Source: Naegleria gruberi (Eukaryota). From it: 64,000 nt of DNA. Shown here piece by piece: positions 1 through 64,000 of this stretch (its first letter is position 1; the number at the start of each line of letters is the position of its first letter). Position numbers and translations under genes: made by a program. The notes beneath the pieces were generated by a model. It was not told the DNA's origin and did not search any database. It saw only the letters and a program-made list of their open reading frames with translations. The stretch is taken from NCBI GenBank assembly GCA_000004985.1, contig GG738880.1; one strand, 5' to 3'.

Positions 1-1087
1 GGAGATGCATACACATTTTGAGATGAAGGACTTCTGTACTGAACAGGTGATTGATTATTCGTAGTTCTATATTGCACTGCTTGATTATTTTGTGGACTCT
101 TATTAGCGCTTTGGATTGGGTATTGGCTATAGTTTGTTTGAGGTGGATGTTGACTATAGTTGTTTTGTGGGCTCGAATAATTTTGAGGACTGGAATAATT
201 ATTTTGTGGACTATATCCAGTTTGAGGGGAATAATCATTCTGAGTGTAACTTGGTGGTGATGGTTCTGGTTGATTTAGTGTTCTACTATCAATAGTACTC
301 ATCATAATTGGAGTGATTGCAGTTAGGTCACTATCATTTCTCTTTAGTGGAGGTCTTTGAGATGGAACCTCATTAGAGGATGAAATAGTAGGATTTGGAA
401 CCAATAAGGGAGCCCCACTAACAAAATACTGCTTAAATACAACAAAATTATTGCTTTGAGGAATATAGTCAGAGAGTCCGTAGTGTCTTCTAAGGAAACC
501 AATAAGCTTTGGAGATGGTCTGTCGTAGGCAAATCTTTCAGGAGATGTTTTCTCAAAAGCTAGCATTGCTTCAAAGAGTATTTTACCAATACCTTTCCTT
601 TGCACTGCTTCACTAACGTAAAAATCCAAAACACAAAGTGGTTCAATTTCCTTGAAATCTCCAGTCATACTCTGATAATAATTACTAAATAGTGTAGCGA
701 CGCAATACTTACTCTATAGAATAGCTTTTTTCTTCCTACTTTTAAAATTCCAAATGCCTTATTATCTACACTATAAAGATAGAGATTATTATCATTAAAT
801 TGAATTTTTGATGATGTTGTTATTGCTGTAGGAAGAACTTGGGCCTAAAAATCATCACATAATAATAAATATCAATTAGTGTTGCCAATAAAACTAACCT
901 TTGCCGATGCATCACCCATTCTATCAATAACAGAGCAAATTACATTGTAATATTCCGCCTTTTTAGATTTAAGCAATGTAAGGGTTGTTTTGTTCCACAA
1001 TGAAATACAAGGATCATCTATATTGTTGTTGGGATTCAAAGTAAACGCCTTTGAGATACGTTGGATGTTGTGATGACCAAAATCCAT
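1..1087 (-). CDS. ATAT1: alpha-tubulin N-acetyltransferase (aTAT1/MEC-17 family); 3' end runs off the window start
   Basis: Minus-strand exons at 899..1087 ([13 protein letters not shown]...[11 protein letters not shown]), 713..844 ([10 protein letters not shown]...[13 protein letters not shown]) and <1..671 ([79 protein letters not shown]), followed by a long S/P/Q/N-rich tail. Introns at 845..898 (GTTAGT..AG) and 672..712 (GTAAGT..AG). The motifs DFYV.E..QR.G.G..LF, AYDRPS.KL..FL.KHY and NNFVVF are diagnostic of the MEC-17/aTAT1 family. Confidence 0.85.
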
Positions 1088-1603
1088 CTTGATGCTTGTT
1101 TTTAATACAATATGAAGTTGCGCCTTTTTTTAGACGAGAAAGTACAATTTTCTGTTGGCGCGCTTTCAAGTACATTTACACCAATTAGGTTGTTGAGGGT
1201 GGACAAAGTTGCCATTAATGGATGCCTTATGTGTTCATATCACCACAAACTGAAGTGGAATTTAATTTTAAAATCACCTCAACACCTGAAACAATACTAG
1301 GTATTTTTTACTTCCTTATTAAGCAAAATAACATGCAGCAACCACAATGTTATTGTTTAAAAAACAGACTCTCTGGTGGTTAGATCCTAAATGGAATTAT
1401 TGGCCATATGTGAAAATAATTCAAATTGGAATTATAAATTCAACAGCAATATTTGAAACTTTAAGTTTCTTGCTCATATTGCAACCTGAAGTTTCCATTT
1501 GTTTCCACCTTCTTTGGCTTTATCAATATCTCCAAATGAATTAAAGCAATCAATATATTTGTTTTCATCACAAACGAAATACATTCTTAAATATAATTCA
1601 AAA

Positions 1604-1942
1604 TTATTTTTGTGGCCTACTGGTAGTATTTTCCTGATTGTTATTGTTTGAATTATCATCATTTGATACCTCTTCATCCTCCCATTGATTTAATAAATTT
1701 TGGGCGATGAGAGACACTGCTTCGGGATGCAAATATCTTGGATAATAAAAAAACATTTGATATGGCTCGTTTCTCTCCTTCTCCTTTCTAATGTTTTCTT
1801 CAATTTTTAAAGCTTTTTCGGATGATGACTCTTCCTCATTTGTAATATCATTATTATTGGTTTTATTCGATGTGGACGAATTGTTCTCCTCTGGTTCAAG
1901 CGAATAATCAGAGATATTGCTCCTAAAGTTGAGTTTGTTCAT
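1604..1942 (-). CDS. hypothetical small acidic protein
   Basis: ORF 1604..1972; the first ATG gives MNKLNFRS...; segment PYQMFFYYPRYLHPEAVSLIAQNLLNQWEDEE has no homology I can recognise; could be spurious. Confidence 0.25.
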   Translation of the reverse strand: MNKLNFRSNISDYSLEPEENNSSTSNKTNNNDITNEEESSSEKALKIEENIRKEKERNEPYQMFFYYPRYLHPEAVSLIAQNLLNQWEDEEVSNDDNSNNNNQENTTSRPQK

Positions 1943-2242
1943 TTTTTCTCTCTTTGCCGGAGTCCTTTTCAATTACAAACGTTTGATAGACTTGTTGTGA
2001 TACTGCTGTCATTCAAAGTATTCAATCAAGGTTCAAAGCCTGAAGGAGTGAGTAATTCAATAGCCAAATCAAAAACATCCTCCTTAATCCCATAATGAGA
2101 ACTCTTTTTGCTGACCGCACAATTTTATCTGCCTTTACCAGATCTATATTAATAAAAGCTAACCAATTTAGATTCTTCTCCATCCTTGCTCAATTCAGGT
2201 CCAAAAAAACATAACCATCTCTCATATCGAGAATAGAAAAAA

Positions 2243-3688
2243 ATGCAAGTCCCATCATCTTCGACTGCTGGTAATGGAGGTGGAAATAATCATCAACAAC
2301 AACCACTCAATAATGGTGTTAGTGAAACAACAATAGCAAACGCTAAACAACCTTATGTTCATCATTTTAGGATTGCAAAGAAGAAAACAACACTAGAATT
2401 CAAGATGGTTGATGCAAAGGATATCAGAAAGAATATGTATGGAGCACAAAACAGATTAAATCATCAACAACAAGAATTACTACTGAATTCTTTTACTGCT
2501 TCATCAGATATGAATGTATCACCTAATGATCAAATATCAACATCACAACAACAACATTTGACATTACCAGATAATTCTTCATCACCCCAAAACGCAACAA
2601 CATCACAACAACAACATTTTAATCACGACAAATCAAGAAAACCAAGAGCCCCGAGTCTATTTTCAACAAATAGTAAAATTACAAAGAAGCAACAAGCTAA
2701 TAGAAGAAACTCTACTATTATGATATCAGATCCAACTGGTTTTCTCCAACAAGTTTCTCCTACGAATAATAACTATCATCAAGATACAAACAGCTTTTCA
2801 CAATCATCTAGTGTTTTTGTTTCATCTAATAAGAATGTACATCCGGTAAATAACAACAGAAGAAAATCGACAACATCCCTATCAACAAATGAAACTTCTG
2901 CAATTTTCCCACCAACCACTACTAATACAACCACTACTAATCATCCGCAACATTCTCACTCACCTATTTATAATAATACCATCAACTCTCCTCCTTCAAC
3001 ACCTTCCCAACAACAAACGGCACCAACTTCATATTTTACTACAGGTTTTTCATTCGGCAATTCCCAAAAAGATGAATACACACCACCTATGGCTAATACT
3101 TTAACAAGTGGATTTTCTAACTTTAAAAATTCTAATGAAACAAACAGTTTTCAAGACAATTTATATGGAGATGCTTATGTAAGCACTTTAACACCTGAGC
3201 AGAGACGTTATTTAATGCAAGGAGCAAGAAGAACTTTTGCAACTCTTCCAAGTATTGAGGAAATGACTAGGTATGATGAAATGAGAAGAAATTCTATTGA
3301 GGAACTTACTCAAAACTTCTCACAAGTTTCAACATCGGAATCACCAAATAATAATAATAATAATAGCAATAACAATAATCAAAGAAGGCCAAGTACCGAT
3401 TCTCAAAATATGTTGGTTATTTCTGAAAATTTCAGAAATGATCAAAGATTCAGAAGGAGACAAACTTATGCATTTGATACAGAACATTTCTCTAGTTATG
3501 ATAACAGTTGCTTAGAATCATTTAACTTCCCTTGCAAACCTCCAACAAATTTTCAACCCCCTAATTCCACACCAAATAATCATCCTCAATCGAATGGCTC
3601 AGGCTCATCCTATCCCAATAATAATTCTTCTGCAGATAATAACCACCCTTACTACCTTCCTCCATTATCCAAATTAATACACGAATAA
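2243..3688 (+). CDS. hypothetical Q/N/S/T-rich low-complexity protein
   Basis: Uninterrupted 481-codon ORF that begins with ATG; composition is biased toward poly-N, poly-Q and S/T runs; no recognisable domain. Confidence 0.5.
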   Translation: MQVPSSSTAGNGGGNNHQQQPLNNGVSETTIANAKQPYVHHFRIAKKKTTLEFKMVDAKDIRKNMYGAQNRLNHQQQELLLNSFTASSDMNVSPNDQISTSQQQHLTLPDNSSSPQNATTSQQQHFNHDKSRKPRAPSLFSTNSKITKKQQANRRNSTIMISDPTGFLQQVSPTNNNYHQDTNSFSQSSSVFVSSNKNVHPVNNNRRKSTTSLSTNETSAIFPPTTTNTTTTNHPQHSHSPIYNNTINSPPSTPSQQQTAPTSYFTTGFSFGNSQKDEYTPPMANTLTSGFSNFKNSNETNSFQDNLYGDAYVSTLTPEQRRYLMQGARRTFATLPSIEEMTRYDEMRRNSIEELTQNFSQVSTSESPNNNNNNSNNNNQRRPSTDSQNMLVISENFRNDQRFRRRQTYAFDTEHFSSYDNSCLESFNFPCKPPTNFQPPNSTPNNHPQSNGSGSSYPNNNSSADNNHPYYLPPLSKLIHE

Positions 3689-3740
3689 TATTTCTTTTTG
3701 AAAATACTAAAATAATGTCAATTTGTTTGAATTGAAAAAA

Positions 3741-5354
3741 ATGAACACTTTGTGGAGACGATTGTCTATCCTGAATAAATCCTCTAAAATACTAAAATCA
3801 TCTTCATCATCAGCAACTTTAGTAAAATTAAATTCGGGAAGGAATAATTTTAGTACATCATCCAACAAAATTCTCTCAACACAACAAAATAATGATAATA
3901 ATTATACAGTTTTAAGTGTGGATACATCGGGACTTGTTCAAGAGACTTACGATAGTACAATAGTCAAAGAACATGAAACTCCAATGGTAAAACATTTAAA
4001 AAACAAAATTAAAGGAGCAGGACCAATTTCCGTATCAACATTTATTCAAGAAACATTATTGAATCCAATTTATGGTTATTATTACACTGCAAAGAAAACA
4101 TCATTGGACAATTCAAAACAAAATGTGATCGGAAGAGAGGGTGATTTCGTTACTTCACCAGAAATTTCTTCAGTATTCAGTGAAATGATTGGATTGTGGT
4201 GTGTAGATATGTGGACAAAATTAGGAAAGCCAAAGCAAATAGAACTTGTTGAATTAGGTCCTGGTAAAGGTACTTTAATGCACGATTTATTGGATAGTTT
4301 AGTTCAATCTAAAAATTCACCAACTATTGATGCTTTCAGACAATCTGTAAAGAAAGTTACAATGTGTGAAGCTTCAGAGGCTTTAAAGGAGGTACAAAAG
4401 GACAAACTCAAGTCATTTACAGAAACACACGAATTTAATTGGATTGACAGATTTGACAAGTATTCTGACTTTGATAGTAATATGCCTGTACTAATTATTG
4501 CTCATGAATTCTTTGATGCCTTACCTGTATATCATTTTGAGGTGAGTTTTAATTGAGAAGTTGAAAATTTAATTTTGGAATAGTACACTGAAAGAGGTTG
4601 GATGGAAGTATTGGTTGATATTGATGATGCAAAGGATTCACCACATCATTTCAAGTTTGTATTATCACCAGGACCAACAATGGCAACAGCATTTGTTAAC
4701 TTGGTTGAAGGAAAGAAGGATGTTGGTTCTATCAGAGAAGTTTGTGCAATGGGTATTGGATATGTTGAAAAAATTGGTGAAATTTTGAACAATAGAAAAG
4801 GTGGTTCATTAATTATTGACTACGGAAATGATTATCCTATGGGATTCACCCTTCAGGGTATTTATCAACACAGGTTTACTGAAACTCCTTTGGAAAAGCC
4901 AGGTGAAGTTGACTTGTCTACTTTTGTTGATTTTTCAAGTTTGAGGAAGGCAGTTGAAAAATTCAAAAATGTTAAGGTTTATGGACCTCAATACCAAGCA
5001 GACTTTTTACATCAAATGGGAATGGATGCAAGATTTGCCAAATTACTTCAAAATCCAAAACTTTCTCCTGAACAAGTTACATCAATGATAACAGCTTATG
5101 AAAGATTAACACACCCAACTGAAATGGGTCATCACTACAAGGCCATGGCTCTTGCCCATTTACCATCCAACAAGCTCACAGCCACAGGTTTCGATATTAA
5201 TCTCATTCCAAAGAGGGAAGCAACCCCAAACATGAAATCCCAAAGAGTTGCCCCAACACCAACCATTATTCATGGTAATAAGGAGGGTGAAACATCTAGA
5301 ATCAAACCATCTGATAAGAAAACTGTTCCAGCTGATGTTGGTATGTTCATATAA
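3741..5354 (+). CDS. NDUFAF7: NDUFAF7/MidA-family protein arginine methyltransferase (complex I assembly factor 7), mitochondrial
   Basis: Two exons, 3741..4541 and 4584..5354, joined by a 42-nt intron (GTGAGT..TAG). ELGPGKGTLMHDLL, FVTSPEISSVFSEMIG and [16 protein letters not shown]...YTERGWMEVLVDID align with human NDUFAF7 ([28 protein letters not shown]). Confidence 0.85.
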
Positions 5355-5608
5355 ATCAATGACTTTACAAAATTCATCCAAATATGTTAATTTCTGTATG
5401 CCATTCAATTTTGGTCATAATATTGTGCTCTGCAGTTTCTCAATGATCTCACAACTAAGCAAACAACAAACATATCATGTGAACATCTAGCTGTTGCATT
5501 CCGAAGCATATCTATCCGTTTTAATGTCCTAATATTGTTGATCTTGATTTCTTTCATGCTTTGTTCATCTCTATGGAAATTTTCCTTCCCTAACCAAAAC
5601 AAAAGAAA

Positions 5609-5830
5609 ATGTCCTCAGCAGCCAAATCAACAACAACCTCACCAAGCACTGCCACTCTTCCACAAAAGAAGGAAAGAACTGGAGCTGGTCCACAATCAAT
5701 GTGGTATAAATCCTTTATAGTATTTATCTGGTATTTCGGATCATCAGTTGGATTTGTTGGATTGTTTGCATTGTTAGCCTATTATTATGAACATTATTAC
5801 TCGAAGGGAATTGTCAATCCATTCGAATAA
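5609..5830 (+). CDS. small single-pass (tail-anchored type) membrane protein, SERP/RAMP4- or Sec61-beta-like
   Basis: 73 aa: polar K/S/T-rich N-terminus, GP...MWYKSF, then one hydrophobic helix FIVFIWYFGSSVGFVGLFALLAYYY; the layout resembles RAMP4/Sec61beta, but similarity is weak. Confidence 0.35.
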   Translation: MSSAAKSTTTSPSTATLPQKKERTGAGPQSMWYKSFIVFIWYFGSSVGFVGLFALLAYYYEHYYSKGIVNPFE

Positions 5831-6156
5831 ACACCATCCATCATCATTAAATAATTTTCCCTTTATCACCTAATTCCTTCTCTTCTGTAATAGTATGGAT
5901 CATCTTTAACGGTGATCAACAAATTCAAATTAAATAATTAATTTTGTAATTAATAAAGTCTTGATACTACATTCCGTTTTGATATTGAAAAAATTAGCAG
6001 TAAACACAATTACTACTACTCTCATCATTACAGAAATCATCAATTAGATATTTTGTGAATTTGAAATAATTTTCGTATCGATTTGAAATTGCACAAAATC
6101 CTTCAAATTCAAACTGGATACACTGGTGTGAAAACAGAAACAAAAAAACAAACAAA

Positions 6157-6840
6157 ATGGAAATCACAAAGATTAATGATTATATTTTCAAAATTTCTAA
6201 TCAAAAGAGACAAACAAATGAGACTGATGTTTCTTTCGAGTGGTTCATCTTGAGAATGGATTATTCGAGTGCAGAGACAGATGGCTTGATTTATTTTGAC
6301 TTTCTCGTGAGAAATCAAACATTCCTCAAAGTACACCTTCCTCACTATCCGAATGAGGCCTATGAAAACTTGAGCTGGAGTGTGAATAGAATGAAAAGAT
6401 TATCCTCAGCTCACAATTACTTTGTTCTTGTCAAGAGTGAACAAACACCTTCCTATATTGAAAAGGTAAATCAATCAGAACCTGTGTTTGAATTCTTGAA
6501 GGATAAACTCACTATTGGAGTTTGTGGAGGGTTTACTGGTGGTAAGACAGAGTTTGATTTAATGGAGGTGGGTTATGCTCTCGATGAAAAGTTTCAATCT
6601 CATGGTATTGTTTCCAATACTTTAAAATTCATTATTGAGAAGGCCTTTAAAGAAGTTTCCTCCCTAAATCTCATCAAGCTCGTATGTAATGACTATAATG
6701 TGAAGAGTGCAGCTGTTGGAAAGAGACTGGGTTTTACATTCAATGAGGAAGAATCTGAAAAGGCAAGTAAGGAAGATAATGTAGCTCTCCATTGTTTCAC
6801 AATGACCAGAGAAGAAGCAACCAAACTCTTCCAATTGTGA
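6157..6840 (+). CDS. GNAT-family N-acetyltransferase (RimJ/RimL-like)
   Basis: 227-aa ORF; C-terminal block VGYALDEKFQSHGIVSNTLKFIIEKAFKEVSSLNLIKLVCNDYNVKSAAVGKRLGF matches the GNAT acetyl-CoA binding motifs A and B. Confidence 0.7.
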   Translation: MEITKINDYIFKISNQKRQTNETDVSFEWFILRMDYSSAETDGLIYFDFLVRNQTFLKVHLPHYPNEAYENLSWSVNRMKRLSSAHNYFVLVKSEQTPSYIEKVNQSEPVFEFLKDKLTIGVCGGFTGGKTEFDLMEVGYALDEKFQSHGIVSNTLKFIIEKAFKEVSSLNLIKLVCNDYNVKSAAVGKRLGFTFNEEESEKASKEDNVALHCFTMTREEATKLFQL

Positions 6841-6936
6841 AAGCAATATTTTCTAATGAAAGCATTAAACAAGGCCATTATTAAATTTTCCTAAATTTCC
6901 CGCCTTGGAGAATCGTTACATAATTTTTTAAAAAAA

Positions 6937-8034
6937 ATGCAAAGATTTCTCGCTCGAATGATTGGTGCTCATGATGAAACTCCAGAACATCACACACCAA
7001 TGTCCAGTGCCTCTGAGATGAGTGACCACTTCTCACCAGATTTTAACTCCTTCCTCGATACCGTTCCTTCCATAAATTCCAAACATTCTGATTCATCAAC
7101 TGCTGCCTATCCCATCACATCGAAACAGAACCAATTGGTTGTGAATATAGGATCTGTTCCATCATCGAATATACAATCATCGACCACTGCAGCTGTTGCT
7201 CCAATCAGCATTGGTACCAAACTCTTTGACTCGAATGTGAATGTTATGCAACCATCCGATTTGGAATGTCCATCAAACTTGAGAACAGGAGCTTTTACCT
7301 TTGATCCATCTTCATCAATTGTTAGACCTGCTGCTGGAGTGGCCACTGTTCAAACTGATGATCTTTCCAAGCTATTGGCTCAACATTCTAATAGTCTAGT
7401 ACACAATCAAACAACTTTGGAAACAGCCATAACACCAAAGAGAAATTCACACAATTTGGATTCTTTATTATTGGATAGTGAAGATTCAATATCTCAATTT
7501 AGTGTGCAAAGTAGTTGTAATAGTGAAATGACAAGATCTACCAAAAGTAAAATGTCAACTAAGAGTATTCCAAAAACTCCACTTGGCACTTCATCAACAC
7601 GTAAAAGAGAATATTTGGCACTCACTAATAACTTTAATTCATTCTATAATGGCATGATTGAGAATCAAAATACTATTCTAAATGCACTTTCTGAAAAGAA
7701 TCAAGAAATCATCTCTGAAATTGCTCAATCGAGTCAATCCATTAATGATATGGGATTTAAGATTAATGATTTTGTTGCTCAACAAGTTGGTTGTTTGAAA
7801 TTGGATTTGGAAAGGGAAATTTCTCAATTACAATCCATGAATAATCAAGTATTACAACAATTAATTACCAATCAAACTCAACTCATTTCACAAATTCAAT
7901 CCCTTAATCAAACTGCACAAACTAACCAAGAAGAAAACAAAAACTTGAAACTCATGCTCTCTGGATCCATCACTATTGCCATTATTGGATTTTTGGCACA
8001 ATTTATTGTGAATAAATCTTCAAAGAGTTTGTAA
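6937..8034 (+). CDS. hypothetical tail-anchored coiled-coil protein (SNARE-like layout)
   Basis: S/T-rich N-terminal half, heptad-rich Q/N/L coiled coil, and a single C-terminal TM helix ITIAIIGFLAQFIV with a short tail. Confidence 0.5.
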   Translation: MQRFLARMIGAHDETPEHHTPMSSASEMSDHFSPDFNSFLDTVPSINSKHSDSSTAAYPITSKQNQLVVNIGSVPSSNIQSSTTAAVAPISIGTKLFDSNVNVMQPSDLECPSNLRTGAFTFDPSSSIVRPAAGVATVQTDDLSKLLAQHSNSLVHNQTTLETAITPKRNSHNLDSLLLDSEDSISQFSVQSSCNSEMTRSTKSKMSTKSIPKTPLGTSSTRKREYLALTNNFNSFYNGMIENQNTILNALSEKNQEIISEIAQSSQSINDMGFKINDFVAQQVGCLKLDLEREISQLQSMNNQVLQQLITNQTQLISQIQSLNQTAQTNQEENKNLKLMLSGSITIAIIGFLAQFIVNKSSKSL

Positions 8035-8106
8035 TTCTTTGAAGCACTTGCACATTGTAATTCAATTTGCTTTGAGAAATAATTTTTATTTAAAATTTAC
8101 AAAAAA

Positions 8107-9280
8107 ATGTTTAAACAAGTGCTTGGTTTCGGAAAGAGGAAAGGTTAATAATAATTCATTGGGAAAAATTGTAGGCTTGAGATGTTTTAGTACAAGAAAT
8201 AATTTACTATCATCAAATCAAAAGAGAATTTTGTTTTTTGGATCGGATTCATTCTCACTGGAAACACTCAAGTTATTACATTCGGAATTTGTAAAAACCA
8301 ATGAAGCTGATTTGTGTGTTCTTTGTCCACCTGATAGAAAGACAATTAGAAGAAATCAAGCCGAATATAAGGAATGTATTGTCAAGAATTATTGCATGGA
8401 AAATAATATTGATTATTTCCATCCGATTGAAACTGAAAAATCACCAGAGGAGAGAAAGAAAATTCAACGATTGGATATTACAGACATTCCGAGAGAGGAA
8501 CGATTATTTGGAGGAAATCAAGACAATTTTACTCCAAGCTTTGATGTTGGAGTGGTTGTGAGTTTCTCTTACTTCCTTCAGAAGGGATTATTGGATCAAT
8601 TTAAAACAAGGGATGGTCAACATTCTACCATATTTAATATTCACCCTAGTTTATTGCCACGTTATAGAGGACCTGCTCCTATTCATCACGCCTTACTGAA
8701 TGGAGATTCAGAGACTGGTGTCACAATTATGGAATTGGATGATAAGGAATTTGATATTGGTAATATTGTAAAGCAACAAAAATTCAACATTGAAAAAACA
8801 GAAACATTTACTCAACTTCATGATAGGTTGGCAGTACGTGGGGCTGAAATGATGATTGATACAATTCGTGCATGTAATTTTGATTTTACAAAAGTACAAA
8901 GAATCAATCAGGAAAATCTCACTAAAACCATTGCTGCCACTAGAGCTAAGAAGGTCAACTTTGCTATAGGTGAAATTTCTCTTAAGGATGAAAACGTATT
9001 TACCATTTACAATAAGTGGAGGGCTTTGGAGAAAATACACGTCCCATTCCAAAACACAAAGATTTTACTGAAACAATTAGATTATCCAGTAATTGATTCT
9101 TCAGAGGATAATACTCCAATAGGAACATTATATATTGATAGCGACAAATCTCTTTCACTCAAATGTGTTGGTGGTAAATTGAAAATCAAAGCTTTACAAA
9201 TGGAAAATAAGAAGGAAATGTCAGCAAATGATTTCATAAACGGAAATAGAGGAAAACTACCAATGAAATTATTGGCTTAA
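8107..9280 (+). CDS. FMT1: methionyl-tRNA formyltransferase, mitochondrial
   Basis: ILFFGSDSFSLETLKLLH, VVSFSYFLQKGLL and FNIHPSLLPRYRGPAPIHHALLNGDSETGVTIMELDDKEFDIGNIV are the Fmt N-terminal signatures; the C-terminal domain follows. The probable start is ATG 8107 (MFKQVLGFGKRK), a presequence-like exon joined through a putative 31-nt micro-intron 8144..8174 to GLRCFSTRNN...; the 5' end is uncertain (the track ORF starts at 8039 with a non-ATG codon). Confidence 0.8.
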
Positions 9281-9301
9281 TTTATAAAATACAGATGTAT
9301 G

Positions 9302-10330
9302 TTACATGATAGAGTTTTTGATAAGATCGCACCTAGCAGACTCAAATTTCATAGTCATTTCAATAAGTTGCTCCTCCCTTTTGAAGAGCTTTGTTTCTAA
9401 ATCTTGTTTGGCAAGCAACAGTTGTTCATACTTATCTTCCAACTCAACATCTCCTACGTGTTTGTTGTTTTCCTGATACAGGTCAAGAAATATCCTAAAG
9501 GAATCATTTTTCTCCTTTTCAAAGTGACTGCTAAGAATTGAATTTTTTGCTTGATCGAGTAATTGATCTTTTGTCACTCGCTGGTGTTCTAATTGACTCA
9601 GTAAGCATTCAACATTATCCTCGGTTTCCTTATTAATCATTTTCAATTTTTCAAACTTTTCTTCTGATGCTTTCAATTTTGCTCTCAACAATTCCAACTC
9701 CTTTTTTAGTACTTGAGTTTCACTACTATTCGGTGATCGAGAGGTTTCTCTTCTAGGTCTCATATCCACACTGTGCGATATTAAACTTTCCATCTTTTCT
9801 TGTTGCTCCCTTATGTCTGATTCTCTCTTCTTGATTATTGTTTTCAACTTTTTCAACTCTTCCTGTGCCGAGAATAAGGACGTGGAGAGAAAAAAGTTTT
9901 CCTCCTTCTGACAATTTAATAGTAATTTCATATTATCCATTTCTCTCCTTAATTTTGAATTATCATCTCGGAGAGTTATAATTTCCTCACTAATTGATCT
10001 TCTCCTTGTTTCAGGTTCCAAAGTATAACCTTCAGATTGTCCCTTCTTAGAAGCCCATTTGTTATTATTCCTAATAGGTGAATTTGATGATCTACTACCA
10101 CTGCTATTAGATGAGGAACGAATGGGAGATGTTTTATAATTCCTGATGGGGCTATTAACTTCTCTTGTTATTGAATTGGGCACGATCTTACCTCGTGGTG
10201 TGCTACTAGGATTTGATGAGTGGGATTGATTGAGAGAGGAATTATTGCCCCGAGCAGATAATGGAGCTCTAGCTATTGCTGATGATGAAGATGATGAGAA
10301 GGAAGAGCTCTCAATGGTTATTCCAATCAT
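9302..10330 (-). CDS. hypothetical coiled-coil protein with an S-rich N-terminus
   Basis: 342-aa ORF with an ATG start; long heptad-repeat region (LKKLKTIIKKRESDIREQQEKMESL...); no recognisable catalytic domain. Confidence 0.5.
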   Translation of the reverse strand: MIGITIESSSFSSSSSSAIARAPLSARGNNSSLNQSHSSNPSSTPRGKIVPNSITREVNSPIRNYKTSPIRSSSNSSGSRSSNSPIRNNNKWASKKGQSEGYTLEPETRRRSISEEIITLRDDNSKLRREMDNMKLLLNCQKEENFFLSTSLFSAQEELKKLKTIIKKRESDIREQQEKMESLISHSVDMRPRRETSRSPNSSETQVLKKELELLRAKLKASEEKFEKLKMINKETEDNVECLLSQLEHQRVTKDQLLDQAKNSILSSHFEKEKNDSFRIFLDLYQENNKHVGDVELEDKYEQLLLAKQDLETKLFKREEQLIEMTMKFESARCDLIKNSIM

Positions 10331-10510
10331 TTTTTAGTTATTTTAAAAAACTAGTCGTTAAGGCGCCCTTTTTTGAAATTAATGTGGCGCTCGTGATCCT
10401 TAATGATTCTTAGTTTTTAGAAAATTTTGAAAACTTAGAAAAGTCAGGATATGAAATTTGCATTTTCTTAATTTCGAAATAAATTTCATCAAATTAATTA
10501 TTAAATAAAA

Positions 10511-11998
10511 ATGTCATCATCAACCACAGCAACAACTCGGTTTAAATCTAATGAACGTTATAAAGATTCTAAACAATTGGCTGAATGGTTAAAATCTTCA
10601 ACTAAATGTCCTCCTTCTCTTGTGGAAAGTACGTAAACGTTTTATGAAAGTAATCAACAACATCATCATCATAAACTCTAAAAGAATTGGAAGAGTACGG
10701 ATTGGATGAATGGACATTAATGAGTATAAATGATGAAAATCTATTGATGGAAGAGTTGGGAATTAATAAATTACAAGCTAAAGCCCTGATGAAGGTAATA
10801 GCTGACAGTGGAAATGGTAATAGCAATACTGAACAGAAAAATTCATCACAACAACTTGAACAAAACACGAGTCAACAAGCAACAAGTAATGTTGACAACA
10901 TTGGTGAAGAATTGTTGAGGAATAATACGAATGAGAATGGAAATCAGACAAGTGATACTCATCAGCCCAGTAGTTCTACCTCTACAAATATAGCATCTGC
11001 ACCCAATTCTTCAGAGGGTTTATTTATTGAAATGGGTAAGTCTGATTTGCTCATAATGTGAAATAGGTTGACCAACATATTAAATAGGAGGATTGGATGA
11101 TGGTCTAACCAACGAGCCATATACTCCAATTGAGGAAGAGGAAAATGCAGCTAATGACGGAGACAATGAAGCTCAAACAAAACTAGGAGATCGATATTAC
11201 TCTGGGGATGGTGTCGAAAAATCGTTTGAAAAGGCATTGGAATGGTATAGGAAAGCAGCAGCTCAAGGAAATACTACTGCTCAATTTCATATTGGAAAAA
11301 TGTATGAGAAGGGAGAAGGAGTTCCCATATCACCAGAAAAAGCATTCGTTTGGTATAAAACAGCAGCACAATTAGGGGATGCAGCAGCTCAGCATCAAAC
11401 AGGGAAAATGTATTTTTGGGGATTTGGAGTTGAAAAATCAAATGACTTGGCATTTGAGTGGATATCTAAATCAGCCAATCAAGAATATTCACACGCAGAA
11501 TATGATTTGGGAAATTTATATTATGAAGGAAATGGAGTTGAACAATCACTTACAGATGCTTTTAAATGGTATGAAAAGGCAGCTAATCAAGGTGATGCAT
11601 ATGTACAAAATCTTATAGGGGCCATGTATCAGGAAGGTGAAGGAGTAGCTCAGTCATACTCAAAAGCATTTGAATGGTATGAGAAAGCAGCCAATCAAGG
11701 AGAGGTCAATGCTCAATTTCATTTAGCCCTACTGTACCAAGAAGAAGGAGTTCACCAGTCATACGAGAAGTCCTATAACTTACTGGAGAAATTAGCTAGT
11801 TCCAATGATAAGGATGCTCAAATTGCCTTAGGTGATATGCTTTGTGAGGAGGAAAGTGTTAGAGAAATGGCCATTTCATGGTATGAAAAGGCAGCCAATT
11901 TAGGGAATGATGATGCTAAAATCAAACTAGAAGAATTGAAAAAGAAGAGAAAGAGGTTGGCTATAAGAAAACCAAGGAGAGGCAGAAAAAGAAAATAG
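10511..11998 (+). CDS. SAM-domain plus Sel1-repeat (TPR-like) protein
   Basis: Three exons: 10511..10628, 10685..11035 and 11088..11998, with introns 10629..10684 (GTACGT..AAG) and 11036..11087 (GTAAGT..TAG). Exon 2 carries a SAM domain (LEEYGLDEWTLMSINDENLLMEELGINKLQAKALMKVI). Exon 3 has at least six Sel1 repeats (A..G...AQ..LG.MY..G.GV..S...A..WY.KAA). Confidence 0.7.
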
Positions 11999-12359
11999 GT
12001 TCACCTTATAGAAGTCTTGATTTAAGCGAACAAACATTGTTTTAATTGCACATATTAGCTATTTGCTATTCAGCTAAAAAGATTATTGTTTGCAGACTTT
12101 TTATTTTAATAAACATCTCAAACAACTAAGAGAACATAGATGCAGAAACTTAGATGATTATGACATGTTAATATTTGTAATTATAGTAATTTAGAATGAC
12201 GTTTAAGTTAGTTTGTTCTTTCAAATTCGAATCTCCCAGTAATAATAAGCCTTAATAAATCACCAATACAATGTGAAAGAACTTATTAGTAAAAATCTTT
12301 TTCAAAGTTTGGTAAATTTTAAGATCACACTCCGAAAATTTAAATAATATTTAAAAAAA

Positions 12360-13205
12360 ATGAGTGGAGAAGTAGCAAAAGCACTTAATCTTGTCAAACA
12401 AAATCTTGTTCAAACATTAAAGGTAGATATTTTGATAATTACATCCGATGGAAATATTTAATTTTGGATCATTTAGAAATTAAATAGAGGAGAAAATACA
12501 TGCCGATTGGTTGCTGTCAGCAAGACAAAACCTGTGGAATTAATTCAAGAATGTTTGGATGCTGGACAATTACATTTTGGAGAAAATTATATTCAAGAAA
12601 TATGTGAAAAAGCACCAGTAATGTCAAAGGATATTAAATGGCACTTTATTGGACATCTTCAATCAAACAAAATTAAACAACTTGTAGAGAAAGTTGAAAG
12701 TTTATACATGGTAGAAACAGTTGACAGAGTTAAAATTGCTCAAACTTTGGAAAAAGCTTGGGCTGCTACTCAACGTGAAAATAAGCTTAACGTTCTTGTT
12801 CAAATTAATACTTCAAATGAGGAAAGCAAATCTGGAATTACAACAGTTGAGGAATGTGAAGAAGTTGTCAAATATATTCAAGGTAGGTGTTATTTGTTTT
12901 ATTACCAACCATGAAATACCAAACTGTTTCTGCCAAAAGAACAATGTCCACATCTTAGTTTTAGAGGTCTGATGACAATTGGAAGCTTCGAACACAGCCA
13001 AGATCCAGAAAGAAATCCTGACTTTGAAAAATTAGTTTGGTTCAGAGACGAATTATTGAAAAAGATGGAATCTTTGACAAACATTGAAAACTTTGAATTG
13101 AGTATGGGAATGTCACATGACTATGAAATTGCCATCAAGTATGGAAGTACCAATGTTCGTGTGGGAAGCACAATTTTCGGTGCCAGAAATTATGCAAACC
13201 AATAA
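12360..13205 (+). CDS. PLPBP: pyridoxal-phosphate homeostasis protein (YggS/PLPBP/YBL036C family)
   Basis: Three exons: 12360..12422, 12477..12882 and 12967..13205 (introns GTAGAT..TAG and GTAGGT..AG). RLVAVSKTKPVELIQECLDAGQLHFGENYIQE, WHFIGHLQSNKIKQL, LMTIGSFEHS and LSMGMSHDYEIAIKYGSTNVRVGSTIFGAR match yeast YBL036C nearly motif for motif. Confidence 0.85.
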
Positions 13206-13206
13206 A

Positions 13207-15591
13207 TTATTTAAAGTATGAATATTTCACTTTCTGTTGTTCTGGTTGTGAATCATAGAATGGAAGAGATCTCTTCTTTGTTGAAGCTACATCCTCATCT
13301 TGATAATCTTCATACTCAACCACTACATCTTGATTTTGTTGTTGCTGTTGATACATGTATTGTTGTTGGGCATATTGTTGTTGAGCTTGAAGTTGAGCCT
13401 GTTGTTGAGCTGCATACATTTCTTCATCAGATTTAAGAGCAGAGTCTTTCAACATTCTACAAAATGATCTTAATCTTCTATACTTGTTAGTAATATATTC
13501 TATTAATAATTTCCAATCTTCATCCTTCTTTTCAAGAACAAAATATGATTTAGTTGATAAAATCAATTGAACAAATTTCTTATATCCATTAACTCCAGCG
13601 CTACTTTTGAGGGTAATTTGGAAAAGACCCTTCAGACTTGCGTGAATTTGTCTCATATAGGCGTGGAGATGAGGATCTAATTGTGCAATATATTCCATTA
13701 ATATCTTTCTTTGTTCTTGAAGTGCAGGATCTTCAGTTTCAATTTCATCCATCTGTCTCAATACAGTTGTAGTTGTATAAGAATAATAGTAAGAAGTTTC
13801 TTCCATTGGTGTAACTGGAGGTATCCATGATACATATCTCAAGAAAATCATTACAGCTTGTCTGTCTTGGATATTTTCGTTTCTCAAAATATAGGCATAA
13901 ATCTTACCCAAAAGAATATTTGCTTGTATGACTGTTTCCTTTTGGTTTTGGTGTGAAATGGCTGCATAAGACAATAAATGCAGCACGAGTTGCAGATATT
14001 CACTATCAAAATGAATATATTGATCTGTTTCTGCAAGAATGTCTTCAGTAAAGTGCCCAGATTCAGTAGGATCAGATGTTATGAAATTCAAATGATCTAT
14101 TCCTGTCACTCCAACAAGTTTGACGGCATAAGCAATAACTCCACCAATGTTGGCTGGAGTAACAACATCCAAAAGTGATCTAATTATTTCTACAGTTCTG
14201 TTCATGTTTGGATGTTTTTCCACTTCTTCCATTTGTTCCATGAATAATGAAAGAAGATTCACTAATTTTTTGGCTTCTGCATCCTTTCCTTCCTTGTCCT
14301 TGATTCTTGCCAAATGTTCAAAACATTTTCTCAAAAAGGCTTCTTCCTTTGGATTTTCTCCAAAAGCAGAAATGTCAGCACCCTCGTTTTTAATTCTGAG
14401 CTTCTTTTCTTCAAAGAGCTCCTCAAGTAATATTTCAACGAGTGGTCCTTCCTCTTTGGCATCTGTACAAAATTGTTTGACTTCATCAACTAAATCACTA
14501 TTTCTCAAGGAAAGGAGAACAACATTTTTAAGTACAAATATTAATCCAAAGCCAAGCTCTGAATTTTCTACCAGCAAATTGTAAACTTTCTCGTTCATAT
14601 CCAGCACAAACTCTTCTTCTATCGATTCTACTTTCTTATTTACAAGGTTAGTCACATATGATGGTACTCGAAGATAATTCACTAAATTGGATTTTTTCCA
14701 TACTACTTCCAACTCCTTTTCAAATTCAACAATTTTTTCATTAACTGTTGGTTGAGCATCTTCATCTCCATTGTCATCACCAACTGAAAAAGTGGAAGGT
14801 GCTGGCGTTACTATAGTGTTTGCATTATTTTTGAAATTTGTTTCTATTACACATTCCGTAATTTGAAGGAGGATTTTGGCCTTGAAATCTAAAAACTCCT
14901 TTTTAGTTTTCTTTTTGCTTTTCTTTTTAGCTTTAGGTTCTGTTTGTTGTAATAGATAACCTAAAATTTGTTTTATCAGTGTGGAATCCAGCTTTCCGTC
15001 CTTCATAATTTTAGGTTTAATAGAGGCATCATCCAAAAACTTCATAGTTTTAGATTTAATGGTTTGTGATGAGAGTTCATCAAAAACCCTCTTATTATCT
15101 CGCAAAGCAATTTCTTGTACACCAGACCAAAAAACTTTGCCTGTATATGTTTTCCTTGTTAAAACACTTTCCTTTTCGAACACTGTTACTGTTGGAACTA
15201 TATTTTCTATTGATGATGGTTGTGTTGTGTTTGGTGGTAAGTTGTGTTGTTCCTCTGGTTTTTGTTCAAACAAGAAGATGTCATCATTGTGGTCGTTTAC
15301 CTTTTCCAGCAAAAACAGGCCACTGGTATCATGTGATGAATTATTCACTAAATTTGAAGTATTATTACTAGCAAAAACATCCAAACTTTCACCCGATAAC
15401 ATAACCTCTTCTTTATCACTCTTTCCAAATAACAAGGAACCATTACTAGCTGCTATAGAAGAGGTATTCAACAACTCTGTTGGAGGTTGATGCTCCTCTA
15501 TCTTTATCAAAGAAGGATCAACACTCGGTGATGAAGTAAAATCATTCTCCAAACTAGTTGTATGTTGTTGTTGGTGTTCAGTATCGCTCAT
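13207..15591 (-). CDS. hypothetical large protein (helical; Q-rich C-terminus)
   Basis: Continuous 794-aa ORF with an ATG start; it converges on PLPBP with only 1 nt between the two stop codons; no domain recognised. Confidence 0.55.
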   Translation of the reverse strand: MSDTEHQQQHTTSLENDFTSSPSVDPSLIKIEEHQPPTELLNTSSIAASNGSLLFGKSDKEEVMLSGESLDVFASNNTSNLVNNSSHDTSGLFLLEKVNDHNDDIFLFEQKPEEQHNLPPNTTQPSSIENIVPTVTVFEKESVLTRKTYTGKVFWSGVQEIALRDNKRVFDELSSQTIKSKTMKFLDDASIKPKIMKDGKLDSTLIKQILGYLLQQTEPKAKKKSKKKTKKEFLDFKAKILLQITECVIETNFKNNANTIVTPAPSTFSVGDDNGDEDAQPTVNEKIVEFEKELEVVWKKSNLVNYLRVPSYVTNLVNKKVESIEEEFVLDMNEKVYNLLVENSELGFGLIFVLKNVVLLSLRNSDLVDEVKQFCTDAKEEGPLVEILLEELFEEKKLRIKNEGADISAFGENPKEEAFLRKCFEHLARIKDKEGKDAEAKKLVNLLSLFMEQMEEVEKHPNMNRTVEIIRSLLDVVTPANIGGVIAYAVKLVGVTGIDHLNFITSDPTESGHFTEDILAETDQYIHFDSEYLQLVLHLLSYAAISHQNQKETVIQANILLGKIYAYILRNENIQDRQAVMIFLRYVSWIPPVTPMEETSYYYSYTTTTVLRQMDEIETEDPALQEQRKILMEYIAQLDPHLHAYMRQIHASLKGLFQITLKSSAGVNGYKKFVQLILSTKSYFVLEKKDEDWKLLIEYITNKYRRLRSFCRMLKDSALKSDEEMYAAQQQAQLQAQQQYAQQQYMYQQQQQNQDVVVEYEDYQDEDVASTKKRSLPFYDSQPEQQKVKYSYFK

Positions 15592-15821
15592 TTTTTTTCC
15601 ATATTTTTAAAGCAAGCGGTTGAATCGTCGATCTTATTGCGCTTGAATTGTTGTGCTCCACCAACTCCTCGTAAATCATCAGCACAAGGACTTTTGCTAA
15701 TATTTGATGAAACAATAGTACTCAATACTCAATATTATTATCCACATCAAGGAATTAATAGGGTATTTGAAAGAATTTAAAAGGGAATATTTAATAATTT
15801 ATTTTGAAAAATCATTAAAAA

Positions 15822-16733
15822 ATGTGCTTGTTCGGAATTGAAAAGATTACTCAAGGAATTGCCTCTTATTGTTCATCGTTGAATGATGTGAGAGCTGTGG
15901 GCAGTGTTTGTAAATCGAGTCATCAAGCAGTGTTTGTATCTAGTGGATCGGAGAGTGTTATTTGGAAAGTACAGTATGATAGAATTTCCAAGAAGGCTTC
16001 ATCATTGCCATCATCATCGGGTAATAATGAAACATTTAAATCTAAATTAATGAAATTGGTTATCAATGAAAAGTTTACCAAAATGAAATCGGTCTTCTCT
16101 GCAAAGAAGGGTCAATATATTCTCTTACAAGATATTGAATTTCCATCAAAATTTACATTGTTGGAAAAGAATTCTTTATTATTAGTGGATCAACTCTTCA
16201 CCTTTTTAAATGTCAATAATAAGAATAAGGGACATGGTGATAGAATTTCTAAGTGTTTCCTTGTGATTGTTAGATGTTTGGTTGCTGTGAGTCAATTCCA
16301 CTCTTCGGAAAAGTTATTGGATTTATTCAAGAAAGTGGTGAACAAGTTTATTGAATTATTTGGATCTCAATTCCATGATTCATTGGTGGATTTTGCTCCA
16401 AAACATAAGCCAAGATCTGTTCCAAAGGAAAAGGCCCTTGCACTCATCATTGAATTGGAACAAAGTGTTGTAGGAGTATTATCATACTTGATTCTTGTTG
16501 AAAAACTCAATTCAGCAAATCACAAGGCAGGTCTCTTCTCAAATTTATTGGATTATCAGGTTAAAGCTCAAAATGAAGAGTTAAAGTCCACTTTGTGGAA
16601 TGTATTAGTAGAGATTTTCAATAATCATGCATCAACTCTTGAAATTCTGAAGAAAAAGGGTTCCAAAGATATCATTTCAAATTTATCAGTGGAAAGTGAC
16701 GAAAAAACCAAAATATTGAGTGTATTCAATTGA
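15822..16733 (+). CDS. hypothetical protein with an F-box-like N-terminus
   Basis: 303-aa ORF; N-terminal LFGIEKITQGIASYCSSLNDVRAVGSVCKSS resembles an F-box (L.E....I.SYL...D......VCK); the remainder is helical. Confidence 0.45.
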   Translation: MCLFGIEKITQGIASYCSSLNDVRAVGSVCKSSHQAVFVSSGSESVIWKVQYDRISKKASSLPSSSGNNETFKSKLMKLVINEKFTKMKSVFSAKKGQYILLQDIEFPSKFTLLEKNSLLLVDQLFTFLNVNNKNKGHGDRISKCFLVIVRCLVAVSQFHSSEKLLDLFKKVVNKFIELFGSQFHDSLVDFAPKHKPRSVPKEKALALIIELEQSVVGVLSYLILVEKLNSANHKAGLFSNLLDYQVKAQNEELKSTLWNVLVEIFNNHASTLEILKKKGSKDIISNLSVESDEKTKILSVFN

Positions 16734-16786
16734 GTTTGACCATAAACTAATTGATTTTATTCAATGGGTTTGAGTTTATACAAAAT

Positions 16787-17431
16787 TTAATCCGAAGTAT
16801 CCATTTTGTTTGAATTATTGGAAAGCAAAAAGGAGGAGGAAAATACAGCTCTATCTTGTGGAATATCTTTAGATGTTGGTTCAACTTGTTCCTTTACAGC
16901 TGGTGTTCCAACAGATGAAGAAGCAGCCTGATTTGGAACATTGGATTGAGAATAGGTTAGTGTAGTTGTTGGTGTTGTTTGCTTCTTTTCAAATTTATCA
17001 ACATCAATGAGAGCACTGACATCATCGAATGGACAACATTTTAGAATGGCCATTGTTGGAGTTTGTTTCTTCTTCTTATTTGGATATGCTTGAAGTGAGG
17101 AGGAGGGATATGTTTTCTCAACCTCAGTTTCAATTGGAGTATTATTTGCTTGTGCCTTTTCAAAATCTGAAAGTTTCATTGGAGCAGCTGTTGCATTTGA
17201 TGATGTTGAAATGTTATCATTTTCATTTCTACTTGTTTGCTGATTGAGAAATTTACCCAATCCATACTCTTCTGTACAACATTTCTGTGCCAATTCTTTA
17301 GGAGTTGATCTCTTCTTAGATTGATGATGTAACTGTGGACTAGAATCCATAAAGGATGTAAAGAATGATCGATTCTTCTTATCCTTCTTTGCTGGAGCAA
17401 TATTTGAAGTGGAAAGATTGAAAAAGCCCAT
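16787..17431 (-). CDS. hypothetical S/T-rich protein
   Basis: 214-aa ORF with an ATG start; low complexity; no domain. Confidence 0.3.
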   Translation of the reverse strand: MGFFNLSTSNIAPAKKDKKNRSFFTSFMDSSPQLHHQSKKRSTPKELAQKCCTEEYGLGKFLNQQTSRNENDNISTSSNATAAPMKLSDFEKAQANNTPIETEVEKTYPSSSLQAYPNKKKKQTPTMAILKCCPFDDVSALIDVDKFEKKQTTPTTTLTYSQSNVPNQAASSSVGTPAVKEQVEPTSKDIPQDRAVFSSSFLLSNNSNKMDTSD

Positions 17432-17628
17432 TGAATTGATTTGGTTGTTTTTTTACTATTTGTTTCTTGTTCAATGAATAGTTTCTTCAGGAAAGATAAC
17501 ACACTCTGTTCTCAAAATGGAGAATTACATATATAGAGTTGTTACTTTTTTACTTGAGTGAAGTGGGAAGTTTCTCATTTTTAATGAATTTGAACTTTAT
17601 TTACAAAATATTTACAAAATAGTAACAA

Positions 17629-18099
17629 TTATTGAATATCAATTGATCTAGTCTTTTTCTTTGGTTCTTCAACTACTTTTGGAACAGTAACTCTCAAAAC
17701 ACCATGTTCCAAAGCTGCCTTGACCTTATCAAAATCAGCATTTGGTGGTAAATAGACAGTTCTACTGAAAGAACCATGTGATCTTTCAACGCAGTGATAT
17801 CTTTCATTATCTTCCTTCTTTTCCTTTTCAACATGACCACTGACAGTCATGGTTCTATGCTCTTCATCAATATCAATCTTTAAATCATCCTTTGTCATAC
17901 CAGGAACATTACAAACAATTTTAACTTCATTTGTAGTTTCAGAAACATCAGTGGTTGGTTTAAATTCAGGAACTAATCTATCATCAAATCTATCAAATGC
18001 TCTCAAGAATGGATCATCAAAGAAAGTATCAACCCAATTATTGGTTCTGTGTTGTCTGGCCAATTGCTTATTATTGTGATGATTGTTGGAGCTCATTTT
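17629..18099 (-). CDS. small heat shock protein (Hsp20/alpha-crystallin family), copy A
   Basis: MSSNNHHNNKQLARQHRTNNWVDTFFDDPFLRAFDRFDD...VKIVCNVPGMTKDDLKIDIDEEHRTMTVSGHVEKEK...RSHGSFSRTVYLPPNADFDKVKAALEHGVLRVTVPK is a typical alpha-crystallin domain with a C-terminal extension. TATAAA sits about 85 nt upstream (18184..18193). A near-identical inverted copy lies at 63716..>64000. Confidence 0.85.
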   Translation of the reverse strand, partial: KMSSNNHHNNKQLARQHRTNNWVDTFFDDPFLRAFDRFDDRLVPEFKPTTDVSETTNEVKIVCNVPGMTKDDLKIDIDEEHRTMTVSGHVEKEKKEDNERYHCVERSHGSFSRTVYLPPNADFDKVKAALEHGVLRVTVPKVVEEPKKKTRSIDIQ

Positions 18100-18390
18100 C
18101 AGTTGTTGCTTGTTTTGCAGTAGTGATTGTGTATTATTTGTTTTTTTTGTTGTGTATAAAAGGATTAGAGTGTTGTGATTGAATTTATAGTCCTGTATCT
18201 CAAATTCCGAGGAAACTTTTTTGGAAATTTTAAAATTAAAATTTTGTAATTCCGTTACAATACAAATTTGGCTTGCATTCAAAAATGGTTTCCAACAAAG
18301 TTGTGATCTCGATTCCGATGGTGCTTTTTACGGAACTTCCACTGGATAGCAACACCTTGAATCATCCATTCACATACAACAAGTCTTGTC
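17629..18390. repeat. arm A of a long inverted duplication (Hsp20 gene plus about 300 bp of promoter)
   Basis: The reverse complement of 17629..about 18390 matches 64000..about 63400 nearly base for base, with a few substitutions; similarity decays beyond about 18380 and 63420. Confidence 0.8.
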
Positions 18391-18852
18391 CTTCTTCCTC
18401 CAAGCAACTATACAGTATATCCATCAAGGTTTCATTATTTTCCTTGACTATTAATATTTCTATATTTCACAATAGCTCGCAACAATTTAAATCCATTTCA
18501 ATTATTTTATTCTGAAGTATGTTTATAAATTGAAACAAATGTTAAAAATGAATGTCTTAATCATCCTTAAATTAGAAAGACAGTATTGTGAACAATACAT
18601 CCAAAAAGTATCCTAAATCCAAACCGCTTTCCGCAGTTACTTTGAAGAGTGCCTCAAAGATATCGAAAAAAGATGGGAAAATCAATCTGAAAGATATTTA
18701 TTTTACAGAGATAAGCATCAAATTGATGAAGAACAGTTGTTTGCCATTTTGAGTACTGAAAGACAAGCACCTTTAGAATTTGAACCTTGTGATGAAGATG
18801 ATTAAATAAAGGGAATAGAATGCGAAATATTGAATTGGCTGACAATGATAAT

Positions 18853-21800
18853 TTATTGTTTGAGAGCAGAGCCCATTTGTTCTTTCAATTCGAATAATTT
18901 GTTCATTTGTTGATAACTGGATGTAATGAAGAAACGAGAGAAAGTATCATCCAAGTTAACCATCAAAGCACAATACATATCCTTTAAAGTCTCTTTCAAA
19001 TCATCGCTTTCAATCTTGCCACTTTTAATCAATTCGAATTGAGAATTGAATGATTTCTTGATGTGATGAGAAAAATTGATTTCCATTGGAGAATTAGTTG
19101 CCACAAAATTTTCATTCCATTCAGTAAATTCTTTTTCCAGATCTTCCATTGATGGAATATTTCCCCTATTAATTTCCTCAAGAATAGGATAAAGTTTCTT
19201 CCAAAATATTACATTTTCTAATGAATGTTCTGTCTTGGCAAATTGTTCAAAAACTTGACAAAGTATTGGTTGAATAAGAATATCCTTGATTTGATTATCC
19301 TCTTCCACATCTTCATTTCCAATCTGTGAAGTATAACCCTTTTTAGAAGCCAAGTATTCATAAATGGAAATAATTGAAACTAATCCACCAAAACTTAAAA
19401 TCAAAAGTAAATTATAAATCACTTCAAAAATATAGCCAACAATTAAATAGCTCTCTCTTGCATTGAGTGAAGTCTGTGAGGTGAGATAGGAGAAACCCAT
19501 TGCATTGGAAATTACATAGAACGCAATACTAATGAAAAATAAGGCAAATTCCTTTCTGAAGGAAAGATTGTCATTCACAATAAAGTAATTCTTGATTGGG
19601 TTAATGAAGAGTTTCTTATCTGTTTCTTTCAATTTGGAATTCAATTGAACATATCTCAATTCCATATAAATATCCACTGCATAGATAACACAAACAAGTA
19701 ATGAAATGGTCATTACAAATGCAAATAATGAGCTTGACATAATTTTTGTGTAGGTGTCTCCATCAATTGCACTCCTTCCCATCAGTGAAATGAAGATAAC
19801 AAAATAAATAATAATGAATAGAGCAATAACAGCATTCCACACAATAGAGAAAAACTTGTTGGTGAGAATGATCTTGGTCCACTTTAAAAAGGTATCAGTT
19901 TGAGTTTCTTTCTTTTCACTCAAAATGGCCATCAATTCATAAACATATTTGAATGTAATATATCTCAAATTGAACATTAAATAGTTCAATAATGAGAGGC
20001 AATAGAAAGTGCAACTAATCATTGTAAAAACGGATTGGACTATTGAGCTATCTCCACTTCTATCCAATAACATTGAACCAGGAATAATCACGCTAAAAAG
20101 CAGTTCAATAATAAGAGATACCAGGGCAAAGTAAGGAAGATACCATCTGCTCTTTGTTGGATTCCTTCGTGAGGTTATAATTAATCCAACAATTGCAACA
20201 ATAGCCAATACAATCAAAATTGAGCTGACAACAATTTTTCCAATGGTGAGAGGTATGCTACTGTATTTGGTAAATTGAAGGAATGCAGAGAATGTAGTGG
20301 TATGATTACATTGACAGTCAATAATACCATTAGATTGGTCAACCAGAGTTTTACATCCATCTGTTTTCCATAATCTTTCAGTTTCATCGAAATACTTGCA
20401 AGAAATAGTTAGTTGTGTGGAATTGGATTGGATGCTTTCTATGGTGCTCTTATCTACATTAAATTTAATGCTGATAGGGTTAGAGAGATTCGAAACGTTG
20501 AGAACTTGACCATTGGAAATATACTTGAGATCAGTAACCTTGGCCAAATTGACAAATGACGTTCCTGCTAATCCAATTAAATTATTGTAGGAATAGTTAT
20601 TACTCAATACAGATCCAGATATTAAGGAGGCCAACTTTTCAACATTTAAATAGGTAACACTTCCAATAGAAATATCTTTTAAAGTACTTAGCTCACTAGG
20701 AGTTACTACTGTGGTATTTCCATCAGAAACAATTGATTGATTGATATTTCTGGCAACTGACACTATAAAAGAAGCTGTAACCACTTGGAAAATACTATCT
20801 GATTGGGATGAAATTCTAGTGGCCACCATTACCGTTTTCTCAATAATTGAATTACTTTCTGAGCTAATATTGAAATTTTGAGACGAGTAGCAGTTAGAAT
20901 ATGCCATTAATACATTTGACAATGTTGATTCGTATGAAGCACTTGAGGTCTTTAAGGTATTCGAATCCAGTTGACTAAGTTCCTTGGAAATATTAACAGC
21001 TAAATTAGAGATGGTGTTCAGAATAGTCGAACTAACTTGAGATTGGGATGTAATGACAGACAATGCTTCTGTAACTTTGAGAGTTTCATCAGCATTGGAT
21101 GCATTTCTTTGTAAAGTTGAAATAGCGTTAGTGACAAGTTCCAAAACTTGAACAACATTAGTTGACTTGGAATAGGTATCCTTATTAGATGCAATGGTAG
21201 CAACATCACTAATTGGTAAAGTTTTGAGGAAACTTTCAGAAAAAACACTTTCGTATTCCATTACTTGTAAAGTATTGGAAAAGTCAACTGTGAATGATTC
21301 AGTTCCTAACGTGGCTGTTATAGAACATGAATAATTTCCCTTCTTCATGAACTTATCAATTGAAATAATCAATGGATTGGTGAATGATTGGATGTTCAAA
21401 GGTGTATTGAAATATGTGGTCAATTGATTTTTGCATTTCATTTCATAAGTAGCTGATTGGTAAACTGATTTGAATGATTCCGCATAGTTCAGTACTACTT
21501 TAACACTTGTATTAGTGTAAGTGACAGTTGAATAAAACTTTACATCAAATACAGGAGTCAGGCAATCTTTTCCATACCATCCACTTGTACAACCTGAAAT
21601 TACATACTTTCTAATAGTTGAATCTGCAACAATTATAGATCCATCATTAGTAATAGAAAGTGAGTTTGGCTGGAAGAGTATTATTTCATTCTTTCCTGGT
21701 GTTCCAATTATTGTTGAGATAGTATTCGATGATCTATACCATCTTCTAATACATTGATTGGATTTTTCTAAAATAGCCATATCTCCATTAGAAAAGAATG

Positions 21801-23630
21801 CAAAGTGATTTAATCTCATTGAATAAGTTTCTGGTGTTAGATCTGTTTCATTAGAATAAGTAATACAATCAGATTTTCCAAATAAGGTAATAAGTGATTT
21901 GTTTTGCATAATCTTGTACATATTACACAAAACTGAATCATAAAATACAATATTACCATCAATGGGATCTACTGACAAACGGTTAACAGATTTTCCAAAC
22001 AATGTATCGTTACCAACAAACACATCAAGAATTCCATTACTGTCAACTGTAAAAATTGACCCAACACTGCCAATAAATATCTTTGAATCATTCATCATAA
22101 CTGATCCTATTTTGATTGATGAATTAGAAGCCAAGCCCCCATATTGAACTTCATTATGAGCGTGGTATCCTCCAATTATTGTTGTCATTACTCCACTCAC
22201 ATCAATTTTCATCACTGCTGTAGTGTTGGCAAAGTACAGATTATCAGAGTTTTCAAACAATGAAATTGAAGTACCAACAGGTGAATTAATGGCAAGAGTT
22301 TCACCTACAACATAGGAAATGCCAAACGAATCTGTTCTTCCATTACCAGCAATAATAGTAGAAATACCATTCGTATATTTGTGAATGAATGGAACAGCAG
22401 CTTGGTAGGCATATCTCAACTCTCCACTCTGCTTATCCACAATAAATTGTGAAACAGTATTCAAATTGGTATTGTTTGCCAGAGTTGGCTCATTATTTCT
22501 CACAAAATATTTGGTTGAGCATTCTCCTGCAATAACAGCATTTGAAGTTCTATTGTAAATAAATCTTGTTCTTTCTGAAACAATTACATTACCAAATGAA
22601 TCAATCAAATAGGCATATGGTGAATTAATTCCTGTATTATTCAATACAGCTTGTTGAGCAGTATTAATTTCATAAGCTAAAATTGGTTGACCATTAGCAC
22701 TCGACATGTAGAGAGTTTCTCCAAATTTAACTAGTTTAGTTGGATAGAGTGTTGGATCATACACTACAGTTTGCATTTGTCTTGTATTCAAATCGATAGC
22801 TGTAAGTTTTCCAACAATTGCTTCGACCACAAATAATGTATATCCATCTAAAACCAATCCTTGAGGATTTCCAAGTGAAACTTTAGCAGCCCCAACCGTA
22901 TTAATATTACCATCACCTGCTACAGTGGTTATGTTACGATAAATCATATCATACATTCTCACTTTGTTATTGCTTGTATCTGAAATATACATGTATCGTC
23001 CAGTTTCGGATATAGCAAGGCCCATTACACCATTAAATTGAATTGTTTCCATTGGATTATTATCACCACCGTAACCAGAACTACCACAAACTCCAACAAA
23101 ATCCTCAATAATATTCGTCATCAAATTTACCCTTCTAACGCAACTGTTACCAGCATCTAATATGTTTCGAATAAAAACAAAATAAACATTCATGACATAC
23201 CTGCAATATAAACATATCCTCCAAACTCAACAATATCCAAAGGGTTTGCAAGTATGGCCAAAGTAGCCAAAACACCATTTCCATAATATCCATAGGCATA
23301 ACTTCCAGCAAATTGTGAAATTTTTCCATCACTTGAAATTCGTCTAATAACATCATGTCCAGAATCGACAATATAAATCGTATTATTTGAGCCCATTTTC
23401 ACAACCTCTATCGTATCCAAACATGCCATTTTAGCATCCAATCCATCGCCATACTTGTTGAGTGAATTCAATGACATGCCACCAGCAAGTAAAGTGGAAG
23501 TTGTTGAATATTTGAAGGAACCTGAAGGATTGGACTTGGCAGTTGTTGTTATCGAAAGGAGGAGTAACAACAGTGCATGTAGTAGTACAGCCACTGACAG
23601 CAGTGAGATCAATGACGTGGGATTTGGCAT
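18853..23630 (-). CDS. adhesion-GPCR-like receptor: signal peptide, NHL-type beta-propeller, GPS/GAIN motif, 7TM and C-terminal RGS domain
   Basis: Two exons, 23202..23630 and 18853..23157 (44-nt intron, GTATGT..TAG, phase 1). N-terminal signal peptide (LISLLSVAVLLHALLLLLLS). Repeated NHL-like blades (NTIYIVDSGHDVIRRI, YVYIADAGNSCVRRV, RYMYISDTSNNKVRMYD...). S/T-rich stalk. GPS motif CKYFDETERLWKTDGCKTLVDQSNGIIDCQCNHTTTFSAFL at about 20284..20410. Seven hydrophobic helices at about 19345..20275. RGS fold (ENVIFWKKL...INFSHHIKK...MYCALMVNLDDTFSRFFITSSY) at about 18905..19270. Confidence 0.8.
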
Positions 23631-23962
23631 GTATCAAAATGTCAAGTAGTTGTTTTTGATTTTTTTTGGAGTGGATTGAAAGTTTGTTGGGTTGACTGCA
23701 AATTGGTAGGTTCTGGTCTGTTCGTTGGTAGTTTCTGCTGATCACTAGATTTTGATTAAACTGTTTATTTTGATTACCATAGTCTAAAAGTGTACCATTA
23801 CCTATTTACAATATTTAATGATCAATAGTTACATTTCGATATTCACTTTGTAAAAGATTAACAATGAACATTATTAATAATTGCTTCATTAGGTATTTCT
23901 AAAAGATATTTCCCCATTAGTCAATTACAAAGTATTTTATTTACAATTTGATAATTCAATAA

Positions 23963-24313
23963 TTACATTTCAATATGCACCTTGTAAAGTGATGGGAAGT
24001 TTTGATGTGGAATTTGAGCCATCTTTTTAACACAATCACTGATATTTCTCATTTCAGTCATAGCCTTTTGGAATTTCTCTGGAGATTCCCAATGAGCATA
24101 ATTAATATATTGATATTGAGATTTTTCCATATCAAGTGCCTTATGAAGAGAGGTGTGAATGTAACCATCTTGTTTCTTCAAGAATTGAGCACATTCAACC
24201 CAAGCCAATTCAAATTCCTTTTCATCTTTGCTGTCAATATGGAATGGATTCATTAAGATGACATGTTTAGTTTTCATGGATTTCAATGGACAGTTTGGAT
24301 TGTTGAAGAACAT
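23963..24313 (-). CDS. ABM-domain (antibiotic biosynthesis monooxygenase / Dabb-like) protein
   Basis: 116-aa ORF with ATG; HVILMNPF...EFELAWVECAQFLKKQDGYIHTSLH...YQYINYAHWESPEKFQKA fits the ferredoxin-like ABM fold pattern. Confidence 0.5.
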   Translation of the reverse strand: MFFNNPNCPLKSMKTKHVILMNPFHIDSKDEKEFELAWVECAQFLKKQDGYIHTSLHKALDMEKSQYQYINYAHWESPEKFQKAMTEMRNISDCVKKMAQIPHQNFPSLYKVHIEM

Positions 24314-24532
24314 GTTGAGTTGATTAGGGCAGTATTATATCTTAATTAGATTTGCTTGTTTTTTTCAAATTGTTGTTTGATTCAATTGTCCAAAAGTGTT
24401 TCTTTAAATAGTCCGCAAAAATTACTCCACCAAATTTCTCTCCAAGCAAACAGAGGACAGTTTCAAAAAGACTGAGGACATTTTTCATATCTCTCTTATG
24501 TGAGTGGATATTTTTGAAATGATAGGAAGGGA

Positions 24533-26062
24533 TTATTCTTCTCTAATATCCTCTAATTTCTCTAATAACTTGTCAACTGTGAGCTTTTTGTAATTTTCGA
24601 ATATGTCTTTGAAAAATAGAATCAACTCTTTGGAGAGAATTCTCTGGGTTTCTAAGAGTGCTATCTTTTCAGAGAGGCTTTTCTTGGCAGGAATCTCTCC
24701 TGTGGAAACATAGAACATAGTGGCTGCGTATGAATACAAATCCTCTACTTTTGAATGATTTCCTGTTCCAGAGCTATAATCATGCTTTCCTCTAAACGAA
24801 ACAGATTCAACAGTATTTTCAATAACTCTGCCAAAATCTCCCAAAGCTATTGAAATTTCTTCATTTTGTAATTTTTTGATAAACACATTGCATGGTGAAA
24901 TGTCACAATGAATTTTTTCCTTATCATGTAGGTCCTTCATTCCTTTGAGTAATTGCTTTGAAATCTCCAATATCATCTTGTTGGAAAACTTTTTTCGTTC
25001 TAATAATGTTCCGTGTTCAAAATATTCCATGAAATAATACACCTTATTATCCTTAACAAAAATCTTATTGAAATGAATCAAGTAATTGCTGTTGATATTT
25101 GCAATTTTGACTTCCTCTAATGCCTCCCTCACTGTAGCAGTGTGTAATACTCGCACTACTACATTCTCTTTTCCAGTATTCACTTTATAAATTAGAGCAT
25201 CTCCACCTTTTCCCAATTGCACTATATCGCTCTCTCCACATACTAGCAAATCCATAATCACTTTTCTTGGTTCTGTATACATTTTCAGATGAACTACTCG
25301 ATCCTTCTTATTAAGAGGAGCCAATTTTCTAATCATTACTTGAATGTCATTATCATCATTGACAATTATTGAACTATTGTTGAATTCATATTTACATATA
25401 AAATCTATTGTTGACTCTAAAGCTAATTTACTTCTGCATGCTTGTGTGAATGTAGCAAAAGATTCAAGATTTTCCTTTGTAAAACTTGTGTCTACCTTTC
25501 CATCATAATTTGTTTTCAAATTCAAAATTAGTGGGAATTTTTGTTTCGTATCAAGTTTTCTGAACTCACGAGGAACAAAACTAAATTCTGAAATCATCAC
25601 TTTCACATCGTCATCATCACTGACAACTTCCAAACTTGAATTATCTTTTCCCTTCAAAAGAAAACAATCCTCCTCAATTCCAATTAATTCAATCAGTTTC
25701 AAATAACTAATTTCCGTTGATATCCTAATCCACCTGTCCCTAAACAAAATTTCCATACCATTTGGTGATCCGACACTCGCAGTAGAACTATTCGATAGAG
25801 AGGTTGAATATTCTTCATCATTCAAAACTCTAGATATTGATGTTTTACTAGAATTACTACTTCGTATCGTTACACTCGTTGGAGAGCAAGAGAGTGGTGA
25901 TAGACCACCCCCTTCCGATTTTAAATCTAAAATATTCTCATCATCAGCACCTGGGTTGGAAATAATCGTCACCTCTGATGTTGGTAATTTTGAGGTTGTT
26001 TTGAAGAATTTGTTGAGCCACATTTTTTTAAAGTTTCTTTTCGTATTTGAAAGATAAGTCAT
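24533..26062 (-). CDS. protein kinase-like protein (probable pseudokinase) with N-terminal tandem beta-grasp-like repeats
   Basis: 509-aa ORF with ATG. The C-terminal half has the kinase fold (LGKGGDALIYKV, HCDISPCNVFI, LGDFG), but VAIK is replaced by VVRVL and HRD by HCD. Two repeated N-terminal units (DDDVKVMISEFSF / DDNDIQVMIRKLAP). Confidence 0.6.
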   Translation of the reverse strand: MTYLSNTKRNFKKMWLNKFFKTTSKLPTSEVTIISNPGADDENILDLKSEGGGLSPLSCSPTSVTIRSSNSSKTSISRVLNDEEYSTSLSNSSTASVGSPNGMEILFRDRWIRISTEISYLKLIELIGIEEDCFLLKGKDNSSLEVVSDDDDVKVMISEFSFVPREFRKLDTKQKFPLILNLKTNYDGKVDTSFTKENLESFATFTQACRSKLALESTIDFICKYEFNNSSIIVNDDNDIQVMIRKLAPLNKKDRVVHLKMYTEPRKVIMDLLVCGESDIVQLGKGGDALIYKVNTGKENVVVRVLHTATVREALEEVKIANINSNYLIHFNKIFVKDNKVYYFMEYFEHGTLLERKKFSNKMILEISKQLLKGMKDLHDKEKIHCDISPCNVFIKKLQNEEISIALGDFGRVIENTVESVSFRGKHDYSSGTGNHSKVEDLYSYAATMFYVSTGEIPAKKSLSEKIALLETQRILSKELILFFKDIFENYKKLTVDKLLEKLEDIREE

Positions 26063-26158
26063 TATTGGAAATGAACCGAGGTGTTGAATATGATAACATT
26101 GTTAATATCCATGAAATTTGTAATATATTTAAATAATATTAACAAATATTGAAAAAAA

Positions 26159-27589
26159 ATGAAACATTTTAAATCTTGTTTTTCATCATCATTCAAGACA
26201 CTCTCACAACATCAAAGTAATAATAATAATAATGTAGTGGTACTATTAAATAATAGCCAAGGCTTCATCAAGAGAAATATCTATCAGAGACCACAGCCTA
26301 AATTGTATGTTTTTTTAAAAATCATCATCGGAATGAATAATCGGAATGAATAATATTTAATAATATATTTGAAATATAAATTGATGATAATATAGAACAC
26401 TTTTTGATAGAAATCAAGTTAGAAAACATAAAGAATACTCACTTAAATGTACAGATGGAAAGGAAGGAGAATATGATTATGTAAAGGCTATTATTGCCAA
26501 TAGTATTGTGGATAGATTGAGTGTAGGTTTGTTAAATATTATTATTGTGGATTTATCATGTGGTGGATTTAAAGTATTTCTCGAAATCATTAAAGAGTGT
26601 TTGTGAAATTGGATGTGGAAAGGGATTTTTAATTGATAGACTATTGAATAAGACAATTATTGATTTTTTACCACCTGACGAACGTAAAACTGCTTTAGAA
26701 CAAGCAAAGAAAAACAAATCATCAATTGGAGAAACCGAACTTAATTATCCAGTATTGCATTTCCAAGGAATTGAAAATTATACACTTTGTGACCAAAGTC
26801 AATTGCATTTGGATGCTATTCAAATACCGAGTGATTTAGGATTAATTAAAGGAAATACTATCAAGAATATTACTAAAGTGCATTTGGATGAGGATGGTGC
26901 ATCACTGCCGTTTGAGGATAATTCATTGGATTGTGTAGTTGCTGGATTCTATTTGCATTGGGTAAATGATTTACCAGGATTTTTAAAGGAAGTGGAAAGA
27001 GTATTGAAACCTGACGGTGCATTTGTTGGAGCATTACTTGGAGGAAATACTTTATCAGAGTTGAGAACAAGTTTCGTCCTTTCTGAACAGGAAAGAGAAG
27101 GAGGTGTTTCTCCACACGTCTCCCCACTCAGTTCCATTGAGGATGCAGGAAATGTCTTGACAAGAGCAGGTTTTAAATTACCAACAATCGATGCCGAAAC
27201 AATCAAAGTATACTATCCTGATCCATTCACTTTAATGCACCACTTACAAGGAATGGGAGAAAATAATGCCTTATTCAAGAGAAGAACTGTTATTTCCAGA
27301 CAAACATTAATAGGAGCTGCAGCCATTTATGATCACATGTTTAGAGAAAATGATAGAGGAGTGCCAGCAACCTTTGAGGTTATTCACATGATTGGATGGA
27401 AGCATGACGAAAGTCAACCAAAGTAAGTTATTTCCTAAATATTTTGAATTCTAATTATTGTAAAAAAGACCCGCTAAAAGAGGTTCAGGAACTCTATCAA
27501 TGAAAGATTTTGCTAAAGAAATAGGTACACAATTACATGTCGCTGTTGATGATGAATCAAATCCAGGTAGTTCTTGTAGCACAAAATAA
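26159..27589 (+). CDS. NDUFAF5: NDUFAF5 (complex I assembly factor 5; methyltransferase-fold arginine hydroxylase), mitochondrial
   Basis: Four exons: 26159..26304, 26396..26522, 26575..27422 and 27469..27589 (introns GTATGT..TAG 91 nt, GTAGGT..AAG 52 nt, GTAAGT..AAG 46 nt). TLFDRNQVRKHKE...DYVKAIIANSIVDRLS, CEIGCGKGFLIDRLLNK, LHWVNDLPGFLKEVERVLKPDGAFVGALLGGNTLSELRTSFVLSEQEREGGVSPHVSP...HMIGWKHDESQ and the tail KPAKRGSGTLSMKDFAKEIG track human NDUFAF5 along its whole length. Confidence 0.85.
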
Positions 27590-27622
27590 AATTCCTTCCT
27601 CTCTTCAAAATATATAAAAGAC

Positions 27623-28019
27623 CTATTCTAAATTTTTAATCTTCCAATCTGATTCCTTCTCTCCTTTCTCAATTGTAACTTCCAAACTCTTATCATTTAC
27701 CAAAATCTTTGCGATTTTAGTAATGTGTGAAATAAAATCAACCTACCAACATGCAAGCTCTCAAATCTTCCCATTCATTTCTACAACCATTTTCAACACC
27801 CTTTCCTTTCAAAAAAGTATTTGAGTACCAATCATCAAAACAATATTTATAAGCAGCCTCCAACTTTGGACATTCCTTCTCCAAATTTACATTAAAAGTG
27901 TGTTGAGTAATTGTTCCTCTTTCACTATCCTTACGTGTTTCCTCTCTAACATTATAGAATGATGATTCCGATGATGAATTCTCTCCTCCTCCAATAGTAG
28001 CACTTTCTTGTGATGACAT
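27623..28019 (-). CDS. TRIAP1/Mdm35-like twin Cx9C protein (mitochondrial intermembrane space)
   Basis: CPKLEAAYKYCFDDWYSNTFLKGKGVENGCRNEWEDLRACM has two Cx9C pairs and the FLKG motif of TRIAP1/Mdm35. A possible short 3' exon 27623..27706 follows a 40-nt intron (GTAGGT..AAG); that exon is speculative, and the alternative end is MLVG* at 27738. Confidence 0.6.
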
Positions 28020-28214
28020 TTTTTAAAAAAATTAAATTTTATCTTTTCTTTAAAATTGCAATTTGGGAAGATTTAATCTGCAATTTTAAGTTCTATTCCA
28101 ATAGACCTAACTGCCATCATGAATTATTTACATTCACTATTCTAAAATTCAAAGGCTTTTTATCAAAGTTTAAAATTTATTTTTAAATTCAATCAAAAAA
28201 AAATTGAATAAAAA

Positions 28215-29687
28215 ATGCAAAAACTTTCCAACAACAAGAAATTTATTCATCAACTCATTCATCACACTCTCAAGAGTGGTAGTACTACTGTTACATACGG
28301 AGGAGGGAGGCAATCAGCATTATCAATTTTGAATAATTTTAATGGACAACAACAATTTTTCAGAGAATTACAACAATTGAGAAGGTTTTCATCATGCCAA
28401 TTATTAAAATCAACAACAACACCTCCTACTCCTACTCCAACATCAAATCAGAATAATGCTAATAATTCCGTAGCCTCTACTTCCACCAATGAAGCAAAAA
28501 GCACAGAAAACACCACACCACAAGCTAATACTACTACTGCTGCTGAACAAACTCCTCAAGAAACACCAAAACGTTCTAAATATTATGATGTAGACCTTGG
28601 AAGAGAATTAACACAAGAGGAAATTCTTCAAAAACAAAGGAAGAGAAAGTATTTATATGCCTTCCTTGTTTTTGCAGCAATTGGTGGTATTATTACTCTT
28701 GGATTGTACAAGGCAATGATTGAAATTCAAAATTTGACTGTCTTCTCGGATATGGTTGAAACTTTATTTATTAATAATGATAGAGAATTAGTTCTTAATG
28801 CAGAGAGTGCAGTTTTGGAAAGTTTTAAATATTTGGACGAATTCAAATTCTCTGACGAAATGTTACAAAATTTCCACGCAATTTTTGGAGATTTTGAGTC
28901 CATGAAGTCTATTAAACTTTTAGGACCTAATTTTGTTGAACAAACAGTTCACAGACTTTACCTCGTTTCAAAAGAGTATGTGTTAATAGTATTTGAATGA
29001 TTTACATTATTTTATAGAAATATTCCAGGAGGAAAATACGGAGCTTTTGATATGGAATCGAGATTATACTATTTCTTCCCTATTGTTAATAAGGATACAG
29101 GTGCTACTTCTGCATTAAAAGTTACATTTTATGTTAATGATAAACATACAGCTGACCTGAGAGCTAGAAGAGAAAAGACAAAGAAAGATATGGAAGAAAG
29201 ACAAAAGAAAGAAAAGGAAGCTAGATATCAAAAAGAAAAAAGAGATAAAATCAATGATGAAAGAATTAAAAAAGGAGAAGCTCCACTTGAAGAACCAGAA
29301 CCAGAACCAATAGTAGAAGAGCCAAAGGAAGAAAAACCTATTTTTGTTCCACCAGTAATTTTGGAAAGTATTCACTTGTGTGATCCAGCTCAACTTGCTG
29401 AAGCATTCGAAGAAAATTTCTTTGCTCAACATGACAAGCATCATTTATATGGACTTAAGGAATTATCATATTCTTGGCCTTTTGGTCAAACATATAATGG
29501 AGGAAAATCAGAAATTCAAATCTTTAAAAATCCTGAACTTGCTGACAAAATTCCAGTTATAATAACACAGCTTGGTGCCATTAATATGCCTTCACCAATC
29601 CAAAAAGTAGGACATTTTTATTTAGAAAATCTTGACAATGAACGAGTGAAATTGGATTTGAGATCATCTTTACCAACCTCAAATTAA
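28215..29687 (+). CDS. Tim21-like mitochondrial inner-membrane protein with a charged C-terminal extension
   Basis: Two track ORFs, 28215..29000 and 29052..29687, share a frame and are separated by one TGA. A 42-nt GTATGT..TAG intron (28976..29017) removes it. Presequence-like N-terminus, single TM (YLYAFLVFAAIGGIITLGLY), then FSDMVETL...KLLGPNFVEQ...LKVTFYVND, which resembles the Tim21 IMS domain (LLGPN motif). Identity is tentative. Confidence 0.45.
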
Positions 29688-29707
29688 ATACATTTCTATT
29701 TATTCAA

Positions 29708-32555
29708 TTACTGTACATTTTGTAAAAATGAATTTTTTAACAGCTCATCATTACTCTTGGAAATTGTAGTCAAGACATCTGTAAAATACTTCTTGTAAAA
29801 ATCAAATACTTCTGGTTTTGCTTCTTTTAACTGATCCATTAAAGAAAGTAATTTTTCGAAATGTTTCTTTGACTGATTCAGCGTTATGAACAGCTTACTT
29901 TCCACATTTCTTAAATCATCAACTCTAGAACAAACACTCTCCCAATAATTGTCATCTTTTCCAATTAACAAACAGAATAAATGTAGAATACTTACTTTCG
30001 GATCTTGTTGCCTCCTGAAGACTATTCTTGAAAAACTCAACTACATCTGGTTGATTCAAATTTTTAGTGGCATTTGTCTGAATACCTAAATTAGACAAGC
30101 TCTTATCTTGATCCTCCGTGGCAACTGGGGTTGATACTTCTTTCTGTACAATTTGAACACTTGGAACACTTTTGATAACATCTCGTGTCTGTTCACAAAA
30201 ATCTCGTTGTGCTTCAATAATGGTTTCCTCCAAAGCCTCAGAGCAACCCTCAATTAACCCCTTAGACTCCTCAGCTAGAACTACAAATAAATCATCATGT
30301 TCCTTCAAAGTATCTTCTAGATATTCGTTCAACATTTCTATTAGATTTTCTCTGAAGGCTGTTACTCCAAGACTTAAATTATTTTTCATCTCTTCAGTTA
30401 TTGATTCAAACTTTGCAGCTGCCTGCCTATCGGTTTCTGGCTTTCTTTCCTGTATTTGGCGTATCATATCCTCGTTTGCTTTCTCTTCTTTCAGTTTTTT
30501 GATATATTCATCCTTTTCCTTGATTAACTTGACATGGTTTTGGATTTCTGCTGTTTTTTCATCTAAATCCTCTTTTATAATCTTGACATCTCTTAAGAAT
30601 AAAGTTTTTGTGCGCTCCAGCTCTTTAGCCTGCATCTTGATCGACGTTTCCATTAGCTTTAATCGTTCCTTTATATCCAGGCTATAGTCCTCTCCCTCAT
30701 ATTTTACCGGTATTGAATGTAACCAATCATGATAGTCCTCCAACTCCTTTTGTCTTCCTCTTTGATCTTTTTCAATTTCCTCAAGAGTCTCCAATTTTTT
30801 GTAAAATCTTGTGTGTACATTAACCTCATCTGAGTTTAATATGGAAACAGGCCCCATCCCTTTGTTATTAATGAAATCTCTTAATTGCTTATTTTCCTCT
30901 CTTAATTTTGAATTTTCCTCAGTTAAATTTGCAATTCTCTATTTGGATAAGAGGGCAATTATTGATCATACTTACCGAAGAGGCTTTTGAATTTTGTTCA
31001 ACTGTTTTTCTAAGCCTGTCGATTTCTTTTTCATACCTCTTGATTAAAATAGAGTCGTCAATCATTTCATTGACTTTGGCGTTGAGAACTACTCTTTTGG
31101 CTCTGTCTGCGAACTTTAAAGTAGAAAGTGATTCATCATAAGCCAATACTGATGATGAAACAGTAGCAACGAAAACTGTCTTGGTATTTCCTCCAAGTGA
31201 GTCCTGAAGTAGTCTTGTAAGTTTTGAATCTCTAAAAGGTATGTGACTTCTATTACTTTGCATCAATGCTGAGATACAATTACCAAGGGCAGATAAACTC
31301 AAATTGATAGAGTTCATTTCTTGAATTCTTCTATCTCCCATTTTGTTTGAATATATGGTGTTCCATTTTTCCTTATTAAATTTGTGAGATTTTTAATTCT
31401 TTGATTCCAAGTACTTACACTACCAGCCAAATCGACAAGATTTAACTTTGATACCTTGACGAATGCCTCTTCCTGGTTGCTTGGGTTTACAGGCTCTTGC
31501 TCGATAAACATTTGGAAAATTGTATGTGATCTACTTGATCTCTCGTTCATGTCAGTAGAAGAAATACTTCTGTTCTTTGCTCCCTTCTCCATTAAAGCGA
31601 AAATCTCCTCCTCCTTAGATACGCATACTGTAGTCAGATCTTGAACATAAACACCTCTTTTTCTGTCCTCTCTAACATCCAAATGACTAACCTTATCATT
31701 ATAATTTAACAGATCGAAAATTTTCTCATTATAAATCTCCAAATATGAACAATAAACTCTATACTTGATACTCTTTTTTGTTTTTTTAATGTGCTGAATA
31801 ATCTGCTCCACAGATCTAGGTATAATACCTCTTCTTTCATCGTGTAAAATGGTTGACTTGGATTGAATTATCTTTAAACCAAATATAAAATTGAAAACTT
31901 ACCATTGAATTTTCTCCATTAAAATTTTCTGAACTAAAGTCTATTCCCATCATTCTGTTATAAATTGTTATTCCTCATTCCGCCTCAGTCAATTAAAAAC
32001 TTACGTGAATGTTTTTCCTGTACCAGTTTGTCCACTTTATCACATTATTATTGGTACACTTAAAGAGTTGAATACTTACTAAGCAAATATGGTACCATTA
32101 TAACCCTCAGTAACTGCAGCTATGGTATCCCTCACAGATTCATACAATTCACCTTGAGTAGTTTCCTTTGGGAATACATGATCAAAAAACATTTCCGATC
32201 TAGATTTTCCCTTTTTGATTACAACTGTGCTTTCCTACGTGATTTTAGTTTTGGTTACCCTCCAAGAGTTTTAATTCAGACTTACATCAACAACAGATAT
32301 CGATTCCTCATGGTCCTGTTCATAATCCAATTGTGGTCGCACTCTAATAGCAACCTTAATATTTTCTCTATTATCGGAAGGGCTGGATATAGACGATTTG
32401 CTCTTGACCTTTTTTAATTGATCCAACGAAGAACCTCCTTCAACAATCTACACAATGTTAATATTGAAACCGTAGAAAAAGACACTAACCTTTGAGATTG
32501 TATTTACCGAAGAAATGTCCAGTAGTGAAAGAGTGGCCGAAGGGTTCCTCTTCAT
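29708..32555 (-). CDS. kinesin-like protein (N-terminal motor, coiled-coil stalk, globular tail), 9 exons
   Basis: Exons on the minus strand: 32508..32555 ([16 protein letters not shown]), 32286..32447, 32080..32234 ([15 protein letters not shown]...[10 protein letters not shown]), 32005..32034 ([10 protein letters not shown]), 31903..31954, 31419..31871 (GIIPRS...[14 protein letters not shown]...SSRSHTIF...[10 protein letters not shown]), 30976..31371 ([17 protein letters not shown]...[20 protein letters not shown]), 29996..30938 (coiled coil) and 29708..29955. Introns are 37-60 nt, all GT..AG. Confidence 0.8.
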
Positions 32556-33179
32556 TCCTTAATTTTTTAAATGATAAATTTAAAAGTGGCGCCAAACTGC
32601 AGCAATGTGAAGAATCAATAATGATCATATTCAGTAACAGTAACAAACAGCAAGTCAAATTAGATGTCATTGGTTTGTAGGCCATGGTTGATTATTGGTA
32701 TGTTTGAATTGTGTGATAGAATGTAGTTAAAAGTGCAATAGAATGTAAAATTCGATATTGCTCGTTCCTCATCCAATTAATTTGGTGGTTGAGTTGCAAT
32801 AAAGTACTTTAATTATTATTGTGATGTTTCAACTGCTTTTTAATGTTCGGAGGTGTAATTGTTATATTTTGATGATGTAAAACACATTCCTGTGATGGTC
32901 AATCGAAAATACTTTCGTGTAGTCTATTGGTATTGACAGTGAAAAAGTTAAGCACCTTCAATAACCAACTTGCATTAATTTTTCTTACAATCAGAAAAGC
33001 GTGGACGTTAAACGCAGCCACCTGTTCAAACACCGAACAAGTGAGTAATTTTTGTGTTTTGGAGAGGATTTGAAGACTCGACCCTCATCAGCATTCAGCG
33101 CTAAGTTTTGTTGTAAAAGGCGAGTTTTTGCGCTAACTATTAAAAACTTCGTCGAAAAAAAAACAGCCAAAACATCAAA

Positions 33180-34073
33180 ATGGTCTTTGTTAAAATCCAA
33201 AAAACCAAGGCTTACTTCAAGAGATATCAAGTCAAGTTCAGAAGACGTAGAGAAGGTAAGACTGACTACAGAGCCAGACAAAAGTTGATCACTCAAGACA
33301 AGACTAAGTACAATACTCCAAAGTACAGATTCGTTGTCAGAGTTACCAACAAGGACATTGTCTGTCAAATTGTTGCTCCAAAGTTGAAGGGTGATGAAGT
33401 CATCTGTGCTGCTTACTCTCACGAACTCACCAGATTCGGTATTCCAGTCGGTCACACCAACTATGCTTCCGCTTATGCCACTGGTCTTTTGCTCGCCAGA
33501 AGATTGTTGAAGAAGGTCGGTTTGGACACCAGATATGCTGGTATCACTGAAACTGATGGTAGCGTTTTCTTGGTTGAACAAGCTGAAGATGCTCCAAGAC
33601 CATTCAAGGCTTTCCTTGATGTTGGTTTGGTCAGAACTACCACTGGTAACAGAGTTTTCGGTGCTTTGAAGGGTGCTTGTGATGGTGGTTTGTATATTCC
33701 ACACTCCAACCAAAGATTCCCAGGTTTCAACAAGGAAGACGATTCATACAATGCTACTGCTCACCGTGAAAGAATCTATGGTGTCCACGTTGGCAAGTAC
33801 ATGAAGTCATTGAAGGAAGCCAACGAAGAAGAATTCAAGGCTAAGTTCTCTCAATTCATCAAGAATGGTGTTACTGCTGAAAACATTGAAAAGAAGTACA
33901 AGGAAGCTCATGCTGCTATTAGAAAGAACCCAGACGCTGTCAAGACTGAAAAGACTGCTCCAAAGACTCAAAAGAGATTCTCCAAGGAAAAGTTGGACCT
34001 CAAGTCAAGAAAGCAAAGAATCGAATCCAAGAAGGCTAAGCTCATTGAAAAGCTCAATGCTATCCAACAATAA
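33180..34073 (+). CDS. RPL5: 60S ribosomal protein L5 (uL18)
   Basis: Single 297-codon exon; [45 protein letters not shown]...[12 protein letters not shown]...[15 protein letters not shown]...[37 protein letters not shown] is the canonical eukaryotic L5. Codon usage is noticeably GC3-rich compared with its neighbours. Confidence 0.95.
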
Positions 34074-34279
34074 ATTCTCTAACCTCGCAATTTTCAAAAA
34101 CAAACTGTACATAAAACAAACATAAAAATTATAAATTATTAAAAAATTAAGTTCTCTTCTACCTATCACATCACTTGAAAAACTGATAGTGGACTATTCG
34201 AACTGAAGGATGAGAACGTGATTTTCGTCATCTAATCAACTTTCGACATCGAGTTTCGAACTCATAAAGAAAAAAAACA

Positions 34280-35576
34280 ATGCTTCAACGTGACTTTGGT
34301 CATTCAAGTTTCGGAATCAGATCCTTATGCTGCAAATCAAAATTTAGAACCTTTATCTTTATTTTGTGGCTCTTCTTCTTTGTATTCTGTGGATATTATC
34401 TTTATTTAATCTCATCTATTCAGAATGTTAAGGAGGATGTGGAAGATACATTCAATGATGACATTAAATTGGATAATCATCAAACTCTCTCTGTCATTCC
34501 TATTCTAATTTTTACTTACAAGAGACCCGATTACCTAAAGAAAACTATTGATACACTGCTGGAGTAAGTTTACATTAAATCAATGAGAAAGTATTAAAGG
34601 AAATTAATGAAGATACATACCTGAATCTGGATTTGATTTACTCGTCTCTCAAGATGGATATGAGGAACAAGTGACAAAAGCTATCAAAAGATATGGAGGA
34701 AAAATTAAACATCATTTTCAAAGAGAGAGAAATGTAATCATGACTGATAAGAATCCAAACTTTTTATCATATTATGCTATTGCACAACACTACAAATTTG
34801 GAATTGATAGTGTCTTCAAAGCTGATGAAAAATATGATAGAATCATTATTTTGGAGGAGGATTTACAAGTTTCAAATGACTTTTTTGATTACTTTGGCAA
34901 ATTGTCACCTTTATTGGATAGGGATAGTTCTCTATTTTGCATTTCTGCTTGGAACGATAATGGAATGAGTGATTTCGTACAGGATTCTCCCAAAGTATAT
35001 AGATCTGACTTCTTCCCAGGACTTGGTTGGATGATGACACGAAAATTGTGGGAGGAAGATTTTGGTCCAAAGTGGCCATTAGGATTTTGGGATGATTGGA
35101 TCAGAGAAGGTCAAAATAGAAGGGGAAGAGCTTGTATAAGGCCTGAAATCTCTAGAACATTCACATTTGGATCTGTGGGAGGAGCAAGTTCCAATCAGTT
35201 TTCAAACTTCCTCAGTAGAATTAAATTGAATAGTGAAAAGGTTGACTGGGAACATTTTGATATTAATTCACTCAGAAAATCCAATTATGACAGGAATTTA
35301 ATTCAAGAAGTCAACTCGGCTACTCTTGTTAATAGTGTTGCAGAATTACTCAATAAGGAGAGAAGGAATGAGAATATTCGATTGATATATTCTAACAGTG
35401 AGGAGTATTTGGACATTGCCAGACAATTAGGAATTATGGATGATATCAAATCAGGAGTACCAAGAGGAGCCTATTTAGGAATTGTAACAGTAAAGTGGAG
35501 ATCCAATACTTTACACATTACAACCAAATCACTCAAACCAGTAACATATAGAAACTCTTCACCTTACAAATTGTGA
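34280..35576 (+). CDS. MGAT1: alpha-1,3-mannosyl-glycoprotein 2-beta-N-acetylglucosaminyltransferase (GnT-I, GT13), type II membrane protein
   Basis: Exons 34280..34563 and 34613..35576 (49-nt intron GTAAGT..AAG). N-terminal TM anchor, IPILIFTYKRPDYLKKTIDTLLEYIPESGFDLLVSQDGYEEQVTKAIKRYG, YYAIAQHYKFGIDSVF, IIILEEDLQVSNDFFDYF, FCISAWNDNG, DFFPGLGWMM, FWDDWIR....RGRACIRPEISRT and MDDIKSGVPRG align with human MGAT1 throughout. Confidence 0.9.
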
Positions 35577-35962
35577 CAATTATTTGGAGCATTTTAAAAT
35601 AACTCCCATTGGTCTTGGATATATTCCTACTCATCCCTTAATACAGTAACACCCACAGTTAGAAGCAGTAATTTCTACCATGAAACAGAATTTAATAACA
35701 ATCCCAATAATGAGATTCAAAAAAGTTACTACTCTATAATCTCCTGTACATTCGCTTCTCACGATCAGTACTGGTAAAACCTCAAAAAATGGGACGTTAC
35801 TGAAAAATTATTTTAAAAAAAAGAACACGATTGAGGTGTGCAACACTAGAGCGCAAAATTTACGACTATTTTTTTTCTAAGGATTTTTCTTCATCAAAAT
35901 CCAAACAAGTTTAATAAGAACAACAACAACAATAATATTGGAGGATTTAATTGTACATAGGG

Positions 35963-36971
35963 ATGATCGTATTACCATCACAAGCCGAAGGAAGGGAAAT
36001 GAAGATGAGTTTCAGACCATCAGCAAAGAATGATTCATCGGCCTTTGTTGCTGCTCTTCATAAGGAACCTTCTGCTGATAAAGTAAAAAAGGAATCAAAG
36101 AAGAATATAGACTCGATAAGACATGTTATACGCGAAGAGGATAAAAAGATTGATATATCATTGACTTCAGTTGATGGCCCTTTATTTGTAAGTGTTGGTT
36201 AAATACCAAAAAGGCGATAAGGAATTAATTCTCTTACTATTATTTAGAATCATGCTGTTAAGAGACATTTCATCAAACCACCAGTAACTCAATCATTGGA
36301 TCGATCAGCAGGAAAGAAGAGAGTGGAAATTACAAAGGAGGAACGTTATGAAAGAGCTGGTGTTTCCACACTGAAGGAAGAAGCACAATTCCATAAAAAG
36401 ATCTTTAAAGAACAACCAGAACGTAGGGATAAACCACAAGGAAAGGCAGTTGTGAGAGCCACACCAGATCCTCAAGTTGCTGGTAAAATATCCTGCCCTT
36501 CTGAAAAGGAATCAAGAAGAAAATTATTTGCCGATAAGAACACTGTTGCAAAGAAGGAATATGACTTTAAGGACAGTAGAAAGAGGATTTCAAGTCCAAA
36601 ATATAAAAGCATTACAGCTCCATTCCCAGTCAGAGGTGGAGGAATGATGCCAGAGGATGCAAAGATTGGTATTAAGGTGCATTCTTCAACCAAACCAAAA
36701 GATCACGGAGATGTTATTTCATATACATTTGGTAAGTGATTTGATTTTTCAATATTAACATTTATTGATAAAAGCATCCATGAAGGATAAGGAACAAAAG
36801 CCAACGGCTCCTAATAAGGAAAGATTAGCTTACGAAAAGTTGATAACAGAATGCGGAAAACAACAAGCTCAAGAGAATAGTGCAGTCTACAATTATTTAA
36901 AATCAAGGAGATCAGCTAGCTCACTAGCTTTAACAGAGCATTTATATGATCACAAAGGTCCAGTTGTGTAG
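35963..36971 (+). CDS. hypothetical K/E/R-rich protein, three-exon model
   Basis: Proposed exons 35963..36187, 36248..36731 and 36775..36971 join three track ORFs through GTAAGT..TAG (60 nt) and GTAAGT..AAG (43 nt) introns with consistent phases; the protein is charged and disordered; no domain recognised. Confidence 0.35.
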
Positions 36972-37040
36972 AATAATACTAGGAATTTCTTCAAAATGTA
37001 AAATAAAATTATTGAATGTTGCTAATTGAATACTGATTAT

Positions 37041-38085
37041 TTAATAAGTATCAATATATTTAGCTCTAGCATCAGCTCTAGCTAACCATCCCTTCAAGAA
37101 CTTGTTATTGGCAGTACCTGGTCTTCCCCAATACAAATAATCCTTTCTGTGTCTTTCGTTCAAAAGTCTAGCGAATGCCTTAGCATCTTGATTCTTGTAT
37201 CCACCGAGTTCATTGAGGTATTGTCTTGATCTACCAGTACCAGAGTTGACAGCAATATCAGCACAGACATAGAAAGCAGGTTGTGGCAAGTTAGCACATC
37301 CTCCTGGAGTGAAATAATTAGTAGTGTACAATTTGGCAGCACATGTCTTATAAACAGCAATATTCTTATTGTAAGCATAGTAACAGAAATCAGCTGGATG
37401 ACCAGTGTAACCACTAGCCAATGGAGCAAAGATTCCATTTCTATTATTCCAACATTCACTATTGTATTTAAGAAATAATATTAATTGTCAGATGTCAACA
37501 GTTCAGTAAACTAATAAATTTCAATTGAAACACTTACGCTGGAATAACACCCATACAAGTGTAACCAATCTTTCCTTGGAATGAATTTCCAGAATCACTA
37601 GCCCAATTTTGACACTTTCCTTCACTCTTGAAAATTTCAGCCAAAGCTTCAGCAGCCTTATCACCAGTCTTACTATCACGTCCACCGGCAGTTGATGATG
37701 AACCAGTATTAGTATTACTATTAGAACATGCCATCTTTAAAAATTGAGCAGAAACCCATTGATTGTCACCAATACGAGCCCATTTAGTTCCATCCTTATC
37801 AGTAGTTTCATAGACAGTGACAGGAACATTATTTCCCAAAGTCTTGACGAGGTTTCCACCAGGACTTGTTCTAACGTTCAATGCGGAGGCAACATTGGTA
37901 CAACGAGATTCTGGAGCGAAGGCTTGTTGATCAGCCAATGATTGGACATTCTTTTCGAGTAATTGTTGTTTAATTTCTTGGATCAAAGCTTTGGCTAATT
38001 TCTTCTCTAATGAGAGAGCACTTGTCAAACCAAGAATGACACACAAGAAGGTGGTGATGAGGAGAATCACGGAGAGCTTTTGCAT
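37041..38085 (-). CDS. secreted bacterial-type cell-wall hydrolase: signal peptide, SH3b domain, GH108-family (zliS-like) N-acetylmuramidase with PG_binding_3-type region
   Basis: Exons 37538..38085 and 37041..37458, joined by a 79-nt GTAAGT..TAG intron. Signal peptide MQKLSVILLITTFLCVILGLTSA; SH3b-like ALNVRTSPGGNLVKTLGNNVPVTVYETTDKDGTKWARIGDNQWVSAQFL; G/S/T linker; GH108 signature SEGKCQNWASDSGNSFQGKIGYTCMGV (compare hEGGyvddpkDpGGaTnmGVt); and LPQPAFYVCADIAVNSGTGRSRQYL (compare LP.GLDLLVFDAAVNHG.RRA..LLQ). Confidence 0.75.
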
Positions 38086-38256
38086 TTTTTTTTGTGATGA
38101 GAAAATTGATACTATTTTTAAGAATTTTGGTTATCATAATGATTATCAAAACTATTGGAAAGATCAGTAAATTGAGATTTGAGAAATACAACAAATTTTA
38201 GTGTTTGTAAATTAGACTCTAAAAATATATTAAGAAAATTTTCAAAGTGAATGTAA

Positions 38257-38330
38257 GCCTTCCTAGCTCAGTTGGCAGTAGCGCTGTCCTAGTAAGACAG
38301 AGGTCTTGGGTTCGATTCCCAAGGGAGGCA
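38257..38330 (+). tRNA. tRNA-Thr (anticodon AGU)
   Basis: GCCTTCCTAGCTCAGTTGGCAGTAGCGCTGTCCTAGTAAGACAGAGGTCTTGGGTTCGATTCCCAAGGGAGGCA folds as a cloverleaf: 7-bp acceptor stem (one G-U), D-arm GCTC/GAGC-type, anticodon stem CTGTC/GACAG with loop CTAGTAA (anticodon AGT), T-arm TTGGG/CCCAA with TTCGATT loop; 74 nt, no intron. Confidence 0.85.
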
Positions 38331-38383
38331 TAGTTTTTGCATTTTCTATATTTTTACAAATGGGTTTATTCATATTTTACAAT

Positions 38384-39218
38384 TTAGAAAGAAGTCCAAC
38401 CTCCATCCACAGTCATAACACTTCCATTCACAAAACTGGCATCATCAGACACCAAAAACAATGCAACCTTTGCCAATTCTTCTGGTTGACCAAGTCTAGG
38501 AATCAACTTAGTTCCCAAATACATTTTTCCAGCTCCCAATGGATGAGGTGACTTGATTTCAATTCCAGTAGCAACACTTCCAGGTGCAATAACATTACAT
38601 CTGATCTTATCACTGTAATGGAATGCAACATTCTTACTCATTCCAACTAATGCATGCTTACTTGCAGTGTAGGCAATTCCAGCTCTACCACCATGTAATC
38701 CACCAACTGAGGCAATGTTTACAATGGATCCATTACCTTTTTCAAGGAAAATTGGAATTGCTTTTCTCATGGTTCTCATTGGAGCTGTTGTGTTAACAGA
38801 CATGACTTTCTCCCACAATTCATCTGAAATATCGTGACATGGAACAAAGTTGTCCATGATACCTGCATTATTGACCAAGATATCTAGTGTTCCAAACTTG
38901 TTGATTGTTTCTTCGAAGAGTTTGTCCACTTCTTCTTGTTTGGATACATCACATTTGTGTCCAAAAGCTACACCTCCTAATTTTTCAATTTCTTCAACAG
39001 TTTCTTGAATTCTTTGTTCAACAACATCAGTAACCACAACCTTGCATCCTTCTTCAGCATATGTAAGGGCGATAGCCTTTCCCATTCCTTTAATAAAACC
39101 ATAAATTAACACATGGACACAGTTCCATTAAAACAGTAAAATAAAAAACAAACTTACCAGAGCCAGATCCAGTAACAATGGCAACTCTTCCTTGCAATTT
39201 CTTTGTTTCAGTACTCAT
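38384..39218 (-). CDS. short-chain dehydrogenase/reductase (FabG-like classical SDR)
   Basis: Exons 39158..39218 (MSTETKKLQGRVAIVTGSGSG) and 38384..39087, joined by a 70-nt GTAAGT..AAG intron that splits the TGxxxGxG cofactor motif. LVNNAGI, catalytic S...YTASKHAL (YxxxK) and PG..ATG motifs are all present. Confidence 0.85.
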
Positions 39219-39344
39219 TATTAAACAGTTATTGGTTGGTGTATATTTCTTGTTGTTTTTTTATTGATTGTCATTAAATTGAAAAGCATTTCAATTTAAT
39301 GCTGATTCCTTACACCGATAACAGCGATACAAAGAAGAGGACTT

Positions 39345-39496
39345 GAACTTCTCAAACAATTTGTCCATCAACCTTCACAGGCCATGGTTAGAACCAATGA
39401 ATACTTTTTGATGTTGTTCATAACCTCGAGGAGAGTATGGTTTGATGTTGTTGGTGATTTCATTCGAAGGTTGATGGACAAATTGTTTGAGAAGTT
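39345..39496. repeat. 31-bp perfect inverted repeat (stem) flanking a 90-nt spacer
   Basis: AACTTCTCAAACAATTTGTCCATCAACCTTC at 39345..39375 is exactly reverse-complementary to 39466..39496; it lies at the 3' end and UTR of the AIF-like gene. Confidence 0.8.
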
Positions 39497-40922
39497 GGCA
39501 AACTGAATTAGTTGACTGAATTATCAAATTCTAATAACTTTACATACCTTTTTGGGATTGAAGTATTGAGCAATAAACCAATTTGGTTTCTTTTACATTA
39601 GTTACATCGCCAATGGCAAACATATTTTTGAATGGTTGGTCGTTTTCATCTAAAACTTGTAAATGATTATTAACTTGGATGAAACCGTTCGAATCCAAAC
39701 TATTTGGAAATTCGTCTCTTAACATTTCAGATTGTGGTTTCAATCCAGTGCACAGAAAACAAACATCACATTCAATATCAATGAATGTATTCAATTGACT
39801 ATTCTGAATTCTAAAAGTTGTTGAATTTGATTGAGAAACAATCTCACTCCATAGGTGAATCTTTACATTTCTCATTGTTTCGAATACTTCACTAACTTTC
39901 TTACTTGCTTCTTCACTAGAAGGTTTCATAATTCTGTCAGATCTTTGAATAATATGAATAGTCTTTTCAGGATACTTTTCAGCAATAGAGCCTGCAATTT
40001 CACAGCCAACAAAACCTCCACCCACAATACAAATATCTTTCAGAGATGAGTTTCTGATAAATTCATGAGAATCGAGAATGCTTTGGGAATTGTAACAATT
40101 TACAAACTTGATTTGATTGTCAGAGCGGAGAGTTGGTAAATTGAAACGACATGTACATCCAGTACCAATCAATACGAAATCATATTCTATAGTTTCAGTG
40201 ATTTCCTCAGTTGACTTGGAATGAATTCGATAATGAATGAGGGATTTGTCAATTTTTGAAACCTTTCCAGCAATACAATTTGCTCTTGGAAGAGTGTTTG
40301 CATGATTAACAGATAAATGTTCAGCCACTGCCTTATCTTTGACCATAAAAGGAAAACCAGGAGCAAAATCCAAAGCTCCGTTGAGATCAATAATTGTGAC
40401 ATCAAATAAATCTCTGATGGTTTTATCCTTACATGCAGTGTAGCCACCGAAACCACCTCCAACAATAACTAATCTAGGTTTCATTGAAAGTTTAAATAGG
40501 TTTCTGTCAATTTTGGAAGAATCGTTTGGTTTGAAAAGGTTTAGAACAATTGAAACTAAACCTTGCAATGGATGAAATAGTCCTAAATTGGATGTTTCAG
40601 CAATGGGTTCTATCCAATTCATAATGCACATAATCTTCACTACAAGATAGAATTGACTTTCAGAAATGTCAAAAGTCTTTTCCATTAAATCCATCAAATC
40701 ACCCAAATAAAAGCAGTAATGTTGTAGTTGACCAAACCATTCAATTCTTCTTGAGTGCATTTTCAAACCACTTTCAAACCTTCTCATTCTGTAAATTGAG
40801 AATTCCTTCAAAACCTTGACAAACTCTCCATTCATTATTTCTTCAATTTGTTCTCTTGTCAAATTGGTTTCTGACTTTAAATATTCGAAACCCTTCTTGA
40901 TTACTTCTTGTTGTGTTTGCAT
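39375..40922 (-). CDS. AIF/AMID(FSP1)-like FAD-dependent pyridine nucleotide-disulfide oxidoreductase with an N-terminal extension
   Basis: Main exon 39548..40922 (track ORF 39540..40922): about 140-aa N-terminal region of unknown function, then RLVIVGGGFGGYTACK, ICIVGGGFVGCEIAGS and FAIGDVTNV (Pyr_redox_2). A possible 3' exon 39375..39502 follows a 45-nt GTATGT..CAG intron (adds VCQLLKQFVHQPSNEITNNIKPYSPRGYEQ...). That exon overlaps the 31-bp inverted repeat, so the 3' end is uncertain. Confidence 0.7.
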
Positions 40923-41478
40923 TTTTTTGTTTCTTTGTTTAATTGATCAATGGCTTTTGCTGACTTTAAAGAAACTGAAAGGTTGACTAAACTCCATGAA
41001 CCCCAAATCCATTCGAAACGGAGAAATAATTGAAATGAACGCTTCTCAGAAAAATTACTTTTATTGAAAGTTTGTTTGCCAATGAAGTTGACTGACGAAT
41101 AAAAGAGGAAATAATGTTGGATTGCAATGGAGTCCATTACGTATTTAACTTTATTCCAAACACCATTTTACCATTTCCATTGAAATGCTGCGACTCCTTT
41201 TTTAGTGTATTGACATTCTCAAGTGAGGCCAAGTGTTGGATTGATGTTGGTGAATGAACAGTAGGGCCGAATGATATAGAGAGGCATGTGAACTCAATAG
41301 AAGAGTTTGTAGTCTTAAGTTGTGTAAATTCAGTTGTGAATTTGGGAGGATTTGTTCAAAATCTCAAAATTCATTCTTTGAGAATTCTATGCTTTATTGA
41401 ATGATTTTTAAGAAATGGAATATTGAATTTCTCTGAAGATTGTAAAATCTTTATTGTACAATAAATATGAAATGTTGC

Positions 41479-42342
41479 TTAGTGTGAAATGTTGCATTCC
41501 TTGATAATTTGCTCAGCTTCCTTTAGTGCTTGCTGTTCTGGAATGTGGTAGAGATTTTGAAGAGCTGAGGAAATTTCTTTTTGAGCTTGTTTTGAATTGA
41601 CCTTTTCACATAATTTCACAATTTCAACAAGAGGAGATGATTTTCTTGGAGATGTTGGTGATGTACTAATAGTACTTGCTTCATTCTTAACACCTTCTTG
41701 CAAGGAGTGTGTTAAAACCTTCTCAAAGAAAGTGGTCTTGGAATTTGTTGAAACTCTTTCCTTTTCCTTCAATATTTCCTCAGAATCTTGTGCAGTTTGT
41801 TGAAGTGGTGTAAGCTTTGGGAAAGCCATTTCGTATTTTCCAACAAAAATGTTTCCAAATGTTTCACTAATTTCCTTTTCATGTTTTTCAATCCAACCAA
41901 TGGAAGAACTATTTGTTAATTTGTAATGTTTGTTATTTACAATAAGAACAAGTGGTATTTGTCGTGAAAATACATGTTCATAGATGAGTTGAATAGTTGC
42001 CACATCATTCTTTGTAACTTTCTTATCGGAAATAACACAAATTAACATGTGAATTCCAAAATCTAATTTTTGAATGGTTTGTTTTAATTGTTTGTAGGCA
42101 TTGAAGGTGGTAACAACTTGGTCAGTGATGGATTCACTCTCAGCTGCAAACCAGCCCAAAATATCGAATAATTCATATTCTATTCCATTGTATGAACAGT
42201 TGACACTAGAAATATTGGCATGAGCAGAAGTATCTCCAATTGTAAGAGAAGAATTGGTTATTTGGTTGATAATTGTTGACTTTCCAACACCTGTAGGACC
42301 AATAATGAGAAGTTTCTTTGTTTGAGTGGTGGCAGATGGCAT
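41479..42342 (-). CDS. P-loop GTPase (AIG1/GIMAP- or MMR_HSR1-like G domain) with a C-terminal S/T-rich tail
   Basis: 287-aa ORF with ATG; LLIIGPTGVGKSTIIN (G1), a DILG-type G3, and LVLIVNNKHYK as a loose NKxD-like G4; the family assignment is tentative. Confidence 0.55.
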   Translation of the reverse strand: MPSATTQTKKLLIIGPTGVGKSTIINQITNSSLTIGDTSAHANISSVNCSYNGIEYELFDILGWFAAESESITDQVVTTFNAYKQLKQTIQKLDFGIHMLICVISDKKVTKNDVATIQLIYEHVFSRQIPLVLIVNNKHYKLTNSSSIGWIEKHEKEISETFGNIFVGKYEMAFPKLTPLQQTAQDSEEILKEKERVSTNSKTTFFEKVLTHSLQEGVKNEASTISTSPTSPRKSSPLVEIVKLCEKVNSKQAQKEISSALQNLYHIPEQQALKEAEQIIKECNISH

Positions 42343-42514
42343 TGTTTTTTTTGATGTGTTTTTGAAAAGATAACAAAAAGTGCGAACAATTTAAAAAGGA
42401 TCTTTTTGAGTTGGGAACTTTTTTGGAAGTTATCACAATGTCTAAATTTTTACTAAAAGAGCTTAAGTGAATAAAGCAATCGAAAAATAAAAATGGTGTT
42501 TATTTACAAGGTTT

Positions 42515-43590
42515 TTATTTGAAGAAAATGTTGTATCTCATTGAGAATGATGGACTTGCTATTGGTGAGAGCCCTTCTTCTTTATCTGAAGGTAGAATGA
42601 GAGATGTCTCAGGGTCAAATCTTGGTAGGATGAAACTATCCACTAGTCCTTTAATCTCAGACTCATTAAGGAATGACTCTTCTTTGTTGACTTTTCTTAT
42701 TGGTGTAACATGTGGCGTCTCAGTGATGTTGTTTCTCTCCATCAAGTCAAGAATAATATTATTAGCTGAGGTTAAATCACTGAGAGATTCATTCATTTCC
42801 TCATCAAGATCCTTCATTGTTGTCTCACCATAGAGTTGAATGTTAGAATCTACAATTTCTCTGCTGATTTGAGCAATCTCATCCTCAACAAAATGTTGAT
42901 ATTGAGACTTTACACTTCTCCTTAAAACTTAGGACAGATTATATTTACGTTAACTTACTTTGTCTCGCTATCGCTGATGGCATTCTTCAATTCTGTTTTC
43001 AATTGATCCTTAAAGGTGTCTTTCTTCTTATCCTTCTTTGTAAGGATTGGAGAAGGTAAGAGATCGACATTTTCCTTTTCCTCGTTCGTTTTCAAATTGT
43101 TGCTGGTTGATTGAACAATAATTGGAGGATCAACTGTTGAAACTCTTGATGATTTTCCTCTTTGGAATATCTTGGATTTTTCCTCAATAAACTTGTAAAG
43201 TGGAATGATGGTAATGATGATCATAATGTTTACACTTACATTTGTAATGTCCTTGAGTGACTTTCTCTTGGGTTTCTTCCTGACTGGAGTACTAATATCC
43301 TCCATGATTTCTTCCTTTGGTTTGTTGTCTTTCTTCTTCTTTACCTTCTTGATTTGAGGTTCTTCATCATCAAAGGCTTTTTTCCTTTTGTTAGATTTCA
43401 AAGATGACGAGGGAGGAGGTTGAATAGTTTCACTTGCTGATGGTAAACTAGGTGGTTGAGTTACTAATAGAGATTGAAAGGAAACATCATTAGATTGACT
43501 ACTTGATGATTGAGTATTAATAGCACTTTGTGATGATTGACCCTTAATCTTGCTTTTAAATTGCTCAATTTTTGATTTTGGACCTTTCAT
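42515..43590 (-). CDS. hypothetical K-rich protein with one internal TM helix
   Basis: Exons 42959..43590 and 42515..42920, joined by a putative 38-nt GTAAGT..AAG intron (phase 2); basic and S-rich N-terminus, helix VSVNIMIIITIIPLYKFI; no domain recognised. Confidence 0.4.
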
Positions 43591-43642
43591 GGTGGTGTTG
43601 AGTGTTTTTTTTAGGTTGACTTATTAAAATTTGGAGGGAAAT

Positions 43643-44374
43643 TTATTTCTTCTTTGGAGGAGGAACAAGTGGATTGTATCTTTGCTTTACAGGTTTGATT
43701 GCTTTAACAGCATTAATCAATTCTTCAAAATTAAATCTATGAGGTTCCTTATTAAAAACTTCAACAAATGTATGATATAAATTGTCATCCAAATAGAATT
43801 TGTACATAAATCTAGCAAGATCCCTTCCTTCAGCCTTGTTAATATGTGTATCATTGGTTTCTCCTCTCATTAAAACAATTCCTTTGTTTTGAGCAAATTC
43901 CGTATAATGTGATAAAGACATTTGAGGTGAAGCCCATTCTCCTTTTTGTTTAAAATCTCTCATTGCAGTGAATAATACATGTTCCGTTTGGAATTGTAAG
44001 ACAACTGTTTGAAAACCAATATTCTTGAAAACTGGTAAGACAAACATTGGACATTCCTTTGACCTGTGTTTTAAAACTTGATATTGAGAATATGGGACAA
44101 CTTCAGCTAGAATATGTGGATTCATTTCGTGATGTTCTCTCCATATTCTTGTAATTGCTTCCGGACTTTCTCTCTCCACAAGTGGAACTTTAAGAATTTG
44201 ATCCAAAGACTTTGGTCCTGGTGTAACAAATCTAACATTCTCTCTTGTTTGATTAAAAACTCCACATATTGATGATGTAAATTTTGTTTTAAGTAATTTT
44301 GATGATGATGTTTTTGATTGAGTGAGACCAGCCACCGATGGTTTTACTAGTGATTTTGTGATGTTCTTCAACAT
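43643..44374 (-). CDS. ATP11: ATP synthase mitochondrial F1 complex assembly factor 1 (ATP11/ATPAF1 family)
   Basis: CPMFVLPVFKNIGFQTVVLQFQTEHVLFTAM and KGIVLMRGETNDTHINKAEG align with human ATPAF1 ([51 protein letters not shown]); N-terminal presequence-like region. Confidence 0.8.
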   Translation of the reverse strand: MLKNITKSLVKPSVAGLTQSKTSSSKLLKTKFTSSICGVFNQTRENVRFVTPGPKSLDQILKVPLVERESPEAITRIWREHHEMNPHILAEVVPYSQYQVLKHRSKECPMFVLPVFKNIGFQTVVLQFQTEHVLFTAMRDFKQKGEWASPQMSLSHYTEFAQNKGIVLMRGETNDTHINKAEGRDLARFMYKFYLDDNLYHTFVEVFNKEPHRFNFEELINAVKAIKPVKQRYNPLVPPPKKK

Positions 44375-44942
44375 TTTTTTAAATTGTTGTTCCTATAAAT
44401 AATAATTAAATTATTGTGATGAAGTTAATAAATATAATAATTAAAATATTTGCTAATTGTGTGTAGGTTATGAATAATAAACTCATCAACAAAGCCAGGC
44501 TTGAATATTAAATCCATCAAAATATTATTCCATAACACTGTTGTTACCTGTTCACCAAATCCAAATATTATTTCTCCACTTTTCCATAACGTACATTCAA
44601 AGGTGCTTGTTGTTTTGTTATTTAATGAAGGGACCAACATTTGAAACACACAAGTGGAGATGATTCTTACATGGATTCCCAACAGTGTTGTCTATTGAGT
44701 CTCTTGTATTTTGACCTTTTTGTAATACAATTCAACAGCCAAGACTTAAGAGGCTCTTGGTATTTGTAACAGACATAAAAAAAGCGGTACTTTGAAAAAA
44801 AAATTGTGGTGTACAGATTCGGTACCGTTTGCGCTTCTCTCTCCACCGAATATTGTATATTCATTCTGTTATTGTTGTTGTTATAATATCATCATCATAC
44901 AATTAGTTTTTGTATATATAATTAATTTTCCATCATCAAAAA

Positions 44943-46844
44943 ATGTCTGACCATAACGACGAATTCTTCGATGAAGAAGAAGAAGAATTACACGAAAATG
45001 AAGCCTTCACAAGTATTTGGGATCTCGTTCCTGGTTATACCCAATCACCACTTGATTCCATGCTTGAAAATGAAGAGAATACAACTCTTGAGCAAGTTTT
45101 GGATGAAGATACTATCATTCAAGAATTAAAGTCAGCAAATCATAAAGTCATCGCTTTCCTTAGCAAGGACGAGAATATTGACAAGCTTATACAATACATC
45201 ATCACCGAAGAATATTTGCAACCAGGTCAAACATTAACATCAGCAGATCTTGAAAGAGAAGAAGAGGAATCACTTAAAAGAACTTACAAATATCCATTCA
45301 TCACTTCAGAAATTTTCAACTGTGAGAACGAAGAAATTATTATTCCTATTGTTAAAACCAAAGAAAGAACCATTAATCTCTTCTCCTACCTTCTTAACAA
45401 GGATGAAAACAAGACACCAAAGAATCCATCTCTTTCCCAATACTTTGTTAAAGCTGTTTCAACCCTTTTGCAAAAGTACTATAAGGACATTGTTGATTCC
45501 TTGATGGATAAGCACAGCGAAGAGTTTAACATTTTAAAGTTATTTTTCACAGAACACATTGGATTATGTGATATGGACTCTCTCATCTTGAGAGTTTTAG
45601 GATTCGAAACATCAGAAGATAGCTTTGATCAAGATGCTTTTGGTGGATTTGCTACACAACAAAGAATTCGTGAATTGTTCTTAATGAAGCAAAGAGGAAA
45701 TGATCAAGAACTCCAACAAAAGAGAAAGCAAGTTAGAGAGTGGGCACTTAATAATAACTTCTTTGATTTGATTTTGAAAAAGCTCGAACAAAGTTTAGAT
45801 AATGAAGAAGTTCAAAGAAATACCTTCAGTCTCCTCTCCCAAATTGTAGAAAAGGGATACAATAATTCCAACGAATTGACAATCACCTTGTTATCTGAAA
45901 AACATTTGAATACTATTTTGGATATTATTTTTAAGAATTTGAACTCCACGATATTGGTACACGCAATACCTTTCTTACGTGTTGTTATCTCCGCCAATGA
46001 AGATTCAGAGGAATCCGATGCTGACGAATCAGATGACGAGACTGTTAATAGGGGTTCTAGCCATATCTTCATTTCCAAAGTCATTCCAATAATTCTCTCC
46101 CGTACAAAACAATTCCTTTCTCTCCTTAATGATACAGAGTTTGTTTCTAACATCTCAAAGCTTGAACTTTCTCATGCTGTTTTGGATCCACCACTCGGTG
46201 AAACTAGATTGAAGATTGTTGAACATTTACTTACAATTTTCAAAGTTACACAATCTAATACTGAATATCAAAAAGAATTAGCTTCTCTAGGTGTTATGGG
46301 AGTTCTTATTGATTTATTCTTCAAATATGAATTCAATTCCATGCTTCACTGTCTTGTTTTTGATATGATCAAGATTGTTCTCACAGGAACTAATTCAGAA
46401 ATGAAGATGTCTCTTTTGGTTGATACTGAATTATGTCAAAAGATCTTAAAGGCCCATGAAAAGAATAAGGCTGTTATTCAAAAACCAAAGGGTGCTAGCT
46501 TAGGTTTGATGGGATTTGTCATTGAAATTTCTAATTTACTGAAGAAACTCAGTGAAATTAATCCTGATATTGCTAAGCATTTGTCCTCCATTGAAGGATG
46601 GAAAGAATTTACCTCTGGATTTTTACAAGAGAGAAATATCCAAAATGAAAAACAATTAGGTGGACCAGTTCCAATTGGTACTTTTGGAGGTGCTAGCTAT
46701 ATGGGAGAAGATGATGACGATGATGATTATGGTTATGATGAAGATGATAGTTCAGACTCTGATGAAGAAGTTATCGTAAGAAGAGGATCCGATTCAGACT
46801 CTGATGAAGATGATGATGGTGAAGTCATTAGAAAACACTATTAA
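44943..46844 (+). CDS. SAPS-domain protein (PP6/Sit4 phosphatase regulatory subunit)
   Basis: 633-aa single ORF. N-terminus FFDEEEEELHENEAFTSIWDLVPGYTQSPLDSMLENEENTTLEQVLDEDTIIQELKSANHKVIAFL matches the start of the SAPS family. Acidic D/E/S C-terminus. Confidence 0.85.
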   Translation: MSDHNDEFFDEEEEELHENEAFTSIWDLVPGYTQSPLDSMLENEENTTLEQVLDEDTIIQELKSANHKVIAFLSKDENIDKLIQYIITEEYLQPGQTLTSADLEREEEESLKRTYKYPFITSEIFNCENEEIIIPIVKTKERTINLFSYLLNKDENKTPKNPSLSQYFVKAVSTLLQKYYKDIVDSLMDKHSEEFNILKLFFTEHIGLCDMDSLILRVLGFETSEDSFDQDAFGGFATQQRIRELFLMKQRGNDQELQQKRKQVREWALNNNFFDLILKKLEQSLDNEEVQRNTFSLLSQIVEKGYNNSNELTITLLSEKHLNTILDIIFKNLNSTILVHAIPFLRVVISANEDSEESDADESDDETVNRGSSHIFISKVIPIILSRTKQFLSLLNDTEFVSNISKLELSHAVLDPPLGETRLKIVEHLLTIFKVTQSNTEYQKELASLGVMGVLIDLFFKYEFNSMLHCLVFDMIKIVLTGTNSEMKMSLLVDTELCQKILKAHEKNKAVIQKPKGASLGLMGFVIEISNLLKKLSEINPDIAKHLSSIEGWKEFTSGFLQERNIQNEKQLGGPVPIGTFGGASYMGEDDDDDDYGYDEDDSSDSDEEVIVRRGSDSDSDEDDDGEVIRKHY

Positions 46845-46953
46845 ATTGTAATTTCAACCTTATAAAATTTTAAACTATCAATTATTGTAGATTTTCTAAG
46901 AATAACTGAAAAACCTCAATACAACAACCAATTTTGATTTCCCTCCAAAAAAA

Positions 46954-48584
46954 ATGTCATCAGCAGATATCTATGTAACGACTAGTGATTTGAAGAAGGA
47001 TTATATGGCCTTCAGTTTCATGTGTGATAGACAACCAAAGGAAGAGGTAATTTATGGTATTCATCACTTTATTGAGGGAAAGGAAAATATAACTACTAAG
47101 GAAGAAGATACTCCACCTCCTGCTTCCGAAAGAGAATATCAAGGAATTTCCGATGAGGAAGATGAACAAGATAATGAAAGCAAAAAACAGGCATCATTGG
47201 AACTTTCTGAAACTGATAAAAGAAATAATGTTTTAAAAAGGATGCAAGTGGATAGTTTTTCAGATCTTGACTCGGAAGAAGCTTCAAAAATTCAGACAGA
47301 AATTGTTATTTACAGATCGAATCCTCGGTTGGACATTGTGGATATGGTTTCTCTTTCGAAATCTATTACATTTGTTCCGTTTGATTTTGTTAATCTCAAG
47401 TATGTATTGAGTAGTTGTTTATTTCTAAAACATTTTTGTTTAGATTGATTTCGTGTGGATTGAGTTCGGCTTCTCTACGAGTTCTTGGCCTAGCCCTAAC
47501 TCATAAAAAGACTTTGAGATATTTGAGTGTGGAAATGAACCCTCTAAAAGAGACTCATGAGGCTAGAGATGATAAATTAATGCACGATATTCCAGCTCTT
47601 GGAAAGCTCTATAATACTATCCTTCCAAGAGTGAAAGAGGAACCTGAGGAGGAAAAGAAAAAAACAGTAAAAAAGGATAAAAAAGCAGAGGAAGTTTCAC
47701 CAGAAGTTAAATCATTCCTGGAAAAGTATTGTGGACCAAATTCGAGCCCATTTGCTCCATTATTCATGACAAGTGCCAAATATCTATCACTGAGAGGAAA
47801 CAATCTTTCTGATGATGACGCTGTTTGTATTGCGGAATTACTGAAAAGTGACAGTGAGATTTTCTCCCTTAATTTATGGGGAAATCGTATTGGAGATGTT
47901 GGAGGAGTAGCTCTCGCTAAGAGTTTGAGAACAAATCAAAAATTGCTTTCACTAAGCTTGGCTATGAATAGAATTGGAGATGAAACATTCATGGAAATAT
48001 GTAAAACAATGGCTCCTCTTGATATTTATGATGAGAATGAGTTCCAGACAATCAGAGAAAATGCCTATTTGAGTTTTTATGGAGCTCAAAATATACAAAG
48101 AGATCAAAGTACCAATTCTCTACTGATACCAGCAGTTCCTCCTCATTTACAACCTCCTGAAACTAATGATAAGAAAAAGAAACCACCATCCAAACCAGTC
48201 AAGGTAAATCCAAACGAGAAGGAACTGATAGAATGGGACAGTAAAACATCTCGATATACCTATGAAGAAGTGGTGGAACCACCAAAGACATTAGGTGTAA
48301 AAACTGCCTCTAAATCCAATTCCAAACAAAATGTTACAACTGTTACTGAACCAAAGGTCGCTGAGCCTCTAAAACCAATTTACAAAATACCTGGAAATAG
48401 CTTATTAAGAAATATCAATCTGAGTGCTAATATTGACGTAACAGATGATGGAGCTCAATACTTTGTTGACGCTCCAATAGGCATCAGTTCAAATCTATGT
48501 AGAATATCTCTCAGTGATACCTCTGTTTCATTGCCAGTCTTTGAAAGACTTGTCAGTAAACTTCTTTCTGGCAAGGAAGAATAA
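46954..48584 (+). CDS. leucine-rich repeat (RNI-like) protein
   Basis: Exons 46954..47399 and 47444..48584 (44-nt GTATGT..TAG intron, phase 2); RNI-type LRRs: LSLRGNNLSDDDAVCIAELLKSDSEIFSLNLWGNRIGDVGGVALAKSLRTNQKLLSLSLAMNRIGDE. Confidence 0.7.
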
Positions 48585-48669
48585 ATTTCACAAATATTGT
48601 AACGAAACTGCAATTTTTCTTACATTCCTAATAGGCAAGTTCTCCTTATAGAGAGAATACCGAAAAAAA

Positions 48670-49686
48670 ATGAAAAATTCATCATCTTCCTCACTACACT
48701 CTCTGAATTCAGAGCAGACAATCGGAAGACAACACGAAGAAGGTTTATCGACCAGTTCCGAACAGGAATTATATAATCGTCCCGTAGGAGGAACAGAATT
48801 TAATGCAGAGTTTAATAATATTAGTAATTTATCAATTGTGGAGATGGATCAAATGATTGAACATTTTAAAAAACAAATTTCCTATCTGGAAAAACAAAGA
48901 GAAAGAAAGATTACGGCCATGTGTGGAAAGAATGTTGGCTCGTCATTAAATTTCTCGTCCATTATTAAAATGTACATTCAGAAAATTGTGCCTAATGCCT
49001 TTTCCGAATCGAGATTTTATAATTTATTTATGGTGGAATTGTTGGAAATGGTAATAACTCAGACAATTGTTCTGTTTGGAGTTGTTTGTTTTTGGAGGGG
49101 TATTTGGGGTTTGGCTGATTTTTATATTCATTATGAGGATAATAATAGTACTTTGAGACTTGGGTGGACAACTTTAATGATTGGAGTGGTTGGTTCATTT
49201 ATTACTCAAACAGGTTCTGTTTTGGTTACTAGATTGGGAATATTAAATTTACTGGTTTCAAATTTTGAAAGTGATGCCAAATTGGAGACTGCTCAGGCAT
49301 CTTACTCTGCAGATAGAGGGACAACTTCTCAAGTTGGTAAGAAGCATGCAAGTTTGTGGATTCGTCTTGCCATGAAGCTCTATACCTATATTGTTGCCAT
49401 CTCAATTATTTTGTGTTGGAAGGGATCTTGGATGGTTATGGATGGATATTTTGAGAAATGGTTCAAAGATACATTTGTCACTAATTGGATTTCTCATATT
49501 ATTGCTGCCCTAGTTTTGATTTGGTTCTATACATTCAGAAGTGTTTTGTCACCAGCTTCTATGGATAGAGAAAATCATTTCGAATCACTTATTGTTTCAA
49601 AGTGGAGTGGTTTGTCAAGACCACTCGTCAAGGAATGGGCCAAGAGCTTTATTTCTAAAAACAAGGATTTTGCAGAAAATGCTTAG
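48670..49686 (+). CDS. hypothetical multi-pass membrane protein with an internal duplicated motif
   Basis: 338-aa ORF with ATG; two similar units, each with paired TM helices and a W(R/K)G(I/S)W....D(F/G)Y motif (FWRGIWGLADFY / CWKGSWMVMDGYF). Confidence 0.5.
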   Translation: MKNSSSSSLHSLNSEQTIGRQHEEGLSTSSEQELYNRPVGGTEFNAEFNNISNLSIVEMDQMIEHFKKQISYLEKQRERKITAMCGKNVGSSLNFSSIIKMYIQKIVPNAFSESRFYNLFMVELLEMVITQTIVLFGVVCFWRGIWGLADFYIHYEDNNSTLRLGWTTLMIGVVGSFITQTGSVLVTRLGILNLLVSNFESDAKLETAQASYSADRGTTSQVGKKHASLWIRLAMKLYTYIVAISIILCWKGSWMVMDGYFEKWFKDTFVTNWISHIIAALVLIWFYTFRSVLSPASMDRENHFESLIVSKWSGLSRPLVKEWAKSFISKNKDFAENA

Positions 49687-49704
49687 AGTTTTACCCATAG
49701 TGAT

Positions 49705-51067
49705 CTAGAGATCATCGACACTACTCTCTGCATTTCCTGCATTTCTTAGAATACTTTTCATTAATAAATCAAAGCTTTGAGAATCTTTTCCATTCACAAA
49801 CTCCTCTGCATTATTAAGAACCAACGTAGCTCTAGAATCCTTAACCATCTGATAAGGATGTAAGACATAAGATCTAATGGTATTTCCACCGAATTGGTTT
49901 GCTTCACTCTCAAGTCTGGCAACATCTTTGATTTCTTTCACTTTTTTCACTCTTTCTATTTCTTGGAGTCTGGAACGAAGCTGATTGATAGCTTGATCCT
50001 TGTTTTGATGTTGTGATCTTCCTGCAATACATTGAACTTTAACACCAGTTGGAATGTGTGTGATTCTCACACCAGATTCTGTCTTGTTGGCGTGTTGTCC
50101 ACCCTTTGTCGCTGTTTGAAGAGTAAACTAAATTATGATATTACGAACTTACCAGCCCTTATTGTGTCTATTTTCAAATCCTTCTCGGGCAATTGTTGAA
50201 ATATTGAGCTAGTATCGTCTCCATCTGCTGCAGGGTATACTCGAACACTGCTGAATGATGTCTGTCTTTTATGCTAATCGTGGTTGAATATTAAACTCAA
50301 TATTGGATACTTACATCGGCATTGAAAGGTGACAACCTGACAAGCCTATGGACGCCTTGCTCATGCTTAAGATATCCATAGGCATATCTTCCAGATATGA
50401 ACAATAAAGCACTTCTTATTCCTGTTTCCTTGAAAGAAGTGTCTTCCAATGTAACCTCAAAGGAAGATAATTCAGAACCTCTTAAACAATTTATATACAT
50501 ATTCAATAACATTTGAGACCAGTCAGATGCATCCTCTCCACCAGCACCCGTGTGAATTTCCAAATAACAATCCTTTGAATCATGTGGACCAGACAAAAAT
50601 GACTCAATTTCCTTTTTTTCTAAAACATTTATCAGATCACTCAACGATTTTTGAATATATTCAATCATTTCCTTATCATTTTCCATTTCAGAGAGCTTTA
50701 ATAATTCCTCATTATTGTTGATATCAGCAATAGTGTTATCAATAAAATTCAACTGATCTTCCAACATATTTTGCTTCCTAATAATATTTTGTGCATTAGA
50801 GTCACTCCAAAAATCAGGAGAACTTGTCACCTTCTTTAATTTTGAATATTCATCTTGAATAGAATCTCTATTCCAATTATGAATTATATTTGAATAGATT
50901 GTTCTTGCACTTTCAATCAGTGCATTGTTACTAATAATATTATCGGAACATAATTTAATATTTTGATGATAATTCCTCCTCGGAGCCTGTACACACTCCA
51001 TCAAGCTAAACCTATTTTTGCAGCAACAAGTTTTCTGCAATGATCTTCTAAGAATCAATTTGTACAT
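49705..51067 (-). CDS. organellar peptide chain release factor 2 (prfB-type, SPF motif)
   Basis: Three exons: 50315..51067, 50153..50273 and 49705..50111; two 41-nt introns (both GTAAGT, with ..TAG and ..CAG acceptors). GVHRLVRLSPFNAD (SPF is the RF2 tripeptide), HKRQTSFSSVRVYP, GGQHANKTESGVRITHIPTGVKVQC..RSQHQNKDQA and IRSYVLHPYQMVKD closely match bacterial RF2. N-terminal presequence-like region MYKLILRRSLQK... Confidence 0.85.
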
Positions 51068-51137
51068 TTTTTTAAATATAATATTTAATAAATATTATGA
51101 TGATGAATATTATAATAATAAATATTAATAATTATGT

Positions 51138-52094
51138 TCAGCTTTCTTCATCAGAAGACTGTTCACTACCATTAGAATTAAAATAACTATTATTAGGATT
51201 ATTTAAAAGTTTCATCAATTGAGCCAAAGTAGTAACATGTGAAACTTGAATAATGGCAAATATTATATCGAATAAACACAAATAAATAACAAATAATCCA
51301 GGATGATTATCGAATAGAGTAATAGATTCCGAATCAATTCTAATTGCTTGTTGACTTTCATATACTTTCTTTTGTAAAATAATATCCATAATTTGCTTCA
51401 CTTCTTGTTGATTCGTTTTGAATTTCATATCAAAGTGTTTCTCAATAATTTGATCCTGTTCTGTTTCAATAATATTTTGATCTGGAAAGTAAACTCCAAC
51501 TTTAACATTATCAAAAATCTTCTTCTTACTAGTGAAGAGATTTTCCTGCTCGAAAAAGTCAATCAATTCAAAGTATTCATTCTCCTTCTTGTAGAGTTTT
51601 GAACGTCTGTAGTAATTTTCATTGCTCACATAATTTGCAATATGAATATAGAGGAGAGGTAAAACAATGATCAGCACGAGAGAAATCTTCTTCTTCAAAT
51701 TCATATTCTTAAAGACTCTACCGAGGATGGTTGGTTGGGTGGAATGAACAAATGAATAGTACATGAGCATACTTTGGAAAACTCTGAGACCCAGAACGAA
51801 TATCGAATCATCAAGATAGAAGGAATAAATTCCCTCTATCAGAAGGATCCTATTGGTAAAATGTACAGATTCATAGAGTTCTTTTCGTAGAGTATTGTTT
51901 TGATTATCCATTGTGATGTGATTATCAAATTGATTAGAGGGATCAGAATTGGAAAGTGGTGATTCAAGACCTGATGATGAGTTTTCGGAATTATCTTCCA
52001 TGTCAACAATGTGATGATCTTCATCACTGTTTGGATGGAGAACAATTCGATGATTAATGGAGGGATGTTGTGATGACATTTTTTTGAAAATCAA
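51138..52094 (-). CDS. hypothetical membrane protein
   Basis: 318-aa ORF with ATG; acidic and S-rich N- and C-termini; at least three hydrophobic helices (ILLIEGIYSFYL, ISLVLIIVLPLLYIHIA, GLFVIYLCLFDIIFAIIQV). Confidence 0.45.
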   Translation of the reverse strand: MIFKKMSSQHPSINHRIVLHPNSDEDHHIVDMEDNSENSSSGLESPLSNSDPSNQFDNHITMDNQNNTLRKELYESVHFTNRILLIEGIYSFYLDDSIFVLGLRVFQSMLMYYSFVHSTQPTILGRVFKNMNLKKKISLVLIIVLPLLYIHIANYVSNENYYRRSKLYKKENEYFELIDFFEQENLFTSKKKIFDNVKVGVYFPDQNIIETEQDQIIEKHFDMKFKTNQQEVKQIMDIILQKKVYESQQAIRIDSESITLFDNHPGLFVIYLCLFDIIFAIIQVSHVTTLAQLMKLLNNPNNSYFNSNGSEQSSDEES

Positions 52095-52146
52095 TTATTT
52101 GCAATATTTATTTAATATTTAATATAAATAATATTTAAATTAATAA

Positions 52147-53808
52147 TTAATTTTTGGATGGTCTAATTGAAACTTCCAAATCATCATCGGATTCATCACT
52201 AAGAATTTCTGCCATTTGAACTATTGGTTTCTTGTTACTTGGTACTTCTGATCTATTTGGATCATTGGTTGTAAAGAATGGTAAAAAGTATTCCTTATCT
52301 AACTTGTCAATGGATGATTCTTCCTCATTGTGGTCCAGTGTTGGAATTTCTCTGGTTGGAGTGTTTGAATTATTGCTTTCAGTGTCATTTCTATACAAGT
52401 ATCTGATAAGTGGTGAGATACCTCCCCCAAAAACGAGAATTGACAATAACACGACCACAAGAGTTGTGGTTACTATGGTATTTTTGTATTCTGTTTCAGT
52501 AAGACTCAATGCAAGGGCAAGAGAAATAACACCACGCATTCCACACCATGTCAATATAAGTTGTGAATTTTTAGATATTTTGGCATCGAAAAAGTTATTG
52601 AGAATGTATGTAATTGGGAAAATATTTGCAATTCTTCCTAAAATGCAAAGAATAATTGCCAAGAAAATCATTCCAAAGTGGAATCTATGAGTGTAAGTAA
52701 ATGTTGCTAATCCCAGATATAAAAATACTATTGTCTCACAAATGTATGAGAACATCATTAGGGCCTGATCGATGGTAATACTAGTTTTCTTACTCAAATT
52801 GAGTCTCGTATAGTGACTGTTCACAATTGAGGATGATAGCAGAGCAAGGATTCCTGATAATTCCAAACCTTCAGATAAAAAGTAAGGGAGAACGGAGGTG
52901 ATAACCATTAGGGTAATTTCCAATGAAGGATATTTGTAAAATTGGAGGTATTTAAAGATTAATGCAGAAAGAAGAGCGATCACCACTCCAATAATTAAAG
53001 ATCCAAAGAATGACAATAATAAATGGTTCATAAAGCTAATGGCGGATGAAGAGAATGAAATGGTTTTCGCTGATGGAAATCTAGCATATGTATCAAAGGA
53101 TCTAAATAAAAGCATTGCTGCAACATCGTTCAATGTACTTTCTCCAAATACTAAAATAGATATTTTACCAGTTCTCTTCTCCCCAAAGTCTTCCTTAATT
53201 CCACTGAATACTGTTAAAGCAGCAATAGGATCCACACTAGAAATAAGACTTGCAAATGCAAATGAATCAATCCAAGGTATTATCCCAAATATTCCAATTC
53301 CTATACCGATTACTAATGTAGATATAATTGTTCCAGCTATTGCATACCATAGAATACTAATAATATTTCCAAAGAAGTTTCCTTTTGATAAATTATACCC
53401 AGACTCGAAAATAATAGGAGGAAGTAAAAAGAGGAAGAAAATGTCACTTTCTAATTTAAAAATGTTTCCACTTTCAATACCAAAGTAGCTAATAACTAAA
53501 CCCATTATCATTCCGATAGCTATTGTAATTATACTATCGGGAAGAAAATTAATTTTAAATTGAAGAAAGAAATAAGTAGCAAAGATGATGACCAGCATGG
53601 TTGCAGTTATGAGAAAAACATTCACCGATTCTTGCCTACTTTCGTTACTTGTATTTACAGGTTGTGGTGGTGTGGTTTCTGGTTTCTTTTCTGTAGCTGG
53701 TTTTTCTTCTTCTCCGAAGACAGCACTGCTTTGTACGAAGAGTATACAAGCAATCAGCAGTAGCACAACAAGAGTGAAGAGAATCCTCCTACTGTATTGC
53801 ATTGCCAT
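52147..53808 (-). CDS. Na+/H+ exchanger (CPA1/NHE family)
   Basis: 553 aa; 10-12 TM helices; FLFLLPPIIFESGYNL is the NHE signature (LLPPII.E.G); hydrophilic C-terminal tail. Confidence 0.8.
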   Translation of the reverse strand: MAMQYSRRILFTLVVLLLIACILFVQSSAVFGEEEKPATEKKPETTPPQPVNTSNESRQESVNVFLITATMLVIIFATYFFLQFKINFLPDSIITIAIGMIMGLVISYFGIESGNIFKLESDIFFLFLLPPIIFESGYNLSKGNFFGNIISILWYAIAGTIISTLVIGIGIGIFGIIPWIDSFAFASLISSVDPIAALTVFSGIKEDFGEKRTGKISILVFGESTLNDVAAMLLFRSFDTYARFPSAKTISFSSSAISFMNHLLLSFFGSLIIGVVIALLSALIFKYLQFYKYPSLEITLMVITSVLPYFLSEGLELSGILALLSSSIVNSHYTRLNLSKKTSITIDQALMMFSYICETIVFLYLGLATFTYTHRFHFGMIFLAIILCILGRIANIFPITYILNNFFDAKISKNSQLILTWCGMRGVISLALALSLTETEYKNTIVTTTLVVVLLSILVFGGGISPLIRYLYRNDTESNNSNTPTREIPTLDHNEEESSIDKLDKEYFLPFFTTNDPNRSEVPSNKKPIVQMAEILSDESDDDLEVSIRPSKN

Positions 53809-54096
53809 TTTTTTGAAGAGTTTTATTATATAAATTATTACGAATTACAAATTCGAAACAAGACACACTGTGGATTTGTGGTTTGACCTCTCAATTTCTT
53901 AGCTTGTTTTGAGCTGATTGTTCACAAGTTACAAGTTGACTGTGTCTGTTAAAATTTAAGCAACGAATTTTGAGAGAAGTTTCTTTCTTCATCCTTAAAT
54001 GAGCATCCCGCCAAAATTAAAACTACAGTTATTATTCTGCCGTTAAGTTGTCTCGAAACATTTTAAAAAAATTAGAACGAGTGTATTGTTGGCGTG

Positions 54097-56748
54097 ATGA
54101 CTGATACTGATCAACAACTTCCCTCATCATCAAACAATACAGGGGGTGAAGGTTTTACAAGTCCGGAAGATGAATTGGATTGGGGAACTCTTTGTTCTCC
54201 AAATGGTTTGGAACATGAATTGATGACTTATGCTCCTTTAAAAAAGCTTTTGAACACAATTATTAAGAAAGTTTCATCACAAGATAAAAAACTTAGCTCT
54301 GTTGATGATAAAGTCTCGGACGCTGCAAAGCAAGCTTTGGATGCAAATGAAAAAGCTAAAAAGCTGAAAAGTCAGATAGATGCTTCAGAGCAGGAAAAGA
54401 TGGGTGATAAGGAAACGAACGACCTAAATGCTAAAACAGAAGCAGAGAAACATGAAAAGAGGCATAAGGATTTAATGGACAAAATCGGTGATTTGGAAAA
54501 ACAATTACAAGATTTAAAGAAGCAAAATGAAGATTTAAAACATAAGAATTCAGAATCCGAAGACAAGTTAAAGAGATTAGTTGGAGATGCATTAAAGACA
54601 ATGCAAACAATGAGTCAAATACCTCCTCAACCAACAAACACTAGTTCAGATGATGAAAAAAGAAACATTACAAGTAGTTCCAACAGAAGACCATTTACTC
54701 CAGAAGAGAACAAGAGAAACATTCAAGATGTTGAGGTGTTTAGTACCCCTGAGGTTGAAAAAACTGTACAACTCTACAAACCAGCAGATGATGAAGATAA
54801 TAGTACTTTGCAATCAGTGATTTTGTCTCTTCCAAAACATGGTAAGGTAACCCAATTTGATGACGAGGCTTCACCAACAGATGACATGTCAAATACTGAT
54901 ACTAATACTTCCAACAAACCAAAGAGTAGACCTACCTCTACAGCATCAGGTAAAAGAGGAAAAGATCTCAAAGATAGCAAGGAAAGACCTCCATCATCAC
55001 CTCAAAAGAAGATTAACTTTGCTCCAGCAGCTGTCACAGATCCTAATCATAGAATTAATTTTTCAGCAGACACTCAAACAGAAGGTGTTGTTGATCCATT
55101 CAAGTACAATGTTTATGATGTTAAAAATGATTTGGATAGAGCTCAAGTTTCTAGGGTAAAGGGAGTGTTATTGTCACAACTAAATGATTTGCAAAGAGAA
55201 TTGGATGATGCAAAGAAGAAGGAAAAGGATGATGTTGATTTGCTTTTGGATCAAATTCTAGGTATCAAAAATCAAGTCAATTCTATTAACAAAAAACTGG
55301 ACTTGGCTCAAAAATTAAAGGGACAAGATAAGAATACATCCACCGATAATCTTTATGAAGAAGGCTTGCTTGACGTTCAATTAGATGAAGGTAAAAATGT
55401 TAAAGTATTCATTCCACCAAAAACTGAAGAATTGGATTCATCAGTTACTGATTCAATTAATGAATTACTTGGAAAGATTGATTACTTGGAAAATAGGTTA
55501 GCTGATGCAACAAGGAGAATCGACGATTTGGAAAATAGACCTCAACCAGCCTTTTTTGATGACCACGAAGAATTAGAGAAACCAGAAAAATCAAATACAC
55601 CTTTCATGAATACAAGGGAAACAGTGGATGCATCAACCTCTCCATTCCAAAAGAAAAAGGAAGATACTGACAACCGAACAGGCACTCCTTCCGAAAGACC
55701 TGAATCAAGCAGTGATGATTTTGTTAGCAATAAGGACTTGAAGAAACTGGAGAAGAAGCTCATGTATTACATTACAACACATGATATGTCCAATGATTTG
55801 AATAATCAAATTCAAGAGCTAATCAAGCAATTAGAGTCAGTAGAAGATAGACTTGCTCAGAAATGTGACATCGCTTCCACTCCGAATCATCAACAATTTA
55901 AAGACATTGAAGACATGGTTTTGAAAAAGGCAGACAGAGAGGAAGTACATAACATGATTGAAAAGCTTAAGAATGATTCTGACAAACAACCAACCATCGT
56001 TCAAAGACCATTCTCTCCACAAGAGGACAGAAACCCATCTTCACCGAACACTAAGGTTGAATCATCAGGAATTGATCAAGCTGATTTGAAGAAGATTAAG
56101 GATGCTTTGAACAATTTATCTTCTCAACTCTCACAACTTTCCAAGATGAAAGCAGACAAGATAGATGTATTTAAAGAACTTAGTGAGAAGAAGGAACAAA
56201 TTGATAGACTGGATCAAACCAAGTCAGATGCAAATATTGTTGCCAGAAAGGCTGAAAGAGAATATGTTGATTCATTATTTAACAAGTTGAAGAAGGACTT
56301 GGAAAACTCAATTTCCATGACCAATACTCACACAGCAGACCTTTTGGCAAAAGATCTCGAATTCCTGAAAAGGTTGATCGAAGATAAGGCTGATAGCGAT
56401 GAAATAAGAAGGATTAAGGAATACCTAAACCAAGCATTTGATAACAAGACTGAAAAGGATGGAGATGGCCTTGCATCTAGTCAAGCTTTCAAATGTCTCT
56501 CATGTAATAGAGCATTGAAAGGAATGAAGATGAGACCACAATCTCTTAACTTTGATAATTTTATCAGTCACTTACCACCTCCAAAACAAAAAGTCAATCC
56601 AAGAAAACAATTTTTGAATGACTCTCTGACAAAATCGTCTGTTCAAATTCCTTCCTCAATACTAGATGATGGAAGAAAGAATAGGTCTGCAGCAGAACAT
56701 TTACCAGAACTTAAAAAGTCTGGAACTGCTGCTAGTAGTAATTTGTAA
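54097..56748 (+). CDS. hypothetical large coiled-coil protein
   Basis: About 884 aa, predominantly heptad-repeat K/E/D/L-rich segments; C-terminal FKCLSCNRALKGMK could be a small zinc-ribbon; no enzymatic domain. Confidence 0.55.
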   Translation: MTDTDQQLPSSSNNTGGEGFTSPEDELDWGTLCSPNGLEHELMTYAPLKKLLNTIIKKVSSQDKKLSSVDDKVSDAAKQALDANEKAKKLKSQIDASEQEKMGDKETNDLNAKTEAEKHEKRHKDLMDKIGDLEKQLQDLKKQNEDLKHKNSESEDKLKRLVGDALKTMQTMSQIPPQPTNTSSDDEKRNITSSSNRRPFTPEENKRNIQDVEVFSTPEVEKTVQLYKPADDEDNSTLQSVILSLPKHGKVTQFDDEASPTDDMSNTDTNTSNKPKSRPTSTASGKRGKDLKDSKERPPSSPQKKINFAPAAVTDPNHRINFSADTQTEGVVDPFKYNVYDVKNDLDRAQVSRVKGVLLSQLNDLQRELDDAKKKEKDDVDLLLDQILGIKNQVNSINKKLDLAQKLKGQDKNTSTDNLYEEGLLDVQLDEGKNVKVFIPPKTEELDSSVTDSINELLGKIDYLENRLADATRRIDDLENRPQPAFFDDHEELEKPEKSNTPFMNTRETVDASTSPFQKKKEDTDNRTGTPSERPESSSDDFVSNKDLKKLEKKLMYYITTHDMSNDLNNQIQELIKQLESVEDRLAQKCDIASTPNHQQFKDIEDMVLKKADREEVHNMIEKLKNDSDKQPTIVQRPFSPQEDRNPSSPNTKVESSGIDQADLKKIKDALNNLSSQLSQLSKMKADKIDVFKELSEKKEQIDRLDQTKSDANIVARKAEREYVDSLFNKLKKDLENSISMTNTHTADLLAKDLEFLKRLIEDKADSDEIRRIKEYLNQAFDNKTEKDGDGLASSQAFKCLSCNRALKGMKMRPQSLNFDNFISHLPPPKQKVNPRKQFLNDSLTKSSVQIPSSILDDGRKNRSAAEHLPELKKSGTAASSNL

Positions 56749-56949
56749 ATAAAATCTCTAAGTATTGAATTATTATTTACGGCAGAGTCAATGATGAAAT
56801 GAATCACATTAAGATGGCTAGAAATAAAATTTACAGAAAAGGGAAAATTAGGGGCAAAGGTAGGTATGGTTTAATTTACAAATTCATTACATTACAGATT
56901 AATTACACAAGTCCTCAAAATACATTTCCGAGGAGTTTCAATAATAAAT

Positions 56950-57414
56950 CTACTTCTTTAAATTTTCTTTGATTAATTGTTTTAAATTTTGTAATTCTTG
57001 TTGTACTTCCAGTCTTCCTTTTCTTTCTTCGTCTAAACTCTTTTCAAGCATTTCTATTTTTTTCTTACTCTCTTCATCTAATGCACTCCTGTTGGACCTA
57101 TTGGACAAATTGGAGCGTTGAGAATTGATTGAATTATTCGATTTATAGGACTTTACCGAAGATCTAGTGGAGAACATTTCATCTTCATCTTGTTGGGATC
57201 GCTGAGAGAAGTCACCACCATTCTTTTTTCTATCTACAGGGGATAACAAATGTGGAAGTCCTTGGGATTTAAATCCTGGAGGAACATTTGAAGGAGCCTT
57301 AGAATTATTCATTTCTCTTGCCAAAACATAAGAATTAATAAAACTGAGAGCAGCCTTATCCTCGTGAACGCATCTTTCCTTCCATGCTTGAGCTTCTCTA
57401 ATATGATTCGACAT
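56950..57414 (-). CDS. hypothetical small coiled-coil protein
   Basis: 154-aa ORF with ATG; N-terminal MSNHIREAQAWKERCVHEDKAALSFINSY; C-terminal coiled coil. Confidence 0.35.
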   Translation of the reverse strand: MSNHIREAQAWKERCVHEDKAALSFINSYVLAREMNNSKAPSNVPPGFKSQGLPHLLSPVDRKKNGGDFSQRSQQDEDEMFSTRSSVKSYKSNNSINSQRSNLSNRSNRSALDEESKKKIEMLEKSLDEERKGRLEVQQELQNLKQLIKENLKK

Positions 57415-58233
57415 TGTTTTCTATTCCGTAGTGCTACTGCAATATAATAAATTAAAGAATTTGTGTCAGCTCAATGAGAGAGGTTGAAAAAACAATTGTT
57501 GTTATTTTTTTTGAGTTGTTCATGAAGCCAAGCTGTAGATGCCTTCTAAAAGAGAAGTCATTCAAGCGAGCGAGCCACACACTGCAAGAGACAAAAATAA
57601 TAGAACATCACAACCACTTGAATGTTGCTTCTCGCAACAACGAGAGTTGATTTTTGCCTGACTCATCTCAATCCATTAAAGGCTTCGTTGATTGCCTACT
57701 GGAGTGGAGTTCCATAGAGTCAATTAACATTGAAGGCTCCGTAAGAGAGATATTATTTGACCACCAGAGAATGGTATTGTCTCTATTAATTGATGATATA
57801 AAGTTGATGGATGTTGGTGTTTACAAAATATCTCATAACAATATAGATTATTAGATTTGTAATATAAATTACACTTGAAGGAGAGTATTGAATGGTGAAA
57901 TGAATGGCTTATTTTGGATACTGATCAATGTATTCAAATATGGACAAGAGTTTTTTCTTTTATGAATTGTTGCAGAGTTTTAAACATTTCACAATTCAGA
58001 TAATGAAAATCAAGCTATGGTTATTTAAATTGTTGTAATCTTGGGACTGTTGCTATCCACTTAAAGATTACCTCTAAAAAGGAACAAGTCCTCCAATAGC
58101 AACTAACCAAGTAGTTCCTGTGCTATCTTCGAGAATGTATATATATTCGAAAGGAAGTAAGTGTGATGTTACCAAATCGATTAACCTTCCGTCTTTAGAT
58201 GGTTCCCTCATTGAGTTCATTCAAAACAAAAAA

Positions 58234-61200
58234 ATGTCTAATCCACTCAATTCATTTCGAATGGGAACTCAATCATCACCAACAACTGCACAAAAAACCA
58301 ATACTGTGAATATGCTAAGTGAGAATGAACAATTTCCTGTGGAGATTAACACTGCCTCAGAAATTGAGAGTTCTACCTTCAAAAGTCAATCAGAAGCAAG
58401 TCCTACTGCAAATGAACAATCTCCCTCTACAGTTTCTAAACTCAAAAGCTTTTTCAAAAAGAGAAGACACTCCACACCCAATAATTCTACGTTAACCACT
58501 GAAGAACCAAGCATTAATAATCGTACTAGTAGTGAACAAACTCCAACCTCACCAGCATTCACATTTCAAAACGATAAACTCTCACTCCATGTAACTTTCA
58601 AAGAGGATCACAACAAGCAGAATAGAATTCGCTCATCACCAGTTCCTTTGTCAACCCTCAATGCAATTTTAGCTTCAAACCCTCTCGATGAAGCATTTGA
58701 GAATCTGCAAGGAGAGAAATCCTCTCCCAACGATAATAAGGCAAAGAGTAAAAAACCGCGGCATAACTACAGTAAATTCTCCAGGAGGAAGAAGAAACAT
58801 CACCTCAATCAAGAAGGGGAAGGAATGAATGATACTAATACTCTTATGGAACCTCCTACTACGTAGTAATTTAATAATCAGTAGTGGCGCACAGAATTGT
58901 CGAACAGCCGATCCATTATTTGAGGACATGCTTCGAAATCCGACCCAAGTATCTTCTTCAGCCACCAGCAACGACACTTCATTTGCCTCTAATTTAAAAA
59001 AAACAGAACCTCCAACTTCAACAGCTATTGTTCCCAACAATAATACATCACCACTCCATCAAGGCGATCAGTGTATCAATTTCGGAGCAGCAACAACAAA
59101 CAATATAGTAAATTGTACTACAACAACAAATTTGAGAGGAGGAACTCAACAAACAATTGCGATGGCAATGGATAAAGTTGAACCTGTTTCAAGTGGTTTT
59201 GGTGTTGGATTGGTTGATACGGAAAATTTTGTAAATACAAAACAAGTTGGCAATCAGAGAATGATTTCGACAACCACCTCTCCTGTGGTTATTAAAAAAG
59301 AAGGAACCAAACAATTAGATAACATGATTGAGGATTTTCTATTAACTAAAAGTTCAAGTTCGACTGCTCATGACGAAATTACTCCAAATAGAAATGCAAT
59401 TATTGAAGAAGAGGAAAGTAGTGATGAGGATTATAGTGACGAGGATAACAGTGACCATAGCGATGAAGAATCTAATGAAGAAGAAGAAAGATCTTCAGAA
59501 TCTGAAGATCTTGAGGAAACAAAACCAAATTTAGATACTAGTACGTTGAGTCAAACAAATAATGAGAATCAAGCAGGAACTGATGTAGATGATCCTCTAG
59601 CTGTTAAAACAATGATTTCACCTCAAGATTTACAAACCATTTCATATGAGGTAAATGAGAAATTGAATGAATCTGTACAAAAAGAATTCGATCTCAGTAA
59701 GGAGGAACAAGTATTGGATTCATTCTTGTGTGCCTACTATGAAAGCAAAATGCCTCAACAAGGTAAAATGTACATTACTCAAAATTACATTTGTTTTTCA
59801 TCCAATATTTTTGGGTATAAGATTTGTGTAAGTATTTGGAAAGTAGATTAGTAATTAATTATTATCAAATTATTATCAGTTAGTTATTTCTTTCAGTGAT
59901 GTTAAAAGCATTGAAAAAAAGATGACAGCAATGATAATTCCTAACGCTATTGAGATTTTCCTTAAAGATGGTTCTTCACACTTTTTTGGATCGTTTGTAT
60001 TCAGAGATAATGTTTACAAGGTTTTACTTGCCCTTTATTCATTGCATGCAAAGGCAAGAGGAAACATTTTAATAAGTCTTCGATCAGCTAATAATGTCTT
60101 GCAAGCTGTTAATACTCCTAACATCAAACCACCAAATCTCACTACCGATTCTTCCTATGTCACTGAAGAGGATGACAATGAAGATGAGGAAGAAGAGTTA
60201 GAAACTGAAGATGAAACTGAAGAAGAAGATGAAAGCGAAGAAGAAGAGAATACCTCCGAGAGTGATGAGCCAATTGTAATCAATAAGGTTACAAATATTC
60301 CAGTCGAATCTATGGCAAAAGGTGCTGCCGATACCAACCAATCCCAACCAAAAGCTAATGGAGAGGCCTCAAAGAGCAAAGCTAATAATGGAGGTGAGGA
60401 AAAAGAAAATGGAAATCAAACTAATGGAAATAATGAAGAAAAGAGAGCAAATGATAACTCAGAAAATAATAATGGCAACAATAATGGAAACAACCCAAAC
60501 AATAATCAAAACAATGCTCCGAATGGAAATGGAGAAGAGCAAGAAGAAGAGGAAGAAGAAGAAGAATGTCAGCTGCCAGAAGAGGAAGAGAAAATAACTG
60601 GAATTAATGATCTTCCTGGTGGTGAATTCTTTGCTGATCCAGACAAATTCAAACCAAAAGAAATTGCCGCAGAAGTACTTCCAGTCAGTATTTTTGATGC
60701 TTGGTTCTTGCTTAAATCAGATAATACCAACTTCCAACTCGAACATCACAAGTCCAGAGAAGAAACAAGTGTACAATATTCTTCATATGTTAAACTTGCT
60801 GGTTCTCCTGGCTTGATGAGAAAGGTGGCCTTCATAGCCAAAGTTAATAACTCCCTTGGGCCAAAGAGTACTAGAATTGAATGCGTAGAAAGAGCTGTTC
60901 TCTGTAAAGGAAAGAAGAGAATAATCAACCAAACCTCATCTAGTAGTTTAGATGTTCCATTCAGTGATACATTCAAAATTCAAAACTATTGGATTTTCGA
61001 GGATATCGATGGAAAGTCTTGCACTCTTAAAATCTATAGTGGAGTTCACTTTTTGAAATCATCCCTCCTTAGATGGAAAATTGAAGATGCTGGTGATAAG
61101 GAATCAAAACAGGCCTTAACTGTTTGGTTAGCTCAAGCTAAGGAAGCTGTTGCTAATGCCAAATCAGCTGGTAATTTGCATTCCCTCAAAAAGGGAAAGC

Positions 61201-61763
61201 CTCGTAAAAAGAAGGCAACTACCAAAGATACAAAGAAACGATCAAAGAGAAAGACTTCAGAAGTTAAACCACAGGCTACTGCCGTCGCTTTTGCAACTGA
61301 AAATCCTTTTGCAAGTACATCTGCTCCAGCACCTGAGATTGAATTAGATTTAATGACTAAGACTCTCAATTTTGTGTTTGGAATACCAGGGTATCTTTCT
61401 GCTAACATCACTTTACCTGCCTGGCTGTTACTAACTGTTATAATAGCCTTATTATTCTTACTATTTTCGCAGCAATATACAATCATACAGACAATGAAAC
61501 AAGTAGAATATAATGTACAGACCTACAAACAACAGACAATACTTTTCGAACAAGAACTTAATCATTTGGTATTCAATTTAGCTAATGTTAATGCAACAGC
61601 ATTGTCAGAAAACAGTCAGAACCTACAAAATCAAATAGCTAATTGGTTGACTGCAAGGAATGAGCTCTATAAGATGCATATAGACAATGACTTGCTGCAT
61701 TCATTACTGTATGAGTTATCTGAAATTAAGAAAATTATGCACAAAAAAGATGGGAATGGTTGA
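58234..61763 (+). CDS. GRAM plus VASt domain sterol-transfer protein (LAM/GRAMD1/Aster-like), tail-anchored
   Basis: Built from track ORFs 58120..58866, 58829..59851 and 59922..61763. GRAM domain FLCAYYESKMPQQGKMYITQNYICFSSNIFGYKIC | LVISFSDVKSIEKKMTAMIIPNAIEIFLKDGSSHFFGSFVFRDNVY is split by a 52-nt intron 59828..59879 (GTAAGT..CAG). Acidic tract. VASt domain (FFADPDKFKPKEIAAEVLPVSIFDAWFLL...NYWIFEDIDGKSCTLKIYSGVHFLKSS). C-terminal TM LPAWLLLTVIIALLFLLF. The junction between the first two ORFs (about 58770..58910) is unresolved. Confidence 0.7.
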
Positions 61764-61785
61764 ATAAACGACTAAGCAATGAGTT

Positions 61786-62847
61786 TTATCCAGTCTTTTT
61801 GTGTTCCTTATGCTTTTGATAGGAAACAAATATATCATACATTAAACCAATGAAAACAATAAGAACACCAGACCATTGAACGCCAGACATGTGGTGACCA
61901 AAAGTGAAAACAGACCACAAAATGGTAAAGAATTTTCTGGTTGTTGTAATGATAGAGAGCTCAAGAGTTCCAAAACTTGCAATGCACCAAAAGATGAAAA
62001 TTTGTCCAAGAGCCATAGTAATACAGAAGATGGCAATATGTTGAATAATCTCTGGATGATTCATACAGAATTCAACTGCTGGGAAGAATTGACCAGTATA
62101 AAACATAGCAATACCAACAAAAATACTGGCATATAAATTCATATTAAGCATCAAGTCATCACTTGTTGGCTTATGTTCCAATGTTCTCATAAGATCTTGA
62201 ATAGAGTTTGTGAAACCATCAGCTGCCAATGAGACAATCAATAATAATAATCCGTAAGTGTTGTTCTCATTTTCACTGTCTTCCTTGTGCTTATGTCCAA
62301 ATCTATCAATCATAAATACTGAAATACCAACTGTTGTCATGAGGACAGCAACAATTCTTGAGAAGGAATATTGTTTTTTAGCAACTAGCATACCCATAAT
62401 CATAACTGGAATCATTTTACAAGATTTAGCCAAAACTTGAGTTGGGTAATTAACATAAATTAAAGCAGCATTACTTGAACTAGAGGCAATAACGTATGCC
62501 AATGAAGCTCCAATATAATAATATCTTGGAACAACACTCTTTCTTCCACGTTCACTAGGGTATAACCTAAGTTTACCAAAAGCAGTAATATAATTTAAAA
62601 CACATTGTAAAAACACCAAAAATAGAGGAAAGTTAAAATAACTATCACCGTAAGGTCTTCTAGTAATTTGCTCTTGATAGGATGACATGGCCATAAAAGT
62701 GGCATAAATACCAACTACAACTTGAATCAACTCAAAAGATGACTTGAGGAAAGACTTGTGATGATCGGAACGATTATGTGCTGTATTTGGACTCTTTCCA
62801 GTCTCCACATCTTCTTGGTTCATTGATTGAGCAAAATGTCCTTCCAT
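61786..62847 (-). CDS. nucleotide-sugar/PAPS transporter of the SLC35B (UAA/HUT1) family
   Basis: Track ORF 61786..62862; first ATG at 62847 (MEGHF...); about 10 TM helices; C-terminal KHKEHKKTG is a di-lysine ER-retrieval-like tail typical of SLC35B members; family assignment is moderately confident. Confidence 0.6.
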   Translation of the reverse strand: MEGHFAQSMNQEDVETGKSPNTAHNRSDHHKSFLKSSFELIQVVVGIYATFMAMSSYQEQITRRPYGDSYFNFPLFLVFLQCVLNYITAFGKLRLYPSERGRKSVVPRYYYIGASLAYVIASSSSNAALIYVNYPTQVLAKSCKMIPVMIMGMLVAKKQYSFSRIVAVLMTTVGISVFMIDRFGHKHKEDSENENNTYGLLLLIVSLAADGFTNSIQDLMRTLEHKPTSDDLMLNMNLYASIFVGIAMFYTGQFFPAVEFCMNHPEIIQHIAIFCITMALGQIFIFWCIASFGTLELSIITTTRKFFTILWSVFTFGHHMSGVQWSGVLIVFIGLMYDIFVSYQKHKEHKKTG

Positions 62848-63465
62848 CGGAAAGTTTGCCACAGAAACACTTCTCGGTAATTCCTCATCATCAAAATTTA
62901 CTATTATTCATACAAAAAATTAAAACAACATTTATAATGATTATAATCATCCCCACATTACAATAAACCTACCATTTGTATATTCCGTATTGTTATCGAC
63001 TCGTTGTGTTTGTTGCGTGTGTCTTTTATTTATACCAACATGATTCACTCGTTGTTGCATTTTTTTTTTCGGAATGTTTTGATAATTGATGTTTTCTTCT
63101 TGCTGTTTTGCGCACGTGTCTTTTTTCATACCAAATTTTAAAGCCATTTTCTGTTATGTTAAGAGGAAGAGCCATTTAGGTGATATGAATGAGTGAGGAA
63201 TTGATTTGGTGGATATGGATTGACTTGAAAATGGTTCTGTTTCGAATAATAAACGAATTGATAAAGAGTAAACTTTATTGAGTGAATGAGAAATATTAAA
63301 TAGGCAAGGAATGAAGAACCTTGATCATTTGAATCCTAACACTTGTTGGACAATTGCATGAATTGATATAGAAACTGATCCATAGTACAATTACCACCTT
63401 AATCAAATGAGTGACTCTAGTCTCTAGAATATTTGAATGGCTGGTTCAAGGCGATGCAATTCCAA

Positions 63466-63476
63466 TGGAAGTTCCG
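63466..63476. promoter_or_regulatory. palindromic TGGAAGTTCCG element in the Hsp20 promoter (candidate heat-shock-type element)
   Basis: A perfect GGAAnTTCC palindrome about 240 nt upstream of the copy B ATG; the same element (CGGAACTTCCA, 18331..18341) sits about 232 nt upstream of copy A. The spacing is GAAnTTC, not canonical GAAnnTTC, so function is uncertain. Confidence 0.2.
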
Positions 63477-63715
63477 TAAAAAGCACAATCGGAATCGAGA
63501 TCACAACATGTTGGAAACCATTTTTGAATGCAAGCTAAATTTGTTTGTATTGTAAACGGAATTACAAAATTTTAATTTTAAAATTTCCAAAAAAGTTTCC
63601 TCGGAATTTGAGATACAGGACTATAAATTCAATCACAACACTCTAATCCTTATTTTACACAACAAAAAAAACAAATAATACACAATCACTACTGCAAAAC
63701 AAGCAATATCTGAAA

Positions 63716-64000
63716 ATGAGCTCCAACAATCATCACAATAATAAGCAATTGGCCAGACAACACAGAACCAATAATTGGGTTGATACTTTCTTTGATGATC
63801 CATTCTTGAGAGCATTTGATAGATTTGATGATAGATTAGTTCCTGAATTTAAACCAACTACTGATGTTTCTGAAACTGCAAATGAAGTTAAAATTGTTTG
63901 TAATGTTCCTGGTATGACAAAGGATGATTTAAAGATTGATATTGATGAAGAGCATAGAACCATGACTGTCAGTGGTCATGTTGAAAAGGAAAAGAAGGAA
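63716..64000 (+). CDS. small heat shock protein (Hsp20 family), copy B; 3' end runs off the window
   Basis: MSSNNHHNNKQLARQHRTNNWVDTFFDDPFLRAFDRFDDRLVPEFKPTTDVSETANEVKIVCNVPGMTKDDLKIDIDEEHRTMTVSGHVEKEKKE is identical to copy A except T to A at one residue; TATAAA at 63632..63637. Confidence 0.85.
   Translation, partial: MSSNNHHNNKQLARQHRTNNWVDTFFDDPFLRAFDRFDDRLVPEFKPTTDVSETANEVKIVCNVPGMTKDDLKIDIDEEHRTMTVSGHVEKEKKE

What the first reader, a model, noticed from the sequence alone, without database searches (positions are those of the whole stretch)
49705..51067. Nuclear-encoded organellar release factor of the RF2 (SPF) type
The three-exon gene encodes a class I release factor with SPF (RLSPFNAD) and GGQ motifs and a presequence-like N-terminus. 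RF2 recognises UGA and UAA. Organisms whose mitochondria read UGA as Trp (animals and most fungi) have lost organellar RF2, while lineages with UGA-stop organelles keep it. Its presence suggests that the mitochondrial (or plastid) genome of this organism uses UGA as a stop codon. That constrains the taxonomic placement and argues against an animal or typical fungal origin. This fits the presence of GnT-I in the window.
Basis: partly seen in the sequence, partly recalled or inferred. Interest (0 to 1): 0.5.

Follow-up and report, generated by a model that had tools for sequence, protein, structure and literature searches.

The report
Naegleria mitochondrial RF2 release factor gene
This is the nuclear gene of the amoeba Naegleria gruberi for a bacterial-type RF2 release factor that most likely works in its mitochondria; the gene is real and intact but was already described in 2012, and according to that study the mitochondrial genome ends none of its genes with UGA.

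Summary
On the minus strand at 49705..51067 lies a three-exon gene with two 41-nt GT..AG introns. It encodes a 426-aa class I release factor with SPF and GGQ motifs. It matches RF2 much better than RF1 by sequence and by predicted fold. The first ~45 residues are an unstructured, basic, acid-poor N-terminal extension.

The window is Naegleria gruberi NEG-M nuclear DNA. Orthologues sit in conserved synteny in N. lovaniensis and in an environmental Naegleria-like contig. All three share the intron just after the SPF loop. Non-synonymous change is far below saturated synonymous change, so the gene is under purifying selection. All named bacterial hits are alphaproteobacterial RF2. Naegleria has no plastid, so this is mitochondrial RF2 (mtRF2a).

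The gene does argue against an animal or fungal origin. But Duarte et al. 2012 (PMC3472500) already list N. gruberi as having mtRF2a. They single it out as "RF2 without UGA": none of its 46 mitochondrial genes ends in TGA. Presence of RF2 shows that UGA has not become a sense codon. It does not show that UGA is used as a stop.

Already known; low interest.

The parts
50315..51067 (-). Exon 1 (aa 1-251): N-terminal extension, RF domain 1, most of the PCRF domain, ending in RLSPFNAD
   Evidence: Continuous ORF from the ATG at 51067, followed by GTAAGT; Pfam PCRF on aa 70-261
50933..51067 (-). Presequence-like N-terminal extension (about aa 1-45) with no counterpart in bacterial RF2
   Evidence: 6 K/R and 0 D/E in the first 20 aa. 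Full-length bacterial RF2 aligns only from about residue 46. pLDDT below 50 and no secondary structure for residues 1-43. The sequence is not conserved among the three Naegleria orthologues, but all three are acid-free over at least their first 23 residues; net charge over the first 20 residues is +6, +6 and only +2 (N. lovaniensis).
50531..50542 (-). Helix alpha-5 tip, GGED (aa 176-179). Bacterial RF2 has GGT(E/D) here. This element reads the first stop-codon base in solved RF2 complexes (my recollection of the structural literature).
   Evidence: Thr is invariant in 118/118 bacterial hits and is Glu in all three Naegleria sequences. The next residue is E in 101 and D in 17 bacterial hits.
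50324..50332 (-). SPF tripeptide (aa 246-248), the RF2-type codon-recognition motif
   Evidence: Read directly from the sequence. S246 and P247 are invariant in alignment A1.
50274..50314 (-). Intron 1, 41 nt, GTAAGT..TAG, phase 0. Its position is shared with N. lovaniensis and an environmental Naegleria-like contig.
   Evidence: Retention gives a stop at codon 256.
50153..50273 (-). Exon 2 (aa 252 to the first base of codon 292): HKRQTSFSS...IRA
   Evidence: The frame and the length of the SPF-to-TSF spacer match bacterial RF2 and the Naegleria orthologues.
50112..50152 (-). Intron 2, 41 nt, GTAAGT..CAG, phase 1. It is absent from the N. lovaniensis and environmental orthologues.
   Evidence: Retention gives a stop at codon 297.
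49705..50111 (-). Exon 3 (aa 292-426 plus TAG): GGQ catalytic domain and the C-terminal part of domain 4
   Evidence: Pfam RF-1 on aa 276-385; alignment to E. coli RF2 up to residue 362
50095..50103 (-). GGQ (aa 295-297), the peptidyl-tRNA hydrolysis motif, in the unusual context RAATKGGQHAN
   Evidence: G295, G296, Q297 and H298 are invariant in A1. The preceding SGA is replaced by AT(K/A) in all three Naegleria sequences.

Best explanation
This is the Naegleria gruberi nuclear gene for mitochondrial release factor 2 (mtRF2a). It descends from the RF2 of the alphaproteobacterial ancestor of mitochondria. The inferred mechanism is as follows. The mRNA is spliced at two 41-nt introns and translated in the cytosol. 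The basic, unstructured first ~45 residues direct import into the mitochondrion. The mature four-domain protein binds the A site of the mitoribosome at UAA (and UGA if one occurs) through the SPF loop and the helix alpha-5 tip. The GGQ loop then hydrolyses the peptidyl-tRNA. What is shown here: the gene structure, RF2 identity by sequence and fold, nuclear and eukaryotic context, orthologues, and purifying selection. What is inferred: mitochondrial import, codon specificity and catalytic activity. The published analysis finds no TGA-terminated gene in this mitogenome. So the factor's everyday substrate is probably UAA, and its presence keeps UGA from being captured as a sense codon.
For: Gene model and motifs. 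RF2 rather than RF1: prfB 346 bits against prfA 190 bits. PDB RF2 chains score 1e-65 to 1e-51 against 4e-40 or weaker for RF1. The 12 best Foldseek PDB matches of the model are all RF2. Organism: five flanking ORFs are exact matches to N. gruberi NEG-M proteins on a 416,450-bp scaffold, and two more match. Native nuclear gene: it has spliceosomal introns, and its CDS GC of 0.35 and GC3 of 0.30 equal those of its neighbours. The gene order SAPS, LRR, Fuseless, RF2, unnamed ORF (318 aa; 307 aa in N. lovaniensis), Na/H exchanger, DUF4795 is kept in N. lovaniensis, apart from two extra small called genes (187 and 121 aa) next to RF2 there, and partly in an environmental contig. The intron after the SPF loop is shared by all three. 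Selection: pN is 0.22-0.26 against pS of 0.72-0.76, which is saturated. N. gruberi keeps 65 of the 81 columns that are at least 95% conserved in 118 bacterial RF2. Ancestry: after the Naegleria hits, every named hit in the top 120 is an alphaproteobacterial RF2 at 39-48% identity. Targeting: composition and disorder of residues 1-45. Literature: N. gruberi mtRF2a is reported in PMC3472500.
Against: There is no direct evidence of localisation, and no trained targeting predictor could be run. The prfB score of 346 bits is below NCBIfam's bacterial cut-off of 370. Naegleria sequences differ from 118/118 bacterial RF2 at several positions. These include Thr to Glu at the alpha-5 tip and Gly to Thr two residues before GGQ, so unchanged specificity and activity are assumed, not shown. 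According to PMC3472500 there is no TGA-terminated mitochondrial gene. The only codon that would need RF2 specifically is therefore not known to be used.
Confidence: 0.85

Rival explanations
1. One reading: the gene is kept because the mitochondrial genome of this organism actually terminates some genes with UGA.
For: RF2 is the only class I factor that reads UGA, and across eukaryotes mtRF2a loss tracks loss of TGA stops (PMC3472500). The gene is under purifying selection in three Naegleria lineages. Heterolobosean mitogenomes use the universal code, so UGA is formally a stop (PMC7900873).
Against: PMC3472500 states that none of the 46 N. gruberi mitochondrial genes ends in TGA and lists it under 'RF2 without UGA'. 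I could not obtain the mitogenome to recheck this or to look for unannotated ORFs.
Confidence: 0.15
2. The factor is retained for a role that does not depend on UGA. It might be the main UAA terminator, or it might act in a release or rescue step, with the Naegleria-specific substitutions reflecting an altered function.
For: Strong constraint despite no known UGA stops. Lineage-wide substitutions occur at positions invariant in 118 bacterial RF2, next to the decoding and catalytic motifs. Solved bacterial complexes show RF2 recruited for stop-codon-independent rescue by ArfA (E. coli) or BrfA (B. subtilis) (entry titles listed).
Against: SPF, GGQ and most conserved columns are intact, which is what an ordinary RF2 looks like. 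UAA reading is already part of canonical RF2 function, so no new function is needed. No partner such as ArfA is known in Naegleria.
Confidence: 0.1
3. A decaying relic: a gene on its way to loss after UGA stops disappeared from the mitogenome.
For: Duarte et al. propose that codon disappearance precedes loss of the factor. Some otherwise invariant residues are changed.
Against: Intact ORFs in three diverged Naegleria lineages. pN is about one third of saturated pS. The changed residues are mostly shared by all three, so they are old and fixed, not random decay. The model folds confidently outside the N-terminus.
Confidence: 0.03
4. Bacterial contamination or a recent lateral transfer of a bacterial prfB.
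For: The closest non-Naegleria relatives are bacterial RF2.
Against: Two GT..AG introns are required for the reading frame. Base composition is that of the host genome. The gene is flanked within 18 and 70 nt by N. gruberi genes. Synteny and one intron position are shared with N. lovaniensis. It is only 39-48% identical to any bacterial RF2. There is no prfB-type internal frameshift: exon 1 is one open frame from the ATG to the SPF loop.
Confidence: 0.01

Closest known systems
mtRF2a, the mitochondrial RF2 of eukaryotes (e.g. Arabidopsis AT1G56350; also Dictyostelium, red algae, oomycetes, Blastocystis; an 'mtRF2' in the jakobid Andalucia godoyi), as classified by Duarte et al. 2012 (PMC3472500) and PMC7050145
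   Same: Nuclear-encoded, full-length RF2 with SPF and GGQ, an N-terminal extension, and bacterial (alphaproteobacteria-like) affinity. N. gruberi itself is named in that paper as the only excavate in its dataset with mtRF2a.
   Different: Nothing categorical. In N. gruberi no mitochondrial gene is reported to end in TGA, which is one of the four exceptions to RF/genetic-code coevolution that the paper found (two of them 'RF2 without UGA' cases plus the social amoebae). The Naegleria proteins carry GGED instead of GGT(E/D) and AT(K/A)GGQ instead of SGAGGQ.
Bacterial RF2 (prfB), e.g. E. coli RF2, PDB 1gqe; alphaproteobacterial RF2 such as Sneathiella (P0003)
   Same: Same domain architecture and fold. 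35% (E. coli, structural alignment) to 48% identity. SPF, GGQ and 65 of 81 highly conserved columns are kept.
   Different: Eukaryotic nuclear gene with two spliceosomal introns. About 45 extra N-terminal residues. No programmed +1 frameshift site. Score below the NCBIfam prfB cut-off (346 against 370 bits).
Naegleria lovaniensis XP_044546847 (P0001), annotated only as 'hypothetical protein' or 'peptide chain release factor domain-containing protein'
   Same: Orthologue: 62-63% identity, same neighbours, and a shared intron after the SPF loop.
   Different: It has another intron after aa 170 and lacks the intron before GGQ. Its N-terminal extension is longer and unrelated in sequence. It has His where N. 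gruberi has Gln in KR(H/Q)TSF; Gln also occurs in 20 of 118 bacterial RF2.
Plastid RF2 (pRF2, Arabidopsis AT5G36170) and mitochondrial RF1-type factors (mtRF1a, mtRF1)
   Same: All are organellar class I release factors with GGQ.
   Different: pRF2 is of cyanobacterial origin and plastid-targeted. Naegleria has no plastid, and no cyanobacterial name appears among the top 120 hits. RF1-type factors carry PxT and match this protein far more weakly.

Membership tests
Class I bacterial-type release factor, RF2 subfamily | PCRF domain followed by RF-1 (GGQ) domain | tested here: met
   Pfam PCRF 1e-43 (aa 70-261) and RF-1 1.6e-31 (aa 276-385)
Class I bacterial-type release factor, RF2 subfamily | SPF tripeptide in the codon-recognition loop (not PxT) | tested here: met
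   S246-P247-F248 at 50332..50324. It aligns with SPF of E. coli RF2.
Class I bacterial-type release factor, RF2 subfamily | GGQ catalytic tripeptide | tested here: met
   G295-G296-Q297 at 50103..50095, invariant in A1. The flanking SGA is replaced by ATK.
Class I bacterial-type release factor, RF2 subfamily | Scores as RF2 rather than RF1 with family profiles and solved structures | tested here: met
   prfB 346 bits against prfA 190 bits, though below the curated prfB cut-off of 370. RF2 chains lead both the sequence search and the fold search.
Class I bacterial-type release factor, RF2 subfamily | Conserved helix alpha-5 tip GGT(E/D) | tested here: inconclusive
   Naegleria has GGED. Thr is invariant in 118 bacterial hits but is Glu here. 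Asp in place of Glu occurs in 17 of 118 bacteria. The functional effect is unknown.
Class I bacterial-type release factor, RF2 subfamily | UAA/UGA-dependent peptidyl-tRNA hydrolysis on the ribosome | not testable with these tools
   Needs a biochemical release assay or complementation of an E. coli prfB mutant
mtRF2a (mitochondrial RF2 of eukaryotes) | Encoded in the nuclear genome of a eukaryote | tested here: met
   N. gruberi scaffold, two spliceosomal introns, host-like composition, synteny with N. lovaniensis
mtRF2a (mitochondrial RF2 of eukaryotes) | N-terminal mitochondrial targeting presequence | tested here: inconclusive
   About 45 extra residues, net charge +6 in the first 20, no acidic residue before position 24, predicted unstructured. 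This rests on composition only; TargetP and MitoFates were not available.
mtRF2a (mitochondrial RF2 of eukaryotes) | Alphaproteobacterial rather than cyanobacterial affinity | tested here: met
   All named bacterial hits in the top 120 are Alphaproteobacteria. This is similarity ranking only; no tree with cyanobacterial or plant sequences was built.
mtRF2a (mitochondrial RF2 of eukaryotes) | Protein located in mitochondria | not testable with these tools
   No localisation or proteome data were found in the papers searched.
mtRF2a (mitochondrial RF2 of eukaryotes) | Co-occurrence with TGA-terminated mitochondrial genes (a usual correlate, not strictly defining) | not tested
   The mitogenome could not be fetched. 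The literature says it is not met: 0 of 46 N. gruberi mitochondrial genes end in TGA (PMC3472500).

The most novel reading that the evidence does not exclude
Naegleria keeps mtRF2a under strong purifying selection although no mitochondrial gene is known to end in UGA. The protein also carries genus-wide substitutions at positions invariant in bacterial RF2, beside both the decoding tip (GGT to GGE) and the catalytic loop (SGAGGQ to AT(K/A)GGQ). The most novel reading not excluded is that it has an essential role other than UGA termination. It could be the principal UAA terminator, have an altered codon range, or act in a rescue-type release. Alternatively, the Naegleria mitogenome may contain functional UGA-terminated ORFs that annotation has missed.
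Probability: 0.2. Interest if true: 0.4.

Novelty: already known. Interest (0 to 1): 0.15.

Why it matters
The practical value is as a caution. The presence of an organellar RF2 gene shows that UGA has not been reassigned to tryptophan. It does not show that UGA is used as a stop. Naegleria gruberi is a published example of "RF2 without UGA", which Duarte et al. took as support for the codon-disappearance route to code change: the stop codon vanishes first and the factor is lost later. The gene also correctly flags the window as coming from neither an animal nor a fungus. Nothing here changes current understanding.

Tried and rejected
1. I suspected that Gln255 (KRQTSF, where most RF2 have His after the SPF loop) was an unusual change in the decoding pocket. 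I rejected this: Gln occurs in 20 of 118 bacterial RF2 hits.

2. An alternative in-frame acceptor for intron 1 (a 53-nt intron that deletes HKRQ) was rejected. It shortens the SPF-to-TSF spacer, which has the same length in bacteria and in both Naegleria orthologues.

3. I looked for the public N. gruberi protein of this gene. The homologue search returned no N. gruberi entry. The spliced model and four alternatives (start at Met23, the alternative acceptor, both combined, and the exon-1 ORF alone) are not in the collection as exact sequences. The accession numbers of the flanking genes leave exactly one free slot per intervening gene (D2VLD1 to D2VLD4 between D2VLD0 and D2VLD5). The gene is therefore probably annotated, but this is an inference.

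4. I tried to verify the mitochondrial stop-codon usage independently. No tool gave access to the Naegleria mitogenome. Herman et al. 2013 (PMC3594069) is not held. The Acrasis, BB2/Pharyngomonas and N. fowleri AY27 mitogenome papers say nothing about TGA.

5. A regex search for the GnT-I motif EDD..PDF found nothing. A Pfam scan then located GnT-I.

6. An Rfam scan of 48000..53000 found no RNA family match, and a tRNA scan of the whole window found no tRNA in or near the gene.

7. dS could not be estimated because synonymous sites are saturated, so only pN against pS is reported.

Full report
**Observation.** The minus strand between 49705 and 51067 carries a gene of three exons: 51067..50315, 50273..50153 and 50111..49705. 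The exons are separated by two 41-nt introns, both starting GTAAGT and ending AG. Splicing gives a 1281-nt CDS and a 426-aa protein that ends at a TAG. If either intron is retained, the frame runs into a stop at codon 256 or 297. Introns of this size are normal for this window. For example, a 42-nt GTGAGT..AG intron at 4542..4583 joins the two halves of a Methyltransf_28 gene. RLSPFNAD closes exon 1, and GGQ lies seven codons into exon 3.

**What the protein is.** Pfam finds a PCRF domain (1e-43) followed by an RF-1 domain (1.6e-31). NCBIfam prefers prfB (346 bits) to prfA (190 bits), although 346 is below the 370-bit cut-off curated for bacterial prfB. Against the PDB, RF2 chains score 1e-65 to 1e-51 and RF1 chains 4e-40 or weaker. 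An AlphaFold model built from alignment A1 has mean pLDDT 74.9. Its 12 best Foldseek matches in the PDB are all RF2. In an alignment with 118 bacterial RF2 hits, 81 columns are at least 95% conserved in the bacteria. N. gruberi keeps 65 of these.

**Which organism and which organelle.**
- Five neighbouring ORFs are exact matches to Naegleria gruberi NEG-M proteins on a 416,450-bp scaffold. Examples are XP_002675031 at 44943..46844 and XP_002675114 at 52147..53808. Two more ORFs match.
- The best homologue of the release factor is N. lovaniensis XP_044546847, at 63% identity. Next comes a gene fragment from an ENA metagenome. After that come only bacterial RF2 at 39-48% identity, and every one that carries a name is alphaproteobacterial.
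- Naegleria has mitochondria and no plastid (general knowledge), so the organelle in question is the mitochondrion.

**It is a native, maintained nuclear gene.**
- CDS GC (0.35) and GC3 (0.30) match the neighbouring genes.
- In N. lovaniensis (L001) the orthologue sits in the same gene order, apart from two extra small called genes (187 and 121 aa) next to RF2: SAPS, LRR, Fuseless, RF2, an unnamed ORF (318 aa here, 307 aa there), Na/H exchanger, DUF4795. The environmental contig L002 keeps the Fuseless neighbour.
- All three genes have an intron immediately after SPF(N/D)A(D/A). The second N. gruberi intron is private to it, and N. lovaniensis has a different extra intron.
- Pairwise Nei-Gojobori counts give pN of 0.22-0.26 against pS of 0.72-0.76, which is saturated. 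This indicates long-standing purifying selection.
- Most departures from the bacterial consensus are shared by the three Naegleria sequences. Examples are GGT(E/D) to GGED at the helix alpha-5 tip and SGAGGQ to AT(K/A)GGQ. They are therefore old, fixed differences rather than decay.
- A His-to-Gln change after the SPF loop looked notable at first. It also occurs in 20 of 118 bacterial RF2.

**N-terminus.**
- Full-length bacterial RF2 aligns only from about residue 46.
- The first 20 residues contain six Lys/Arg and no Asp/Glu, and the first acidic residue is at position 24.
- Residues 1-43 are predicted unstructured, with pLDDT below 50.
- The orthologues have extensions that are unrelated in sequence but acid-free over at least their first 23 residues; net charge over the first 20 residues is +6 in the environmental sequence and only +2 in N. 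lovaniensis.
- This fits a mitochondrial presequence. It is compositional evidence only, because no trained predictor and no localisation data were available.

**Mechanism.** The best-supported account is canonical. The protein is made in the cytosol and imported through the N-terminal extension. It then acts on the mitoribosome as RF2: the SPF loop and the alpha-5 tip read U-(A/G)-A, and GGQ triggers peptide release. The sequence and fold are shown here. Import, specificity and catalysis are inferred from homology.

**Comparison with what is known.** Duarte et al. 2012 (Mol Biol Evol 29:3497; PMC3472500) define mtRF2a. [quoted passage not shown] They list it under "RF2 without UGA" and argue that the stop codon tends to disappear before its factor is lost. 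Heterolobosean mitogenomes are annotated with the universal code (PMC7900873), so UGA is not read as Trp there. A jakobid, Andalucia godoyi, also has an mtRF2 (PMC7050145). In labyrinthuleans a change of the SPF serine is linked to a new stop codon (PMC12574857). That serine is intact here.

**Verdict on the interpretation.**
- The identification as a nuclear-encoded organellar RF2 is right.
- The taxonomic inference (not an animal, not a typical fungus) is right.
- The main inference, that the organelle genome uses UGA as a stop, is contradicted by the published analysis of this very organism. The weaker statement survives: UGA has not been reassigned to a sense codon.
- I could not recount the mitogenome myself (see the list of things tried).
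- GnT-I is indeed in the window at 34671..35573 (Pfam GNT-I 5e-96). It says nothing about the mitochondrial code.

**Novelty and interest.** The gene and its odd relationship to UGA usage are already in the literature, so this is already known. The small additions made here are:
- the exact gene model;
- the shared intron position and the synteny within Naegleria;
- the evidence for purifying selection;
- the genus-wide substitutions next to the decoding and catalytic motifs.

These keep open, at low probability, the idea that the factor is retained for something other than UGA termination.

Noticed in passing
window 50531..50542 and 50104..50112 (minus strand); L001 and L002 orthologues: All three Naegleria RF2 proteins have Glu where 118/118 bacterial RF2 hits have Thr (GGT(E/D) becomes GGED at the helix alpha-5 tip). 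They also have Thr where 118/118 have Gly, two residues before GGQ (SGAGGQ becomes AT(K/A)GGQ). The changes are conserved within the genus; their functional meaning is unknown.
   Followed up: partly
window 49705..51067: The homologue search returned no N. gruberi entry for this gene, and five candidate models are not in the protein collection as exact sequences. Neighbouring N. gruberi proteins are present. The public gene model, if there is one, may differ from the model supported by homology, or may be missing from the collection.
   Followed up: partly
window 8039..9277 +: An ORF with Formyl_trans_N (5.9e-24) and Formyl_trans_C (8.9e-12) domains, which is methionyl-tRNA formyltransferase-like. 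It would be another bacterial-type component of organellar translation in the same window. The domain match starts at profile position 79, so an upstream exon is likely.
   Followed up: no
window 3723..5354 +: A Methyltransf_28 (NDUFAF7-like) gene split into two ORFs by a 42-nt GTGAGT..AG intron at 4542..4583. This shows that introns of about 40 nt are typical of this genome.
   Followed up: partly
window 34671..35573 + (the gene probably starts near 34281): A GnT-I family glycosyltransferase (Pfam GNT-I 5.2e-96, profile positions 140-423). The N-terminal part lies in at least one upstream exon.
   Followed up: partly
L002 (ENA ERZ27315067, contig k141_2043171, 5552 bp): A metagenome contig from a Naegleria-like organism (GC 0.39). 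It carries the RF2 orthologue (66% identical to N. gruberi) with a 38-nt intron at the same position and a Fuseless-family neighbour. Prokaryotic gene calling split it into two ORFs.
   Followed up: partly
window 18856..23193 -: A 1446-aa single-ORF protein combining a GPS (GPCR proteolysis site) motif with a C-terminal RGS domain, that is, an adhesion-GPCR-like receptor fused to a regulator of G-protein signalling.
   Followed up: no
window 38257..38330 +: The only tRNA gene in the window: tRNA-Thr with anticodon AGT.
   Followed up: no
window 39543..40922 -: A 460-aa Pyr_redox_2 flavoprotein (1.2e-32), identical to N. gruberi XP_002675108. It may be an NDH2- or AIF-type mitochondrial oxidoreductase.
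   Followed up: no
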